Shown here in pieces: positions 1 to 64,000 of a stretch of 64,000 nt of DNA. Origin of the DNA: a virus. The stretch lies in the UHGV virus genome UHGV-0010228; one strand, given 5' to 3'. Every line of letters begins with the position of its first letter. Position 1 is the first letter of the stretch. The translations under genes and the position numbers were made by a program. Under the pieces are notes generated by a model. The model was not told the origin of the DNA. It made no database searches and saw nothing but the letters and a program-made list of their open reading frames with translations.

Positions 1-2
1 AA

Positions 3-1310
3 AAATCAAAATTTATCAATGATAATATTTCAATCTATACTAAAAATAAAATAGGTCAATATAGTAAATTCTTAGAAAAGAATCCTATATTTGTAACATA
101 TTATCATCTAAATCAAGCTATGACAAGGTCAGATGTTGGTACTGGTGGTATTGAGAAGGATATAGGAGATAGATCTCCATTAAGATTTAATAAGATCTTA
201 GATTTTCCTTTATATAATATACCAGAATTAAAACCTGATTTAGTATATGATGAAACCGGATATGATATAGATTTAGATATGAGTGATATAGTTTTATTAC
301 CAAATACAATAAAACCATCACCATCTGATTATGTATTAATAAAATTCCCAGGGATTAAAACTTATTTATTTAGAGTTAATTCAGTCGGATATAATACCGT
401 TCAGTCTAATGATTTCTATACTATATCTATGGATGTTAGATATATTGGTACTGATGTTGATGTTGCTAATATTGATAAACAAGTTGTAGAAACTTATCAG
501 ACAATATTCGAGAATATTGGTACTCAGGATAAATGTTTTATCAAATCAACAGATATTGACATAGTCAATAGTATAGTAGATCTGTTTTATACAATGAGAC
601 AGTTTTATATGGATATGTTTTATAAACAGGATTGTAATTCGTTTGTATATACATCTACACAAGGTACTCCATGTGGAGAAACTTTAACTATATATGACCC
701 ATATTTGGAAGCATTTATTAATAAATCAAATATTTTCTTTGATGAAAATTCTGAATATGCTCTCGTATTAACGCCTAATGATATATTAGATGTATGCTTT
801 AATGATACCTTTAATCGTAGTGTGTATAATGCAGTATTAAAGCATTCCACATTACAATTATCAAGGTATCAATATTATTATACATCAGCAGTTCAAAAAT
901 CTGCGTCTCCATTTAATCTATTAGGATATAAAACAAATTCAGTAAAGGTATTTACTAGTAAAATTGATTTGCGTAAATATGGAAATGATGGTAATGAACC
1001 ATTGTGGGTAGACCTAAATCCAATACCAGGATGGAAAGATACATGGACAGCTGGTGCTGATAATGCATATTTCTCTCTTGATTTTTTAGGTTGGCTTAAG
1101 GATGGGGATTGTATGCCATCAGATTATTTCCAGAGATTTATATATAATTATATGTATGATATTAAATTCCCAATATCTAAACGTGAATTATATGAAGAAT
1201 CTGATAAAGATTTACAAAGATCATATAAGTATTTACCGATAATATTGTATATACTAACACAGTTATATAATGAATATTTTCATAATGGCAAAGCTCTCGA
1301 CTTACCATAA
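3..1310 (+). CDS. hypothetical virion-module protein, probably 5'-partial. The frame is open from the window edge and the first ATG at 120 has no SD.
   Basis: Tracked ORF 120..1310 (396 aa). The same frame has no stop back to nt 3. No RBS precedes the ATG at 120, whereas downstream genes have strong GGAGG sites. Confidence 0.5.
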   Translation, partial: KSKFINDNISIYTKNKIGQYSKFLEKNPIFVTYYHLNQAMTRSDVGTGGIEKDIGDRSPLRFNKILDFPLYNIPELKPDLVYDETGYDIDLDMSDIVLLPNTIKPSPSDYVLIKFPGIKTYLFRVNSVGYNTVQSNDFYTISMDVRYIGTDVDVANIDKQVVETYQTIFENIGTQDKCFIKSTDIDIVNSIVDLFYTMRQFYMDMFYKQDCNSFVYTSTQGTPCGETLTIYDPYLEAFINKSNIFFDENSEYALVLTPNDILDVCFNDTFNRSVYNAVLKHSTLQLSRYQYYYTSAVQKSASPFNLLGYKTNSVKVFTSKIDLRKYGNDGNEPLWVDLNPIPGWKDTWTAGADNAYFSLDFLGWLKDGDCMPSDYFQRFIYNYMYDIKFPISKRELYEESDKDLQRSYKYLPIILYILTQLYNEYFHNGKALDLP

Positions 1311-1336
1311 TACCTTTAAGAAGGGAGAAATTAACA

Positions 1337-2224
1337 ATGTTAGAAAATTTAGATGAAGCTTTAAGAAATCCATTATATGAATCTCTGATCGAATTTGATG
1401 AACCAGAAGACGAAATGGATTATGCTGAAGAATCAAAAAAGGTAGACATTAATTCATTAACACTGGATGATTCAGATATTGATGAGCTTTTAAATGACGA
1501 TGATGACGATGACGATGAACCAGATTTAGAATCTGCAGAAGTTATTGAGGACGAATTCGATGAAGCTTTAGAATCAGTATTATATGATGATTTATCATCA
1601 GGTGATGAAAGTACTGATGATATTGTAGACGCACTCGAATCTATCTATGAAGAAACTGAAGAAGAAATCGAATCGGCATTAGAAAGCCTGGAAGGGGAAT
1701 TTGATGATGATTTAGATTCAGCATTAGAATTCCAAGATACTAAATCAGAACTTGCTCGTAAAGCACTGATAGCTGTCAACCCTACTACTATGCCGGGTTA
1801 TGCTATTAATCGTGGATTCCGTGTTGCTCATATTCGAAAGAGATTGCCTATAATTAATAAAGCGGATGATGTGATGGATGAAGCAAAAAAAATAAGCAAA
1901 TCAGACCCTCAGGGTGCAATTGAAAAGATGAAATCTGCACAAAAAATGTACGAAAGAGCTCTCCAACAGGCATTATCTGCAAGATGGTGTAATTCGACAG
2001 TTGAATCATATCTTAAAAATAAAATTGATAGATGTAGAGCTTACATCTTAAAATTTGATGGCGATGGACGAAGCATCCTTGAAATAATGAAATCTTTTGC
2101 TAAAGAACGTAGAAAATCAGTCAAGGATGCTAGAAAAAGATTGAAGAGCGGTGAGGATTTAGGAGCTGAAGAATCCTGGGTTGATTTTGAAGATGACTTT
2201 GATTTTGATATTGACGAAATTTAA
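1337..2224 (+). CDS. highly acidic protein (Asp/Glu-rich N-terminal ~190 aa, basic C-terminal half, C-terminal DFDFDIDEI). Possible scaffold, chaperone or DNA-mimic-like protein.
   Basis: RBS AAGAAGGGAGA 7 nt upstream of the ATG. 295-aa ORF with a D8 run and about 45% D/E across residues 20-130. Confidence 0.7.
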   Translation: MLENLDEALRNPLYESLIEFDEPEDEMDYAEESKKVDINSLTLDDSDIDELLNDDDDDDDEPDLESAEVIEDEFDEALESVLYDDLSSGDESTDDIVDALESIYEETEEEIESALESLEGEFDDDLDSALEFQDTKSELARKALIAVNPTTMPGYAINRGFRVAHIRKRLPIINKADDVMDEAKKISKSDPQGAIEKMKSAQKMYERALQQALSARWCNSTVESYLKNKIDRCRAYILKFDGDGRSILEIMKSFAKERRKSVKDARKRLKSGEDLGAEESWVDFEDDFDFDIDEI

Positions 2225-2238
2225 GGAGGAATATAATT

Positions 2239-2946
2239 ATGGCTAACATATCATTATATGATGATTATGATTATGCTACTGAAGGTATTTTCAGACCTTC
2301 AAAGGCAAATCGTGAAAAAGTTTCTAAGATGGAACTTAAAGAAATGCTTAGCATTTATATTAGAAAGAAGCAGAAACATGACCCTGGCTTCTTTGACAAG
2401 AGTGCCTCAAAGTTAAAAGCTGCAGCTAAAGAGATGAATGAAAGATATAGTGATGAATCTGATAGTGAAGGTGAGTCAGTACAGTTCATTGCTGTAGATG
2501 GAATTCCATTTGCTGTAATACTTAAGGATAATAATCCAACAAGCATTATGTTTATGAGAGCTGGTAGTGTATCTAGAGGTAAGCTCGCAAAGCTTTCAGT
2601 GAACTCACTCAAGTCTGTTACTAGAGGTGCTGCTAGACAGTTAGATAGTGAAGATAAAGCTGCAAAGAAAGCTGCTAAGAATGCACCTGCAGAAGGCGGT
2701 GAAGCACCTGCTGGTGAATCACTCACTGATTTTGACTTCGATGAAGAAGACATTGAAGCAATGGAAGGTGTTATTAAGTGGCTGAAGGAAAAGCGTGCTA
2801 ATCGTAAGGCTAAGAAAGCCGCTAAAAAGGCTGCGAAGGATACTGAAGATGAAGGTGAAAGTGTTGATGATGTTGATGAGTGTGTAGAATCACTTGAAAA
2901 TATCCTCCTTGAGTCATATATTGATGGTGATATAGACTTATTTTAA
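2239..2946 (+). CDS. hypothetical Lys/Ala-rich protein with an acidic C-terminus (DFDFDEED...DIDLF). Its position before terL makes a small-terminase or scaffold role possible but unproven.
   Basis: RBS AAGGAGG. 235-aa ORF with KKAAKKAAK repeats. It shares the DFDFD C-terminal motif with the upstream gene. Confidence 0.65.
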   Translation: MANISLYDDYDYATEGIFRPSKANREKVSKMELKEMLSIYIRKKQKHDPGFFDKSASKLKAAAKEMNERYSDESDSEGESVQFIAVDGIPFAVILKDNNPTSIMFMRAGSVSRGKLAKLSVNSLKSVTRGAARQLDSEDKAAKKAAKNAPAEGGEAPAGESLTDFDFDEEDIEAMEGVIKWLKEKRANRKAKKAAKKAAKDTEDEGESVDDVDECVESLENILLESYIDGDIDLF

Positions 2947-2953
2947 ACTTTTT

Positions 2954-2996
2954 AATAAGAACTTTACCGTAAATGGTAAAGTTCTTATTATTTTAT
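2954..2996 (+). terminator. rho-independent terminator (15-bp stem AATAAGAACTTTACC/GGTAAAGTTCTTATT followed by a T-run)
   Basis: Perfect hairpin immediately after the stop at 2946, followed by ATTTTAT. Confidence 0.7.
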
Positions 2997-3016
2997 AATA
3001 AGGAGGTTTTTGAATC

Positions 3017-5338
3017 ATGGCAAGGATTACAAATTTAGATGAACAACCAAGAATATACGATGATTCTAAGGTTGATATTAATAATTTATACATAGATGAT
3101 TCTACAATGCCTAAAGAATTTGAAGATAATATAGTACAACTTCAAAATGCTGCAGCATCTTCATTAAAACAGCGAAAACCAATATACAATTTTAAGACTA
3201 AAAATAAATCATTTTTAAATCTTTATAATGATTTATATAATATGGGTATTAAAAATAATAAATTCTTTTTAAAATTATATGATAAAGACTTATTAACCAT
3301 AGACCCATATTCTCCAATATTACCTAAAGACTTACAGTTGAAGATAATATTAGAATGCTTTATTAATCCATGGTATTATTTAAGAGAAATCGCAAGGATA
3401 CCAGTAACAGGTTTGCCGATTGAACCTGGTGGTGGTGTACCGTTTAAAGCTGATAGAGGAAATATTGCATCATGGTATTTATTTCTGAACGGAATAGATC
3501 AGTACAATAGTAAGCCGAGACAGCAAGGTAAAACTCAGAATGCGCTATGTGAATTCTTATATGCATTTCAATTCGGTACTTTATCAACTCAAATGCTATT
3601 CTTTAATAAGGATCAACCACAGGCAGCCGAAAATTTAGCTAGAGCTAAGGATCAGAGAGATTTATTACCATCATGGATGCAAATGAGAACGTTTATTGAT
3701 GAAAATGGTAAAGCTGATAATGGTAAAGATAATGTTCGATCATGGAAGAGTCCAATTACAAATAACGAAATTAAGGTAATGGGTAAAGCAACTTCAATGA
3801 TGGCTGCACAAAAGATGGGAAGAGGTGCAACTGCCCCATTACAATTTTATGATGAAACTGACTTTACTCCATATCTTGATGAAATTTTAGGTTCAGCATC
3901 ACTAGCATATTCGAAAGCAGCTGAAGTTGCAGCTAGTAATAAATCACTATATGGTAGATTATTCTGTTCTACACCTGGTGACTTGGATACTAAAGAAGGT
4001 GCTTGGGCATCTGAATGGATAGGTAGAATGTTTGTTTGGAAAGATGAATACTATGATAGACCAATAAATCAGATAAAGGCAACACTTTCAAGAACCGATA
4101 ATAATGGTATCGTATTTGTAGAACATAATTGGAGGCAATTAAAATTAACGAATGCATGGTATGAAAAACAGTGTAAATTACTTGATTATAATGAACTTCG
4201 CATCATGCGTGAAATTGATCTTAAGCGCGTACATGGATCAAATCAGTCACCATTCAAAAGATCCGATATTATATATCTGACTAAGCATCAAAAGAATCCT
4301 ATAAAAACATTAGATCTACAAAAGAATTTCTTATACTTTAATATATATGAGAATTTTAAACCAAATATACCATATATATTAGTAGTTGACCCATCTGAAG
4401 GTCTTATGGAAGATAATAATGCAGTTACAATCATTAATCCATATTCACAAAAACCAATATGTGAATTTAAATGTAATTATATTTCACAAAAGAAGATGTA
4501 TGAGTTATTATGTGCATTAATGGATCAGTATTGTCCTAGATCTATGATCGTTATAGAAAATAATAAGGGTCGAGAATTAATAAACTACTTCCTAGACTCA
4601 AGATATAAATATAATTTATATTATGATGATAGTAAGTTACTTAGTAATATAACTGAAAAAGTTGATAAATATGGTTCATTAGTACAAGAAGCAAATCAAC
4701 GAAGAGCATATGGATTATCAACTACTAGATCTAATAGACCAAAATATTTTGCAATATTAGAAAATGTAGTTGAAGAGAGAAAAGAACTAATCTATACAGA
4801 ATATTTAGTAGATGATGTTTGTGGATTGATTAGAAAGCCTAGTGGAAAGGTAGAAGCAGGACCAGGTAAGCATGATGATAATATAATGTCATATCTTATG
4901 GGATTATATATCTATTATAATGCCCCAGATGATTTATTGGAACGCTATGGTATTATCAGAGGTGCATCTGATCCTAATATATATGATAATGATGGTAAAG
5001 AATTGACCGAGGAAGAGTCTGTCAGACAGTTAAAGATGTTAGCACAGACGCAGGCTTTACCACCTGAATTACAGCAGATTCTTAATGATACATTAACACA
5101 AAGAAATGAAGTTGATGATAGCTGGGATTATTATAAACAAATAGAAGATGCAAAAAAGAATTATAATCAATTACCATCAGAAATGAATGCATATGATAGA
5201 TTGGCATCACAGAATATAATTCAATCCGGAAGTCCATTAGATGACACATATTGGGCAAATTTTGATAATGATATAATTAAATCTAACTTTGAAAGATATG
5301 ATCATTCGCAATTTGATATTAATGATTATATCGATTAA
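3017..5338 (+). CDS. terL: terminase large subunit (ATPase plus RNaseH-like nuclease)
   Basis: 773 aa. Walker-A-like KPRQQGKTQ. C-terminal nuclease-type motif ILVVDPSEGLMEDNNAVTIINP. RBS AAGGAGG. Confidence 0.85.
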   Translation: MARITNLDEQPRIYDDSKVDINNLYIDDSTMPKEFEDNIVQLQNAAASSLKQRKPIYNFKTKNKSFLNLYNDLYNMGIKNNKFFLKLYDKDLLTIDPYSPILPKDLQLKIILECFINPWYYLREIARIPVTGLPIEPGGGVPFKADRGNIASWYLFLNGIDQYNSKPRQQGKTQNALCEFLYAFQFGTLSTQMLFFNKDQPQAAENLARAKDQRDLLPSWMQMRTFIDENGKADNGKDNVRSWKSPITNNEIKVMGKATSMMAAQKMGRGATAPLQFYDETDFTPYLDEILGSASLAYSKAAEVAASNKSLYGRLFCSTPGDLDTKEGAWASEWIGRMFVWKDEYYDRPINQIKATLSRTDNNGIVFVEHNWRQLKLTNAWYEKQCKLLDYNELRIMREIDLKRVHGSNQSPFKRSDIIYLTKHQKNPIKTLDLQKNFLYFNIYENFKPNIPYILVVDPSEGLMEDNNAVTIINPYSQKPICEFKCNYISQKKMYELLCALMDQYCPRSMIVIENNKGRELINYFLDSRYKYNLYYDDSKLLSNITEKVDKYGSLVQEANQRRAYGLSTTRSNRPKYFAILENVVEERKELIYTEYLVDDVCGLIRKPSGKVEAGPGKHDDNIMSYLMGLYIYYNAPDDLLERYGIIRGASDPNIYDNDGKELTEEESVRQLKMLAQTQALPPELQQILNDTLTQRNEVDDSWDYYKQIEDAKKNYNQLPSEMNAYDRLASQNIIQSGSPLDDTYWANFDNDIIKSNFERYDHSQFDINDYID

Positions 5339-5346
5339 TAAATTTA

Positions 5347-5385
5347 ATATACAGAAATATGCTATAAATGTATATTTCTGTATAT
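5347..5385 (+). terminator. hairpin terminator after terL
   Basis: ATATACAGAAATAT-loop-ATATTTCTGTATAT perfect stem. Confidence 0.6.
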
Positions 5386-5438
5386 TAACCATTACAATTC
5401 TTTAATATGAATTTTAATAGAAAGCGAGATTCATTGTT

Positions 5439-6215
5439 ATGAGCGTATATAAATTAGAAACGGTCGCCGAAATTATGCAGTCATTAGACGTCGGCGAAAC
5501 AATTCAAATGATTAAATCTCAGATAGAAAATCCTGACGATGATTATATCACTCCAGTTATTGATATCTTCCAACCAGTCTATAATAATTATAAAGATTTA
5601 TTAGATATAACAGAAACTGAAGATCCTGAGGATATTTCAATAGCAAAAGATAATTTCTTTATGATCTGTCGCAATATCATAGATGCTATATGTGAAAAGT
5701 ATGATATGTCGATAGATGATGATTATTTAGATGATAATAGAGAAAAGTTAGTTGGTATAACATTAGGGTTATACTCATTTATGATTAAGGATTTTTATGC
5801 TGTAACTTATGAAATTATTAAAAATTATTTTGTGGAAAATATGGTAGCATTATATGATGTATTCAAAGGAATATCCATGGGTAAAGATGCTGTATCATCT
5901 TCAAATATGAAAAGATATTCCTTAGCAATGGCAACTTTAATGACTAACATATATGATATTGCAGATTATATATTTACAATGATCGATCAGGTTAATGTAT
6001 TTGATTATATAGATCCTGGTTATATACCATTGGTAATTATAAGGAATTTATATAATAAAGGTGTATTATCTGGTAATTTTGTAAGAGTATTTGCAGATAT
6101 ATTCAAAGATAATATTCCATTAAGATCTAAAATTTGTTTCGAAATATTATACCAGATAAAGAATGAAACAATTGAAGATATATTTAAAAGACTTCCAGTT
6201 GATAAGGAGAATTAA
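5439..6215 (+). CDS. hypothetical protein
   Basis: 258-aa ORF in a co-directional block. The SD is weak. Confidence 0.55.
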   Translation: MSVYKLETVAEIMQSLDVGETIQMIKSQIENPDDDYITPVIDIFQPVYNNYKDLLDITETEDPEDISIAKDNFFMICRNIIDAICEKYDMSIDDDYLDDNREKLVGITLGLYSFMIKDFYAVTYEIIKNYFVENMVALYDVFKGISMGKDAVSSSNMKRYSLAMATLMTNIYDIADYIFTMIDQVNVFDYIDPGYIPLVIIRNLYNKGVLSGNFVRVFADIFKDNIPLRSKICFEILYQIKNETIEDIFKRLPVDKEN

Positions 6216-6218
6216 ATC

Positions 6219-7121
6219 ATGGATGAAAAGACTAAATTAAATGAACTCGATACAATTATAGGAGATACAAAAGAAATAAATGTCACTGAAGATTTAGATA
6301 AAGATCTTCAGGAATTGTTAGATTCTATTGATAGTATGCCATATATTGAAATTGGTGGACTTAAACAGAGAACTGAAAATGATGTAATTCAATTACAGAA
6401 TGTAAAGCAGTTTGTTGATACTGTAAAAGAAATTGACGATCCGACAACAAGAAAGATTGCTGAAGCTAATATTCTTGATAACGTTAAGCTTCAGACAGAA
6501 ATTAATGATTTCAATACATCGTATGAAGAAGATATGAAGAAGTTTGGAATTATCATTGATAAGTGTACTGCTAAATTAAACGAGATTCCTGAAGAAGAAA
6601 GAAATAAGACATCATTCTTATCTAATTCAATGGTGGAATCATTAAAGTATCGTATTGATAAAATTGATCCTAATAATCTCAATTATGATTATATAGTTAA
6701 GAAGTACAATGAAGTTATTCATGCGTTTGAATACCGCATGGACCATACATATTTAATAGATAGAGCTAAATCATTTATGAGTAATAAGAAGAATCTCAAA
6801 ATGATTAAGAAGTATTTATCTGATAACGGATATGCTAAGAAGGTAATGAAACCATTATCTGTAACAATTAGAATTGAAATTGTAAAAGATGCAATGGAAG
6901 AGTTATTGGATATAACAGGTAGTGAAAAAAGTACGATCTTATTCATTATATTCCTTTCTAAAATTATGGAGAAGGAAAAAAGAAGTGGCAAGGATTCATA
7001 TGTAAAAGTAATGATCTTAAATCTTGCGGATTTACATAATAAAGTATTTGATTTATCAGATCCTGATTACTATAGAGAGTACTTAAAGTCAACTCTTCTC
7101 CCAATATTTAAAATTGATTAA
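6219..7121 (+). CDS. hypothetical protein
   Basis: 300-aa ORF with RBS AAGGAGAA. It starts 4 nt after the upstream stop (translational coupling). Confidence 0.65.
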   Translation: MDEKTKLNELDTIIGDTKEINVTEDLDKDLQELLDSIDSMPYIEIGGLKQRTENDVIQLQNVKQFVDTVKEIDDPTTRKIAEANILDNVKLQTEINDFNTSYEEDMKKFGIIIDKCTAKLNEIPEEERNKTSFLSNSMVESLKYRIDKIDPNNLNYDYIVKKYNEVIHAFEYRMDHTYLIDRAKSFMSNKKNLKMIKKYLSDNGYAKKVMKPLSVTIRIEIVKDAMEELLDITGSEKSTILFIIFLSKIMEKEKRSGKDSYVKVMILNLADLHNKVFDLSDPDYYREYLKSTLLPIFKID

Positions 7122-7184
7122 AAATATATATTATTTATATGAATCAAATATCACAATATATTTATAATAAAGGAGGAGAATAAA

Positions 7185-7664
7185 ATGAAATTTGATTTTG
7201 AAAATTACATCGTTATATCTAAGGGATCATCACTTGATGATTATAAGACTAAAAATGGATATGAATACACTGTTGAAGGTGCAAAGATATATCCACTTGA
7301 AACTGCTCTTCCAATAATCATTCAGGGTTCTGGTTGTGTTGGTGTTGGTTGGATAACTAGATATATAGTTACAACAACATCTACTACAATTAGCTTTGAT
7401 AAATTAATCTTCAATAAGCCTGAAGTTTTAGAAGCATACTATAATTTATATAAAGCAGTAGCATCTAATGATGAAAATTCAGAAGATGTTATAATTCCAG
7501 GACTTAAGAAGAAAAAGGAGCGCGCTCCAAAGAATAAGTTCAGAGTAGATAATGATAGTTATTCTAGATCTTCCAATAAGAAATTTATAGATTCACTTGA
7601 TGATATTGATGATGATGATAGTGATGATGTTTCATCTTTCTTTAGAAATCTGAGAGACTTTTAA
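7185..7664 (+). CDS. hypothetical protein with an acidic C-terminal tail
   Basis: RBS AAAGGAGGAG. 159 aa. Confidence 0.65.
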   Translation: MKFDFENYIVISKGSSLDDYKTKNGYEYTVEGAKIYPLETALPIIIQGSGCVGVGWITRYIVTTTSTTISFDKLIFNKPEVLEAYYNLYKAVASNDENSEDVIIPGLKKKKERAPKNKFRVDNDSYSRSSNKKFIDSLDDIDDDDSDDVSSFFRNLRDF

Positions 7665-7694
7665 AGAATTTCTTATTGAATAATAAAACAAATT

Positions 7695-7728
7695 CCCCTC
7701 AAGGCATATTAGCACCTTGAGGGGATTT
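7695..7728 (+). terminator. rho-independent terminator (CCCCTCAAGG...CCTTGAGGGG)
   Basis: 10-bp GC-containing stem followed by ATTT, just after the stop at 7664. Confidence 0.7.
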
Positions 7729-7744
7729 AATAAAGGAGAAAATA

Positions 7745-8185
7745 ATGATAGGTGATAATTATAATATTCAGTGGAATATTAAACAGCAAGAAGTTGAAAA
7801 TTTCTTTAATTCAAAAATGATTGCTAGACCTAATACATATTCTTCATATGAAGAATATGAAAATGAATTAAATAAATTCAGGAAGATATTATCTACTTAC
7901 GATAAGGAATATATAGATATTGGAGTAGATAAGAAAATTAATGGGTTAATTATATATCCCGATTTATCAAGACCTTCTAAGTGTCATAGAACATATATAG
8001 ATATTGAGAACCCATTTAAAGTTGGTTCTCGTATTTCAGATAAGGTTGGAATAATAAGAATAATGACTTTAAATACACGGGACATGATAATCGGAAATGA
8101 ATATTATGAAGAGAATTTATATTTATCTTATAATTTAAATAAGAATGAAATATACACATCAATATATGCTGATATGAAATTATAA
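7745..8185 (+). CDS. hypothetical protein
   Basis: RBS AAAGGAGAA. 146 aa. Confidence 0.65.
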   Translation: MIGDNYNIQWNIKQQEVENFFNSKMIARPNTYSSYEEYENELNKFRKILSTYDKEYIDIGVDKKINGLIIYPDLSRPSKCHRTYIDIENPFKVGSRISDKVGIIRIMTLNTRDMIIGNEYYEENLYLSYNLNKNEIYTSIYADMKL

Positions 8186-8193
8186 ATAACTTT

Positions 8194-8235
8194 GGGTGAT
8201 GGAATGATCACCCTTTATTTTTTTATTTTTTAACA
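8194..8235 (+). terminator. rho-independent terminator (GGGTGAT...ATCACCC followed by a T-run)
   Basis: Hairpin followed by TTTATTTTTTTATTTTTT. Confidence 0.75.
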
Positions 8236-8257
8236 GCTATGTAAAGGAGGTGAGGTC

Positions 8258-8992
8258 ATGAATTTTTTAATATCAGATGATAAGTATGTATATATAAATA
8301 CAGAGAGAGCTGAAGCTTATATTCCTGAATCATTATTTGGTAATATTGAAGAAAAACCATCTTCAATATGCTATGAATATGGTGAAGGATTTATGACTCT
8401 TGGTGTATTTTATATTGCATTCTTTGATGAGAGCGGAAAAAGAACCCTAAAAACTCTAACATATCCAAATGTATTTGAAACTCGACCATCTTCAAATAGA
8501 TCTGCATCTTTAGAAATTGATGGAATAATAGATAAATATAGAATTCTTGAATATGAAAAAGGTGATATGTTAATGCCATTACAGAATAAACGATCAGCTG
8601 ATAATTGTGAAACTTTTATGAGATTGATAACTAGTGGAAAAATACCATCAGCATTAGCATATGATGAAATATTTGAAGTGTGGCTTAGAAATTTCCAAAT
8701 AAATGACTTAAGTCCTGATGTACCTTCTGTCATATTACAGACAATTATATCAACAATGTGTAGATCTAAAAAAGATCCTAATATTGAATATAGACAGATC
8801 GCTGGAAGAAATCCAAATTATGATAAGCATGGATATAGATCGATGAATATGAATGCTATTTCTGCAAATTCATCTATAATGTCAGCATTATCTTTTGAAA
8901 GATTTGGTGAAAAATTAGCAACGTCGATCAATATGACTAAAGAAGGAACAAAACAGAAAATTTCACCTGTTGAAAAAGTCCTTACTATGTAA
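8258..8992 (+). CDS. hypothetical protein
   Basis: RBS AAAGGAGGTGAGG. 244 aa. Confidence 0.65.
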   Translation: MNFLISDDKYVYINTERAEAYIPESLFGNIEEKPSSICYEYGEGFMTLGVFYIAFFDESGKRTLKTLTYPNVFETRPSSNRSASLEIDGIIDKYRILEYEKGDMLMPLQNKRSADNCETFMRLITSGKIPSALAYDEIFEVWLRNFQINDLSPDVPSVILQTIISTMCRSKKDPNIEYRQIAGRNPNYDKHGYRSMNMNAISANSSIMSALSFERFGEKLATSINMTKEGTKQKISPVEKVLTM

Positions 8993-9079
8993 TGTAAGGA
9001 CGTTCTTGTGTGGAATAACAAGTAATTAAATTAAAATAAAGCTTATATTTAATTTAAAATATAAAAGGAGGTATAAAAT

Positions 9080-10945
9080 ATGCCAGTAAGTTATCAGATA
9101 GTGCCGGAGCATATATACCCTCATCAGATGGTACAGATTAATGATAACTCAGAGGTTGTAGATAATACATATCAGACTAACTTTGATGTTAACTCTATTC
9201 TCTGTGTATTCTCATCTCCTAAAGGTAGAGATGGAATGTATAGCATTACTTCTGGATCTCAGGGTTTTATCAATGAATATGGTGAAGGTTCCTTTGCGAA
9301 CTATGGTCAGCCATATATGCAGGCCTTTGCAGCTGCAAGTTCTGGAGCTGCAACATTACAGTGCCTTAGAGTAACTGCTGATGATGCTACATATGCTGCA
9401 TCATCACTTATGTGCAAGTACTCAGTAGAAGGTACTAAACTTAAGCTTGAATTTAGTGTTGGTGTTGATAACACTAATGCACTTACAGATCTTGATAATA
9501 TTGAAGATGTAAATAAGACAACTACTACAGGTACAGTAAGACTCTTTACTGTAGCTTCAATTGGTAAGGGTGCTTATGGTAATAATATTAGATGGAGAAT
9601 AAGAAATAATTCAGGTTCTGATAAGCAGAATAATTATAAGAATTATATTTTTGATATTTATGAGCAGGAAAATGGCGGTCTTGTTCTTAGAGAATCATTT
9701 TCAGTATCATTCTCAGCAGATGCAATCTGGAATGGCGAATCAATATTCTTTGATGAAGTTATTAATGATGTTGTAAGCGGTTCTAATAAGGTTAAGGTTG
9801 TTTCATTCCCAGAAGCTTTCCAGGAAATCTATGACAAGTATAAGGAAGCTAATCCTGATACTGAATTCACAGTTGATACATTTGACTGTATTCTTGGTAT
9901 TGATAAGTTTACTAGACAGGCTGAAAAGAACGTTGAAATCGTTGCAGAATCAGTAGATGGTGCTGGAACTTCAGTTTCACCGTCTTCAACAGCAGGTCTT
10001 GCACTTGGTGCTGGTAGTGACGGTGCATTAGCACTCACTAACAATGCTGCAACACGTCAGGCTGCTCTTGATGCACTCTACACTAAAGCTTTCAACGGTG
10101 AAATTGACGAATATATCAAGTCAAAGAATAGATATCCTGCATCACTTATAATTGATGCTAATTATCCAGTAGCTACCAAGCGTGCAATGGTTGCTCTTGC
10201 TACTAAGAGAACTGACTGTATGGTAATGCTTGACTGTGGTACTGGTATCACAACAAAGGCATCAGTACTTTCATACATCAACGAAAATCTGGATGATTTC
10301 ACTCAGTCTAGAATTGTTACAATTGAAGCATACTGCATGAAGGTTCGTGATCCGATGACTAAGAAGTCAGTTGTTGTTACATCTGGTTATTGGTTATCAA
10401 GATACTATCCAGTTCATATTAAGAATTGGAATGGTAAGCACAAGCCATTTGCTGGTAATAAGTATGGTATTATTGAAGGTGCAATTAGAAACTCAGTTTA
10501 TCCAACATTTGATGAAGATCTTGATTCAGAAGTTATGGATGAACTTGCAGAAAAGCATATAAACTTTGCTAAGTATAATGCTAATAGAGATACTGTAAGA
10601 GCTATGCAGGATACTAGAAATCCTAAGCTCACAAATCTTAGTGAACAGAATAACATGCTCGTTGTTCTTGATATTAAGAGAGATGCTGAGCAGATTTGTG
10701 CACAGTTCGAATTTGAATTTGCTGAAGCAGAAGATATCTCTAGATATAATACAATTCTTCAGGGACTTGTATCTAAGTATAATGAAGCTCAGGTTCGCTC
10801 AATTAGTGCAGTTATGTCTAAGAGTGATTGGGAATCTAAGCACAACATTATACACCTCGTTATTGCTCTTGTACATAAGGATCTCGTTAGAACTACAATT
10901 ATTGAAATTGATGTTAATAGAGATTCAGATGTTACAGTTGGTTAA
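9080..10945 (+). CDS. contractile tail sheath protein (T4 gp18-like C-terminal domain)
   Basis: 621 aa. KRTDCMVMLD aligns with T4 gp18 RQDCLVLCS. KPFAGNKYGII aligns with gp18 SPAGYNRGQI. The N-terminus has an ...KGRDGMYSITSGSQGFINEYG sheath-like segment. Codon usage looks highly expressed. RBS AAAAGGAGG. Confidence 0.6.
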   Translation: MPVSYQIVPEHIYPHQMVQINDNSEVVDNTYQTNFDVNSILCVFSSPKGRDGMYSITSGSQGFINEYGEGSFANYGQPYMQAFAAASSGAATLQCLRVTADDATYAASSLMCKYSVEGTKLKLEFSVGVDNTNALTDLDNIEDVNKTTTTGTVRLFTVASIGKGAYGNNIRWRIRNNSGSDKQNNYKNYIFDIYEQENGGLVLRESFSVSFSADAIWNGESIFFDEVINDVVSGSNKVKVVSFPEAFQEIYDKYKEANPDTEFTVDTFDCILGIDKFTRQAEKNVEIVAESVDGAGTSVSPSSTAGLALGAGSDGALALTNNAATRQAALDALYTKAFNGEIDEYIKSKNRYPASLIIDANYPVATKRAMVALATKRTDCMVMLDCGTGITTKASVLSYINENLDDFTQSRIVTIEAYCMKVRDPMTKKSVVVTSGYWLSRYYPVHIKNWNGKHKPFAGNKYGIIEGAIRNSVYPTFDEDLDSEVMDELAEKHINFAKYNANRDTVRAMQDTRNPKLTNLSEQNNMLVVLDIKRDAEQICAQFEFEFAEAEDISRYNTILQGLVSKYNEAQVRSISAVMSKSDWESKHNIIHLVIALVHKDLVRTTIIEIDVNRDSDVTVG

Positions 10946-10965
10946 TGGAAAGGAGGAGTTGAAGT

Positions 10966-11898
10966 ATGCCTGCAGAAGATTTAAAAACTATACAGTCTAG
11001 TAGTTATAAAGACTTAAACAATAAACCATTCATGGCGAAGAATGAAAAGTCATTTGAAAACTTCTCATACTTCTTAGGTGGTATTGATGTAACTCATCAG
11101 AATCTTGATCAGTTTAACCCTTATATTCAGGGTGTATCAAGATTATTCATGCATAAACCACCACTGTATATGAATGTTGCATTCCCATCCGCAACACAGC
11201 ATTTTAAAACATATCTCGAATCTGGTTACACTAGAATCGATGGTATTTCCGATATTTCTGTTTCATTCGTAGACTTTGAAGGTGGCTTCGCTGGTCAGAG
11301 ATTCTCTAATGTTTCTCTTGCACAGGATGAAACCGATACGATCACTGTATCAGTATACGAACTTTCAGGTTCACCAGTAAGAGAATATCTCGACACTTGG
11401 ATTTCGGGTGTAAGAGATCCAAGATCAGGTATTGCACATTATCATGGTCTTATTGGTAGAGCTATTACTGATGGTGGTATGGAATATGCGGAAACTAATC
11501 ATACTGCTGAATTTATATATGTAACATTAGATCCAACAGGCCTTAAGCCAGAATATTGCTGCATGTTTGCACATGCATTCCCAACTAAGGTTCCTAAGTC
11601 ACACCTTAACTATGAAAAGGGTGAAAGATCAAACGTTCAGATGGATATTGAATTTAAGGTTACTAAATATGAGTCACCTGCAATAAATGATATTGGTATT
11701 TGGTATATCAATAACTCTAAGGTTACTTACAATTATCTTGACTTCGATCCACACGTTAATCTTGAAGGTAAGGGTTATAATGATTATTACACTTACTCTT
11801 ATGATGGAACATCAGGATTAAATAATGGAGAATCAACTCCGGCTAAGTTTGGTCCAAATGCAAGTACTAAGGTTCAGAAGGACATTTTAAATTCATAA
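10966..11898 (+). CDS. putative tail tube protein (by position after the sheath and weak gp19-like ...DTWISGV motif)
   Basis: 310 aa directly downstream of the sheath gene. RBS GGAAAGGAGGAG. Expression-optimised codon usage like the sheath gene. The motif similarity is weak. Confidence 0.4.
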   Translation: MPAEDLKTIQSSSYKDLNNKPFMAKNEKSFENFSYFLGGIDVTHQNLDQFNPYIQGVSRLFMHKPPLYMNVAFPSATQHFKTYLESGYTRIDGISDISVSFVDFEGGFAGQRFSNVSLAQDETDTITVSVYELSGSPVREYLDTWISGVRDPRSGIAHYHGLIGRAITDGGMEYAETNHTAEFIYVTLDPTGLKPEYCCMFAHAFPTKVPKSHLNYEKGERSNVQMDIEFKVTKYESPAINDIGIWYINNSKVTYNYLDFDPHVNLEGKGYNDYYTYSYDGTSGLNNGESTPAKFGPNASTKVQKDILNS

Positions 11899-11904
11899 TA
11901 TTAA

Positions 11905-11938
11905 GAGAAGAATCCTATTAGGATTCTTCTCTTTTTTA
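11905..11938 (+). terminator. rho-independent terminator (AGAGAAGAATCCT-ATT-AGGATTCTTCTCT followed by T6)
   Basis: 13-bp perfect stem followed by TTTTTT. Confidence 0.8.
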
Positions 11939-11979
11939 ATATGTAATTTAACACTATCTTAAAAAGGAGGTGTTTATTT

Positions 11980-14394
11980 TTGGCAAGACAGGACTCCAAA
12001 AAAACCGACCAGATCAAAGTTGATAAAGATGTTAGTGCTCTTGATGTAGTCGCTAAAAGGATATTATCAACTATTGATAATACATACGATGAAAAAATAA
12101 TTCTTAATAATAAAGCATCTAAATTACACAAGATTATTAATGATGAACTCCAGTTAGCAAAAGGTGTTAGTCAGGGTAATATTGTAGATTTCGTATCTGC
12201 AGTTGCAGTAAATAAGGATCCTAATAATAGAGATCAGAAAGTCGATATAGATGAATTATTTACTCAGGATGTAGGAAATTTATTTGGATATTTCCAGGAT
12301 ACTTATAAGAATAAATATGTTGAATTAGCAGATTTAAAGTTTATTACAAAATTTATACCTGCTATAGGGGAAGCAGTTAAGGTTACTCTCGATTCAATTG
12401 TTGGTGCGGATGATTTATCATCGATATTAACTAGAGTTATCGAATTACCAAAAACATTAACTGAAGAAGAAGTATCTCAGGTAATTGAAGAAATTGAGAG
12501 AATTGAGAGAGAAGAAAAACTTCTCAGAAAATTAAAAAATGTTGATTATAAAAAAGCCTTAGTATCAGGTGTGCATTATGTATATGCAGTTCCATATTCT
12601 GAATTATTTAATGAATATGAAAGACTTAAAGCTAAAGGTAAAATCAACAAGAATCCATTAGCTGCAAATCCTAATCTTAAACCGGGTGCTGGTAAAACCA
12701 GTGGATTTAATATTAAAGCTCAGGAATCTTATGAAGATAGTACAGATTCATTTGCATATGAATCTATAAATTTATTTGATGATAGTGTAATCGAAAATCT
12801 TAATTCAAGTAATATGTTTAATAAAGAAGACATTGCAGAAATTAAGAAATCATTAAAGACTAATACATTACCTATACAGGTATCAGATTCTGAATATCCT
12901 ATAGATGCACTTGAAAGTGTAGCTTCATATCAAGCAATACAGAATCACCTTGGAAGTTATATCAATAAATTTGAAACTGCAGAAGTTCAATATAAAGACT
13001 TTGCATCTTCAGGTACTTATGATATAAATAAAGCTAATGTTAAACCTAAGAAGTTTAATACTAAGGGTACATACATAAAACATATAGATGCAAAGTATAT
13101 GTTAAAGATAAAGATCTTTGATGAAGTCATAGGTTATTTCTATGTAAGAGATACCCCTATTAGCAAAAAAGATGTATCTACTCAGTCTATCACAAATAAT
13201 ACATTATTCTCAATAGGCTCTAATCTTTTCAATTCTACTAAACTAACTGAGAATAAAAGAAATGCTGCTATTAGATCTATTGTAGATACAATATCTGAAG
13301 GAATTATTGATAAATTTTCAAATAAGTTTGTTAATAAGAATTCTGAATTCAAAAGAATCATTGCGGATTGTATAATTCAGAATGGTTTAGTAAATAACCA
13401 ATTCCAGATTCAGTTCATTCCGGCTAAACATGTTATCCCATTTGTAATAAACGAGAATGAAGATGGTGATGGAGAATCTATACTTGCAGATGCATTATTC
13501 CCAGCTAAGCTATTACTTTCATTAGTAGTAAATAAGTTATTAACTTATCTTAATAAGGGTGGCAATAAAACTATTGCTCATATTAAGAAAGGTCCTATTA
13601 ACTTAGATGGTGGTAATCACATTCAGAGAGTAATTAGAATGCTTCAGGAATCACAGATAACATTTAGTGATTTATTATCAACAAACTTAACATTTGCCAA
13701 GTTTGCTAGAGATGGAAATTTATCTATTCCATCAGCTAAGAATGGTGATAGACTCGTTGAATTTGAAGTTCAAGAAGGTCAGCAAGTTGATATGAAACCT
13801 GAAATGGAAGAGTGGCTAGAAAAAATGGCAATAATGGGTACAGGTGTACCATCTGTCATAATGGAATATACTGATGCTGCCGATTATGCTAAATCAATTG
13901 TAACAGCAAATATCAAATTTGCAGGTAGAGTCGCATCACTTCAGGGAGATCTCGAAGATCCAACAACTGATTTATATAAGATATTACTGCTTAATTCTAA
14001 TTTAGATGAAGAACTAAAGAATAAAGCCATACAGGGACTCAAATTCGTATTGCCAAGACCAAAAGTCTTATCAAACCAGAACATATCAGAGTATTTGTCA
14101 ACTATACAGCAGTCAGCTCAGATGCAAAGTGACATCATATTTGGGACAAATGGAACTGATGATAATGATCCGAGTTTACCAAAAGTTAAGGACGAATTCA
14201 TTAAGATGACTGTGGCTGAAAATTCACCATTTATTGATTGGGATGCTGCTGAAGAACGAAGAAGAAAAGCAGTATTATCAGTTAAGGAAAAAGAAAAGAT
14301 CGCTGTACCGACGGGAGATGATAACTCCGATAGTGGAGGCCTCTCAGATGACTTTGGAGGTACTGGTGACGAAGATAATGGTGATGAGTTTTAA
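11980..14394 (+). CDS. putative portal protein. The order terL, sheath, tube then this gene matches T4 16/17, 18, 19, 20. It has an acidic C-terminal tail.
   Basis: 804 aa, largely helical, ending ...DDNSDSGGLSDDFGGTGDEDNGDEF. The call rests on position. No portal motif was verified by eye. Confidence 0.45.
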   Translation: MARQDSKKTDQIKVDKDVSALDVVAKRILSTIDNTYDEKIILNNKASKLHKIINDELQLAKGVSQGNIVDFVSAVAVNKDPNNRDQKVDIDELFTQDVGNLFGYFQDTYKNKYVELADLKFITKFIPAIGEAVKVTLDSIVGADDLSSILTRVIELPKTLTEEEVSQVIEEIERIEREEKLLRKLKNVDYKKALVSGVHYVYAVPYSELFNEYERLKAKGKINKNPLAANPNLKPGAGKTSGFNIKAQESYEDSTDSFAYESINLFDDSVIENLNSSNMFNKEDIAEIKKSLKTNTLPIQVSDSEYPIDALESVASYQAIQNHLGSYINKFETAEVQYKDFASSGTYDINKANVKPKKFNTKGTYIKHIDAKYMLKIKIFDEVIGYFYVRDTPISKKDVSTQSITNNTLFSIGSNLFNSTKLTENKRNAAIRSIVDTISEGIIDKFSNKFVNKNSEFKRIIADCIIQNGLVNNQFQIQFIPAKHVIPFVINENEDGDGESILADALFPAKLLLSLVVNKLLTYLNKGGNKTIAHIKKGPINLDGGNHIQRVIRMLQESQITFSDLLSTNLTFAKFARDGNLSIPSAKNGDRLVEFEVQEGQQVDMKPEMEEWLEKMAIMGTGVPSVIMEYTDAADYAKSIVTANIKFAGRVASLQGDLEDPTTDLYKILLLNSNLDEELKNKAIQGLKFVLPRPKVLSNQNISEYLSTIQQSAQMQSDIIFGTNGTDDNDPSLPKVKDEFIKMTVAENSPFIDWDAAEERRRKAVLSVKEKEKIAVPTGDDNSDSGGLSDDFGGTGDEDNGDEF

Positions 14395-14536
14395 ATCCTA
14401 AATGCTTGGCTAATTTATGAGTAATATGTGTTAACATTTCCCTTATAGTAATAAAAAATGCATTTAGAAATTAAATATTTATTTCTTATAACTCAAGACA
14501 AGCAATGTTTTAAACACTCCAGATTAATTCACGTTA

Positions 14537-14577
14537 AAATAACTAGGATAGACATATGTCTATCCTAGTTATTTTTT
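14537..14577. terminator. bidirectional terminator between convergent genes (AACTAGGATAGACA-TATG-TCTATCCTAGTT)
   Basis: 14-bp perfect stem flanked by an A-run and a T-run. Confidence 0.8.
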
Positions 14578-15196
14578 AAAAATGAAGACCACTAGCAGAT
14601 CCATCAAAACCTGTATCAACATATCTATTTGGATATAGCATTGAATCATAACACTTCATGAATTTTGTACTAATAGTAGATAATAAATTAATTATCTTGC
14701 CAATAGGCTGAATTAATTCCTCATCAATCTCAGCAACATTAAATGTTTCAATATTTTTTATAGTTTCTTTAAATGTTTTATCTAATGTATTAAACATATT
14801 TTTTGCATCATTCATGGGAGCGGTTCTCCACCAATGATCATCCGCATTATTCATTAATATAAAATTCATCTGACGGGTCATCTCATCCCATAATTCATTT
14901 AATCCTTCAAGCTCACTAACCATTACTGGATAATCAGATACTAAATCGTACTTTAAGAATGTCTTATCAAATACTTTCTTAGTTTCTCTGAATCCAACTT
15001 TAAACTGATCATACATCTTAATATGTACTAACTTATCCAACTTATCAGATTTGGTAAGTTTATAGAACCACTGTTTTACTCTTGACCATATTGCTTTAAG
15101 CCAATCTACGAATTTGTTAAAAATTTCAGATACCGAAATTCCTTCTAATACATGCTCATAGTTATTGATTTCTTCTAAAGCTACAGTATAATTCAT
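14576..15196 (-). CDS. hypothetical protein
   Basis: 206 aa. The upstream SD is only weakly GGT-like. Confidence 0.6.
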   Translation of the reverse strand: MNYTVALEEINNYEHVLEGISVSEIFNKFVDWLKAIWSRVKQWFYKLTKSDKLDKLVHIKMYDQFKVGFRETKKVFDKTFLKYDLVSDYPVMVSELEGLNELWDEMTRQMNFILMNNADDHWWRTAPMNDAKNMFNTLDKTFKETIKNIETFNVAEIDEELIQPIGKIINLLSTISTKFMKCYDSMLYPNRYVDTGFDGSASGLHF

Positions 15197-15210
15197 TATT
15201 ACACCAACCT

Positions 15211-15259
15211 TTCTTAATAATAAAAAATAAGGAGTAGATTATATAATCTACTCCTTATT
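15211..15259 (-). terminator. terminator hairpin (AATAAGGAGTAGAT...ATCTACTCCTTATT) at the 3' end of the upstream minus-strand unit
   Basis: 14-bp stem. A T-rich tract follows on the minus strand. Confidence 0.6.
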
Positions 15260-15484
15260 ATGTTCAATGTCGAATACCATTTCGTCATTTTCAAGTGTAC
15301 AAGAAACTCTTACAACAGTTGGATCATCTATAACCTCATTACAGAGTTTGATGAAATCCTCATAATGATTTCCTAACACAGCTTCGAAAATATCATCATT
15401 TATTATATCTGTGACTTTATCAACTGTAATATGTCGAAATAATATTAACTGATCACTGAACACTGGAGTTGTATCAGTATTCAA
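15248..15484 (-). CDS. hypothetical small protein (apparent TTG start)
   Basis: 78-aa ORF with no in-frame ATG near its 5' end, so the start is uncertain. Confidence 0.3.
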   Translation of the reverse strand: MNTDTTPVFSDQLILFRHITVDKVTDIINDDIFEAVLGNHYEDFIKLCNEVIDDPTVVRVSCTLENDEMVFDIEHNKE

Positions 15485-15517
15485 AATTAGTCACCATTTA
15501 TCCTTCCATTGCAAGAT

Positions 15518-15691
15518 TTAATATGCTGCTTCACTTATTGCATCTACAATAGTAGCATTCTTTGCTTTTTCTCGATAAATTAATTCTCGGTGTTTTCGTA
15601 AATATCCAAGTTCTTTAAATGACATATGTAATATATCATTATATGAAAGCTGTCCTTTAAATTCGTATAACACAGTATCAACAAAAGCCAT
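15518..15691 (-). CDS. hypothetical small protein (57 aa from the internal ATG; the tracked ORF starts at TTG)
   Basis: The ATG (MAFVDTV...) lies 11 nt after the stop of the 523-aa gene. A weak GAAAG SD precedes it. Confidence 0.35.
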   Translation of the reverse strand: MAFVDTVLYEFKGQLSYNDILHMSFKELGYLRKHRELIYREKAKNATIVDAISEAAY

Positions 15692-15702
15692 TAAGCTTTC
15701 AA

Positions 15703-17274
15703 TTAACGAATCTCCGTGATCGAACCGAGGACCCGCCAAAAAACCAGTGATTCAATATTAAGATCATGAGTCATTTCTTTACCACAATGTGGGCATTTTG
15801 AATGAAGTGTGAACTTAATCTTGAAATCATATTCATCATTAATTCTATTCTGAAGCATTCTATGATCTTCTTCAGTAATAGATACTAATGTATCGAGCAT
15901 AATCTCTGGTTCATTTTCAGTTACCTGAATATAGCTGCCAGTCTTTTCATTATATATGTATACTTCCTGTAAGAAACATGCAATTGCTGCTGCTGAGCTT
16001 ATTACTATATCTTTCTGATCAATTAATCTATAGATAGTAGCAGCTCTAGCTACTGATGGATATGAAACTACATAAATATTATTTGTAAATGGAGACTGAT
16101 ACATAGTACCCTTAGCCCAATCATCATGCATAGCACGTAATTCTGCAGGCTTAGATTTATTTCCAATTATTTTATCTATACGTTCCTTATATCTATCTGG
16201 CATGTCACTTGTATCTAATATAGATCTAATCTTATACTTAAATGGATAATTAGACTTGCATTCATCACATGTAATTTCTGTTTCAGTTTCTTCCATAGAT
16301 GAGGCAACTAAAATGCCATATAATGCAAGATCAAGATCGTGAAGTGGGAATTTATTTGCAAATTCATCGTATTCTAATACAATTCTACCCTTTTCATCAA
16401 ACTTCTTTAATATACCACCTGATAATATCTTATCATATACTAAAGAAGCCTTCTTATCTATAGCTTCTTCTATAGCATCATCTGGGTATGATATTGATGA
16501 ATATAACTGGATTAACTGAGATCCCTTAAATGTTACGAAATCGCCATAATATGGCAGTGGTACACTATATCTTGAAAGAGCGCCTTCAATTGACTTAACG
16601 TAATCTGCTTTATGATCGGAATCGATACGCTCAACCTTAATATTCTTAAGAGCTTCATCTTCAACTAATACTAAATTAATAGCCTTAGTTGTTCTAAGCT
16701 TAGCATGTTCTTCTTCAGTAAGACCAAGATCTTCAACTGGCTGTTTTGTCTTATCAAGATATATCATACCTACAGTTGTATCTGGTGTTTCATCTTCTAA
16801 AAGTTCTTCTTTTAAATCATTTAATGATACACCATCACCAGTTGTAGGTTCACCAATACCATAATCCTTCTTAATCTTATTAGCAACTGCAATGGATGCT
16901 TCTTTAGGAGAGAATCCATCCATGATTAATTTCTTTTTATATTCTTCATACTTGATTCTATCTTCTGGTGGAATTGAATCAAGTGGGTTTTCCATATCTG
17001 CTGGTGCGGTAGAATCTTCAAATATTGAAGGATCTAACTTAACTGGAGCATCTGGAATATTTATAGGTTCTGATTTTTCTAATGGAACATGGTTGCCAAT
17101 AATGACAGTATCATCTTCTTCAAGTTCAACATCTGGTTCAGGTTCAATAGTTTTCTCAACATCTGAATGATCTCCGAAGCTTACAATTTCAGTTGTATCT
17201 GAATCAAGTGAGCCATTTAAAACGTTATTAGAAGCTGCCTGTGCAAGTTCTTTTAAATTGATTTCATTTCCCAT
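15703..17274 (-). CDS. hypothetical protein with an acidic N-terminal region and two CxxC pairs (CDEC...CPHC). It is co-directional with and adjacent to the gp25-like gene, so it may be a baseplate component.
   Basis: 523-aa ORF. Confidence 0.65.
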   Translation of the reverse strand: MGNEINLKELAQAASNNVLNGSLDSDTTEIVSFGDHSDVEKTIEPEPDVELEEDDTVIIGNHVPLEKSEPINIPDAPVKLDPSIFEDSTAPADMENPLDSIPPEDRIKYEEYKKKLIMDGFSPKEASIAVANKIKKDYGIGEPTTGDGVSLNDLKEELLEDETPDTTVGMIYLDKTKQPVEDLGLTEEEHAKLRTTKAINLVLVEDEALKNIKVERIDSDHKADYVKSIEGALSRYSVPLPYYGDFVTFKGSQLIQLYSSISYPDDAIEEAIDKKASLVYDKILSGGILKKFDEKGRIVLEYDEFANKFPLHDLDLALYGILVASSMEETETEITCDECKSNYPFKYKIRSILDTSDMPDRYKERIDKIIGNKSKPAELRAMHDDWAKGTMYQSPFTNNIYVVSYPSVARAATIYRLIDQKDIVISSAAAIACFLQEVYIYNEKTGSYIQVTENEPEIMLDTLVSITEEDHRMLQNRINDEYDFKIKFTLHSKCPHCGKEMTHDLNIESLVFWRVLGSITEIR

Positions 17275-17301
17275 ATGATATCTTCCTTTCCATATATTGA
17301 T

Positions 17302-17718
17302 TTAACCCCATGATATTTCAAAATCTAAAAACTTTTTACCAACTTCAGAAGCGACTGCAGAAGCATCGACCACTCCATTATCGGTAAATTCAAATACCAA
17401 AATCATCCATGTTTGACCATTATCACTTACTATCTTATTAGCACTAACATTTGTCAATGGAACATCTGGTAAATATATTTCAACCTGATTCTGTATTATT
17501 GATGGTAAATCATTAATAACATCATCCATGTATTCATAATCGTAAGATTTGATTCCAATACCCATTTCAGGCATTGATGGATAAGTACCAGGCTCTAGAA
17601 ATAAAAGATTTAATATTAATTGAGACCATGCATTTTTACCAATCAATTCTGCTGGTTTATTGAATACATCGATCCCTAATAATAATTCTTTTTTACTAGC
17701 TTCGGTGTATGTAGTCAT
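17302..17718 (-). CDS. baseplate wedge protein (gp25/GpW family-like)
   Basis: 138 aa. ILNLLFLEPGTYPSMPEMGIG and IYLPDVPLTNV resemble T4 gp25 LLGIITTRKGSRPFDPEFG and YEPRIDKLAVNV. Confidence 0.55.
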   Translation of the reverse strand: MTTYTEASKKELLLGIDVFNKPAELIGKNAWSQLILNLLFLEPGTYPSMPEMGIGIKSYDYEYMDDVINDLPSIIQNQVEIYLPDVPLTNVSANKIVSDNGQTWMILVFEFTDNGVVDASAVASEVGKKFLDFEISWG

Positions 17719-17798
17719 CTATCGTCACCTCTTAGTAAATTTTATTAAATATTTGTGCTCGCATATAAAAAAATATAAGTAAAAAGAAATAGCTGATA

Positions 17799-19415
17799 TC
17801 AGCTATTTCTTTTTAATGATTCATATAATTCAATCATCTCACATTTTGCATTTGGTTCACTAATTTCCATTACAGTTTCCAAACGCTTATCGAGATTTCG
17901 AATTAATAGATCAGTAGACCCTATATAAATAGAGCAATGATCATTAGGACCAAACATGTATATTCGTTCATGCTCTAAATAAGGACCATTAATAGTTATA
18001 ACTTTTATTCCTATAGGATTTAATCCTATAGAAGTTCTACAGATAACTTCAACATCAACCCCACAATTAGCAGCTCGTTGAAGATCTTTGATTATAGATC
18101 TATCCATTAGGTGATTTACCTTAATACGGATTTTACCTTCAGAACCTTTCCTCATCTGCTCTCTAATTCTTAGTCGTATTAAAGCTCTGGCATTATTTTT
18201 GACATTACCATATCCACTATTAGTGAATCTTTGAGCTATAATATCAGATATAATGCCATATGCAGTTCTTATAACTGCACTATCTGAAGATATATAATGC
18301 AGATCTATATATTGACCAGATGTATCTGCATTATAATTACCAGTACTTACATGTGCAAATGCTTTTTTATCGGTACATGCTAAGAATATCTTACCATGTA
18401 TTTTATAATTAAAGAATTTAGATCTAATAACTATATTAGGATATTCTTTTCGAAGTTCTAGTAATTGTCTGATATATTCTTCATTAGGTTCTTCATTACC
18501 TCTAGCCATAACTTCTATATAGATAAATACTCGTTTACCTAATTTTGCAGCCTTGTAAACGGATTCGATAATTTTAGAATTATCTTCAAATCTATACAAA
18601 GTTAAGAAGATATATTTTATTTTTTGATGGATACACATCTGGTCTATAAAGTTTTGAACATTATCAAAACTATCCAATGGTGTTCTATAAATATATCCTT
18701 TACCAGTAGATAACTCTTTAAAATAATCAATATTGTTAAATGAAGTTTCTAGATCATTCTCAAATAATTCAGGATGTTTTTCCTTAGTTAATTTGAATTT
18801 ATTACATGCCTGAAGGACTCTAATATCAAATACGAACGGTACATCGATTTTATAGTTTTTAATGACGTTCATTATTTGTCTAGAATCATTCTCGATATCA
18901 GCATAAATTATAGCAATACGATAATCCTCAAGTGTTTTAGTTTTTGGATGTAAGTATTGTCTATCCGAAAGTATCCTAATTATCATAGAATGTCTTAGAT
19001 GAGCATAATCTTTTTCTTTATCAACTTCTATGAAAAAATTACGATAGATCCTAGGAACCAAATATAATTTATCAGGTTCAAGTTTACGAACCGTTTTATG
19101 ATTACCCCATTCCGCTTTGAGGTCTATTATATCTGGTTTTTCTTCCTTGAATCTATCGCTCATCATTATCATTCCAATATTGATCTTTCTAACTAACTTA
19201 TATAGAGTCAATATTTGTTCTGATAATAGATATGCATTGTAAGTTCTCATTCTAATATCAATATGCTCTAAGATATTAGATCTTACAATATTAAAATATT
19301 TAAGAGAGGATAATATCGGAGTATTTGGATTTATACCCTTCATTAATATCCTCTCTTGAAATTCTAATGATATCCATTCAGGCACATGATCCATTGGAGG
19401 AACATATTTTAGCAT
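17799..19415 (-). CDS. ppk: polyphosphate kinase 1 (PPK1)-like protein lacking the N-terminal domain region
   Basis: KIHGKIFLACT...FAHVSTGNYNADTSGQYIDLHYISSD matches PPK1 KIHAKLFL...[24 protein letters not shown] around the catalytic His. YLEHERIYMFGPN...YIGSTDLLIRNLDKRLE matches YLEHDRVYIF...YLSSADWMTRNIDYRIE. IKYIFLTLYRF...GKRVFIYIEVMARGNEE matches IKMTLYRVAKDS...GKKVTVVVELQARFDEE. Confidence 0.75.
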   Translation of the reverse strand: MLKYVPPMDHVPEWISLEFQERILMKGINPNTPILSSLKYFNIVRSNILEHIDIRMRTYNAYLLSEQILTLYKLVRKINIGMIMMSDRFKEEKPDIIDLKAEWGNHKTVRKLEPDKLYLVPRIYRNFFIEVDKEKDYAHLRHSMIIRILSDRQYLHPKTKTLEDYRIAIIYADIENDSRQIMNVIKNYKIDVPFVFDIRVLQACNKFKLTKEKHPELFENDLETSFNNIDYFKELSTGKGYIYRTPLDSFDNVQNFIDQMCIHQKIKYIFLTLYRFEDNSKIIESVYKAAKLGKRVFIYIEVMARGNEEPNEEYIRQLLELRKEYPNIVIRSKFFNYKIHGKIFLACTDKKAFAHVSTGNYNADTSGQYIDLHYISSDSAVIRTAYGIISDIIAQRFTNSGYGNVKNNARALIRLRIREQMRKGSEGKIRIKVNHLMDRSIIKDLQRAANCGVDVEVICRTSIGLNPIGIKVITINGPYLEHERIYMFGPNDHCSIYIGSTDLLIRNLDKRLETVMEISEPNAKCEMIELYESLKRNS

Positions 19416-19579
19416 ACTGCGAAGGCTGCTAATTTATCTCCGAATTTGAATATCTTACTAACAAGCTTGGTATTACCAAGAGCACTAGCCAATTTACCTA
19501 CATGTGCTGTGGCAAAAGCTGCTACTGCAGCTCCAAACTTTGCAATTACCCTTACGGTTGATTTTATATTTTTAAACAT
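19409..19579 (-). CDS. small hydrophobic/amphipathic protein (56 aa from the internal ATG with RBS GAAGGAGAAAAAAG)
   Basis: MFKNIKSTVRVIAKFGAAVAAFATAHVGKLASALG... with a good SD. The longer tracked ORF lacks an SD. Confidence 0.45.
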   Translation of the reverse strand: MFKNIKSTVRVIAKFGAAVAAFATAHVGKLASALGNTKLVSKIFKFGDKLAAFAVC

Positions 19580-19775
19580 CTTTTTTCTCCTTCTTTTTAG
19601 TTTTGTTAGAATCCATAGATTCTGCCTCATTAGCATTCTTTCCATATTTATTGTCCATAGCGTCAGTAAATCCTTTTGTTGTAGTAGGATCATAACTTTG
19701 ATATAATCCCAACGCACCACCGATAATCACGAAAAGTTCAGCCCAATTAAGCGTTGTTATTTTATTGCGATGCAT
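19572..19775 (-). CDS. small transmembrane protein (67 aa, MHRNK...WAELFVIIGGALGLYQ...)
   Basis: One clear TM helix followed by a Lys-rich tail. Its start overlaps the stop of the upstream gene. No SD. Confidence 0.35.
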   Translation of the reverse strand: MHRNKITTLNWAELFVIIGGALGLYQSYDPTTTKGFTDAMDNKYGKNANEAESMDSNKTKKKEKKDV

Positions 19776-19942
19776 AAGAAACTTATAAGAGCAAATCCAA
19801 TAATCGCAAGGCAAACAATTGCTCCTGGAAATGACGGTGATCGAACTGCACATTTAGCCAGTTCGCCTGCAACTTCGCCTGTATTGCTAGCAACATTTAC
19901 TGCGGTATCTCCCGCGTTTTTAACTATTTTAGATACACTCAT
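19757..19942 (-). CDS. small transmembrane protein
   Basis: 61 aa with a C-terminal TM segment AIVCLAIIGFALISFLCIAI. RBS GGAAG. Confidence 0.55.
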   Translation of the reverse strand: MSVSKIVKNAGDTAVNVASNTGEVAGELAKCAVRSPSFPGAIVCLAIIGFALISFLCIAIK

Positions 19943-19944
19943 AT

Positions 19945-20175
19945 TTATAACTTCCTTACACTTTCTATCTGAGCCATAACTTCAGGCCCAAATAATATAT
20001 CTATAGATATATTGATTAACTGAAGAATGATATTTCCTAATGCGCACGACACCTTATAGATACATATACCGAATCCGGTAATGATACCCATTCTTGGTAA
20101 ATATGTTATCAAATATGCAAAGATAAATAATATTCGCTTACCAATATTGGTAAAGAAATTTTTACACATTTCCAT
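19945..20175 (-). CDS. small multi-pass membrane protein
   Basis: 76 aa with two hydrophobic segments. RBS AAAGGAGAAAA. Confidence 0.55.
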   Translation of the reverse strand: MEMCKNFFTNIGKRILFIFAYLITYLPRMGIITGFGICIYKVSCALGNIILQLINISIDILFGPEVMAQIESVRKL

Positions 20176-20193
20176 GTATTTTCTCCTTTCTGA

Positions 20194-20610
20194 TTAGAGA
20201 CAGAATGCAGCACCTGTTGTGGTATTTTCTTCTTCCTCATCATCTATATTTATACAGATATCTTCCTCAAATATCTCAATCGTTTCATCTTCATCGTTCT
20301 TTTTCTTATTTGTCTTTATAGAATCAGATATATATGAATAGCAAGTGCCAAATACAGATCCTATAATTCTGAGCAAGAATGAAATTGATAATAATGGTAA
20401 TGAAACTATCTTCGTTGCAACCGTAGCAGCTTTCTGACCAACAGACTGTTTAGATTTAGGTGTTGATGCGGCTTTCTGCATAACCTTAGTTTTCTTAATA
20501 ATATTTACAGGAGCCTCTACAATATTAGCTACAGTATTTACAACTGCTTCTGCAATAGCACATATTGATGATACTATCGCTTTACCTATATTCAGAATAG
20601 ACTTTAACAT
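20194..20610 (-). CDS. membrane protein with an acidic C-terminal tail
   Basis: 138 aa. TM segment IVSLPLLSISFLLRIIGSVFG. C-terminal DDEEEEN. RBS GGAAAGGAGGTG. Confidence 0.6.
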   Translation of the reverse strand: MLKSILNIGKAIVSSICAIAEAVVNTVANIVEAPVNIIKKTKVMQKAASTPKSKQSVGQKAATVATKIVSLPLLSISFLLRIIGSVFGTCYSYISDSIKTNKKKNDEDETIEIFEEDICINIDDEEEENTTTGAAFCL

Positions 20611-20685
20611 AATTCACCTCCTTTCCGGTTGAGGGGATATAACGATTGATTTATTGATTTAGAAGGGAATCATAACCCTTCTCTC

Positions 20686-20720
20686 GTGTTACATTGCATT
20701 ATAATAATATATTTTCATAA
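20686..20720 (-). promoter_or_regulatory. promoter plus conserved leader motif (minus strand: TATATTATTATAATGCAATGTAACAC) upstream of gene 20194..20610
   Basis: 27-nt block nearly identical to 21303..21329. It contains a TATAAT -10 element. Confidence 0.5.
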
Positions 20721-20730
20721 AATTTATAAA

Positions 20731-20770
20731 AAATAAAGATATTGCTAAAATTAAGCAATATCTTTATTAT
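20731..20770. terminator. bidirectional terminator (AAAGATATTGC-TAAAATTA-GCAATATCTTT)
   Basis: 11-bp perfect stem. The minus strand has T-rich 3' flank TTTATTTTTTAT, downstream of gene 20779..21030. Confidence 0.7.
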
Positions 20771-20778
20771 ATGTACAA

Positions 20779-21030
20779 TTATTTAGAATCATCTTTAGAC
20801 GCATCTTCTTCAACTTCAGTCTCTTTGGCGAAATCGTCGAATACATTTTTTGAATCATCCCAGTCGTCGTAGAAAAGATACATTAGAGGTATCATTGCAC
20901 CAGTAATACAGAGCTTATTTGTCGAAGGCTTTTTATTCTGGAATATTAGTGTTAGGACGACAAATAGAACGGCCAATACAAGACATCCAATTTTCTGTCC
21001 AGTTGGATTATCTATTACAGATTTTTGCAA
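20779..21030 (-). CDS. small membrane protein (TTG start; uncertain)
   Basis: 83-aa ORF with TM segment CLVLAVLFVVLTLIF and an acidic tail. No ATG or SD at the 5' end. Confidence 0.3.
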   Translation of the reverse strand: MQKSVIDNPTGQKIGCLVLAVLFVVLTLIFQNKKPSTNKLCITGAMIPLMYLFYDDWDDSKNVFDDFAKETEVEEDASKDDSK

Positions 21031-21055
21031 TTTTAGTGTCTATCATGATTAAATC

Positions 21056-21238
21056 TCACTTTCGTTTAAAACTGCAAATATTTGCTGATTTGGTTATTAC
21101 TGATTTTATAACACCGATTATAGTACGAACAGCAAACTTTGCTTCAATAATAATTGTAAATGCAGCACCTATTCCCATGATTGTGTATATTATTATCATT
21201 ATAAATTCGCCTAAGCTACCCTGAGTATTATTTTTCAT
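21056..21238 (-). CDS. small transmembrane protein (60 aa from the internal ATG)
   Basis: RBS GAAAGGAGGAAAATTGTA before ATG MKNNTQ. TM segment FIMIIIYTIMGIGAAFTIII. Confidence 0.5.
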   Translation of the reverse strand: MKNNTQGSLGEFIMIIIYTIMGIGAAFTIIIEAKFAVRTIIGVIKSVITKSANICSFKRK

Positions 21239-21302
21239 TACAATTTTCCTCCTTTCTTTTTTAACTAAATTAAGATATTTTTTTAACATGAGCATGAGTT
21301 TC

Positions 21303-21345
21303 GTGTTGCATTGCACTATAATAATATATCATTATTTTTTGTCAA
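21303..21345 (-). promoter_or_regulatory. sigma70-like promoter on the minus strand (TTGACA, 17 nt, then ATTATA) with the conserved TGCAATGCAACAC leader. The -35 element overlaps a divergent plus-strand TTGTCA.
   Basis: Second copy of the 27-nt motif, with a canonical -35 at the correct spacing. Confidence 0.5.
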
Positions 21346-21411
21346 TTTTTATAGTCATATAAATAAGGGTATCAACAAAATCTTAATCTTAATAAGGAAG
21401 GAAGTGATAAA

Positions 21412-23283
21412 ATGAATGGTGTTATCACAATGGCTTCCTCTTCGGCTAGTAGTTTATTTGGTAATGTAGGGTGTGGAATTAGAGAATTAATATTGTCTAA
21501 ATTTCCACCAAATTATTTCAAATATACTAATGTATCTACTGAATTAGCATTTAGAAATTTTAGTAGAGTCTTAGGGAGAAATTCATTAAACGAAATTCGT
21601 AAAAGAGTAAAGCCTTATATTGTAATACAACCAGTATATCAAGTTCCTGAACAAGATTCTTTTCTACAGGGAATAAATCTTACTAAAAATATCGATGATT
21701 TAGAATATGGTATTAGTGGTAAAGAATTATTTACTGTACTTAAAGATGATAAATATGATTATAATTTAAAATTCAAATTAAATCGTGATAAAATAGAGTA
21801 TGAAGTAAGAATAGCTGTTGAATCATTGCATCAACAGTTAGATCTTTATAAGGCATTGCAGAATCATATTGTATGGGAGCGTAGTTATTTTCATCCTATG
21901 GCATTAGAATCCGTGATACCTAAGAATGTAATATATTATATAAGTCATTTATGTCGTATGGATGTTGATGAACACCCTGAAATGATACCAGTATTCTTAA
22001 AGCATATGAATGCTGTTAGTGCAGGATATCCTATCACATATAAGATGAGGAATGCTAGTGCTACAGATGAATATTTTATGTATTATATGCATAATGTTGT
22101 AGTTACTTTCTATGACTTTAATTTAGATAGTGTAGAGAAACGTAATATGGTAGATGATCATTACGAATTATCATTTAGGGTATCTGCAGAATTTAATTTA
22201 CCAGGATTATATATCATAGATGGTAATGTTGATCATGCATATCAGATTAAGAGTTGGATTGAAAGTAAACCAGATATAAATAGTATATCAGATGCAGATA
22301 CTGATTATATACCACTATTTACATATTCTAATTTATGGAATAGATATCCTAGAGAGAAGAATGGTATGCAGTTGTATGGTACTACTATATTTACCACTGA
22401 TAATAAAAATAGTAGATATCATTATGATAATATTGATATTGGTTCCGTATTCGACTTGGACCATACAAGAGTTATCAATTATTATGCATCATATAATAGC
22501 CTAGATACTATTATGCAAGTATATGTACTTAAGAATCAACATGAATTAGAAAGAGGAACGGAATTCTATTTTGATTGGAGTGCTATGGATGTAGTTATTA
22601 TTAATCCTGATAATAAAGCAACTTATAGACTTATAATTTACATAGATTCTGCTAGATTTAATGAAATAATAAGAGATAAAATTGAAGAAACTTATATATC
22701 TGATAAATCTAAACTTAAAGAAAATAAGATCGATTGGATGCATATGTTTGATTCATATAAAATTCCAACTTTCTTATTGGATAAGGACTGTTTTGATGAT
22801 CATGATGAGTTCTACATAAAGATTGATGATGAAGAACAGTCTGTTGGTATCAGTAATGTACATGATAAAGAATTTACAAATATTGAAGAAGCCAATAATA
22901 AACCATTCGGTATGGAATCTATATTTATTCTTTCAGTATGGGAATATATCTTCGGAGTTGATAGGGCTAAATTATTATTAAAGACTCAGAAGTTTGATGA
23001 ATATAGTTATGGATACTATATGTACGATGATGATAATGAAAAATGTTATATCACTAACTTTATTACATATAATCCAGAAGAAAAATCAGACTATTATGTT
23101 CAAATAATGTTTAGTTGGAAAAATATCTTAGGCGATAATTGCTTCGAATTATATGGATCTGATATATCTGATGATAATAAATCTGAAACGTTTATGATAA
23201 TAGATGGAAAGAGATATTCTATAACGAACTTTGTTGATAACTATAAGACATCTCGTCCATCAGATGATATAATTCGCATATGA
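21412..23283 (+). CDS. hypothetical protein (623 aa)
   Basis: RBS AAGGAAGGAAG. Confidence 0.7.
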   Translation: MNGVITMASSSASSLFGNVGCGIRELILSKFPPNYFKYTNVSTELAFRNFSRVLGRNSLNEIRKRVKPYIVIQPVYQVPEQDSFLQGINLTKNIDDLEYGISGKELFTVLKDDKYDYNLKFKLNRDKIEYEVRIAVESLHQQLDLYKALQNHIVWERSYFHPMALESVIPKNVIYYISHLCRMDVDEHPEMIPVFLKHMNAVSAGYPITYKMRNASATDEYFMYYMHNVVVTFYDFNLDSVEKRNMVDDHYELSFRVSAEFNLPGLYIIDGNVDHAYQIKSWIESKPDINSISDADTDYIPLFTYSNLWNRYPREKNGMQLYGTTIFTTDNKNSRYHYDNIDIGSVFDLDHTRVINYYASYNSLDTIMQVYVLKNQHELERGTEFYFDWSAMDVVIINPDNKATYRLIIYIDSARFNEIIRDKIEETYISDKSKLKENKIDWMHMFDSYKIPTFLLDKDCFDDHDEFYIKIDDEEQSVGISNVHDKEFTNIEEANNKPFGMESIFILSVWEYIFGVDRAKLLLKTQKFDEYSYGYYMYDDDNEKCYITNFITYNPEEKSDYYVQIMFSWKNILGDNCFELYGSDISDDNKSETFMIIDGKRYSITNFVDNYKTSRPSDDIIRI

Positions 23284-23368
23284 TAATAATCAAACAAATG
23301 CATAAAGCTTAATTAATATATTTTGGTATTAATTAATCCTTTGAGATTTTAATAAAGGAGGTTATAAT

Positions 23369-24574
23369 ATGCCACACGATATATTATATGATACAACATA
23401 TATATCAAAAGATGGTGAACGGAATGGATATCCATATCCAAATCCTAACGGATATCCACCTCCACCACCATATCCACCGTACCCGTACCCACCATATCCT
23501 GGGCAGCCTGTACCTCCTCCACCAAAGCCACCAACAACGAGTGATATTAATAAACCGTACTATGCAACTCATGGTACGCCTACTAAAATCACTCCGATGT
23601 TTAGGACTATTAATGGAGTAGAATATCAGGTATTACCAGAAACGGTTACAGATGCGGTATATGATCGTGATGGACTTAATCTTACAGCAATTCTTGAATC
23701 ACTTGCAAGAACTGAAGATCTTAAACCATTTACAAATCGTCTTGAGCAGCTCAAGATGGCTGTTACAATTAAAGGCATTCTTGTAAATGATGAGGTAAGT
23801 AACGCAATAGATAAGCTTTATGGTATGACATCTATGTCCATAGGTGATTTATACTTAGTAGAATCAAGGAATTTTGGTAGTGAAGTAAGTTATGATCAGT
23901 ATTTATATGTAGGAATTGAACATGGATGGATGTATTGTGGTACATCAGTACAAGCACAGAATGTAACTGCATATATACATACACATGTAAATAAAGATGT
24001 ACTTGATGCTATACCAGAATTAGTTGCTGATAAAGAAATAGTTCCACCTGGATCTGTATTAATGACAGCTGGTGATGGAACATCATTAATGTGGGCCGAC
24101 GGAGTTATAACAGAAGTAACTTTAAAAGAACACAATGATGATCAAAAAGCTCATCCATATTTAAGATTCTTAATAAATGAAAAAGCTGATAAAGCTATTG
24201 GATATAATGATGTGCTTAAGGTTGATAATTGGACAGAATCTGCAGATGGACAGAATTTTGTGTATGAATATATTAGCAAATATATTCCTGATAATGCATA
24301 TGTTTCAATTCTTCCTATAGAAGATTCAGCGGGAAAGATTGCTGATGCTATTTCTAAAGCTGAAATTCAGTCAAGTTTTGAAATTAGTAGTCCTATATCA
24401 GGAATTACCAGAGCGGTTATTCGTGCAACATATAGACCTACTATAGATATTCCAATCTTTGTAAAGGTCGATCACGATTTAGTAATGCAGGATAATGAAA
24501 TCCCAGATAAGTGCCAGAATTGTAAGTGCTTTGATGGGGAACATTGTTGCATGAGCACATGCATTCATTACTAA
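23369..24574 (+). CDS. proline-rich protein (PYPPYPYPPYPGQPVPPPPKPP N-terminus, Cys-rich C-terminus CQNCKCFDGEHCCMSTCIHY). Possible tail or fibre component.
   Basis: RBS AAAGGAGG. 401 aa. Confidence 0.7.
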   Translation: MPHDILYDTTYISKDGERNGYPYPNPNGYPPPPPYPPYPYPPYPGQPVPPPPKPPTTSDINKPYYATHGTPTKITPMFRTINGVEYQVLPETVTDAVYDRDGLNLTAILESLARTEDLKPFTNRLEQLKMAVTIKGILVNDEVSNAIDKLYGMTSMSIGDLYLVESRNFGSEVSYDQYLYVGIEHGWMYCGTSVQAQNVTAYIHTHVNKDVLDAIPELVADKEIVPPGSVLMTAGDGTSLMWADGVITEVTLKEHNDDQKAHPYLRFLINEKADKAIGYNDVLKVDNWTESADGQNFVYEYISKYIPDNAYVSILPIEDSAGKIADAISKAEIQSSFEISSPISGITRAVIRATYRPTIDIPIFVKVDHDLVMQDNEIPDKCQNCKCFDGEHCCMSTCIHY

Positions 24575-24659
24575 ACATTTATATTAATAATATGAATCAT
24601 TTTTTGATTCGTTTTATTCTCATATTTTATAAATAATTTATAAAAGGAGGAAATTTCAC

Positions 24660-25838
24660 ATGAGTGGAAAAGTAATTGGTTCATTTAATCTGCCAACACC
24701 GAAGCCACATACAACTAACGTAATTTCTAAGGTTAGAGGCGAAGGTCAGACTGATGCAGCTATAATTGCTGAAGTTATTGCAGATGGATCATATGTTCTT
24801 GCTGCTGGCGATATGCTCACTATTCTTGATATGAAGGATGAGTCTATCGTTGGTGAGGTTGCATATGCCTATGATGGTACAGAATTTAAGCCATTAAATT
24901 ATGCATTAGATGCATCTAAGGTATACTTTACATCAGACATTACATGTGCAGGTCAGTATACTGCAGTTGGTAATGTTACTAAGTCTACTACAGGTACAAC
25001 TACAATTGCATCTTCAGGTAAGACAGTAATGGATGTATTCCAGACTATCTTTACTAAGAAGCTTCAGCCAACTATCACTAAGCAGCCATCAGTAACGGGT
25101 TTTGCTCTTACTGGTGCTGGTAAGGTGGAAGCTGGTACTAAGGTTGCTTCTGCAGTATTTGGTACTGCTAAGCTTGATCCAGGTGCTTATACTTATGGTC
25201 CAGCAACTGGTATTGAAGCTGCTGCATTCTCTGTAGATAGAGTTGCACTCCCTGCAGACTCTAGTGCAACAGGTGTTGTAGCTGCAGCTAGTGGTACTGA
25301 TGATAATGGTGGTGCTGGTTTCATAATTGGTGACCAGGGTGGTGATGGAGTTGTTTCTTCACTCGCTTATAAGTGTACAGTAACTTACCCAGAAGGTGCA
25401 GTTGCTAACGATAACCTTGGTGGTGCATCTGATCCAGTTGTTAAGATTGCCGCTGGTTCTAAGACTCTTACTACAACAGCTTATACACCATTCAGAAAGT
25501 ATTTCTATGGTTGCAAGACTTCTCAGGTAGATGAAGTTAATTCTGCATTTGTAAGAGGCCTCACTAACTCTACCGGTGCTGCCGCTAAGGGTACTAAGAT
25601 CACAATCTCAGTTCCTGGTGGTGCAACTAGAGTTGTAATTGCTTATCCTGCTACACTCGGTGATCTCACTGCAGTTGAGGATAAGAATGCTTTTGGTACA
25701 GATATCAAGGGCTCATTCGTTAAATCTGTAGTAGCAGTTGAAGGTGCGAATGGTTATACTGCAATCGATTACAAAGTATATGTAATGGATTCAGGTATTG
25801 CTCTTGCCGCTAATACTCTTACTGCTACAATCGGTTAA
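24660..25838 (+). CDS. Ala/Gly/Thr-rich abundant structural protein (expression-optimised codon usage). Its role is unknown; possibly a major tail or fibre component.
   Basis: RBS AAAAGGAGGAAA. 392 aa, beta-rich composition, GCT/GGT/ACT codon bias like the sheath gene. Confidence 0.65.
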   Translation: MSGKVIGSFNLPTPKPHTTNVISKVRGEGQTDAAIIAEVIADGSYVLAAGDMLTILDMKDESIVGEVAYAYDGTEFKPLNYALDASKVYFTSDITCAGQYTAVGNVTKSTTGTTTIASSGKTVMDVFQTIFTKKLQPTITKQPSVTGFALTGAGKVEAGTKVASAVFGTAKLDPGAYTYGPATGIEAAAFSVDRVALPADSSATGVVAAASGTDDNGGAGFIIGDQGGDGVVSSLAYKCTVTYPEGAVANDNLGGASDPVVKIAAGSKTLTTTAYTPFRKYFYGCKTSQVDEVNSAFVRGLTNSTGAAAKGTKITISVPGGATRVVIAYPATLGDLTAVEDKNAFGTDIKGSFVKSVVAVEGANGYTAIDYKVYVMDSGIALAANTLTATIG

Positions 25839-25857
25839 TAGAAGGGAGGATAAATAA

Positions 25858-28800
25858 ATGGCTAATTTTGAATTTAATGGAGCAACATTAGACTGGGCGT
25901 TAGCGTTTAAGCGTACTGGTGCGTTCCCAGTTGATCTCTCTTCAATGTTCACTTCTTATGCTGATGCTGTAAAGTATGCAGCAGGAGACGGTTCTGATGC
26001 TAGAGGACTTGGAAAGACATCATATATTGGTCAGCCAATCGTAGTATCAGAAAATGATGAAGTTCATATGTATATCATTAAGAGTGATAGAACTCTTGGT
26101 GAAGTTGGTGCAGCATTCAATGGTGATAACGTTTCTCTGGTAGTTACTGACAATGAGGATGGTTCTAAGACACTTGCAGTCGCTGGTGTTAAGGATGCTA
26201 CAGTTGGTCAGACTCCAGTTATTTATAATGCAGGTACTGAAGAATCACCTGTAATGGGTATTAAGTGGATAACTCCAGACACTTCTACTGTAGAAGGACT
26301 TACAACAACAGTTGGAAATCTTAAGACTACAGTTGAAGAGCATACTACTACACTTGGTACACATGGTACAGATATTGAAGATCTCAAGACAGGTAAGGCT
26401 GATAAGGCTACTACACTCGCTGGTTATGGTATCGAAGATGCTTATACTAAGAGCGAAATTGATGGTAAGCTTACTGGTGCTCTTCATTATAAGGGTACAA
26501 AGGAAACATTTGAAGCTCTTACAACAGATACTGAATATACGCCTACAATTGGTGATACATGGAACATTACAACAGCTGGTGGTACTGATGCTAGTGGTAC
26601 TGCTATTAAGGCTGGAGATAATGTTATTTATAATGGTACTGGTTGGGATGCTTCGTCAGGTACAACTGATCTTTCTGCATACTATACTAAGAATGAAGTA
26701 AATACTACAGTTAGTGGTATTAATGATAAGATCACTGCTATAAATGAAAAACTCGATACTGTTTCATCAGATGCAACTAAGGCTGAAAAGTCAGATGTTA
26801 ATGGTAACATCAAGATTGATGGTGTTGAAACTAAGGTTTATACTCTTCCAACTGCAGGTGAAGATCTTGGTGGTATTAAGTCTGCTACTGGCGATAATAA
26901 GGTTGTAGTTGATACTGAATCTGGAGAAGCAAGCGTTGCTTCTATTGCGGCGTCTACAATCAATGGCCAGACTACAGCAGATAAGCTTTACATCAACGAA
27001 GCTGCTGTTGCTGTTGCTGATATATTTGAAACAACTGGTGCTGCTAAGTCTGCTTCTAAGGTTAATAAGACTCTCAAGATTGGTGAGAAGGAATTTGATG
27101 GTTCCGCTGCAGTCGAAATTACATCTGCTGATGTTCCATTACCTGCAGACGTTGCTAAAACAGCAGATATTACTAAGCTTCAGGAACAGATTACTGCAAA
27201 TGGTACAGCTATAGAAGGCCTTAAGACTGATAAGGCTGATGTAGCAACTACACTTGCCGGTTATGGTATTGCTGATGCTTATACTAAGTCTGAAGTTGAT
27301 ACTGAACTTGCTAAGAAGCTCGAAGCTGCAGCTCTCGATAATTATGTAGAATATACTGACTATGCTACTGCTGAAAAGGGTGGTACAGTTAAGTCTTCTG
27401 AAGCTAAGGATGAAATCCTTGTTAAGTCAACTGGTATTATGAGCCTTAATACAGTATCTGCTGATAAGGTTGATGGTACAGTTGCTTCTGCTGCTGATGT
27501 AACTTCTACTATAAATGGTAAGGCAATTAGCACTATCTTTGAAGAAGATGGTGTAACAGCTAAGGCTGCTTCTAAGCTCGCTGCTGCTAGAACTATTTCT
27601 GTTGCTGGTGCTGCTACTGGTAGTGCAACATTTGATGGTTCAGGTGATGCTGAAATTACTGTTGCGCTTAAGGATTCTGGTGTAACTGCAGGTACTTACA
27701 CAAAGGTAACTGTAGATGCTAAGGGTCTTGTAACTGAAGGTGCTGCACTTGCTGCTGCTGATATTCCTGATCTTACACTTGCTAAGATTACAGATGCTAA
27801 GGCACTTGCTGCTAAAGATAAGGTAGCTAGAACTGATATCACTGAAGAATTTGAAGCTGAAATTGCTGCACTTGAAGGTGCTAATCATACACATGATAAC
27901 AAGTCAGTTCTTGATGGTATTTCATCTGCAAAGGTAACTGCATGGGATAAGGCTGTTGAAGATGTTGCTAAGAAGGCAGATTCTGCAACAACTCTTGCTG
28001 GTTATGGTATTGAAGATGCTTATACTAAGGCTGAAGTAAATGGTATGGTTGCTGGTGCATTCCACTATAAGGGTACAAAGGAAACTCTTGCTGCTCTTAC
28101 TGGTGATACTGAATATACGCCTGCAACTGGTGATACATGGAACATTACAACAGCTGGTGGTACTGATGCTAATGGTACTGCTATTAAGGCTGGAGATAAT
28201 GTTTGCTATAATGGTGAAGGATGGGATGTACTTGCTGGTACAACTGATCTTTCTGCATACTACAACAGAACTGAAGTCAATGACGCATTAGCTAAGAAGG
28301 CTGACAAGGATGCATTCGATACAGTATCTGGTAAGGTAGATACACTTGTAACTGAAGTTGAAGATGCTGAAACTGGTCTCATTAAGAAGGTTACTGATGT
28401 TGTAGCTGAGTCTGCTCAGAATAAGAAGGACATCACAACTATTAATGAAACTACAATTCCAGCTCTTGATACTAGAGTTAAGAGTGCAGAAGAATCACTC
28501 GCTGCACTTACAGGTGATGGTGAAGATTCTGTTGCTGCAAAGGTTAAGGCTGTTGACGATAAGGTTACAGAATTAACTACAACAGTTACTGATAATAAGA
28601 CAGCATTTGATGATCATCTTACAGCTGAAACTGCTCATAAGGCTCTCTTTGATAAGAAGGCTGATAAGCCATTCAGTGCTACAGTAACATTTACTAGAGC
28701 TGCTAATGCTACAGCTCTTACTGGAACTATGACTAATGCTGCATTTGCTGAAGATATTGATTACATTATCAATCTTAATGCTGCTACTGCAGCTGCAGAG

Positions 28801-28959
28801 AATGTAATTCGTGAACTCGAATGCTCTACAGTTCCAACTATTACAATTAGTGCTGGTAAGGCAGAAATTTCTATCGAATGTGCTGCTAAAACTAGCGAAA
28901 CTGAGTCTACTGCTGAGATTACAGTTCAGGTATTTCCAGCAGGTACTACAGTAGCGTAA
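25858..28959 (+). CDS. long fibrous structural protein with internal repeats (three copies of ATTLAGYGIEDAYTKSE, two ~105-aa duplicated modules). Putative fibre.
   Basis: 1033 aa. RBS GAAGGGAGGA. Ala/Thr-rich. Confidence 0.75.
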   Translation: MANFEFNGATLDWALAFKRTGAFPVDLSSMFTSYADAVKYAAGDGSDARGLGKTSYIGQPIVVSENDEVHMYIIKSDRTLGEVGAAFNGDNVSLVVTDNEDGSKTLAVAGVKDATVGQTPVIYNAGTEESPVMGIKWITPDTSTVEGLTTTVGNLKTTVEEHTTTLGTHGTDIEDLKTGKADKATTLAGYGIEDAYTKSEIDGKLTGALHYKGTKETFEALTTDTEYTPTIGDTWNITTAGGTDASGTAIKAGDNVIYNGTGWDASSGTTDLSAYYTKNEVNTTVSGINDKITAINEKLDTVSSDATKAEKSDVNGNIKIDGVETKVYTLPTAGEDLGGIKSATGDNKVVVDTESGEASVASIAASTINGQTTADKLYINEAAVAVADIFETTGAAKSASKVNKTLKIGEKEFDGSAAVEITSADVPLPADVAKTADITKLQEQITANGTAIEGLKTDKADVATTLAGYGIADAYTKSEVDTELAKKLEAAALDNYVEYTDYATAEKGGTVKSSEAKDEILVKSTGIMSLNTVSADKVDGTVASAADVTSTINGKAISTIFEEDGVTAKAASKLAAARTISVAGAATGSATFDGSGDAEITVALKDSGVTAGTYTKVTVDAKGLVTEGAALAAADIPDLTLAKITDAKALAAKDKVARTDITEEFEAEIAALEGANHTHDNKSVLDGISSAKVTAWDKAVEDVAKKADSATTLAGYGIEDAYTKAEVNGMVAGAFHYKGTKETLAALTGDTEYTPATGDTWNITTAGGTDANGTAIKAGDNVCYNGEGWDVLAGTTDLSAYYNRTEVNDALAKKADKDAFDTVSGKVDTLVTEVEDAETGLIKKVTDVVAESAQNKKDITTINETTIPALDTRVKSAEESLAALTGDGEDSVAAKVKAVDDKVTELTTTVTDNKTAFDDHLTAETAHKALFDKKADKPFSATVTFTRAANATALTGTMTNAAFAEDIDYIINLNAATAAAENVIRELECSTVPTITISAGKAEISIECAAKTSETESTAEITVQVFPAGTTVA
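26385..26710 (+). repeat. copy 1 of a ~320-bp intragenic duplication (about 88% nt identity to 27981..28290)
   Basis: Direct nucleotide comparison of ...GGTACAAAGGAAAC...GGTGATACATGGAACATTACAACAGCTGGTGGTACTGATGCT... The same duplication shows up as parallel out-of-frame ORFs 26312..26701 and 28040..28291 in the track. Confidence 0.8.
27981..28290 (+). repeat. copy 2 of the intragenic duplication. A shorter third partial copy lies at ~27235..27320.
   Basis: See copy 1. Confidence 0.8.
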
Positions 28960-28990
28960 TATAAATAACCTCACTATTTAATAATTAATT

Positions 28991-29030
28991 TAAATAGGGG
29001 GGGGGGTAAAATTACCCCCCCCCTATTTAA
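28991..29030 (+). terminator. palindromic terminator containing homopolymer tracts (TTAAATAG-G10-TAAAATTA-C9-CTATTTAA)
   Basis: Perfect 16-bp stem read directly from the sequence. G10 and C9 runs are exceptional in this AT-rich DNA. Confidence 0.75.
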
Positions 29031-29091
29031 TGCATATATTTAGCACTCAACTCACGCATTATTTCATCATACTTTAGGAGGGTTAGAAACC

Positions 29092-29292
29092 ATGGCAAAA
29101 ACAATTCGCGGAACACTTATTGTTCCACCAAAAATAAGTGAATCCCTCAAACAAGAAATACAGGATGAAATCAAAAATGCGTCAGTTGACTATAGTCAAC
29201 TGACTAATATTCCCGTTTTAAAAATTGGAGATTACGTTTTTGATGGATCATCCAGTTTAACTATTCCAGTATATAATGGCTCAATAAAATGA
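29092..29292 (+). CDS. small protein with the fibre-type N-terminus MAKTIRGTLIVPPK (shared with gene 38871)
   Basis: 66 aa. RBS GGAGGG. Confidence 0.5.
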   Translation: MAKTIRGTLIVPPKISESLKQEIQDEIKNASVDYSQLTNIPVLKIGDYVFDGSSSLTIPVYNGSIK

Positions 29293-29314
29293 TACTATAT
29301 TCTGGAGGTAAATT

Positions 29315-29773
29315 ATGAATCTAATTGTAAATGAAAAAAATAATTGGGAATTGAATGGAGTATTAAGTACGAATGAGTACAATACAACATTAACAACTGC
29401 AGGATCATTTGTTGACAGAAATATTGAACTTCATATTAGAACGCCTGAAGGAAAAGCTACAATATCGAATGTAACATTAACAGTTGATCCTGAAATAAAT
29501 TACAATTCGGAAAAAGATAATTATAAAATTACAGTTTCAAATACAGTTCAATTATCTCCAGACGTAACACCAGGTTGGATCGAACAAGGAACTAGTGGTA
29601 ATGTTACGATTACTGGAGGTATAGAACTTAATAAGAGTGCGATGACTTCTTCTTTGATAACTGATGAATCAACAAATTCTGGATATAGATATTATAGAAC
29701 ATCTGCATCTGCAGGATATAATGATAATAATTTAAATTCAGATATTGAAGTATATCAAGGAGAATTTAAATAA
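29315..29773 (+). CDS. fibre-module protein (its N-terminal ~60 aa are homologous to the N-termini of 29794 and 31695)
   Basis: RBS GGAGG. LTTAGSFVDRNIELHIRTPEG aligns with FATAGKYVDKDIAFSVKAKDG. Confidence 0.6.
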   Translation: MNLIVNEKNNWELNGVLSTNEYNTTLTTAGSFVDRNIELHIRTPEGKATISNVTLTVDPEINYNSEKDNYKITVSNTVQLSPDVTPGWIEQGTSGNVTITGGIELNKSAMTSSLITDESTNSGYRYYRTSASAGYNDNNLNSDIEVYQGEFK

Positions 29774-29793
29774 ATTGAGGGAGGAATTTGAAT

Positions 29794-31611
29794 ATGGCGG
29801 ATACAATTAATAGTAAACAATTGGTCCATGATGATACTTCGTGGTCGTATAAAACTAAGAATCAAAATGGCACATATACTGCAGCAAATGTACCACTTGA
29901 ATCACAGACAAAAACATTTACATTCGCTACTGCTGGAAAATATGTTGATAAAGACATTGCATTTTCAGTCAAAGCTAAAGATGGATCTGGATCAATATCT
30001 GGTGGTGGCTTAACGATAGACGATATTAGTATAAGTGCAGGTAGTTCATATCTGACTAGCACCAATACAGGTTTAGCAATTACTGTTGGCAATAAAGCAA
30101 CTAGAGCAGCTGCTAGTTATTCTGTTGGAACGGCAGGATGGGTGGATGCAGTGGGCGACGTTACTGGTTTATCATCAACCAGTGCTAGTAAATCATTAAC
30201 AAAATATATTATAAAAGGTGCTGCTAGTGTTTCTGCAAGTCAATCAATTGGTGTAAGTGGTTCAATTAAACATGATGGATCCGGAAATCTCTCAATTTCA
30301 ATGAGTGGTTCAAAATCAATTACTGGTTCAGTTAGTACAGCTGGTTGGATAACATCTGTATCCGCAGCTAATGTAAGTGCTAGTGGTTCAGCATCTGCAA
30401 AGGCTTCTGATCTTGATTCAAACCTTAAAGCTGAGAATATTCTCACTGGTGTTAAAATCTTTGGTGTAACTGGTAAACTTCCAGAAGCTTCATTCTTAAA
30501 TGCAGTAAAAACTGGTGAAAGCGCCGATGATTATACTGATATTTCTGATGCTGAATCAACTCCCGTGCTTATCTCTGGAGACTATTTATATATAACTAAA
30601 GGCTATGTGAATGGAAATAAGAGAATTTCACTTGCTAAATTAGTTCCAGATAAAGCATCACTTGTCACTGCAGGTGCTTCAAATATGCGTTCTGGAACTA
30701 CAGCATATGATAACGATGGTAAGCTTGTGTCAGGTACAATGCCTAATGCGGTTATTACATCAGGTGCAGCAACATTAAAATCATCATCTGTAGGTGCATT
30801 AGCAAATAGTAAGTATCCATTAACGGTTACGGTTACTGCTGCAGCTCCTACGGTTGGTACAACTGGTTATATTTCATCGTCTGAGGGTACTAAGAACGCT
30901 AAAGATTCTTCGGTTACGGTTCAACTTACACCTGCAACTTGCACCGTTTCTGGTGGTGGGTTAACTGCTGGATCAGGGTCTTCATCAATTAATGTAAATG
31001 GCTATTATGATGGCACTAATGTATCTTCAACTGATAAGGTTACGCTTACAACAACTGCAGCTTCAGGTTATTATAAAATAGGCACAACTGGTAAGGGTAC
31101 AGTTAATAGAGCGGCTATTACTGATACTCATACTGCTGGTTGGTTACCTGCTAAGTCGGCTTCTACTATTAGTGCCGCAACTTCACTTTCTTCTAATAGT
31201 GGTACAAGCACATATTATATTAAGAAGTCAACACTTACAAAGGCTAGTACTGACCCAACTACTCCTACACAGAGTATTACACCATCAACTTCTAAGCAGA
31301 CATATATTATTTCTGAGGGTTACTATCCATCAGACAGAACAGTTACGGTTGCTGCTATGACAAATGGTGCTATCAGTGCAGCAGATTCAACATCAATTAC
31401 AGTTACACCTAAATTAGGTACTGCTGTAGAAGATGTTACTAATCTGAAGTACAATGTGCCAATTACTGTATCTGCTTCTGCTACGGCATATGCTAAAGTT
31501 ACTACTTCTGGTTATGTCACTAATGCTAATAATACATCAAAGGCACTTAGTGGCTCCGGGTCAGCTACAGTATCTATTGCAATGTATGATGGTACATTTA
31601 CTATATCATAA
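29794..31611 (+). CDS. Ser/Thr/Gly-rich tail fibre protein with the collar motif NLKAENILTGVKIFGVTGKLP
   Basis: ATG with RBS GAGGGAGGA. The tracked ORF begins 6 nt earlier at TTG. 605 aa. Confidence 0.65.
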   Translation: MADTINSKQLVHDDTSWSYKTKNQNGTYTAANVPLESQTKTFTFATAGKYVDKDIAFSVKAKDGSGSISGGGLTIDDISISAGSSYLTSTNTGLAITVGNKATRAAASYSVGTAGWVDAVGDVTGLSSTSASKSLTKYIIKGAASVSASQSIGVSGSIKHDGSGNLSISMSGSKSITGSVSTAGWITSVSAANVSASGSASAKASDLDSNLKAENILTGVKIFGVTGKLPEASFLNAVKTGESADDYTDISDAESTPVLISGDYLYITKGYVNGNKRISLAKLVPDKASLVTAGASNMRSGTTAYDNDGKLVSGTMPNAVITSGAATLKSSSVGALANSKYPLTVTVTAAAPTVGTTGYISSSEGTKNAKDSSVTVQLTPATCTVSGGGLTAGSGSSSINVNGYYDGTNVSSTDKVTLTTTAASGYYKIGTTGKGTVNRAAITDTHTAGWLPAKSASTISAATSLSSNSGTSTYYIKKSTLTKASTDPTTPTQSITPSTSKQTYIISEGYYPSDRTVTVAAMTNGAISAADSTSITVTPKLGTAVEDVTNLKYNVPITVSASATAYAKVTTSGYVTNANNTSKALSGSGSATVSIAMYDGTFTIS

Positions 31612-31694
31612 TTAATCATAAATAAATAACTATGTATATTAGAATAAGTTATATAATTTATTCTAATATACATTTATTATAGGAGGAAATTTAA

Positions 31695-33509
31695 ATGTCA
31701 ACAACAGACAAATTAACATATGATTCTACAAATAAAAAGAGATCTAAAACTGTGAGTCAATATGAATTATCAAAAACTTATAGTTTTAATACTAAAGGAA
31801 AATATAATGATTCAGATATAGATTTAACAGTAGATATAGATTTAGAACGACTTACTTCTGATGGAACCGCAGCACCAACTTATGTTCTTACAGGAAAAAC
31901 TTATTATAATCGCGGAAAATTATTAGAAGGTAAAATGCCAATAATTAATACTATTTCACTCAATGTATCTTCGATGGATGTTGGTTCTACAATAACTAGT
32001 GCAAGTTCTTCAAGTTATACTTTAGAATCAATAATTAATGATACTCTAACAGACCTTAAATCTTACATTTATTCAGCACTGGATAATGGAATAACAACGG
32101 TTAGGTTTTCGATAACAAATTCTAATCTGGCAGCCTCAATAGGTCTCACTGCAGACAAAATACTTAAAGGTAATACCATATTAGGCATTGATGGAACTGT
32201 GGAGAGCGGCTCAACTTTAGGAAAAGTATATAAACAATCAAATTTTATTATGTCTTCAACTGATAGCTCGATCTGTGTAACGAAATTTTTTAATAAAATA
32301 TTAGTAGCTCAGGTTAATAACGCGTTATATTATTCTGAGGATGGAATAGATTGGACTATATCGAATATTACAACGGGTGCATATTATAGTAAGGCTAATG
32401 AAGTCAGTGGATATGCATTATTATATGGTGAAGCTAAGGGGTGTTTGTATTCTACTGATGGAAAAACGTGGACAAATCTTTCCGGTTCTCTTAGTACAGC
32501 AAATATATCGTATGCCACAGTATTGCTTGATAGCCTTTATGTATCACCAATTAGGAATGGTTTATGGAGAACGTTAGGTACCATTGGTACTACCATGTAT
32601 AGGTGTTTCTCACTTACTTCAGCCGAATATTATGACAAAATTGTTACTTTTGGAGCAGGGAAAAAACAAATAATAATTGCAATAGGTGGCGATAGTAATA
32701 CTGGTATAGTATATTATATGAAAGGGTCAGATACATCATGGACAAAATATGATACTATTACATCTAGGATTGATAACATAATTCAATTAGATAATGGATT
32801 ATACGTCGCAACATCAAGTGTTGGAAGTCATTCGTATTATTCATCGGATCTTATTACATGGAATACCCATAGTGGAATAGAAGATTATGATGTATACACT
32901 CCGGGTGCACTTGCTTATGTTAGTGATAAACCAATTAATGGTAGTCGATATATTGGAATTGCTAATAATAACACTGGACTTTATTATTCTGTAGATGGTA
33001 AAGAATGGATTCAGTCTAGTTTAACTGATGTGCGTTACAGTAGTAGTTCCAATAATAATGGTTTATATATATCAAATAATTATAATTTTGCTATTCAAGT
33101 ATTTACTTTGAATAGTGCTGGCTCACAGAATGGAATATGGTATACTACTAATGGTATTGATTGGACTAAATCAAACAGATCTGGTACTTATTTAGATCCA
33201 ATTGTAGAACTACCGTATTATAACTTATTATATTCTGGATATTATTATTCTGAGGATAATGGTAAGACTTGGGTCCGGTCAAACTTATCACATAAAATAT
33301 ATAATGAGTACTTATACGTCACTGATTCAATAATATGTTATAACTATGACACATATTTATATTATTCGACTGATGGTAAAGTATGGACCAAAGTTAATAC
33401 AAACCATATGTCAGGATTAACATTCGGCGGTATTAGTACTTCAATTGTATCTATTAAAGGCCGAATTATTGTTCCTGACGGCAAATTGGGATTTTTATAC
33501 TCAGAATAA
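31695..33509 (+). CDS. tail fibre protein with BNR/Asp-box-like repeats (YYSEDGIDWTISN, LYSTDGKTWTNLS, YYSVDGKEWIQSS, WYTTNGIDWTKSN, YYSEDNGKTWVRSN, YYSTDGKVWTKVN)
   Basis: RBS AGGAGGAAA. 604 aa. Collar motif LTADKILKGNTILGIDGTVE. Confidence 0.7.
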   Translation: MSTTDKLTYDSTNKKRSKTVSQYELSKTYSFNTKGKYNDSDIDLTVDIDLERLTSDGTAAPTYVLTGKTYYNRGKLLEGKMPIINTISLNVSSMDVGSTITSASSSSYTLESIINDTLTDLKSYIYSALDNGITTVRFSITNSNLAASIGLTADKILKGNTILGIDGTVESGSTLGKVYKQSNFIMSSTDSSICVTKFFNKILVAQVNNALYYSEDGIDWTISNITTGAYYSKANEVSGYALLYGEAKGCLYSTDGKTWTNLSGSLSTANISYATVLLDSLYVSPIRNGLWRTLGTIGTTMYRCFSLTSAEYYDKIVTFGAGKKQIIIAIGGDSNTGIVYYMKGSDTSWTKYDTITSRIDNIIQLDNGLYVATSSVGSHSYYSSDLITWNTHSGIEDYDVYTPGALAYVSDKPINGSRYIGIANNNTGLYYSVDGKEWIQSSLTDVRYSSSSNNNGLYISNNYNFAIQVFTLNSAGSQNGIWYTTNGIDWTKSNRSGTYLDPIVELPYYNLLYSGYYYSEDNGKTWVRSNLSHKIYNEYLYVTDSIICYNYDTYLYYSTDGKVWTKVNTNHMSGLTFGGISTSIVSIKGRIIVPDGKLGFLYSE

Positions 33510-33531
33510 CAAAGGAGGAGAATATTTTATT

Positions 33532-33738
33532 ATGAATTTAAATCTTAAAAACTTATATATCCGTCATGCGAAGGATATTAAAAATCTAGCAGATTCTAAA
33601 GCTGTAGATGTTGGAGTTGCACTCGATATGTGGTGTAATGATAGAGGAATTAGATATGTTCCTCACGATAATGAACAAATAGAATTCCTTAATTTATGTA
33701 GAGAGCATACTTTAGATAAAGTAGTAGAATCTTTATAA
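33532..33738 (+). CDS. small hypothetical protein (68 aa) downstream of the fibre gene
   Basis: RBS AAAGGAGGAG 8 nt before ATG MNLNLKNLY. The tracked ORF starts earlier, inside the fibre gene. Confidence 0.55.
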   Translation: MNLNLKNLYIRHAKDIKNLADSKAVDVGVALDMWCNDRGIRYVPHDNEQIEFLNLCREHTLDKVVESL

Positions 33739-33756
33739 AAATAATAATAATATTAG

Positions 33757-33780
33757 AGAATAGACAAAATTGTCTATTCT
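33757..33780 (+). terminator. hairpin (AGAATAGACA-AAAT-TGTCTATTCT). A variant of the repeated GAATGACTA..TAGTCATTC element.
   Basis: 10-bp perfect stem after the stop at 33738. Confidence 0.55.
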
Positions 33781-33792
33781 CTCTCTATTATT

Positions 33793-34040
33793 TCTCTATT
33801 ACTTTCTCTATTATAACCTATAAATTAATATAATAATATCTATAGTATAGAATAATTATATAATATAATTATTCTATACTATAGATATTATTATATTAAT
33901 TTATAGTATTTTATATTATATATAGATTATAACTATAGAAAGGAGATTATATAATTATGGCTTTTTATAGATGTGATAGAGGATTAGGATTTGATATAAG
34001 TAATAGTACAGGAAATAGTAGTGATGTATTGTATAGTAAG
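33793..34040 (+). repeat. left arm of a ~248-bp near-perfect inverted repeat (promoter region, 71-nt palindrome, RBS and first ~28 codons) shared by convergent paralogues
   Basis: The reverse complement of 37566..37813 is identical over the 164 nt upstream of the ATG and over 57+24 nt of CDS (checked base by base). Confidence 0.85.
33827..33897. promoter_or_regulatory. 71-nt perfect palindrome (AATATAATAATATCTATAGTATAGAATAATTATAT-A-ATATAATTATTCTATACTATAGATATTATTATATT) about 60 nt upstream of the start. Candidate promoter/operator.
   Basis: Exact self-complementarity read from the sequence. A second full copy is at 37709..37779 and half-copies at ~53270..53300 and ~54808..54862. Confidence 0.6.
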
Positions 34041-35744
34041 AAGTTTAATAGAGATGTAGGTGATGTACAATTAAATGAATATAAGTTTCCATCACGTATA
34101 TCTTACTCGCTACTTTCAAATAACTCTTTTAGAATTAATTCTAATATATATTTTGTAAATAATCTTTCAATAGATGGTGTTAAGCCCAGTGATATTAAAT
34201 TAGGAATTAATCTATACAACATAAATGGAACTACTAAAATGGCTTGTGCTAATTATAAAGAAACTACCCCCTTTCAGTATATTTCTGATTATATTCCATA
34301 TTACAAATCCTCATGTTGTATATCCCCATCAATTGGGTATAATAATTATATTTGTGGAAATAATACAATATACCAGATAAATAATGATGATAATCATATT
34401 ATTAAAAAATTTAATCTTACAGAAATTCGTAATCAGATTAATTTTTTATATCATAGATATCGATCTCAAAAAATTGAATCTTTTGTTAGTTCTAGATATG
34501 TACCAGAAATTTTAATATATGATTACATTCATAAGACCGATGATCAAATAAAAACGATCTATAAAAATTATTTCAAATCTAATGGCAATATAAACATTGA
34601 TCCTGATGATTATATTATTAATTATTTCAATAATTTTTATCATCAGGAAATCTACTCTAGCGATATCGGAATATACTCTGAATGCGAAAATTATTTAATG
34701 TGTTATTTTCTCGGAAACGAAATTGGATCAGAAATGATTGATAGTATTGTATTTAAGAATATTGATAATGGGAAATATGACGCTGTATATGATTATACTC
34801 CTGCGGGTAGATATACTAGACATTTAGTATACTTTTTAATTAAGATTGAGAATGACGAAATATATTTATATTCACAAACACTTTTTTCTAATGAAGAATT
34901 TAGATATAAATCTCTTCTAAAAATTGATAATAATCATATCTATCATACAATTAACAATAGATCCTCGATGATAGTATGTGAACGAAATTCGAAAACATTT
35001 GAAATAATCGCTAAATACTCGGGATTTTATGACAATACGTATTATTGCAATATTATTGAGCAAGATAATTATTTTTATTATGTTAAATATGCTAAATTAT
35101 ATAAACTAGATTTGGATCTTAATTTGATATCATCTGAATTATTTGATAATGTTGCAACATTATATGGTGATGATCATATAAGTAAAAATCTTTACGCGAC
35201 GCGGTTATCATATTCAAAAAATCATATTAATATATATGGGTTTACCAACGGATTTGGCTCGAAATCAACTACATTTAATGGTATTTCTGGAACTACGAAA
35301 TATCTTCATAATGATGAAACTTATATAGATATACCAATTCAAACAAATCTAAATACACTTACATTAGCAAATCCTAATCTGCTTAGGGTATATGTTACTG
35401 GTTCTATACACATGCTAGAAGATGTAGCGTGGCTCGAAACAGATGATTGTATATTCATGTTTTATAATAAATCAGAAGCTCCATTATATACAGTATTCAA
35501 TACTGATTTTACATATGGCTACACATTAGATTTATCACAGTATGCATTCTATGATATTTTATCACTGAATTTAAAAAATAATGTATTATATATATCATAT
35601 AGAGATAGTAATCGCAATAGATTAAATATTTCTCGTATAGATCTCTACATCAATATTCTTTACTTTCTTAACAATTATAATGAAATTAATATAACTAATA
35701 TAGACTCTTCTAATTCTAATTATACAGATTACTATTTTAATTAA
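33957..35744 (+). CDS. Asn/Tyr/Ile-rich low-complexity protein, paralogue A (N-terminus MAFYRCDRGLGFDISNSTG..., C-terminus ...YTDYYFN)
   Basis: RBS AAAGGAGATT. 595 aa. Coding GC is extremely low. Confidence 0.7.
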   Translation: MAFYRCDRGLGFDISNSTGNSSDVLYSKKFNRDVGDVQLNEYKFPSRISYSLLSNNSFRINSNIYFVNNLSIDGVKPSDIKLGINLYNINGTTKMACANYKETTPFQYISDYIPYYKSSCCISPSIGYNNYICGNNTIYQINNDDNHIIKKFNLTEIRNQINFLYHRYRSQKIESFVSSRYVPEILIYDYIHKTDDQIKTIYKNYFKSNGNINIDPDDYIINYFNNFYHQEIYSSDIGIYSECENYLMCYFLGNEIGSEMIDSIVFKNIDNGKYDAVYDYTPAGRYTRHLVYFLIKIENDEIYLYSQTLFSNEEFRYKSLLKIDNNHIYHTINNRSSMIVCERNSKTFEIIAKYSGFYDNTYYCNIIEQDNYFYYVKYAKLYKLDLDLNLISSELFDNVATLYGDDHISKNLYATRLSYSKNHINIYGFTNGFGSKSTTFNGISGTTKYLHNDETYIDIPIQTNLNTLTLANPNLLRVYVTGSIHMLEDVAWLETDDCIFMFYNKSEAPLYTVFNTDFTYGYTLDLSQYAFYDILSLNLKNNVLYISYRDSNRNRLNISRIDLYINILYFLNNYNEINITNIDSSNSNYTDYYFN

Positions 35745-35786
35745 TAAAATATACATACTATCTATTATAGATAGTATGTATTTGAT

Positions 35787-37649
35787 TTAGTTAAAGTAAT
35801 AATCAGTATAAGATTCATTAGATGTATCTATAGAATATCCAGAATATGATGTATCATAATCATTAAGAAGATAAAGAGTAGAAGCGTTTTTCGCTAATTC
35901 TATAATAAAATATTCCGAACAATAAGGATTTTTGTTTCCACTCGAATAGACAACATGCGGCATAAATAAATAACGGAATTTATCAATTGGCGATATTAAA
36001 TATTCAAAATTTGAATTCATTTTATCTTCAAATAGACGAATCTCAACTTCATTTGGATAATATGACAGTCTATTTAATAAAATATTTCTTTTAGTCGAAT
36101 ACGCATTCAAAGAAACCATATCCACGCAGAAAGATGTATTTTTTTTTGTAGCGTTACCACTTTCGACATCTGGTAATTTATAATTTATATCATTAAATGC
36201 TTCTAAATTTTCTAAATAATATCCACTAAATGAGTTATCTGAGTCGTAACATCCGTTCAATGTCGAAAGGTATGCTGAATAATACGTTTTTCGAGAGTCA
36301 TAAGAAAAATATAGTTGATTTCCAATTGGAAGTGGAACTAAATTATACCTGTTATGAAAATAAATATTAGTCTGTTTAGTGTTATTGGATATAAAATAAA
36401 GATTAATATATTTATCAATAATTAATTCTCCTGATATTATATCATAATATCTAATCTTATTAGAAAAAAAGACTATTAATTTTGAATTATCTTGGCTTAT
36501 TTTATATATTAAATTAAAGGATCCGTCGCCACTGATAGATTGAAATGGTTTATTAAATATTGCTATTTCAGACAAGGAATTTCTATCAATTACCACAACG
36601 CAATAATCAGTTACGTAAGTAGATTTATAAACATACATATCATCATTAATATATGAGTGGTTATTACTAGTATTATAGACCTCAGTGCTATACATCCAAT
36701 ATTTGGCCAGAATCGCCTGATATTCGTTCGTAGAAGAGTTCATTCCCACTTTATCATTTGGATCAATCTCGAACTTATAACCAATTAAATACGTGTCCGA
36801 GACATCTAGTATTGAATATGTTTTCCATTTATTTCCTGAATTCATAGAATAATCAATAAGCTCCATATTTTTATTAAATTTACACCAAATATAACCTGGA
36901 TATATACGTGAAAAATATTTCTTATATGGCGAATCATTATATGAAAATCTAAAATCTGTAACGTATGGTTTTGGAAATAATAAGAAATAATCTCCCATAT
37001 CATATAATTTAGTTTTTCGGTGGTTTATGTACTTATGAGCATCATATGTATTAGAATCTACCAATGGTGAATTTGGAAATGTGATGTGTTTTATAAGTAA
37101 ACCATCTGAATTATATATGTAATAATGTATTAAGCTGTTATAATCAGAGACTGAAAATATATAACAATTATTTGAGCTGTCATATGATATTCTATCATAT
37201 CTAATATCATAATGGGTTTTATATGAATACAGATCGTAACGTATCATAGCTGTCTCATAAAATAATAAACTAGCAAATATGTGATCCAATTCGGGCATGT
37301 TAATGTATTTTATGGGACTCGTTGTTGTGTCAACAAATTTACAACATCCACGGATACCATAAATTTCCACTTTCTCAGAAATATAATTTTTAATATCCTT
37401 TGTTGTTGGTATAGTGATATCTTTAGTTAACATTGATGGCCTATATCCTCTTTCGTCATAGGATAAATAGTAATCATTCATATGATTTATTGTATTAAAC
37501 CATACGCTATAAAATGAATTTAACGTTTCAATATTACCTTTTCTACTCTCTCCATTGTTAAACGTCTTACTATACAATACATCACTACTCTCTCCTGTAC
37601 TATTACTTATATCAAATCCTAATCCTCTATCACATCTATAAAAAGCCAT
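35787..37649 (-). CDS. Asn/Tyr-rich protein, paralogue B (same N- and C-termini as 33957..35744, divergent middle)
   Basis: 620 aa, convergent with paralogue A. Identical RBS and leader. Confidence 0.7.
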   Translation of the reverse strand: MAFYRCDRGLGFDISNSTGESSDVLYSKTFNNGESRKGNIETLNSFYSVWFNTINHMNDYYLSYDERGYRPSMLTKDITIPTTKDIKNYISEKVEIYGIRGCCKFVDTTTSPIKYINMPELDHIFASLLFYETAMIRYDLYSYKTHYDIRYDRISYDSSNNCYIFSVSDYNSLIHYYIYNSDGLLIKHITFPNSPLVDSNTYDAHKYINHRKTKLYDMGDYFLLFPKPYVTDFRFSYNDSPYKKYFSRIYPGYIWCKFNKNMELIDYSMNSGNKWKTYSILDVSDTYLIGYKFEIDPNDKVGMNSSTNEYQAILAKYWMYSTEVYNTSNNHSYINDDMYVYKSTYVTDYCVVVIDRNSLSEIAIFNKPFQSISGDGSFNLIYKISQDNSKLIVFFSNKIRYYDIISGELIIDKYINLYFISNNTKQTNIYFHNRYNLVPLPIGNQLYFSYDSRKTYYSAYLSTLNGCYDSDNSFSGYYLENLEAFNDINYKLPDVESGNATKKNTSFCVDMVSLNAYSTKRNILLNRLSYYPNEVEIRLFEDKMNSNFEYLISPIDKFRYLFMPHVVYSSGNKNPYCSEYFIIELAKNASTLYLLNDYDTSYSGYSIDTSNESYTDYYFN

Positions 37650-37813
37650 AATTATATAATCTCCTTTCTATAGTTATAATCTATATATAATATAAAATAC
37701 TATAAATTAATATAATAATATCTATAGTATAGAATAATTATATAATATAATTATTCTATACTATAGATATTATTATATTAATTTATAGGTTATAATAGAG
37801 AAAGTAATAGAGA
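37566..37813 (-). repeat. right arm of the ~248-bp inverted repeat (includes the palindrome copy at 37709..37779)
   Basis: See left arm. Confidence 0.85.
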
Positions 37814-37827
37814 TATAGAGATATAGA

Positions 37828-37860
37828 GAATGACTATTATTAGTCATTCTATTTGTTTTT
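37828..37860 (+). promoter_or_regulatory. operator-like palindrome GAATGACTA-TTAT-TAGTCATTC followed by T12. Either a hairpin terminator or a dimeric-repressor site. Further copies at 54764..54785 and 53323..53346.
   Basis: 9-bp perfect half-sites. It recurs three times in equivalent positions next to the promoter modules. Confidence 0.5.
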
Positions 37861-37909
37861 TTTTTGTTATACATTATATTAATATTATATAATATAAGGA
37901 GGTATTATA

Positions 37910-38734
37910 ATGTTTGATTTATATAATACATTAGAATCATATAATATAATAGATAATGATTATGCATATGAAGGTATTATAGATAAAGTAAAAAATGTAG
38001 GTAGTACTATATGGGGATTTGTAAAGAAAATGTGGAAAGGAATGAAAGCTAAACTCGCATGGCTAGTTAAAAAAATGATACGTTCAGTTATAGGTAAAGA
38101 TACGAAGAAAAAGTCTAAAGATGATGATGTTATTGAAGTTGATGCTAAACCTGTAAATAATAAATCTGAAGATTCAAATGAATATAAAAATACAGTAAAT
38201 AATGCAAAATCAAATATTAATGCTAGGCATTTAGATGTGAAACTATTAGAAAAATTCTTTAATCTTAGCATGAAACTTTCATCGATACATAGTATAATTA
38301 ATAGATATCGTATAATGCTGAATCGCCAGTCGTTACATGATGCTAAAATATTTCGAGATTTAGGTGTTGATGTCGATGATATCAAGGTTGATGAAAACGA
38401 CAATGATGATGAGGAGAATAAACTTAGAATATCAGAAACTAAATCATTCATTGAAGAATTACAAGAAACGCTTAATAAGATTCCTAAGGAAAGCCGCATA
38501 AATCTTAAAGAATTTATTAAAACTAATGAATCAGTAACAAAAGCATTCGTTACTGATTGTAACAAAACCATTAAAGAAATTGATGAAATTTTAAAAGAAG
38601 TTGATAAGTTAGTAAAAACATCAACAAGTATAACAGAAAAGACAAAAAATATTATAATCACAAACACAAAAGAGATATCTCAAATAGTTGCAGCATATTA
38701 TAAGTGTATGTCGGATGCTTATTTTTTACATTAA
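37910..38734 (+). CDS. alpha-helical hypothetical protein, MFDLY family copy 1 (first 36 aa identical to 53694..54704)
   Basis: RBS TAAGGAGGT. 274 aa. Confidence 0.65.
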   Translation: MFDLYNTLESYNIIDNDYAYEGIIDKVKNVGSTIWGFVKKMWKGMKAKLAWLVKKMIRSVIGKDTKKKSKDDDVIEVDAKPVNNKSEDSNEYKNTVNNAKSNINARHLDVKLLEKFFNLSMKLSSIHSIINRYRIMLNRQSLHDAKIFRDLGVDVDDIKVDENDNDDEENKLRISETKSFIEELQETLNKIPKESRINLKEFIKTNESVTKAFVTDCNKTIKEIDEILKEVDKLVKTSTSITEKTKNIIITNTKEISQIVAAYYKCMSDAYFLH

Positions 38735-38740
38735 TATAAT

Positions 38741-38775
38741 AAATAGAATTACTCATATGAGTAATTCTATTTATT
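38741..38775. terminator. 32-nt perfect palindrome/terminator (AAATAGAATTACTCATATGAGTAATTCTATTT)
   Basis: Self-complementary sequence after the stop at 38734. Confidence 0.6.
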
Positions 38776-38870
38776 AATATCCTTTATTTTACCTTATAAT
38801 ATCAACATTCTTATAATATGTTACATTTTGTCATGGTAATTTTATTAATTAATATAAAGGAGGTATTTGT

Positions 38871-39896
38871 ATGCCTAGTACAATACGTGGATCACTTGTA
38901 GTTCCCCCTAAAGGTAATTCTACAGGAGGATCTGGTGGATTTGTAATTACTGTAGATTCTGATGGAAACCTTGATAAATCTTGGGGTGAAATAATCACCG
39001 CAAATAATGAAGGTCAGAATTTAATTATAAAAACCGTAGATGCCAATGGAAATGAACGTATTTTATATTTAGACAATATTGATGTAGATTCAACTACAAA
39101 TATTGGTGATATCACATTTGTAAGTGGTACTGTTGATGGTGATGCTTTACAGTTAATATTATCATCTACTGATGGCGTTAATCATACAAAAACCACAACA
39201 AATGTAAATTATGTTGTAGCAGGTGCTGATGGTAAGTTAGATGGAAATTCTATTCCATCAGCATCAGCAACTACTGCAGGTGGAGTTAAATTATCCGATG
39301 CTACAGATTCAGATTTAAATGCAGCTACCGGTGGAACTGCTGCTACTCCTTATGCAGTTAAACAGTTGGCTACTTTAGTTGGTGAAAAGACATCATTTAG
39401 AGAAGTTACTCAGGCAGAATATGATGCATTAGTAGCAGCAAATACTGATGATCCTGAAGTTATCTATGTAATAACAGATTCGGATGATAGTAAGATCATT
39501 GGTCTTATAAATGAAACTATTCATCAGAATCAGACAACGTGGTATGGGACTTCTTCTACTGTAGCAAACTCTCCGGGTAAAACTGTAACTACTACAGGTG
39601 GAGATTTTGTACTCAAAGCAGGTAAGAAAGTAACTGTTAAGTTTACTAATGGTAATACTGCATCAGATATAACTTTAAATGTTGATGGTATGGGTATAAA
39701 GAAAATAACTAGATATGGTACTGTAGCTTCAGGAATATATCCTTGGAGTGCGGGTTCAGTTATTGATTTTATATACGATGGTGAAAGTTTTATAGCATTA
39801 AATGCAACTCCTACTATTCGTATAGGGACTAAAACTCCATCAGCATCAGATGGTATAGATGGTGATATCTTCTTAGTTTATGATGCTAAATCATAA
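38871..39896 (+). CDS. tail fibre protein with the N-terminus MPSTIRGSLVVPPKG (same motif as 29092)
   Basis: RBS AAAGGAGGTA. 341 aa. Confidence 0.7.
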   Translation: MPSTIRGSLVVPPKGNSTGGSGGFVITVDSDGNLDKSWGEIITANNEGQNLIIKTVDANGNERILYLDNIDVDSTTNIGDITFVSGTVDGDALQLILSSTDGVNHTKTTTNVNYVVAGADGKLDGNSIPSASATTAGGVKLSDATDSDLNAATGGTAATPYAVKQLATLVGEKTSFREVTQAEYDALVAANTDDPEVIYVITDSDDSKIIGLINETIHQNQTTWYGTSSTVANSPGKTVTTTGGDFVLKAGKKVTVKFTNGNTASDITLNVDGMGIKKITRYGTVASGIYPWSAGSVIDFIYDGESFIALNATPTIRIGTKTPSASDGIDGDIFLVYDAKS

Positions 39897-39918
39897 TAAG
39901 GAGGTGTGTCATCTTATT

Positions 39919-41934
39919 ATGTCTGAATATATAATAAATGAAATCGGTAGTGCAGAGATGTCTATACCAGACGGTCTTTCAGAAGGTGATACTTTAAGAT
40001 TTAATATTACAAACTCTGATGAAGCAACTGCATATACTGGAACTATAATGAACTGGACAGTTCCTATGGACTTAGTTGTTCAGATAGATGCATATGGATC
40101 TAGAGGTTCATATGGTAACTTATATACATATGGATTAACCGATACATCTAGATCCGGTAATGGTGCACATGTTGGTGGAGTATTTAATTTATCAGCAGGC
40201 TCTGAATTATTAATATTAGTTGGTCAACATGGTAAAGATGCTATGACAGGTACAGGATCTACTAGAGATGGTGTATCTGGTTGCGGTGGTGGAGGAACAT
40301 TTGTTGTCCTTAAAACTGACGAATCAACTGGAAGTTTATTTGTTGGATCTGATACTAATGGATCTAAAGCTGCATATGGTGGATGGTATGTTTCGCCATT
40401 AGTAATTGCTGCAGGTGGCAATGGATCTAAGGATAATGGATATTCCGGAACTGGTCCCGGTAGAGGTGGTTTATCTACAACTTATACATCAAAACCTAGT
40501 TATTCATCATCATTGACAGGTGGTGGATTTGATACTGCATATGGTACAAATAATAGCAATTCATCTTCATATGGATATGGTTTATCATTCTTAAATGGTG
40601 GATTAGGATCTCAGTATGCATATAGTAGATCTAGTATGACACCTAAAGCCGGATTCGGTGGCGGTGGAGGAAACTCCGATGATGGATATGGTGGTGGAGG
40701 TGGTGGATACTACGGCGGTATCCAATCTGCTGCTGCATGCTCATATGTTTCTCCTGATGCTGAATCAGTTATTACTGGTGAGGACGATATTAATGCTGGT
40801 GATGGATATGTTATTATAACTATAATTGAAGGAGGAAAAATATATTCTCCTGAAGTATATATGAGAGATAATGGCGAGATTCATAAATATTCAGATATGA
40901 AAGTATCTGTAAATGGCGAATTAAAAACTATTAAAAACTTCTATTCTAAAATGGATGGAAAATGGGTTAAAATGGCAAGAGAAATTGTAGTATATGAAGC
41001 TGGTAAATCATGGACTCAATCTAATATAGATAGTGGAAGTTTTTATAGTGTATATAATGCTAATGGTATATGGGTAGCTTGTAGTGGTGGTAATGGTCTT
41101 TATTATTCTACAGATGGTAAAGTATGGACTCAATCTAATATAACTAATGATGCTTTTCATACTGTATATAATGCTAATGGTATATGGGTAGCAGGTAATA
41201 ATAATGGTCTATATTATTCTACAGATGGTAAAGCATGGACTCAATCTAATATAACCACTGGAGGTTTTAGACGAGTATATAATGCTAATGGCATATGGGT
41301 AGCATGTGATGCTGATGGTATTTATTATTCTATGGATGGTAAATCATGGACTAAATCTAATATGACTTATGGAACTTATCATGATGCATATAATGCTAAT
41401 GATATATGGGTAGCAGGTGGTAGTGGTAGTCTTTACTATTCTACAGATGGTAAAGTATGGACTCAATCTAATATAGATAATGGTAGTACTACCATCTTTT
41501 TCTCAGTATATAATGCCGATGATATATGGGTAGCAGGTAGTGATAATGGTCTTTATTATTCTACAGATGGTAAAGTATGGACTCAATCTAATATAGATAA
41601 TGGTAGTTTTAATACTGTATATAATGCTAATGGTATATGGGTAGCTTGTAGTGGTGGTAATGGTCTTTATTATTCTACAGATGGTAAAGTATGGACTCAA
41701 TCTAATATAGATAATGGTAATTTTAATACTGTATATAATGCTAATGGTATATGGGTAGCTTGTAGTGATGGTAATGGTCTTTATTATTCTACAGATGGTA
41801 AAGTATGGACTCAATCTAATATAGATAATGGTAATTTTAATACTGTATATAATGCTAATGGTATATGGGTAGCTTGTAGTGATGGTAATGGTCTTTATTA
41901 TTCAGAAACTAGAACAGAATATGTCAATAAATAA
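39919..41934 (+). CDS. tail fibre / receptor-binding protein. Gly-rich N-terminal domain followed by about 8-9 BNR/Asp-box-like 40-aa repeats (GLYYSTDGKVWTQSNIDNGSFNTVYNANGIWVA).
   Basis: ATG with RBS TAAGGAGGTG. The tracked ORF starts 39 nt upstream with no SD. Ends ...LYYSETRTEYVNK. Confidence 0.75.
   Translation: MSEYIINEIGSAEMSIPDGLSEGDTLRFNITNSDEATAYTGTIMNWTVPMDLVVQIDAYGSRGSYGNLYTYGLTDTSRSGNGAHVGGVFNLSAGSELLILVGQHGKDAMTGTGSTRDGVSGCGGGGTFVVLKTDESTGSLFVGSDTNGSKAAYGGWYVSPLVIAAGGNGSKDNGYSGTGPGRGGLSTTYTSKPSYSSSLTGGGFDTAYGTNNSNSSSYGYGLSFLNGGLGSQYAYSRSSMTPKAGFGGGGGNSDDGYGGGGGGYYGGIQSAAACSYVSPDAESVITGEDDINAGDGYVIITIIEGGKIYSPEVYMRDNGEIHKYSDMKVSVNGELKTIKNFYSKMDGKWVKMAREIVVYEAGKSWTQSNIDSGSFYSVYNANGIWVACSGGNGLYYSTDGKVWTQSNITNDAFHTVYNANGIWVAGNNNGLYYSTDGKAWTQSNITTGGFRRVYNANGIWVACDADGIYYSMDGKSWTKSNMTYGTYHDAYNANDIWVAGGSGSLYYSTDGKVWTQSNIDNGSTTIFFSVYNADDIWVAGSDNGLYYSTDGKVWTQSNIDNGSFNTVYNANGIWVACSGGNGLYYSTDGKVWTQSNIDNGNFNTVYNANGIWVACSDGNGLYYSTDGKVWTQSNIDNGNFNTVYNANGIWVACSDGNGLYYSETRTEYVNK
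40990..41905 (+). repeat. tandem ~120-bp coding repeats (about 7.5 units; the last three nearly identical)
   Basis: GGTCTTTATTATTCTACAGATGGTAAAGTATGGACTCAATCTAATATAGATAATGG... recurs with a period of 120 nt. It produces the spurious antisense ORF 41503..41814. Confidence 0.85.
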
Positions 41935-41952
41935 AATTGGGGGTGATATTTC

Positions 41953-42696
41953 ATGAAAATGATGAAAAGAAATAAAACTACCGGTAATCGTGAGATTATT
42001 GGTGGTAGCGTAGCACCTGCTACAATAAAAGTTGAAAATGTTGGTACTGATGTTAAGATAACAACAACTGACCAGGAAGAAACTACAGTAGCAACATTTG
42101 GTAATGGTATAAAAGTTGTAGGTACATTATCTAAAGGTGCTACTGAAATTATACTCAAACATGATCAGATAACTGAAGATAGTATTATTGAATGCTATAG
42201 TAGTGTATACAATGCTAGACCACAAGATATTGAAACTAGTAGTGGGCAGGTTAAATTAACATTTGCTGCTCAGAGTAGTGATATACAAGTTATGATATTA
42301 ATCAAAACTGTAGACATGGGTAAAGTATATCTTGATACAACAGATGCAACAGCAACTGCCAGTGATATCGCTAATGGCAAAACTGCATATGTAAATGGTA
42401 AGAAAATAAGTGGTGGGTTAGAAAACGCTGATTTAATTCATTTAGGAATAACAGACACATCAGAATTGCGCGATTTTGATGATTCAAAAGCAATTGGTGT
42501 TTTATATTCTAGTAATTATAAAATGACTTCTGATAGACTTACCTCCGGAAAATATATTGTTGATATGTCTAATACGGTTATAACTGCATATGCATCATAT
42601 GCTGCATTAGCCGAGGTTATTGGATTAACTGCAGATAAGATTGTAAAAGGCAATACTATATTAGGTATTGCTGGAACTGCAGAAGTATCATCATAA
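41953..42696 (+). CDS. fibre-module protein (N-terminal half paralogous to 42718..43080; C-terminal anchor and collar motifs TATASDIANGKTAYVNGKKISGG and ADKIVKGNTILGIAGTAE)
   Basis: RBS GGGGGTGA. 247 aa. Confidence 0.7.
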   Translation: MKMMKRNKTTGNREIIGGSVAPATIKVENVGTDVKITTTDQEETTVATFGNGIKVVGTLSKGATEIILKHDQITEDSIIECYSSVYNARPQDIETSSGQVKLTFAAQSSDIQVMILIKTVDMGKVYLDTTDATATASDIANGKTAYVNGKKISGGLENADLIHLGITDTSELRDFDDSKAIGVLYSSNYKMTSDRLTSGKYIVDMSNTVITAYASYAALAEVIGLTADKIVKGNTILGIAGTAEVSS

Positions 42697-42717
42697 CTAA
42701 TTGGTGGTGATTGTATT

Positions 42718-43080
42718 ATGAAGTTAATGAGACGAAACAAAACTACTGGTAATAGAGATGCTGTAGGTGAATATATTGATCCTGGGTATTTATCTGTTAC
42801 AACTAGTGGAACTGATATAATAATATCTACGAATAATCCTACTGGAGAAAATACTACCGCTACAGTAAGTAATGGTATTTTAGTAACTGGAAATTTAGCA
42901 GTAGGTGCAACTTCTTTAGTATTAGAAAATCCAAATATTACAACATCAAGCATGTTTGAATGTTATACGTCAAATTATAATATTCGACCTAAGAATATTA
43001 GTGTAGCTGCAGGTAAAGCTACAATAACTTTTATCGCACAAACAGAAGCAGTTACAGTATATTTACTGATAAAAGGATAA
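42718..43080 (+). CDS. small paralogue of the N-terminal domain of 41953..42696 (MKLMRRNKTTGNRD...)
   Basis: RBS GGTGGTGA. 120 aa. Confidence 0.65.
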   Translation: MKLMRRNKTTGNRDAVGEYIDPGYLSVTTSGTDIIISTNNPTGENTTATVSNGILVTGNLAVGATSLVLENPNITTSSMFECYTSNYNIRPKNISVAAGKATITFIAQTEAVTVYLLIKG

Positions 43081-43090
43081 TACATATATT

Positions 43091-43141
43091 AATTACGGTA
43101 TATTCTATATATAGAATATACCGTAATTTCTTTTTTTTTTC
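43091..43141 (+). terminator. rho-independent terminator (ATTACGGTATATTCTATAT/ATAGAATATACCGTAAT followed by T12). Identical copy at 45781..45830.
   Basis: 18-bp perfect stem plus T-run. Confidence 0.85.
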
Positions 43142-43154
43142 TATTATTATGCTA

Positions 43155-43172
43155 TCAAAACATCACAGTAAA
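43155..43172 (+). promoter_or_regulatory. conserved fibre-gene upstream motif TCAAAACATCACAGTAAA
   Basis: Family CAAAACAYCA-YRR-TAAA. Also at 46483..46500, 54941..54958 and 61111..61128, each upstream of a large fibre gene. Confidence 0.5.
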
Positions 43173-43218
43173 CTTAATGCTTTCATTAATTATTTTTTTT
43201 TTGAAAGGAGATGACAGT

Positions 43219-45759
43219 ATGGCTTGGTATGAATATCGAGGAACTACTAATGACAAAGTAATCCCTATAAATACTACAGCAACTGCTGAAGATATAGCAA
43301 CTGGTAAAACTGTATATAGTAATGGTGAAAAAATTGTTGGTAATATAGCATCGATAGGAATTAAAACATATTCCCCAGGAAAGGCAAATATTACTATACC
43401 TAAAAATTATTATTTATCCGGAAATCAGACTATAAAAGGCGATTCAAATTTAATTGCAGCTAATATTATAAAGGGAAAATCAATATTTGGTGTAACTGGA
43501 ACAACCAACGTTGTTAATTATAGAGCTGATACAAAAAACTATACTAGTAGCAGTGAGAATTGTGGCGAAGTGTACAATGGTGTGACAATACCATATATAA
43601 ATGATGCTATGTTGTTTGCGTATCCATCAGAAGCTCAAATTTCTAATAATCGATACTCATCTGGATCGAATCTATTTTTTAGTTCTCTTGGTGGTTATTT
43701 ATGGTATACTATATCATGGTATTATAGATATAACTCGGTTTATCAAAAAGCAAAATATTTACTATATGATCATACACTATCTACAGTAACTGCGATATAT
43801 GGTAATCACTTAGTTAAATTTTTTCAATATCAATATTATATTAACAATGAATCATCTTATGAATGTATTTCAACATATGACTCGAATGTATCATTTAGTT
43901 CAAATTATATATCGATGATATTGAGTGCTGATGATAAATATGTGTATATCAGCGATGTTGGAACGCCATCAACAACAACGGTATATATGGCTAATAATAA
44001 TTCTGGTAGTAGTAAAAACATTACACTCACAAATAAAATTCCATATACATTATGTAGGCCATATTATGAAGAAGAAAAAAATCTATTATTTCATAAAAGG
44101 ATTTATCTTACAGGAAGCGATTCTGCAAATGGTGTATATTATTCATATGATGGAAAAATATGGACTAAGACCAGTATATCATCAGGACAATTTAATATGT
44201 CTGCTAATGTTAAAAGTAGATTAGGATTTATCTCCGTTGGTTCTACATTATACTATTCATATGACGGTATATCGTGGTCTCAATTTTCGAATACTGTTGC
44301 AATGGGCTCTTGTCAAAAATTTGTCAGTGGTACAAATTCAGGACAAAGTATGAATGCTGCTATTGGAAGTGGTGGAAATGAAGGATTGTTATGTATCTCA
44401 CCTTTTAGTGATCTTTCATATGGTGGAGAAATTGACACTACAAACATAACAACGGGAAATTTTCATTATTTAGCGTCAAGTAGCGAATATATAATTGCAG
44501 CATCTGGTGATGATGGTACGCCTATATATTATAGTTATAATGGATATTCATGGGCACAATATGGATCAATAACTTCTTCAGTAAAATGTTTAGAATATGC
44601 TAACGAAATATTTGTATTAGCTACTACCGATGGTATGTATACAAGCAATAAACAGTGTAGTGGTTGGAAAAAAATATCTATCACTGATTCAACGATAGGA
44701 TTTGATTTTGTTTTTTATGGAACTAATAAAGTTTGGGTCGGTGGATATAAAACATTAAATTATGTTTATTACTCAACCGATAATGGTACAACTTGGACTA
44801 AATCTGATGCAATATCCGGCAGTACAGGATTTAGTTCTGGATGTTACAATAGATTTACACAATTATATCTCATAGGTAGTTCGTCAGGAAATGGAATATA
44901 TTATTCAAAAGATGGAATATCGTGGTATCCTAGTGAATTAACATCCCAAACTGTTAATAAATTTATGGTTACAAATACAAATGTTGTTGCATTGACAAAT
45001 GCTGGGGTATATTATTCACATGATGGAGTTGTATGGAATATAACAAATCTTACAAATGCCATATATACAAAGATGAGTTACATTGACGTATTACAACGTC
45101 CAATAATCGATTATGATGTTCTATATGTTAGCACAGGAAGTTCAGATAATACTAATAATGGAGTATGCATGATCGCTGGTTATAATGGATATAATGGATC
45201 ATCTTCCGGATCAATCATATGGTCAATAACTGAAAATTCATCAACATATGGAGCTATAATAGATATTATTACCGATATTGATAATCAATACATTTTTGGT
45301 CTATCTAAAAATGGATATCTGGTGGTTTATAATATACGATCAAAGACATGTGTTGCTAAATTAGTCGATTCTGCTGGTGAAATGTGTAGAATTTCATATA
45401 ACGCAGGAATAATAGCTGTTGGTTATATGTCTAATAATACAAATGTTATAATTAAGACTTTTATATTAAACTATGGAAATACAGATGGAATTAAAAATCT
45501 CATAATCAGGGACTTTACTTCAATCACAACAACATCTTCAGCGTCAGATAATCCACCAAAAATCAAAGCACTTACAATTAATAATGAGGGGATAATTAAG
45601 TTTGGATTATCAAATGGGTATATATCAGCGAGTTATATATGTACAGGTGAATTATATGGCCAAAATATGTTAACATCTGAAGCTATCACAGGTTCACTTC
45701 CAGTGCTAAATGAAGTGGGGGATATTATAGGAACTAAATATTTTAAAACATTTTATTAA
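43219..45759 (+). CDS. tail fibre protein (N-terminal anchor MAWYEY...ATGKTVYSNGEKIVGNIAS, collar NIIKGKSIFGVTGTTN, degenerate Asp-box repeats YYSYDGKIWTKTS etc.)
   Basis: ATG with RBS GAAAGGAGATGA. The tracked ORF begins 42 nt earlier. 847 aa. Confidence 0.7.
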   Translation: MAWYEYRGTTNDKVIPINTTATAEDIATGKTVYSNGEKIVGNIASIGIKTYSPGKANITIPKNYYLSGNQTIKGDSNLIAANIIKGKSIFGVTGTTNVVNYRADTKNYTSSSENCGEVYNGVTIPYINDAMLFAYPSEAQISNNRYSSGSNLFFSSLGGYLWYTISWYYRYNSVYQKAKYLLYDHTLSTVTAIYGNHLVKFFQYQYYINNESSYECISTYDSNVSFSSNYISMILSADDKYVYISDVGTPSTTTVYMANNNSGSSKNITLTNKIPYTLCRPYYEEEKNLLFHKRIYLTGSDSANGVYYSYDGKIWTKTSISSGQFNMSANVKSRLGFISVGSTLYYSYDGISWSQFSNTVAMGSCQKFVSGTNSGQSMNAAIGSGGNEGLLCISPFSDLSYGGEIDTTNITTGNFHYLASSSEYIIAASGDDGTPIYYSYNGYSWAQYGSITSSVKCLEYANEIFVLATTDGMYTSNKQCSGWKKISITDSTIGFDFVFYGTNKVWVGGYKTLNYVYYSTDNGTTWTKSDAISGSTGFSSGCYNRFTQLYLIGSSSGNGIYYSKDGISWYPSELTSQTVNKFMVTNTNVVALTNAGVYYSHDGVVWNITNLTNAIYTKMSYIDVLQRPIIDYDVLYVSTGSSDNTNNGVCMIAGYNGYNGSSSGSIIWSITENSSTYGAIIDIITDIDNQYIFGLSKNGYLVVYNIRSKTCVAKLVDSAGEMCRISYNAGIIAVGYMSNNTNVIIKTFILNYGNTDGIKNLIIRDFTSITTTSSASDNPPKIKALTINNEGIIKFGLSNGYISASYICTGELYGQNMLTSEAITGSLPVLNEVGDIIGTKYFKTFY

Positions 45760-45780
45760 TCTAGAAGTTAAATATCTATT

Positions 45781-45830
45781 AATTACGGTATATTCTATAT
45801 ATAGAATATACCGTAATTTCTTTTTTTTTA
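45781..45830 (+). terminator. second copy of the ATTACGGTATATTCTATAT hairpin terminator
   Basis: Identical 18-bp stem plus T9. Confidence 0.85.
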
Positions 45831-45893
45831 TTAGTATATTATTAAAGTGAATAAATACAATACATAGTATATAATATAAGGAGGAATATTACT

Positions 45894-46424
45894 ATGAAAA
45901 GAATCTCTACTATGGAAGACCTTCGCGAGTTTGCAGATGAAGTAAATACAGTCATCCCAGCTCTGAATGCGGACAAGGAATGTGGTAACGTATATTATGA
46001 TACCGACATAATAGAACAGTGTAGTCTTATAATAGACTATACTGATGAAGAGCACGTTAGTGCTCTGAAGAAGATAGATGAAATTGCTAAGCATCAATTT
46101 CATCTATCTTCTGGTCTGGAGTTGATTCTCCAGATACGGGAATTGTATCAGTTGCGTCGTATTGGTGCACCTGATACTGGGGAGTATGATTACTCCTGTG
46201 GGGCCGAAATGATAATATGTGAACAGGTCCTCAGTACTGCTGAGGCGGCTGAGAAATCTACCATTGAGCAGCGCTGGGGACTTGTTCGACAGGCGGGTGT
46301 TGATATGGAGAAATATTACCCAGTCATCAGCGATGGAAGCCGCTGGGGTGATTATGAGGAGAACGCCAGTGACCTCGCCCAAGTGATAACTGATATTTAT
46401 TTAAAGGGATTATCCCTTAAATAA
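45894..46424 (+). CDS. GC-rich moron: hypothetical 176-aa protein of unknown function (ribosome-binding site and both flanking terminators present)
   Basis: RBS TAAGGAGGAATA. Local GC about 45% versus about 28% nearby. Bracketed by terminators at 45781..45830 and 46441..46470. Confidence 0.65.
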   Translation: MKRISTMEDLREFADEVNTVIPALNADKECGNVYYDTDIIEQCSLIIDYTDEEHVSALKKIDEIAKHQFHLSSGLELILQIRELYQLRRIGAPDTGEYDYSCGAEMIICEQVLSTAEAAEKSTIEQRWGLVRQAGVDMEKYYPVISDGSRWGDYEENASDLAQVITDIYLKGLSLK

Positions 46425-46440
46425 ATATCGTAAAAAATAT

Positions 46441-46470
46441 AAGTTAGGTTTTCCCTAACTTTATTTTTTA
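46441..46470 (+). terminator. hairpin terminator (AAGTTAGG-TTTTCC-CTAACTT followed by a T-run)
   Basis: Follows the moron stop codon. Confidence 0.6.
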
Positions 46471-46482
46471 TACTTATACCTG

Positions 46483-46500
46483 CCAAAACATCACAATAAA
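46483..46500 (+). promoter_or_regulatory. conserved fibre-gene upstream motif CCAAAACATCACAATAAA
   Basis: See 43155..43172. Confidence 0.5.
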
Positions 46501-46545
46501 AATTAATAAAATAAATTATTTTTTGAAAGGAGTTGACTTAAATAT

Positions 46546-49500
46546 ATGCCATGGTTTCCTACATGTGGAGGCGTTGATACATCAGACGCAAATGTAACTC
46601 CAGAAGATGTATTAGAAGGAAAAATAGTATATTCACATAATGGCCCAGTTGTGGGCACAATACCAAGTTTACCAGAAAAAACCTGGATTCCAGGACCTGA
46701 AGAACAGGTAATTCCGGGAGGACATTATATTGCAGGTACACAGACAATTAAAGGTGATCCTAACCTTTATCCAGAAAATATAGTTAAAGGTAAAACTATA
46801 TTTGGTGTAGAAGGCACAGGTATACCTGTGGAATTTAACGATCCAACATTTATTGAAAAATTGTGCGTATCAGATTTTAAAGGTAAAGTTGATTTCTCTA
46901 AAGATTCCGAATATTTCTATACTTATGGTACTTCAATTATTAATAAACATAATTCGACAACTGGAGAAGTTATATGGTCTCAATCAATATCTGATGATAC
47001 TAAAAAAATATATTCAAATTTATATATAACACCAGATGATCTTCTTATATATTATGGATCTAAAAATGGATATTTAAATTCAATAATAGCAGATTCAGGA
47101 ATTTCTCATTTAAGTGTTAAGGTATTAGATACAACAAAATCTGTTGAATATATAAAGGGTATTGAAAATTATAAAGGTTCAACATTCAGCTTATTATTAT
47201 TTGTGCCAAATACAACAGTTATTGGAAGGGTAGATTTTATTGACACGTCTACTAATAATATAGAAACAATTACTATACCATCTAGTTATTCTATCGATGT
47301 CGATGATAAGGATATCTATTATTATTGCAATTCTTCTTCTCCAAGAAAGATATGCAAGATATGTACAGATTCAGCGGATAATTATGAAATTGAAACTGGA
47401 ACTATAAATAGTTATGGAATACAACCTGATGGAAAATATTTATACACAGTAGCTAAGGTTGATAATACTACTGATAAATTATCACAGTATAATGCAGAAA
47501 CTGGTGCATTAGTACGTAGTGTGAACGTTGATGTAAACACCCGTGATAACTGCTCATTACTTATTACGGATAGTTTATCGGAATATATATATCTTCAAAA
47601 TACTAGAACTATATATAGATACTCAACTGATTTGTTGTTAAATTATGCTAATAACCCATTTTTATTTACAGATGGTACAGTGTCCAGTGCTGTTGATAGT
47701 GCTAGTGTTGATAGTAATGGAGAATATGTATATGTATCATATTTAAGTGAAGATACCTCTGAGTTGTATAAATATAAGCAGGTATTTGGATCAATATACC
47801 CATTGGAAAATCCGGATCCTTATATCAATATAGATAGAATTATTAAGAGAAAGAAAGATACTTATAAAACATATGAAACCCCAGTAGAAATCTGGGATGA
47901 TGAATATGATTCAGAAATTGACTCTATTAGTTGTACTGATGATGGTCATTATGTATACATATGCACGCAGAATAATGGATTTATAAAAATGAATTCTGTA
48001 AATAAGAAAATTATATGGTCATATAATGATGGTATGTCAGGATATGTAGTTGTAGATCATAATGATAAGTATGTATATGTAGCAACGAATAGTGCATTAA
48101 CTAAACTTGACGCATCAAATGGTAATGTTGTAATTTCATTATCAGATTATGCAAGATCTAGAACTGCTGCATATTCTATACAGAATATGACTATTACAGA
48201 TGATAATGAATATTTAGTATATATTAATAACAATAGTAGCTCTGCAAGTAGTAGTAAAATTGTTAAATTTAAAACTTCAGATATGAGTGTTAAATGGGAA
48301 AAGACACCTCATACTAATTACATTAACCAATTAGATTTAGTAAGTAAAACTGGAGATATATATTTCAATAAATCTTCTCAGATACCTATTGAAACGGATT
48401 ATATTCTTCCATTCACTGGTGGTGTAAATAATGTAGTATATTTTAATAGTAAATATTTATTATTACCTAATAAAACTTTCATTACTAATAGTGAAACTAA
48501 TACAACTGAGTTTACTTATTACTTAGGCGATACTCTTAATATAGCGTATATGGAAAAGCACACTATTAGTACTGATGGGATGAATACTAATTTTAGCGAT
48601 TATACGATAACCAAAATAGTTGCATCTTCATATGTGTGTATTATATATGTAAAAGGCATTGACAATGCATCATTAACTGAAAGTGAAACTTCATTAAATA
48701 AATATTATTATACTTATGATGGCGTAAATTGGAGTGAGGGTTCATTTGGTTTATACTGCCCAACGTCAAATATTATTAATTGTAGTAATACATTTATATA
48801 TTCGGCATCGGATAAGAGTACATATAATAAATTATTCTCATCATATGATGGAATAAATTGGACTGAGAATACTAATTATACAGATACATATACTAATGGT
48901 ACTGTATGGGGATTAGGATATGTCAATTCAAGATATTTATTAGTATCTAATATATTACAATATTCTACAGATTTTAAAACTTTTAGTACTGCAACTATTG
49001 CTAGTTTGCCTAGTGAAACTGCTGTTGGTGAGAATTTTGCTAATAAATATGGAGAAATTCACTGTGTTTATATATATAGCAGATATTATTTAGCTTGTGC
49101 TGATGGAATATATTATTCGTCTGATTTAAATACTTGGACAAAATGTACATTTACTTATCCGACTAGTGCGGATTTTCCTTCCGAATTATCTTACCCATTA
49201 TTAATGACCAACTATAGTAATTATATATATATTATAGAATCTGCTAGTGGTAATACAGCTGAAATATCGAATTATGTAAGATCAATTTATATTACTTCAA
49301 CATCACAGACATCTTTCAATGTAACTAATATTAAAGCTGCACCATTATTAAGTGAAACATCATCAACATCAACATTATTTGTAACTGGTGGATGTGTAAG
49401 TGATAATGCTATTGCCGGTCTTTATTATTCTACAGATGGTAAAACATGGACTCAGTCTAATCTAACAACTGGACTTTTTAGCGATGTGTGTAATTTTGAT

Positions 49501-52500
49501 ATATGGGTAGCAGGTAGTAGTGATGATGGACTTTATTATTCTATAGATGGTAAAACGTGGACTCAATCTAATATAACAACTGGTCATTTTAGTGCTGTAT
49601 ATAATACTACTGGCATATGGATAGCAGGTAGTAGTATTTTTGATAGTAAAGGTCTTTATTATTCTACAAATGGTAAAACATGGTTTCAATCTAATATAAC
49701 AAGCGGAGGATTCTATACTATAAATTATGCTAATGATATATATCTAGCTTGTGGGGAAGGACTTTATTATTCTACAGACGGTAAAACATGGGAAAAGACT
49801 ACTGTGAGTGGAGGATATCTGACTAGTGGGGGTTTTAGAAATGCATATTACGCTGATGCTATGTGGGTAGTGTGTAGTAATGATGACTATTGCTCTTATT
49901 ATTCTAAAGATGGTAAAGCGTGGGCGCAATGTGAACCAGCTGTCGAAGAGGATGTATTTTGTAATATAGTATATTATTCTAATAAGAGTATATGGGTAGC
50001 TGGTAGTGAGCAAAGTAATGGATTGCAATACTCTACAAATGGTATGTCGTGGACTCAGTCTAATATAAGCACTGGAATTATTAGAACGGTGTGTTATGGT
50101 AATAATATAGTTATAGCTGGTGGATATAACACTGGTATATATTATTCTACAGATGGTAAAACGTGGACTCAATCTAATACAACCACTGGATCTTTTAATT
50201 TACTTTATTATTATGAGGATATATATATAGCTGTTAGTGGCAATAATAAAGGTCTTTATTATTCTACAGATGGTAAAACATGGACTCAATCTAATATAAC
50301 TAGTGGAAGTTTTATGACTTCTATAGGTGAATCATACCACCCAGTTACAACAAATAACAACAATAATTACATCTACTGTAATAGTAGATTAGCATCTTTC
50401 CCTGCGGTTACTGCTGATGATACTCATAGTAATACTAAATATAGTATTGGATCATTAGAGAATTCTAAAATTCAACAATTAACTTATCAGGATACTAGAA
50501 CTACTAATACAACATATTACGGATTATCTACATTTAATAATTCAACAGCAATATTATTAGGTCAATTCGAAGGGGCGAATCAAATTACTGATAATTATGC
50601 ATATTCTACAGATAGTGGAGCAACATGGACTGGTGCGCATATGCCTAAAAAAGGCGAATGGATACATGTCGGAAAATTAATGAGTAAATATATTGCAGTA
50701 TGTAATAGTAGTAATAATTTAGCAATATATGAATCGTCAGATGGGAAATCATGGTCACAGGGATCTATAACAAATTCCAATGGTAACGCATTAGCAAATA
50801 ACATGATATCTATAAATAACGATGAAAATGATGTTAAAATAAAAGTAATAACTAGTCCACTTATATCATCATTTGCAATAATCGTTTATACAACAATTGG
50901 CATAAATGTTGAAGGATATTATGTTTCATCTTCATTAAGCACTGGAAGTGCATTTAAAGTACAAAATTTCTCATCAAATATGACATCAACCCCATTATGT
51001 GCTATAAACGATACTTCACAAAAATGTATGTTTTTAGGTTGGAGTAATAATGGTAAATTTATGTACAGTGATGATATGCTATTATCACTCATGAATGGTG
51101 ATTACTATACTGAAGTTACATCTTCAGAATCAATATCAAACTGGGATATGTATTCTGAAATAACAGGTGTAAAACTTTCAGATACTCAATATTTAGTATC
51201 GATGCAACCAACTTCATCATCAAGCTTAGTTAAAGTAGGATTGCTCGATACAAGTGCAAATACTTTAACATTTAGAGCGTCAACGTGGTATAATGGTAGA
51301 TTTGTTGCTCCAGCAAATGGTAAGTTATATGCACTTAATACTTATAGTGTAAATGGAAATAGTGGTGGAGGTAAATTTACATCTATAACAAACTATGACA
51401 CAACTAATACTGTAAAAGATGATGTTCTTCCGTCAGATCTATCATCATCTATAAGTAAAAATGATAAAACATATACTACATTATGCTCTTCAGGTACAAA
51501 TCTTATTACAGTTATAAATGGTGAACCATATGCATATTATACTAAGAACCCATTAGTAATTTCTGGTGGTGATGATAGATATATTAGAGCTATAGATTTC
51601 TTAACTGGAAATACAATATGGTCATTCTCATTATCATATGCTGCAAATGGTATATATGTAAGTGATGATAAGAAGTTTGTATATGCTACAGTAAATGGCA
51701 ATTCATCATCAGCTAATCTTTATAAATATAATATTAATGCTACTAATTTATCTTCAATGAAGTATTCTACTAATTCATATTCTAGTGCAATATTCGGTAA
51801 TGGAGATAAGATATTTACTGTTAAAAGTTCTAATGGTGGTATATTAGCCGCATATGATCCTGAATATCTTACAAATGATTATTCACTTACAGGTGCTAAT
51901 GATACATCAACTGGACAGGAATATGGTAGATGTTTAACTTATGATTCTGCTGGTGATTATATATATGCTGGTACTTATATGAATACTGGCAAAGGCCATT
52001 TACATAAATATAAATTAAAAGAAATTGAATATGAAAAGATAGCAAGGGTATATAAGACTACTACAACAGGAGAAGATACTGAGGGAAAGGTATGGACTCA
52101 ATCTAATATAAATAGTGGAGATTTTTATACAGTGTATTATGGTAATAGTATATGGGTAGCCGGCAGTATTAGCGGTAAAGGTCTTTATTATTCTACAAAC
52201 GGTAAAGTATGGACTCAATCTAATATAACTAGTGGAGATTTTAGATCTGTATATAATGCTAATGGTATATGGGTAGCTGCTAGTGATAGTGATAATGGTC
52301 TATATTATTCTACAGATGGTAAAGTATGGACTCAATCTAATATAAATAGTGGATATTTTTATACAGTGTATTATGATAATAGTATATGGGTAGCTTGTAG
52401 TGGTAAAGGTATATTTTATTCTACAGATGGTAAATCATGGACTCAATCTAATATAAATAGTGGAGATTTTTATACAGTGTATAATGCTAATGGTATATGG

Positions 52501-53007
52501 ATAGCTGGTGGTATTGATACTGGTCTTTATTATTCTACAAACGGTAAAGTATGGACTCAATCTAATATAACTAGTGGAGATTTTAGATCTGTATATAATG
52601 CTAATGGTATATGGGTAGCTGGTAGTGATAGTGATAATGGTCTATATTATTCTACAGATGGTAAAGTATGGACTCAATCTAATATAGATAATGGTAGTTT
52701 TAATACTGTATATTATGCTAATGATATATGGGTAGCTGGTAGTAGTGTTAATAAAGGTCTTTATTATTCTACAGATGGTAAATCGTGGACTCAATCTAAT
52801 ATAACTAGTGGAGATTTTAGATCTGTATATAATGCTAATGGTATAATTATTGCTGGTAGTTATAGTAGTAATGGTATATTTTATTCTACAGATGGTAAAT
52901 CATGGATTCAATCTAATATAAATAGTGGAGATTTTTATACTGTATATAATGCTAATGGTATATGGGTAGCTGGTAGTATTGATACTGGTCTTTATTATTC
53001 AGAATAA
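46546..53007 (+). CDS. giant (2153 aa) multidomain tail fibre/adhesin. N-terminal anchor, two YVTN-type beta-propeller-like regions, two arrays (about 10 and about 12) of BNR/Asp-box-like repeats. C-terminus ...GLYYSE.
   Basis: RBS GAAAGGAG. Collar NIVKGKTIFGVEGTGIP. Repeats such as GIQPDGKYLYTVAKVDNTTDKLSQYNAETGALV and LYYSTDGKTWTQSNITTGHFSAVYNTTGIWIAG. Confidence 0.8.
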   Translation: MPWFPTCGGVDTSDANVTPEDVLEGKIVYSHNGPVVGTIPSLPEKTWIPGPEEQVIPGGHYIAGTQTIKGDPNLYPENIVKGKTIFGVEGTGIPVEFNDPTFIEKLCVSDFKGKVDFSKDSEYFYTYGTSIINKHNSTTGEVIWSQSISDDTKKIYSNLYITPDDLLIYYGSKNGYLNSIIADSGISHLSVKVLDTTKSVEYIKGIENYKGSTFSLLLFVPNTTVIGRVDFIDTSTNNIETITIPSSYSIDVDDKDIYYYCNSSSPRKICKICTDSADNYEIETGTINSYGIQPDGKYLYTVAKVDNTTDKLSQYNAETGALVRSVNVDVNTRDNCSLLITDSLSEYIYLQNTRTIYRYSTDLLLNYANNPFLFTDGTVSSAVDSASVDSNGEYVYVSYLSEDTSELYKYKQVFGSIYPLENPDPYINIDRIIKRKKDTYKTYETPVEIWDDEYDSEIDSISCTDDGHYVYICTQNNGFIKMNSVNKKIIWSYNDGMSGYVVVDHNDKYVYVATNSALTKLDASNGNVVISLSDYARSRTAAYSIQNMTITDDNEYLVYINNNSSSASSSKIVKFKTSDMSVKWEKTPHTNYINQLDLVSKTGDIYFNKSSQIPIETDYILPFTGGVNNVVYFNSKYLLLPNKTFITNSETNTTEFTYYLGDTLNIAYMEKHTISTDGMNTNFSDYTITKIVASSYVCIIYVKGIDNASLTESETSLNKYYYTYDGVNWSEGSFGLYCPTSNIINCSNTFIYSASDKSTYNKLFSSYDGINWTENTNYTDTYTNGTVWGLGYVNSRYLLVSNILQYSTDFKTFSTATIASLPSETAVGENFANKYGEIHCVYIYSRYYLACADGIYYSSDLNTWTKCTFTYPTSADFPSELSYPLLMTNYSNYIYIIESASGNTAEISNYVRSIYITSTSQTSFNVTNIKAAPLLSETSSTSTLFVTGGCVSDNAIAGLYYSTDGKTWTQSNLTTGLFSDVCNFDIWVAGSSDDGLYYSIDGKTWTQSNITTGHFSAVYNTTGIWIAGSSIFDSKGLYYSTNGKTWFQSNITSGGFYTINYANDIYLACGEGLYYSTDGKTWEKTTVSGGYLTSGGFRNAYYADAMWVVCSNDDYCSYYSKDGKAWAQCEPAVEEDVFCNIVYYSNKSIWVAGSEQSNGLQYSTNGMSWTQSNISTGIIRTVCYGNNIVIAGGYNTGIYYSTDGKTWTQSNTTTGSFNLLYYYEDIYIAVSGNNKGLYYSTDGKTWTQSNITSGSFMTSIGESYHPVTTNNNNNYIYCNSRLASFPAVTADDTHSNTKYSIGSLENSKIQQLTYQDTRTTNTTYYGLSTFNNSTAILLGQFEGANQITDNYAYSTDSGATWTGAHMPKKGEWIHVGKLMSKYIAVCNSSNNLAIYESSDGKSWSQGSITNSNGNALANNMISINNDENDVKIKVITSPLISSFAIIVYTTIGINVEGYYVSSSLSTGSAFKVQNFSSNMTSTPLCAINDTSQKCMFLGWSNNGKFMYSDDMLLSLMNGDYYTEVTSSESISNWDMYSEITGVKLSDTQYLVSMQPTSSSSLVKVGLLDTSANTLTFRASTWYNGRFVAPANGKLYALNTYSVNGNSGGGKFTSITNYDTTNTVKDDVLPSDLSSSISKNDKTYTTLCSSGTNLITVINGEPYAYYTKNPLVISGGDDRYIRAIDFLTGNTIWSFSLSYAANGIYVSDDKKFVYATVNGNSSSANLYKYNINATNLSSMKYSTNSYSSAIFGNGDKIFTVKSSNGGILAAYDPEYLTNDYSLTGANDTSTGQEYGRCLTYDSAGDYIYAGTYMNTGKGHLHKYKLKEIEYEKIARVYKTTTTGEDTEGKVWTQSNINSGDFYTVYYGNSIWVAGSISGKGLYYSTNGKVWTQSNITSGDFRSVYNANGIWVAASDSDNGLYYSTDGKVWTQSNINSGYFYTVYYDNSIWVACSGKGIFYSTDGKSWTQSNINSGDFYTVYNANGIWIAGGIDTGLYYSTNGKVWTQSNITSGDFRSVYNANGIWVAGSDSDNGLYYSTDGKVWTQSNIDNGSFNTVYYANDIWVAGSSVNKGLYYSTDGKSWTQSNITSGDFRSVYNANGIIIAGSYSSNGIFYSTDGKSWIQSNINSGDFYTVYNANGIWVAGSIDTGLYYSE
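49405..50320 (+). repeat. tandem ~120-bp coding repeats (first BNR-like array of the giant gene)
   Basis: Periodic ...TATTATTCTACAGATGGTAAAACATGGACTCAATCTAAT... Confidence 0.75.
52081..53004 (+). repeat. tandem ~120-bp coding repeats (C-terminal BNR-like array). Units are about 95-100% identical to those at 41.5-41.9 kb and 62.3-64 kb.
   Basis: The 70-mer TATTATTCTACAGATGGTAAAGTATGGACTCAATCTAATATAGATAATGGTAGTTTTAATACTGTATAT occurs at ~41563 and ~52653. Confidence 0.85.
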
Positions 53008-53164
53008 TTTTATTTTTTAAATCTAAAAATTTATATTTAATATTAACACTTAATTCACACAAAAGAAGAGTTAAAAATATTAATATTTAATGATATTAAT
53101 ATTTTTCTATTAATAAATTTTGTGTTAATTGAGTAAATTCAATTAATAATTCAAATTTGTAATT

Positions 53165-53224
53165 AAAAAAAAATGTAGATGAGTATATATTTTAAAATAT
53201 ATACTCATCTACATTTTTTTTTTA
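53165..53224. terminator. strong bidirectional terminator (18-bp stem ATGTAGATGAGTATATAT/ATATATACTCATCTACAT between A9 and T9)
   Basis: Read directly from the sequence. Confidence 0.85.
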
Positions 53225-53387
53225 TCATCTATATCTCTCTTCATTCTCTATATATTTTTTTCTATAAATTAATATATAGATATTATTATATTAATTTATA
53301 GGTAAATAAGAGAGAAAAATAGTGAATGACTAATATTAGTCATTCACTATTTTAATATATTTAAATATTTATTAGCTTCATCATTAC

Positions 53388-53681
53388 TTATCTTACACGT
53401 TCACGATAATGCTTACTCCGTAAAGTATTTATTATATTATACATTTCATCTTTACTCATGAATCGAAGCTGATTATCTAATTTATACACATAAAATTTTG
53501 TGGTACCTAAATCAGATTTAAACGTTACTGCTGAAAAAGATATACCTTTGACTTTAAAATATTTAATTTTTGACTTGATATTTGGATTTGAGTTAGTAAT
53601 CTCTTTACCTTTTTCTTTAGCTTGAATCTTATAGAATTCGATAAAGAATTTTTCATTAAGAGTAGTCCGTTTAAAAGGTTA
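53388..53681 (-). pseudogene. start-less 96-codon open frame, in frame with and just downstream of the MFDLY-2 stop and separated from it by three in-frame TAA codons. Probable gene remnant.
   Basis: Hand translation gives PFKRTTLNEKFFIEFYKIQAKEKGKEITNSNPNIKSKIKYFKVKGISFSAVTFKSDLGTTKFYVYKLDNQLRFMSKDEMYNIINTLRSKHYRERVR. The only ATG is near its end. Coordinates are +/- a few nt. Confidence 0.2.
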
Positions 53682-53693
53682 TATAATTAATTA

Positions 53694-54704
53694 TTAATTT
53701 GGCGATACTATTAATTTAGATATAATTGCGCTTATTCTGGTATAATGAGATGATAAATATTTAGTTTTTTTGAGAATGAGTTCATGTATATTAGTTCCTG
53801 TACGGCCGTCACCTATGCGTTGTCGTGCAATACGTAATCCGTTGTCATTTTTCATATTAAATTCGTAATTTCCATGATGAGTTTTTAACTCATTCAGTCT
53901 GTTATTGATAAAATTTAAGATAATACCGGCGCTCTTGTTTAATTTCGATACTTTATTTAAAAGTGTAATATAATGTTTTTCAACACTAGGTATCTTACTC
54001 GTTAATAGATTAGATCCTTTATTCGCTATACTATTTTCCAATTTTGTTAATTGAGAATCAATCTCATCATTAGAATAACGACGGCTATTATCCTCATAAT
54101 ATTCTAAGCGATCTTCTGCCTTATCATCTGATATTATTTTTGTTCCTCGTTTAGCTTCGAGAATTATTATATTTAACGCTTCGTTATATCTATTAGCTTC
54201 CACATCTATATAATCTGCTATTCTTACCAAGAATCTCAAATCAATTTCTAAGTCTTTTTTCAATTGATTACCTTTTAATTTAGGGCTTTTATATCTACTA
54301 GTCTTTTCAGGCTCTGGTAAACTTTTAACTATTGGCTTATCTTCTTCTTTACCATCACTTTTTAATCTTCTTCTAGTTATATTCTTACCTCTACCTTTAG
54401 CAAATTTATTAGATGTAGAAGTAGATAAATTATCTTCATCATTTTCTTCTGGATATGGTTCTTCTTCATCTTCTTCTTCTATTGATTTATTTCCTCTATT
54501 TTTAATAAAGTTTTTAACAGATTCCCACGCTTTCTTTATCTTTTTACCTAATTCTCCTAATTTATTCGTTATAGTTTCCCATATTTTCTTTAACCATCCC
54601 CATATAGTACTACCTACATTTTTTACTTTATCTATAATACCTTCATATGCATAATCATTATCTATTATATTATATGATTCTAATGTATTATATAAATCAA
54701 ACAT
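53694..54704 (-). CDS. alpha-helical hypothetical protein, MFDLY family copy 2 (336 aa; N-terminal 36 aa identical to 37910..38734)
   Basis: RBS GGAGGTATTATA identical to copy 1. Confidence 0.65.
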   Translation of the reverse strand: MFDLYNTLESYNIIDNDYAYEGIIDKVKNVGSTIWGWLKKIWETITNKLGELGKKIKKAWESVKNFIKNRGNKSIEEEDEEEPYPEENDEDNLSTSTSNKFAKGRGKNITRRRLKSDGKEEDKPIVKSLPEPEKTSRYKSPKLKGNQLKKDLEIDLRFLVRIADYIDVEANRYNEALNIIILEAKRGTKIISDDKAEDRLEYYEDNSRRYSNDEIDSQLTKLENSIANKGSNLLTSKIPSVEKHYITLLNKVSKLNKSAGIILNFINNRLNELKTHHGNYEFNMKNDNGLRIARQRIGDGRTGTNIHELILKKTKYLSSHYTRISAIISKLIVSPN

Positions 54705-54763
54705 TATAATACCTCCTTATATTATATAATATTAATATAATGTATAACAAAAAAAAAACAAAT

Positions 54764-54785
54764 GAATGACTAATAATAGTCATTC
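54764..54785 (-). promoter_or_regulatory. operator-like palindrome GAATGACTA-ATAA-TAGTCATTC (a copy of 37828..37849 in inverted orientation, preceded by A10)
   Basis: See 37828..37860. Confidence 0.5.
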
Positions 54786-54898
54786 TCTATTCTCTATTAT
54801 AACCTATAAATTAATATAATTATTCTATACTATAGATATTATTATATTAATTTATAGGTAAATAAGAGAGAAAGTAATAGATAGAGTAATGATAGATA

Positions 54899-54926
54899 GA
54901 GTATACATCGTCTTAGATGTATACTC
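54899..54926 (+). terminator. hairpin (GAGTATACAT-cgtcttag-ATGTATACTC) between the promoter module and the fibre gene
   Basis: 10-bp stem. It overlaps the tracked but unlikely ATG at 54917. Confidence 0.4.
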
Positions 54927-54940
54927 ATATATTATTCGCC

Positions 54941-54958
54941 TCAAAACACCATGATAAA
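54941..54958 (+). promoter_or_regulatory. conserved fibre-gene upstream motif TCAAAACACCATGATAAA
   Basis: See 43155..43172. Confidence 0.5.
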
Positions 54959-54997
54959 TTTTATATAAACCATAAATCCCTGAAAGGAGTGATTATA

Positions 54998-57900
54998 TTG
55001 GCATGGTATACAGCAGTTAATGCACATGATACATCAGATGCTACTGCATCTGATAATGATATTAGAAAAGGTAAAACTGCATATGTTAATAATAAATTAG
55101 TTACTGGTACAATGCCAGAAAAAGCTGCTGCTACATATACACCATCAACGAAAGATCAAACTATAACTAGTGGAGTATATTTAGCCGGAGATCAGACTAT
55201 AAAAGGAGATTCTAATCTCATATCTGATAATATAGTTAGAAAAAAATCAATATTTGGAGTTGAAGGAAATCAAATTCCTATAGAATTTAATGATCAAGTA
55301 AAGATGCTGAGTGGGATTACTCACGAAACTATAACCTATGATAATGAAAAAATATTAACATCTTTTAATAAAAATACCAATGCCGCTGTAATAATGAGCG
55401 CAATTAGATTAAATGATGAAAATTATAATGTAACGAAAGTTTATTCATATAAGATATTATTTACATATTTGTCATTAGATACATATGATGTAGTATCATC
55501 ATCAACATTCATTATTTGTAGATCTAAAATTGATGGTTATGCTGATAGTGATACTGATGAAATAATACAATCTAGAAATAACTTTACTACTACAAATTTC
55601 TTTCCTGTAACTGAAAGACCAATGATAACTAGTATTTCATTAGAAAATGATGGAATAGTACTTGTATCTATGAGAGGAATCAGTTCATACATTGGATCTG
55701 GTGCTAATTTTCAAAATATAGCAAAAATCGATCTGAAAAACGGAAAATTGATATCAACAATGTCAATTCTTGATGATTATGTAAATCATATATCAAATGC
55801 AGTTAATTGTGTGAAAATGATTGATGATAATATTTATATAGATGGTCCTGCAACACAGCCGGGATTAAATTATATAACAGTTGATGGTGCATATTCAATA
55901 TCGCCATACTCATCGGCAATTAATGGATATATATTATATGAATATCATAATGATATAAGCACTGAACCTATACAATATTATGTTGTAACCGAACAATATA
56001 ATTCATCGTTAGGTATATATGAACCAAAACTATCTGAGAAAAAACAGATCCCAGCATATGGTTGGTGTATGGATAGATACTCTAGAATTATGCTTACTGA
56101 TTATCATAATGCTAATGTCTGGGACTATATATGTTATTTTAACGGATATTACTATATAATATTTGGTTTGGCATATGATGATCATTTATTAAGAACTACA
56201 GATTTTTCTAATTTTGATTATATTAGCTTTACTGATGATTTTAAAATTTCATTTTACAGTAATCGAACTGCCATGGTATCTGCTCTTATTTCAGATACAG
56301 TAAATAATAAATTATTATTTTTATGCACTGACGATCATCGTTTTGCTATATATGATGGTACTACTAATAAAACATCATATTTAGCCTTACCATATGATAA
56401 CTATAATACAGGATATAATGGATTTACAACACTTAGAAGTGCGGCATTTGACTATAATAAAACCTTCGTATTTCATTTTGGACAAAATAGTGCAAATTCA
56501 AAAGATTATCCAGATCCAACGAATAACTATATTTTCGTGACAACAAATTATGGATCGTCATACACAGTTATTGACATTAAAGATATCTTTTCAGAAGCTA
56601 TACAAAATCAGCTAAGCGGTTATTCGATTAATTATGGCATTGGTCTTGGATATATAAATGAAGCTTTTTATATATTTTCAACAGCTAGAAATTCTAATTC
56701 ATCGAGTTATAATAGCTATGTTATAATATCTAAATCTATTGATGGACTTAATTGGGAAACACCTACATTAGTATATAATAGCGACACATATTATACAACA
56801 CATTCAAAAAAAAGTATTGCCGGTGATAGTAATAATACTATAGTAATCATAACCACATCAGAACGAAATAATGATGATAGTACAAGAGTAGGATATATAT
56901 ATTCAAGGGATAATGGGGTATCATGGTCATCAATAAATACATTAAGATCTTCTTTTACTGCGAATGGTACTATCGCAACCTCAATTGCATATGGTAATGG
57001 AAAATTTATTGTTACAATTAGCTGTTCTGATGATGATTATGTTAGAATATACTATAGTACAAATGGGTCGTCGTGGTCAAGCACATCTTTATCAATCAAT
57101 AGTGATAAAGAGTGTTGTTATAGAGTTTCGTATTGTAATGATCGCTTTATAATGATGCCATCATGGGGCTATAGATTTTTTTATAGCACAGATGGTATAT
57201 CTTGGACATCATCTGCTGCGCTATATAATAGAGGATCATGCAAAATAACTATAAAACCATATATGCTGACTGATTCTAGATACTCATTGTATTTTAACAA
57301 TTCTTCATATTCTTCACAATATCTTGAAAAGATATTATACATTGTACCGGACTATTGTTCGAGTCTTGGTTGGAGCAGTTATGGTATAAATAAAACGATA
57401 GGAACTCTTGATGGCTCATCGTGGTATTTGTATAAACGTAATGATTCTTTTTCTATTTCAGCTCCTGATTGGTTATCTGATACTTACTATCCTAATAAAA
57501 GTTACGAATGTGATGATGAGAAATCCTTTACAAATAATATTTATATTGGCATGAGTTATGGTACAGACCCAACCTCATCAATATATGGAAAGTACCCATT
57601 TTACACAACTAATGGGCGACAGATATATGCATGGACAGCAATGATTTCTGTGCTTGCTCAGCTTAAATCAATTACTACCAATATGGTTGATTATTTTTGT
57701 GTATTCTATAGCACATATTATAATAAATATTTAATTATACTTACTATATATGATAAACCGAATTCAAAACGTGTTACGTATATGTACTATACCACATCTA
57801 TCGGAACTGCAACTGTAAATAGTTACAATTTTGATTCTGCCGATTTTCACGACAATTTTGTTTCTGCTATAGATATGTCCACTCTTAGTATGTATGAAGA

Positions 57901-59269
57901 ATTAGATATTGGGAAAATTGTCTTTTATAGTAAAACTGGGCTCGCAATTTTTAAATTTAATGCCAATGGAACAGCTATTGATAGTGTATCAATCACAAAA
58001 TTATCTTTTACTGATAATACTATATATAAATACAACAATAAATATTATACATATATTTCATCAAATGATAATATTAAAATTTATGAATCGTCAAATCTTT
58101 CAGATTGGACAACAAAGACTATTTCAGAATGTAATATTTTTAAAATAATAAATCAAGGGGTTGCCTCTTCCAATATTGGAAAGAGTGCTGAAAATTATAG
58201 TTATATGACTCTTGGCAACATTCGCTTATCATTAGGGCTTATTCCATTTAGTGATAAGGGTTATGGTGGCGATGAAATTAACAGTAGTTATAGCAAATCG
58301 ATATCGTCTCCTGGCATATATTTATATGACAGTAGTTCTAATATGGAATATTTAATGTGTATAGATGCTAATTTAATACGAATAGTTCGATCTCAAAAAA
58401 TGAATAATATTGGTGGTGCGCTAGCATCTAATAATTTAGTGCTGTTACATAGTCAAAAAAATAGTAAAAAGGTGCTATACTATATTCATCCAAAGTCTAA
58501 ATCGGGGTATCGAACTTCATTATATAAACTAAATGATGATAGTGATTCATACACAATCATCGACGATTCCCCAAACGATTATATTGATGGCGATGTTATT
58601 GATATATTACAAATATCTGAAACTAGATATATTACAGTAAATAAGCGCAGATTATTATCTACAGCTTTAGGTGTAGAATATGCCAGACCTATGGAATATC
58701 TTATTAATTATTATACTATAAATGAGGGTAAGGCAGATACAAAACAAAATACTATCGCTATATCTGTAAATCCTACTAATTATACATTTACATATTTACA
58801 TAGTATATATTCTAATTCATATATATATACAACATTCTTAAGAAGTGATAATAGGATGATACGATATACTCAAACAAATGATATTGAATCATCATTGACC
58901 GATATACCAGTATCATCTATATCAGGCGTTTCAACATTCGGTGGAGCACTTGTTACTTCGGATTATATATATATAATACGCACAAATAATATTTTACAAA
59001 AGCTATATCGAGGAACCACGTCAATTGGATCATCAATATGGAAATTTACAATTCCACAGACAAATACTAATGAATCATTTATTAAAATTGATATAGATTC
59101 TAGGGGAAATATATGGTGTATTTCACAATATAGAACTGTAATATTAGTAGAGTCAGTAGGCTCTGCATATCTCAAATCTAATAAAACTAATGATCCTGCA
59201 TATATTGCAATAAATAACAGGTCTGAAGAATATAATGATCTATATGATGTTTTTTATATATATGATTAA
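54998..59269 (+). CDS. giant (about 1424 aa) tail fibre/adhesin. Anchor (M)AWYTAV...RKGKTAYVNNKLVTGTMP, collar NIVRKKSIFGVEGNQIP, degenerate Asp-box repeats (YIYSRDNGVSWSS, IYYSTNGSSWSS, FFYSTDGISWTSS). Probable TTG start.
   Basis: RBS GAAAGGAG 7 nt before the TTG. Its N-terminus is homologous to the ATG-initiated MAWYEY and MPWFP paralogues. The tracked ATG at 54917 has no SD and lies inside a hairpin. Confidence 0.7.
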   Translation: MAWYTAVNAHDTSDATASDNDIRKGKTAYVNNKLVTGTMPEKAAATYTPSTKDQTITSGVYLAGDQTIKGDSNLISDNIVRKKSIFGVEGNQIPIEFNDQVKMLSGITHETITYDNEKILTSFNKNTNAAVIMSAIRLNDENYNVTKVYSYKILFTYLSLDTYDVVSSSTFIICRSKIDGYADSDTDEIIQSRNNFTTTNFFPVTERPMITSISLENDGIVLVSMRGISSYIGSGANFQNIAKIDLKNGKLISTMSILDDYVNHISNAVNCVKMIDDNIYIDGPATQPGLNYITVDGAYSISPYSSAINGYILYEYHNDISTEPIQYYVVTEQYNSSLGIYEPKLSEKKQIPAYGWCMDRYSRIMLTDYHNANVWDYICYFNGYYYIIFGLAYDDHLLRTTDFSNFDYISFTDDFKISFYSNRTAMVSALISDTVNNKLLFLCTDDHRFAIYDGTTNKTSYLALPYDNYNTGYNGFTTLRSAAFDYNKTFVFHFGQNSANSKDYPDPTNNYIFVTTNYGSSYTVIDIKDIFSEAIQNQLSGYSINYGIGLGYINEAFYIFSTARNSNSSSYNSYVIISKSIDGLNWETPTLVYNSDTYYTTHSKKSIAGDSNNTIVIITTSERNNDDSTRVGYIYSRDNGVSWSSINTLRSSFTANGTIATSIAYGNGKFIVTISCSDDDYVRIYYSTNGSSWSSTSLSINSDKECCYRVSYCNDRFIMMPSWGYRFFYSTDGISWTSSAALYNRGSCKITIKPYMLTDSRYSLYFNNSSYSSQYLEKILYIVPDYCSSLGWSSYGINKTIGTLDGSSWYLYKRNDSFSISAPDWLSDTYYPNKSYECDDEKSFTNNIYIGMSYGTDPTSSIYGKYPFYTTNGRQIYAWTAMISVLAQLKSITTNMVDYFCVFYSTYYNKYLIILTIYDKPNSKRVTYMYYTTSIGTATVNSYNFDSADFHDNFVSAIDMSTLSMYEELDIGKIVFYSKTGLAIFKFNANGTAIDSVSITKLSFTDNTIYKYNNKYYTYISSNDNIKIYESSNLSDWTTKTISECNIFKIINQGVASSNIGKSAENYSYMTLGNIRLSLGLIPFSDKGYGGDEINSSYSKSISSPGIYLYDSSSNMEYLMCIDANLIRIVRSQKMNNIGGALASNNLVLLHSQKNSKKVLYYIHPKSKSGYRTSLYKLNDDSDSYTIIDDSPNDYIDGDVIDILQISETRYITVNKRRLLSTALGVEYARPMEYLINYYTINEGKADTKQNTIAISVNPTNYTFTYLHSIYSNSYIYTTFLRSDNRMIRYTQTNDIESSLTDIPVSSISGVSTFGGALVTSDYIYIIRTNNILQKLYRGTTSIGSSIWKFTIPQTNTNESFIKIDIDSRGNIWCISQYRTVILVESVGSAYLKSNKTNDPAYIAINNRSEEYNDLYDVFYIYD

Positions 59270-59353
59270 ATATATTATATGCAATAAACTTATATATAAA
59301 AATGATATTTCAAATCTCAAAAAATGTAAATTATTAATGGAGGTATTATTATA

Positions 59354-59710
59354 ATGGCTGATACTAGAAAGTTTATCAGAACAGATGCTAATGAACTCAT
59401 CACATTTACGCATTATATGCCATTTGATGCAGTTCATGGTATGAAGAAGACAGAAGCTGAACTTCTTGAATCTGGTGGTTATCTTGTAGACGATATTCCA
59501 ACAGCAACAGATGTTCCAGAAGGAAAGATAGCTTCAACTCACTATAATCCAACTAAGGGATTCTATTTCACTTATGAGGATGCTCCAGAACCAGTTGTTG
59601 AAGATTCTCCAGAAACTTTAACTGCGAAGGTAGCTGCTCTTGAAGAGTCAAATGAAACAATGGCAGAACTTCTTGACCAGATACTTATGGGTGAAGTTGA
59701 AATTGCTTAA
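59354..59710 (+). CDS. small acidic protein, possibly XkdW-like (often found after tail-fibre genes in Firmicutes phages)
   Basis: RBS TGGAGGTA. 118 aa. Pro/Glu-rich middle and a helical C-terminus (LTAKVAALEESNETMAELLDQIL). Confidence 0.45.
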   Translation: MADTRKFIRTDANELITFTHYMPFDAVHGMKKTEAELLESGGYLVDDIPTATDVPEGKIASTHYNPTKGFYFTYEDAPEPVVEDSPETLTAKVAALEESNETMAELLDQILMGEVEIA

Positions 59711-59726
59711 AGGAGGAAATCTTAAT

Positions 59727-59840
59727 ATGGCAAAGTATCTTGCAATGAGAATCAAGGCTGGAAAGCTTGATAAGGATGAAGTATATGCTAGATATCCTAA
59801 GTATAAGGGTGCAATCGAAGCTATACTCGCCGAAGAGTAA
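59727..59840 (+). CDS. 37-aa protein (MAKYLAMRIKAGKLDKDEVYARYPKYKGAIEAILAEE), possibly XkdX-like
   Basis: RBS AAAGGAGGAAAT. The tracked ORF starts upstream, inside the previous gene. Confidence 0.4.
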   Translation: MAKYLAMRIKAGKLDKDEVYARYPKYKGAIEAILAEE

Positions 59841-59883
59841 AAAAAAAAGAAAACGAGAGGTAAGCATTGCTTACCTCTCTTAT
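59840..59883. terminator. bidirectional terminator (A10, then GAGAGGTAAGC-att-GCTTACCTCTC)
   Basis: 11-bp GC-containing stem between convergent genes. Confidence 0.8.
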
Positions 59884-59888
59884 ATTTG

Positions 59889-61016
59889 CTACTCTGTAGC
59901 TGCTAACTCCAGAGCTTTTGTAATGGTTGTATCAACCATTATCTGTCTAAGCTCTGGAGTTATACCCGCTCCAGCGGCCTTCTTGTGGCCACCTCCGAGC
60001 GGGTTGAATGCCTTAGCTATTATGCTAAGGTCGATATCGTCTCTCTCAGTCCTGAGACTGATGGCGTTGTCGCCAATAATTGCGACAAAATCCAGCTCAG
60101 GATAAATTGCCATGAGCTCATGCCCCACATCGTTCATGAGCTTTTCCGCGAACACTGCGCGGAACTTGTACTCGTGGCCATTAATAGTCGCACTACGTTC
60201 GAAGCTCTTCTCGAGCTTCTTTTCAACGTAGTCAGCGTCCTGTTTAAGAACATTGATTACGAGTGATTTATAAATTCCATCGTGAATATTGTTGAGACCA
60301 TATATTATTAAATCATTCATACTTCTTGGTGGTTTATTGATCTCATATGTTGCATATATGAGATCAATAAAGTTTCTACCGACATCACCACCCAAATGAT
60401 ACACCGTATTTAGCAATTGGGCCGAGTGATAAATTTTTGAATTTAGCCCTAATCCAGCAAACGAAATATTGTTTACGGGATCTTTTTTGAATTCATATGT
60501 ATCATACATACGAATCATTTCGGAAACTAAGTCTCCGATTTCAAAGAAGATGTCGATATTCTCAATATCAACATATCGTAAAACCCCCCATACCAGGCTT
60601 GTAGCGCATATCGGCTCACCTTCGTATGATGAGAGGATGCAACTGTTTTCCTCCCACCACATATTGTCCCAGTCTACCTGGGTCTGGTGGTGATCTATCC
60701 AGATCACCTTATCCAGATGACCTGAGTTACTCAGGAGATCATATGCCTCCTGAGTCAAATTTAGATCTGTTACTACTAACAGATCTAAATCTGCGCTCTC
60801 AAATAATTCGAGAGCTTTTTCAAGGCTCTCGATTAATGGCTTGCCTGGGTTTGATCTATCCCAGGTATGAGTTTTTTCCATGAAAGCCTGTTTAAACAGG
60901 CTTTCGCACCCATATCCGTCAAGATCTGTATGCGAAATAGTATGGATTCTTTCTGGTGGATTCTCCACCATTTCAATAAGCTTTGACGAATATATATTCA
61001 TTTCTCTGTAATCCAT
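59889..61016 (-). CDS. DHH/DHHA1-family phosphoesterase (NrnA-like nanoRNase/pAp phosphatase fold)
   Basis: 375 aa. DHH motif VIWIDHHQTQ. DHHA1 motif GGGHKKAAGAG near the C-terminus. Asp-rich metal-site segments HTDLDGYGC and VVTDLN. The gene is a mosaic of GC-rich (~45%) and AT-rich segments. Confidence 0.8.
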   Translation of the reverse strand: MDYREMNIYSSKLIEMVENPPERIHTISHTDLDGYGCESLFKQAFMEKTHTWDRSNPGKPLIESLEKALELFESADLDLLVVTDLNLTQEAYDLLSNSGHLDKVIWIDHHQTQVDWDNMWWEENSCILSSYEGEPICATSLVWGVLRYVDIENIDIFFEIGDLVSEMIRMYDTYEFKKDPVNNISFAGLGLNSKIYHSAQLLNTVYHLGGDVGRNFIDLIYATYEINKPPRSMNDLIIYGLNNIHDGIYKSLVINVLKQDADYVEKKLEKSFERSATINGHEYKFRAVFAEKLMNDVGHELMAIYPELDFVAIIGDNAISLRTERDDIDLSIIAKAFNPLGGGHKKAAGAGITPELRQIMVDTTITKALELAATE

Positions 61017-61110
61017 AGTTTTATCCTCCTTATAATAACTATGTAGCTTTAACTTTTCAATATAATAATATATTTATTAAAAAAAAACAAATTTCGGTAT
61101 ATTATCCACC

Positions 61111-61128
61111 CCAAAACACGATAATAAA
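61111..61128 (+). promoter_or_regulatory. conserved fibre-gene upstream motif CCAAAACACGATAATAAA
   Basis: See 43155..43172. Here it directly abuts the RBS. Confidence 0.45.
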
Positions 61129-61145
61129 ACGGAGGTGATTAAATT

Positions 61146-64000
61146 ATGGCAGATGAACCTGTAATGTATGATAAAGTATATTATATCCATACTAAATTAA
61201 CAGAAAAATTTCCTATTATTCCATACCGTACAGTTGGTATGATAGATACTGATGATGCTGTATACTGTATGTGCCAAGTAACATCATCAACAGGAAATTA
61301 TGAGATATATAAATTAGATATTCCAAGTGATGGATTAACTCCGATATATGATAGAACCTTAACTTGGAAATCTGCCGCAGTTTTAAGTTATTCAGATTAT
61401 GGTTATATCTATCATTATCAAAAGCCTAATTATTATAGAATGAACGATAAAGATGCTGATTATAAATATTTTATTGTAACCGGTAATAAATTATATTTTA
61501 GCGATGACCCTGTTGGTCCTTTTACTAAAGCAACTGGAGATTTTCTGACTAGTACTGCTCCATCAAATATAGTTTATGCATATTCTAAATATTGTATAAT
61601 TTATCAATATAGATTATACTCTTCAACTGATGGAGTTATTTGGGAAATAGCTAATGCAAATCTCTATGATAAGACAAATTATCAGGGATTATTTATACTC
61701 AATAATCAATTAGTTGCTGCAGTTGTTGGTCTTGAATATTTATATATATTAATCGAAACTACTGGATCGTTACCTGGAACGTGGAAAGAGTATAAATATT
61801 TAAACGACTCTGTTGAAGGTGCATATAAAGGTAATTATATAGAAAGCGTTAATGATTTACTACTTAATGAAATATGTGGTGAAGATATAATTGTAATTAG
61901 TAAAATGTCAAATAATTATTTTAGTTATCAATTTCACCTGGTAAATTTTAAAGATGGATTACCAACAGGTAGTAGCGGGGAGAATTTTTATTCACCACAT
62001 GTTACAGATGCTAATAATGGGTTTTCATTAATTCATTCATCTAAAAGTTATAAGAATGAATATTTCTTATGTTCAGAATCTAAATTGAATGATGTTAAAC
62101 CTGCATTATCAATATATTCAAAATTAGATGCACATAACCAATTTACAGATGTAAGTACTGATACATCTAGTTCTAGTAATAATCTATATACGTTTCAGTT
62201 AGATACGCCTACAGGATTTCATGTATCTAAGAATTGTGATTATGTAATATCATATCCAACTGATTCATCGGAATATATTAAAGAAAAACGAATTATTGAT
62301 GTTGATCCATATATATTTGTAGCTTGTAGTTATAGTGATAAAGGTCTTTATTATTCTAATGATGGTAAATCATGGATTCAATCTAATATAACTAATGGTA
62401 ATTTTCATAATGTATATAATGCTAATGGTATGTGGATAACATGTAGTTATGATAATAATGGTGGTAAAGGACTATATTATTCTACAGATGGTAAAATATG
62501 GACTCAATCTAATATAACTAGTGGAATATTTCATACTATATATAATGCTAATGGCATATGGGTAGCTGGTAGTTATAGTGATAAAGGTCTTTATTATTCT
62601 ACAGATGGTAAAGTATGGACTCAATCTAATATAACCAGTGGTAATTTTAATGATGTATATAATGCTAATGGTATATTTGTAGCATGTAGTTATAGTAGTA
62701 AAGGTCTTTATTATTCTACTGATGGTAAAACATGGACTCAATCTAATATAACTAGTGGTAGTTTTTATGATGTATATAATGCTAATGGCATATGGATTGC
62801 AGGTAGTTATGGTGATAAAGGTCTATATTATTCTACAGATGGTAAAACATGGACTCAATCTAATATAACTAGTGGTAATTTTAGTGGCATATATAATGCT
62901 AATGGCATATGGGTAGCTGGTAATTATAGTAATGGTCTTTATTATTCTACAGATGGTAGAGTATGGACTCAATCTAATATAACCAGTGGTAATTTTAGAC
63001 GAGTATATAATGCTAATGGCATATGGGTAGCTGGTAATTATAGTAATGGTCTTTATTATTCTACAGATGGTAGAGTATGGACTCAATCTAATATAACTAG
63101 TGGTAGTTTTTATGATGTATATAATGCTAATGGCATATGGATTGCAGGTAGTAATAAAGGATTATACTATTCTACAGACGGTAGATCATGGACTCAATCT
63201 AATATAACTAGTAGTAATTTTATTGACATATATAGTACAGTTAATATTATGGTTGGAGGTATTGGTAGTAATGGGCTTTATTATTCCACAGATGGTAAAT
63301 CGTGGATTCAATCTAATATAACTAGTAGATATTTTGAGAATATATATAATGCTAATGGTATATGGGTAGCTTGTAGTGGTAATGGTATTTATTATTCTAC
63401 AGACGGTAAATCATGGAGTCGTGTTTTAAACAAAAGTATTATTAATTCTATATATAATGCTAATGGTATATGGGTAGCTTGTAGTGATAATCATGAAGGT
63501 ATATTCTATTCTACAGATGGTAAAGTATGGACTCAATCTAATATAGATGAGGGATATTTTTATATTGTATATAGTGCTAATGGTATATGGGTAGCCGGTA
63601 GTTCTAATAATATTCTTCCTGGTGGTCTATTCTATTCTACAGATGGTAAAGTATGGACTCAATCTAATTTACATGATGATGCTTTTCATACTGTGTATAA
63701 TGCTAATGGTATATGGGTAGCCGGTAGTTGTAGTAAAGGACTATATTATTCTACAGATAGTAAAACATGGACTCAATCTAATATAACTAGTGGATATTTT
63801 CATACTGTATATAATGCTAATGGTATATGGGTAGCTTGTAGTAGATATGGTCTTTATTATTCTACAGATGGTAAAACATGGACTCAATCTAATATAACTA
63901 GTGATGATTTTAATACTGTATATTATGCTAATGGTATATGGGTAGCTTGTAGTTATAGTAATAATGGTCTATATTATTCTACAGATGGTAAAGTATGGAC
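61146..64000 (+). CDS. 3'-partial tail fibre protein (>951 aa). A distinct N-terminal domain (MADEPVMYDKVYY...), then at least 14 BNR/Asp-box-like 40-aa repeats running off the window edge.
   Basis: RBS ACGGAGGTGA. The frame was checked by eye and has no stop up to 64000. It is absent from the ORF track only because there is no stop in the window. Confidence 0.7.
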   Translation, partial: MADEPVMYDKVYYIHTKLTEKFPIIPYRTVGMIDTDDAVYCMCQVTSSTGNYEIYKLDIPSDGLTPIYDRTLTWKSAAVLSYSDYGYIYHYQKPNYYRMNDKDADYKYFIVTGNKLYFSDDPVGPFTKATGDFLTSTAPSNIVYAYSKYCIIYQYRLYSSTDGVIWEIANANLYDKTNYQGLFILNNQLVAAVVGLEYLYILIETTGSLPGTWKEYKYLNDSVEGAYKGNYIESVNDLLLNEICGEDIIVISKMSNNYFSYQFHLVNFKDGLPTGSSGENFYSPHVTDANNGFSLIHSSKSYKNEYFLCSESKLNDVKPALSIYSKLDAHNQFTDVSTDTSSSSNNLYTFQLDTPTGFHVSKNCDYVISYPTDSSEYIKEKRIIDVDPYIFVACSYSDKGLYYSNDGKSWIQSNITNGNFHNVYNANGMWITCSYDNNGGKGLYYSTDGKIWTQSNITSGIFHTIYNANGIWVAGSYSDKGLYYSTDGKVWTQSNITSGNFNDVYNANGIFVACSYSSKGLYYSTDGKTWTQSNITSGSFYDVYNANGIWIAGSYGDKGLYYSTDGKTWTQSNITSGNFSGIYNANGIWVAGNYSNGLYYSTDGRVWTQSNITSGNFRRVYNANGIWVAGNYSNGLYYSTDGRVWTQSNITSGSFYDVYNANGIWIAGSNKGLYYSTDGRSWTQSNITSSNFIDIYSTVNIMVGGIGSNGLYYSTDGKSWIQSNITSRYFENIYNANGIWVACSGNGIYYSTDGKSWSRVLNKSIINSIYNANGIWVACSDNHEGIFYSTDGKVWTQSNIDEGYFYIVYSANGIWVAGSSNNILPGGLFYSTDGKVWTQSNLHDDAFHTVYNANGIWVAGSCSKGLYYSTDSKTWTQSNITSGYFHTVYNANGIWVACSRYGLYYSTDGKTWTQSNITSDDFNTVYYANGIWVACSYSNNGLYYSTDGKVW
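62320..64000 (+). repeat. tandem ~120-bp coding repeats (at least 14 units), near-identical to those in genes 39919 and 46546
   Basis: Periodic GGTCTTTATTATTCTACAGATGGTAAA(R)(Y)ATGGACTCAATCTAATATAAC... It produces the spurious antisense ORFs 62472..62741 and 62823..63086. Confidence 0.85.

Follow-up and report, generated by a model that had tools for sequence, protein, structure and literature searches.

A hairpin-rich, multi-allelic gene for an NrnB-like DHH/DHHA1 phosphoesterase between fibre-like genes of a gut jumbo phage

The window analysed here, a stretch of 64,000 nucleotides from the virus genome UHGV-0010228, comes from an uncultured AR9/PBS1-like jumbo myovirus of the human gut (~235–256 kb), whose closest cultured relative, judged by the terminase, is AR9. 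On the minus strand, positions 59889..61016 hold a coding sequence with an ATG start for an NrnB-like DHH/DHHA1 phosphoesterase of 375 aa. A sequence-only reading of the window had singled out this open reading frame and quoted the motifs DKVIWIDHHQTQ and GGGHKKAAGAG, and the frame and both motifs were confirmed; the gene was further characterized by Pfam and PHROG matches, a structural model, its GC content at third codon positions (GC3), its MFE and six alleles. Both large neighbours lie on the opposite (plus) strand. Upstream is a fibre-like protein (54998..59269; 1423/1450 aa, 1423 aa as called in public assemblies) with a weak BNR_2 match, and downstream is a second one of >950 aa (61146..64000), which runs off the window, measures 964 aa in L001 and has a faint match to DUF6242_C; its N-terminal ~350 codons are conserved and the remainder is variable. 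The description of these neighbours as fibre genes is plausible, but the annotation behind it, BNR-like in one case and DUF6242_C in the other, is weak.

Between the upstream fibre-like gene and the DHH gene are two small plus-strand genes. The acidic p118 (59354..59710, 118 aa; PHROG 20961/3834, function unknown) is 99–100% identical in all the phages, with a synonymous divergence (pS) of 0–0.25, and is the anchor adjoining the variable cassette, while the basic p37 (59727..59840, 37 aa) is 95–100% identical in all of them. A bidirectional intrinsic terminator with an 11-bp stem (59855..59879; −21.8 / −23.5 kcal/mol, z −5.7) separates the convergent p37 and DHH genes, and its U-run is present on the DHH side only. 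The 5′ region of the DHH gene (61017..61060, minus strand) contains the Shine-Dalgarno sequence AAGGAGG 8 nt upstream of the ATG, a small hairpin that pairs the start codon, and a sigma-70-like site, TTGAAA-17-TATTAT, of a kind not found above chance (6 found vs 9.3 expected). AR9-type relatives of this phage transcribe with their own RNA polymerases. Running against its neighbours and equipped with a ribosome binding site and a strong intrinsic terminator, the DHH gene is a probable transcription unit in its own right. It had been described as inserted at this place, which is not upheld: all relatives that were identified carry it in syntenic position. These relatives came only from ENA, Logan and NCBI assemblies: a DNA similarity search against 50,697 phage records gave no match, and p118, as the conserved neighbour, had no counterpart in scans of IMG/VR or of the JGI metagenome contigs.

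As the first reading had proposed, the gene encodes an intact, stand-alone DHH/DHHA1 enzyme with all catalytic residues present. The residues of DHH motifs I–IV (DxD, D, DHH, D) are invariant in an alignment of 61 homologues and in all six alleles: the metal-binding aspartates of motif I, D31-L-D33 (60918..60926, minus strand), D84, motif III, D108-H109-H110 (60687..60695, minus strand), and D172. Motif III lies within a conserved 8-bp hairpin, GGUGAUCU/AGAUCACC, which is helix 10 of the consensus structure described below. Also invariant in the 61-sequence alignment is the DHHA1 motif G341-G342-G343-H344 (59985..59996, minus strand), which is followed by only 31 residues and lies within a Pfam DHHA1 match spanning residues 312–358. 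Both Pfam matches score under the gathering cut-offs (DHH, 23.8 bits vs 28.1; DHHA1, 23.0 vs 25.9), as is the case for a divergent member of the family. The identification is nevertheless secure because of the invariant motifs, a profile match to the PDB chain 6mtz and an AlphaFold2 model (pLDDT 92.3) with matching folds. With this model, Foldseek returned 44 PDB matches at E≤0.001, all of them DHH-family or Cdc45 chains, the best being 6mtz, followed by RecJ and NrnA.

The enzyme had been called NrnA-like, and here the evidence points instead to the NrnB (COG2404) branch. The family profile matched 6mtz, from Helicobacter pylori, over its full length at 7.9e-42, and every other PDB chain at 7e-12 or weaker. 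Profile matches to NrnA, CnpB, GdpP and PggH ranged from 1e-7 to 3.5e-4, mostly via the DHHA1 end; among the NrnA-family chains (3.9e-7 to 3.5e-4), 5cet, 5jju, 9wbu and 5j21 aligned over a DHHA1 stretch of only ~25–40 residues, and 8iu7 over most of the profile (9.1e-7). NrnA was not found by a single-sequence search of the PDB. The source databases name the homologues "oligoribonuclease NrnB" or "3′-to-5′ oligoribonuclease B," and the AR9 "Oligoribonuclease NrnB" was the second best viral fold match. No curated NCBIfam NrnB model matched, the sole NCBIfam match being RecJ_archaeal (33.5 bits vs a cut-off of 360). We infer that 6mtz is the H. pylori NrnB, the PDB entry itself naming it an uncharacterized protein of H. 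pylori G27. From sequence and model, then, the protein is classed as a stand-alone two-domain DHH/DHHA1 phosphoesterase of the NrnB branch.

Several architectural features agree with this placement. The protein has both the DHH domain and the GGGH motif that serve as the inclusion rule for NrnB in PMC12709177, and between the last strand of the DHH domain and the DHHA1 sheet the AlphaFold2 model places helices at residues 198–206, 210–222 and 233–269; a long alpha-helical inter-domain region has been described for NrnB (PMC12709177). The conserved C-terminal extension of >100 aa that marks NrnB clade A (Bacillus type, general exoribonuclease) is absent. The tail of only 31 residues after GGGH likens the protein to NrnB classes with a preference for di- and trinucleotides, the short-tailed classes being those that favour short RNAs, and the three NrnB proteins tested so far act as 3′–5′ exonucleases on short RNAs and do not cleave c-di-AMP (PMC12709177). 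By homology, the phage enzyme would bind two divalent metals via D31, D33, D84, H109, H110 and D172, hold its substrate with the DHHA1 GGGH motif and degrade short oligoribonucleotides to mononucleotides, starting from the 3′ end.

Cellular NrnB proteins (Bacillus subtilis YngD, H. pylori NrnB, 6mtz) share with the phage protein the stand-alone DHH plus DHHA1 arrangement and the series DxD, D, DHH, D, GGGH. The short tail after GGGH is shared with the Campylobacterota and compact NrnB classes, and the long inter-domain helices are as in NrnB. In contrast, the present protein is phage-encoded, is 22–31% identical to cellular NrnB over most of its length and has GGGH-KK where the H. pylori chain has GGGH-RN; the hairpins, GC3 and allele swapping reported below have not been described for cellular nrnB genes. 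NanoRNase A, CnpB, GdpP and PggH have the superfamily, the catalytic motifs and the two-domain clamp in common with it (fold E 1e-7 to 1e-5), but NrnA differs in its short linker and 5′–3′ polarity (PMC12709177), and GdpP in its additional PAS/GGDEF and membrane segments. A weak fold match is NrN, the SAM-AMP phosphodiesterase of CorA-type type III-B CRISPR systems (PMC10600005; PDB 9lq9), which shares the DHH catalytic domain and degrades an immune signal, but is about 250 aa long, is a component of host defence and ranked 41 among the fold matches (E 1.5e-4).

The DHH enzymes of other large phages (AR9 NrnB, the Herelleviridae "exopolyphosphatase," and nrnB of the Clostridioides difficile phage AR1086-1) have the same fold, are likewise from phages of Bacillota, and have the same predicted role in nucleotide or second-messenger metabolism (Iyer et al. 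2021, PMC7824862). By tblastn, identity to them is 25–27% for the matches of near-full length, which cover most of the protein, and reaches ~32% in short stretches; in fold alignments it is 11–18%. The AR9 NrnB gene was not located by sequence search and would be at most a candidate ortholog. Whereas the large-phage genes sit among genes for nucleotide metabolism and RNA repair, the present one is between fibre genes. In the three large-phage genes that were tested, RNA structure was not in excess (z −0.6 to +0.7), and GC3 was typical of their genomes.

The anomalous, patchy base composition noticed in the first reading is real, since sliding-window GC was not uniform along the gene. In 200-nt windows, GC was 0.44–0.485 at 59.8–60.3 kb and 0.405–0.455 at 60.5–60.9 kb, with 0.32–0.355 at 60.2–60.6 kb, against a background of about 0.25–0.32. 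The anomaly is in third codon positions: the DHH gene has a GC3 of 0.434, vs a mean of 0.200 (sd 0.066) for 39 genes of the window (z about 3.6), and both C3 (0.219 vs 0.076) and G3 (0.213 vs 0.103) are up. The other GC-rich stretch of the window, at 24.6–31.6 kb, is high in GC1 and GC2 only; its GC3 of 0.17–0.21 attributes that richness to amino-acid composition. Only one other gene of the window, g176 (45894..46424, plus strand), combines raised GC3 (0.40) with extreme excess RNA structure, including a perfect 18+18 hairpin at 46069–46112, and it is 100% conserved across phages that carry different DHH alleles. A host origin of g176 is out, with only two such proteins in 5.8 billion clusters. 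Several explanations of the GC3 signal were discarded: translational selection for C-ending codons, by the equal rise of G3 and C3; accuracy-type codon selection, as invariant amino-acid columns do not have a consistently higher GC3; a strand effect, by the normal GC3 of the remaining minus-strand genes; and a link to hypervariability, by g176, which is GC3-rich yet identical across phages. Among the six DHH alleles, GC3 varies from 0.28 to 0.43 and is raised in all, and it is higher at paired than at unpaired positions (0.32–0.53 vs 0.18–0.33 across alleles). The GC-rich mosaic is the imprint of ~30 hairpin stems with which the coding sequence of every allele is packed, the wobble positions of these stems being enriched in G and C.

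Folding of the coding sequence gave an MFE of −421.8 kcal/mol, with a whole-gene z of −10.7 relative to synonymous shuffles. With local-block shuffles, z was −4.5 to −10.7 in the six alleles, vs −2.4 and −2.8 in controls, and with dinucleotide shuffles, the eight segments had z of −2.2 to −8.4. Among 38 genes (median z −2.1) there were two outliers, DHH (−11.4) and g176 (−12.8). The stability beyond that of its own synonymous shuffles is 95–130 kcal/mol for the allele of the window, and 45–109 kcal/mol across alleles and shuffle schemes. No Rfam covariance model matched positions 58800–61600 with E below 0.45.

Four perfect hairpins were found in the allele of the window, vs 0.02 expected. A perfect 24-nt palindrome (12+12; 60882..60905) encodes ESLFKQAF and is completed by the allele-unique residues F and Q. 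Over motif II (LDLLVVTDLN) lies a perfect 14+14 hairpin (60759..60790; 4-nt loop) that measures 17 bp in the fold; in allele L004 it is retained by the paired changes GAT>GGT (D78G) and GAT>GAC. The third, a perfect 16+16 hairpin with a 7-nt loop (60333..60371), has its 3′ arm (YEINK) in an allele-specific insertion of 3–5 codons, and because this arm is reverse-complementary to the codons for FIDLIY it is recognized as an inverted duplication. The last, a perfect 14+14 hairpin whose 31-nt loop holds a 9-bp hairpin (59904..59962; helices 30 and 31), encodes the C-terminal helix (ITPEL...KALEL) and lies in the segment with the strongest local z (−8.4).

A consensus structure derived from the six alleles has 31 helices, with compensatory changes at 35 pairs, vs 18.1±2.8 in shuffles (0/500) and 5–11 in slid controls; the structure was tested on the same six sequences from which it was derived. 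The covariation term of RNAalifold is slightly unfavourable (+5.08), and template switching also yields compensatory double changes without any selection. The sense strand is more stable than the antisense in all alleles. For the 108 pairs predicted on both strands, however, cells with G-T (35) equal those with A-C (37), so the stem cores are strand-symmetric, which fits hairpins at the DNA level or a purely mutational origin equally well.

The six alleles of the DHH gene are 100% identical within a class across independent samples and 64–79% identical between classes. Their pS of 0.53–0.79 is near saturation, vs 0–0.45 in the fibre flanks and the low values of p118, and their dN/dS is about 0.1. 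L004 and the window are 100% identical in nucleotide sequence at 42.8–49.4, 55.0–59.8 and 61.0–62.0 kb, and 68–80% identical inside the gene, where the divergence runs from about 59883 to 60948; the 5′ region and the first 68 nt of the gene are 100% identical. As ~20 kb of backbone was compared between allele carriers, an identical backbone here means a local and not a genome-wide one. Allele B was identical in 8/8 loci compared, and its protein is recorded on 10 contigs with a varying neighbouring fibre. The edges of divergence are not the same across allele pairs, and the PHI test indicated intragenic recombination (p=0.001). The most variable parts of the protein are surface loops and the inter-domain linker. 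A part for recombination, which the first reading had also suggested, is thus upheld by discrete alleles on near-identical backbones and by the PHI test, and cassette exchange is indicated because the surrounding backbones can be 100% identical. At least six discrete, old alleles have been moved between near-identical backbones by homologous recombination, for which p118, p37 and the terminator serve as anchors on one side, and the promoter-like site, the 5′ end and the fibre N-terminus on the other.

Two other histories of the locus were weighed against this one. The first reading had attributed the GC-rich blocks to a recent horizontal acquisition from a higher-GC bacterium, donor or host, their alternation with AT-rich blocks being due to amelioration that is still incomplete or to recombination, in patches, with sequence of the phage type. 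The outlying GC3, with G3 and C3 both up as in a compositional shift, is what such an import would leave, and the spread of GC3 among alleles can be read as stages of amelioration. The gene also looks like a moron. Morons, as in lambdoid phages, are autonomous promoter-gene-terminator units of deviant composition, and the DHH gene is likewise single, with its own start signals, promoter-like site and strong terminator, set against the surrounding late genes and unlike them in composition. Unlike a moron, however, it is present at the same locus in all relatives and is not a sporadic recent addition, and its unusual composition goes with internal hairpins, in whose stems the excess GC3 is concentrated, and not with a foreign donor. 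The search for a donor also failed. Among ~15 billion proteins there was one 50%-identity cluster, and then a best E of 6e-24 at 31% identity, with nothing between the allele group (60–77%) and the ~30% tier; outside the cluster, identity was at most ~39% over matched stretches among the matches listed. In 185,579 species genomes, near-full-length matches were 22–27% identical and shorter N-terminal segments up to 42%, and representative proteins and these genomes together gave no near-full-length relative above ~35%. The alleles are near-saturated at synonymous sites, yet none is down to the background GC3; the second GC3-rich gene, g176, is an ORFan of the phage group with no donor; and AR9 also has an NrnB-like gene. 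Recent bacterial import is therefore largely refuted as the source of the GC-rich patches, and we consider it very improbable. Even less credible, to the point of being negligible, is that the island of divergence was produced by targeted hypermutation, through a diversity-generating retroelement (DGR) or another local mutator. Sharp-edged divergence of one gene in an otherwise identical background does have that appearance, but the alleles are discrete, each having one and the same nucleotide sequence (100% identity) in independent samples and studies, adenines are not preferentially substituted (A 0.21, C 0.30, G 0.24, T 0.27), the whole 1.1 kb is divergent, indels included, and the edges shift from one allele pair to another. 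The DGR type of mutagenesis is refuted by the absent adenine bias and the identity of alleles across samples.

With moderate confidence, we favour the joint interpretation that the GC mosaic is the footprint of hairpin stems, that at least six old alleles have recombined, that the hairpins are kept for a folded mRNA, and that the product is a functional NrnB-type enzyme. The folded mRNA would matter mainly through its stability against single-strand RNases or through throttled translation of the nuclease, and template-switch (inverted-duplication) mutation may have supplied the raw material for the hairpins. A possible but rather unlikely alternative gives the hairpins no function in RNA and regards them as by-products of template switching or quasipalindrome correction at a locus prone to recombination or stalling. 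On that account they might act in DNA as hot spots of breakage and recombination, which would explain the cassette exchange, and the raised GC3 would stem from GC-biased heteroduplex repair. Several hairpins are indeed perfectly Watson-Crick over 12–16 bp, which RNA function does not need; an inverted duplication specific to one allele forms one of the arms, and amino-acid replacements completed one of the palindromes; the strength and register of the perfect hairpins vary between alleles; and the strand symmetry of the stem cores and the detectable intragenic recombination agree with a mutational origin. A general mutational process, however, does not predict that 2/38 genes are affected, and the helices recur at the same alignment positions in near-saturated alleles, including highly conserved protein segments. 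The sense strand is also consistently the more stable, its consensus being 40 kcal/mol better than that of the antisense, and g176 is hyper-structured although it is fully conserved across the same phages, which shows that the structure is not tied to allele exchange.

A further alternative concerns the selected role of the enzyme and not its fold or chemistry. It would be counter-defence: the enzyme would destroy an immune signal made of nucleotides, or the linear products of that signal (cyclic oligoadenylates, CBASS cyclic oligonucleotides, SAM-AMP, pApA or c-di-AMP), and the allele diversity would come from an arms race against sensors, inhibitors or types of signal in the host; we entertain it only tentatively. 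Between the near-identical phages, just three modules are swapped within the compared ~20 kb, namely this gene and two fibre-like segments of the host-range type, and old alleles on identical backbones suggest balancing or frequency-dependent selection. The variability falls in the surface loops and the linker, which the NrnB literature ties to substrate range. DHH enzymes are known to degrade cyclic oligoadenylates (Sulfolobus islandicus, cited in PMC7824862) and SAM-AMP (NrN, PMC10600005), and the role has been predicted for jumbo-phage DHH proteins (Iyer et al. 2021, PMC7824862). Against it are the failure of the three purified NrnB proteins to cleave c-di-AMP, the weakness of the fold match to NrN, the lack of any match of the phage protein to the PADLOC defence models, and the position of the homologue in other large phages beside rtcB, NUDIX, Metallophos and nucleoside deoxyribosyltransferase genes, that is, genes of RNA repair and nucleotide metabolism. 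At the level tested, the low dN/dS does not point to positive selection, and swapped alleles would also arise by neutral mosaicism where a fibre region is prone to recombination.

A DHH/DHHA1 enzyme in a phage is in itself ordinary, counter-signalling being a role that was predicted for such enzymes before. The movement of old alleles among 100% identical backbones places this one in the same evolutionary regime as receptor-binding proteins, which points to a role in host interaction. More speculatively, and with little probability in our view, DHH and g176 may be "armoured" phage genes, in which near-continuous hairpins, with G/C recruited to the wobble positions, have been selected so that the mRNA survives or evades RNA-directed immunity or single-strand RNases; the threats may include Csm6/Csx1-type collateral RNases, Cas13, toxin endoribonucleases and the sensing of phage RNA. 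If this were true, an enzyme that degrades oligonucleotides or signals would still be made during the immune response, template-switch inverted duplications would be the source of the hairpins, and the exchange of old alleles between phages would keep pace with the arms race. Compositional islands in phages are routinely read as recent horizontal transfer, whereas here the island is explained by dense, conserved secondary structure that is encoded at synonymous sites and, in places, in the amino acids as well; if this is common, it changes how such islands are interpreted. With six alleles that share almost no synonymous sites, the locus offers a natural experiment on what selects mRNA or DNA structure in a dsDNA phage.

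The open reading frame at 59889–61016 (minus strand) encodes a 375-aa protein from an ATG start and carries DKVIWIDHHQTQ and GGGHKKAAGAG. In 200-nt windows, its GC content was 0.44–0.485 at 59.8–60.3 kb, 0.405–0.455 at 60.5–60.9 kb and 0.32–0.355 between these two GC-rich blocks, against a background of about 0.25–0.32. The composition is anomalous at synonymous sites: GC at third codon positions (GC3) was 0.434, where 39 window genes averaged 0.200 (SD 0.066), and C and G were both elevated there. The window's other GC-rich stretch, 24.6–31.6 kb, is high in GC1 and GC2 only. The gene, both motifs and the odd, patchy composition had all been described correctly in the sequence-only reading.

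A repeat search revealed perfect inverted repeats within this DHH coding sequence. In the window allele there are four, their arms 12–16 nt long, as against 0.02 in synonymous-codon shuffles, and an excess was found in every allele, at recurring positions. The whole mRNA folded at −421.8 kcal/mol, compared with −291.8 ± 12.2 in synonymous shuffles (z −10.7). Under a conservative null, with shuffling inside 40-codon blocks and local GC3 preserved, z was −10.7 for the window allele, −9.8, −6.6, −8.1, −4.5 and −9.2 for the alleles of the related phage loci L004, L008, L012, L013 and L015, respectively, and −2.4 and −2.8 for control genes. In dinucleotide-preserving shuffles, eight 141-nt segments of the gene gave z of −2.2 to −8.4, and a control gene of equal GC +0.75 to −2.1. 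The extreme outliers of a 38-gene scan (median −2.1) were the DHH gene (−11.4) and g176 (45894–46424, plus strand; −12.8), exactly the two GC3-rich genes. Unlike that of the window, the DHH genes of three other phages were no more structured than their shuffles (z −0.6 to +0.7).

The RNAalifold consensus of six alleles comprised 31 helices and 246 pairs, with 89.3% of cells paired. Pairs changed on both sides numbered 35; column shuffles gave 18.1 ± 2.8, with none of 500 reaching 35, and sliding the partners by 1–3 columns gave 5–11. GC3 of the DHH gene was 0.32–0.53 at paired and 0.18–0.33 at unpaired positions, the latter nearing background; the control genes gave 0.21–0.22 and 0.16–0.18. 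Because the GC3 excess lies in stems and the helices are conserved, the patchy GC is a trace of hairpin stems and not of amelioration. Unusual features are the saturation of the coding sequence with hairpins, the tie between these and GC at wobble positions, and the swapping of old alleles between identical backbones; no comparable case in dsDNA phages was described in the literature searched, which does not prove that none exists.

The gene g176 encodes a 176-aa acidic (pI 4.4) ORFan, has a GC3 of 0.40 and is the sole other gene combining raised GC3 with extreme excess RNA structure. It holds a perfect 18+18 hairpin (46069–46112). Its protein showed 100% identity between the contigs read (13 by contig look-up and 12 by cluster table), also in phages with a different DHH allele, and only one other relative, 63% identical, was found among 5.8 billion protein clusters. 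The third strongest local structure excess of the window (z −6.7) belongs to a 538-aa gene at 17799–19415 (minus strand), with normal GC3 (0.19) and no family match.

Six allele classes of the DHH gene were found, with 100% nucleotide identity within a class over independent samples and studies and 64–79% between classes. The window and L004, a 223-kb contig from a different sample, are 100% identical in nucleotide sequence over 42.8–49.4, 55.0–59.8 and 61.0–62.0 kb, and 68–80% identical inside the gene. Dense divergence runs from about 59883, directly past the stop codon, to 60948, which leaves the upstream region and the initial 68 nt of the gene identical; in other allele pairs, the edges vary. 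The pS was 0.53–0.79 for the DHH gene (dS 0.9 to saturation, dN 0.12–0.30, dN/dS about 0.1), 0–0.25 for the nearby p118 gene (59354–59710, plus strand; 118 aa) and 0–0.45 for the conserved parts of both fibre genes. The PHI test detected intragenic recombination (p = 0.001), and no adenine bias was seen among the substitutions. Discrete, stable alleles with variable edges mean that old alleles were exchanged through homologous recombination rather than created by hypermutation. Since the only other swapped segments in the roughly 20 kb compared are fibre-like modules, the enzyme falls in the same evolutionary regime as host-interaction genes, although neutral mosaicism in a recombination-prone region could also have produced the allele pattern.

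The region at about 49800–54800, spanning the 3′ part of a 2153-aa gene and a 336-aa gene (53694–54704, minus strand), is unalignable (50–60% identity) between the window and L004, phages that are ~100% identical elsewhere. L004 has different genes there, of 573, 595, 226 and 1843 aa, which indicates a second module swap, adjoining the DHH locus. The downstream fibre-like gene shows a very strong GC skew (0.3–0.48) at about 62300–63500 (plus strand), and its protein differs in length between phages (964–1162 aa). Antisense open reading frames at 62472–62741 and 62823–63086 encode repeated peptide units, which implies that the fibre coding sequence contains tandem repeats.

In all relatives the DHH gene has one position and orientation, the order being a fibre-like 1423-aa gene, p118, p37 (59727–59840, plus strand; 37 aa), the oppositely oriented DHH gene and the next fibre-like gene. 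The p118 and p37 proteins are 95–100% identical in every phage, whereas the genes on both flanks are very variable; p118 is acidic (PHROG 20961/3834, unassigned function class) and p37 basic. The pair appears to be either a conserved recombination anchor or the object of unusually strong constraint. When 1.84 billion cluster representatives were searched exhaustively, one cluster exceeded 50% identity to the DHH protein, and the next best match had E 6e-24 and 31% identity; in the best 150 matches of the cluster-representative search, identity over the matched stretch was below about 40%. In a scan of 185,579 species genomes, the near-full-length relatives, mainly from Campylobacterota, were only 22–27% identical. 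The gene is not a recent import, and the synteny, the lack of close relatives and the GC3 excess in stems leave recent acquisition with amelioration unsupported as the cause of its composition. More distant phage homologues adjoin genes of nucleotide metabolism or RNA repair: a jumbo-phage contig has Metallophos and nucleoside deoxyribosyltransferase beside its homologue, a C. difficile phage has rtcB and a Lysinibacillus phage has NUDIX, whereas the window gene lies between fibre-like genes.

Matches of the protein to Pfam DHH and DHHA1 were slightly below gathering thresholds, and PHROG 4771 ("DHH phosphoesterase") matched at 4.8e-9. In a 61-homologue alignment, the invariant columns were D31, D33, D84, D108-H109-H110, D172 and G341-G342-G343-H344, which coincide exactly with the superfamily's catalytic and substrate-binding motifs. 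The AlphaFold2 model is confident (pLDDT 92.3, pTM 0.87), with a long helical region joining two alpha/beta domains. Its best match among solved structures was the H. pylori protein 6mtz, followed by RecJ/GAN/Cdc45 and then NrnA, with the SAM-AMP phosphodiesterase NrN much lower; the annotated NrnB of phage AR9 was the second best viral fold match. The family profile matched 6mtz at 7.9e-42 across the full length, and NrnA, CnpB, GdpP and PggH at 1e-7 to 1e-4, chiefly at the DHHA1 end. Homologues are labelled "oligoribonuclease NrnB" in their sources, and a 2025 study defines NrnB proteins, which are 3′-5′ exonucleases, by COG2404 membership together with DHH and GGGH motifs (PMC12709177). On these grounds the earlier NrnA-like assignment needs correcting to NrnB-like. 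Among the NrnB-like DHH/DHHA1 proteins borne by phages, the enzyme is new and divergent. In NrnB, a long C-terminal extension goes with activity on long RNA and a short tail with di- and trinucleotides as preferred substrates, and three purified NrnBs left c-di-AMP uncleaved (PMC12709177). Only 31 residues follow GGGH in the phage protein, whose chemistry would, by analogy, be metal-dependent 3′-5′ trimming of short oligoribonucleotides. A counter-signalling role for such phage proteins was predicted in 2021 (PMC7824862); no demonstration was found in the literature searched.

Three observations show that even the protein, in its variable parts, is shaped by hairpin formation. In motif II of the L004 allele, GAT>GGT (Asp78Gly) and a matching synonymous change, GAT>GAC, together keep the stem, and the 24-nt palindrome at 60882–60905 is completed by two residues that only the window allele has. 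In the 16-bp hairpin at 60333–60371, the 3′ arm lies within an allele-specific insertion of 3–5 codons, the reverse complement of the codons before it, and so represents an inverted duplication of the template-switching kind. The hairpins may act as folded mRNA, as suggested by a sense strand more stable than the antisense in all alleles and a sense consensus structure better by 40 kcal/mol. They may also be of DNA-level or purely mutational origin, with which the equal numbers of G-T and A-C cells (35 vs 37; pairs predicted on both strands) and several perfectly Watson-Crick stems are consistent; a general mutational by-product, however, does not fit well with restriction to 2 of 38 genes, helices recurring across near-saturated alleles and a g176 that is structured yet invariant. 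As a working model, hairpins would be supplied by template-switch events and retained by selection on the folded transcript, the benefit possibly being an mRNA that resists single-strand RNases or a nuclease whose translation is throttled.

An 11-bp bidirectional terminator (59855–59879) separates the convergent p37 and DHH genes, with a U-run on the DHH side only. A small hairpin pairs the DHH start codon, and its loop holds the Shine-Dalgarno; a sigma-70-like site was found, such sites being no more numerous here than expected by chance, and an Rfam search gave no matches. Elsewhere, many intergenic perfect palindromes with 17–29-nt arms and zero-length loops (for example 14536–14575, 38737–38776, 43091–43128, 45781–45818 and 53165–53222) exceed ordinary intrinsic terminators in length and perfection. 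Two identical 89-nt perfect palindromes with 44-nt arms (33818–33906 and 37700–37788) are, together with some 18 nt of flanking sequence apiece, inverted copies of each other. They bracket a very AT-rich 3.8-kb segment with two convergent ~600-aa genes lacking family matches, an arrangement that resembles an invertible or swappable module.

The window corresponds to a jumbo myovirus structural region, encoding the large terminase, tail sheath, phiKZ-type virion proteins and baseplate hub, and no tRNA genes. No DNA similarity to cultured phages was found; the terminase is closest to those of the Bacillus phages vB_BpuM-BpSp (35%) and AR9 and PBS1 (32%), and of Staphylococcus jumbo phages. Contigs of up to 256 kb carry the identical DHH protein, and contigs of 223–237 kb carry relatives, the named sources being human gut metagenomes, Hadza samples included. 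The host is probably one of the Bacillota, to judge from the strong Shine-Dalgarno (AAGGAGG) and from the hosts that all relatives have. In the nearest cultured relatives by terminase, AR9, PBS1 and Staphylococcus phage S6, uracil replaces thymine in the DNA, and these phages have their own multisubunit RNA polymerases. By analogy, the gut phage may share these traits, which, if true, would bear on any promoter prediction for the window.
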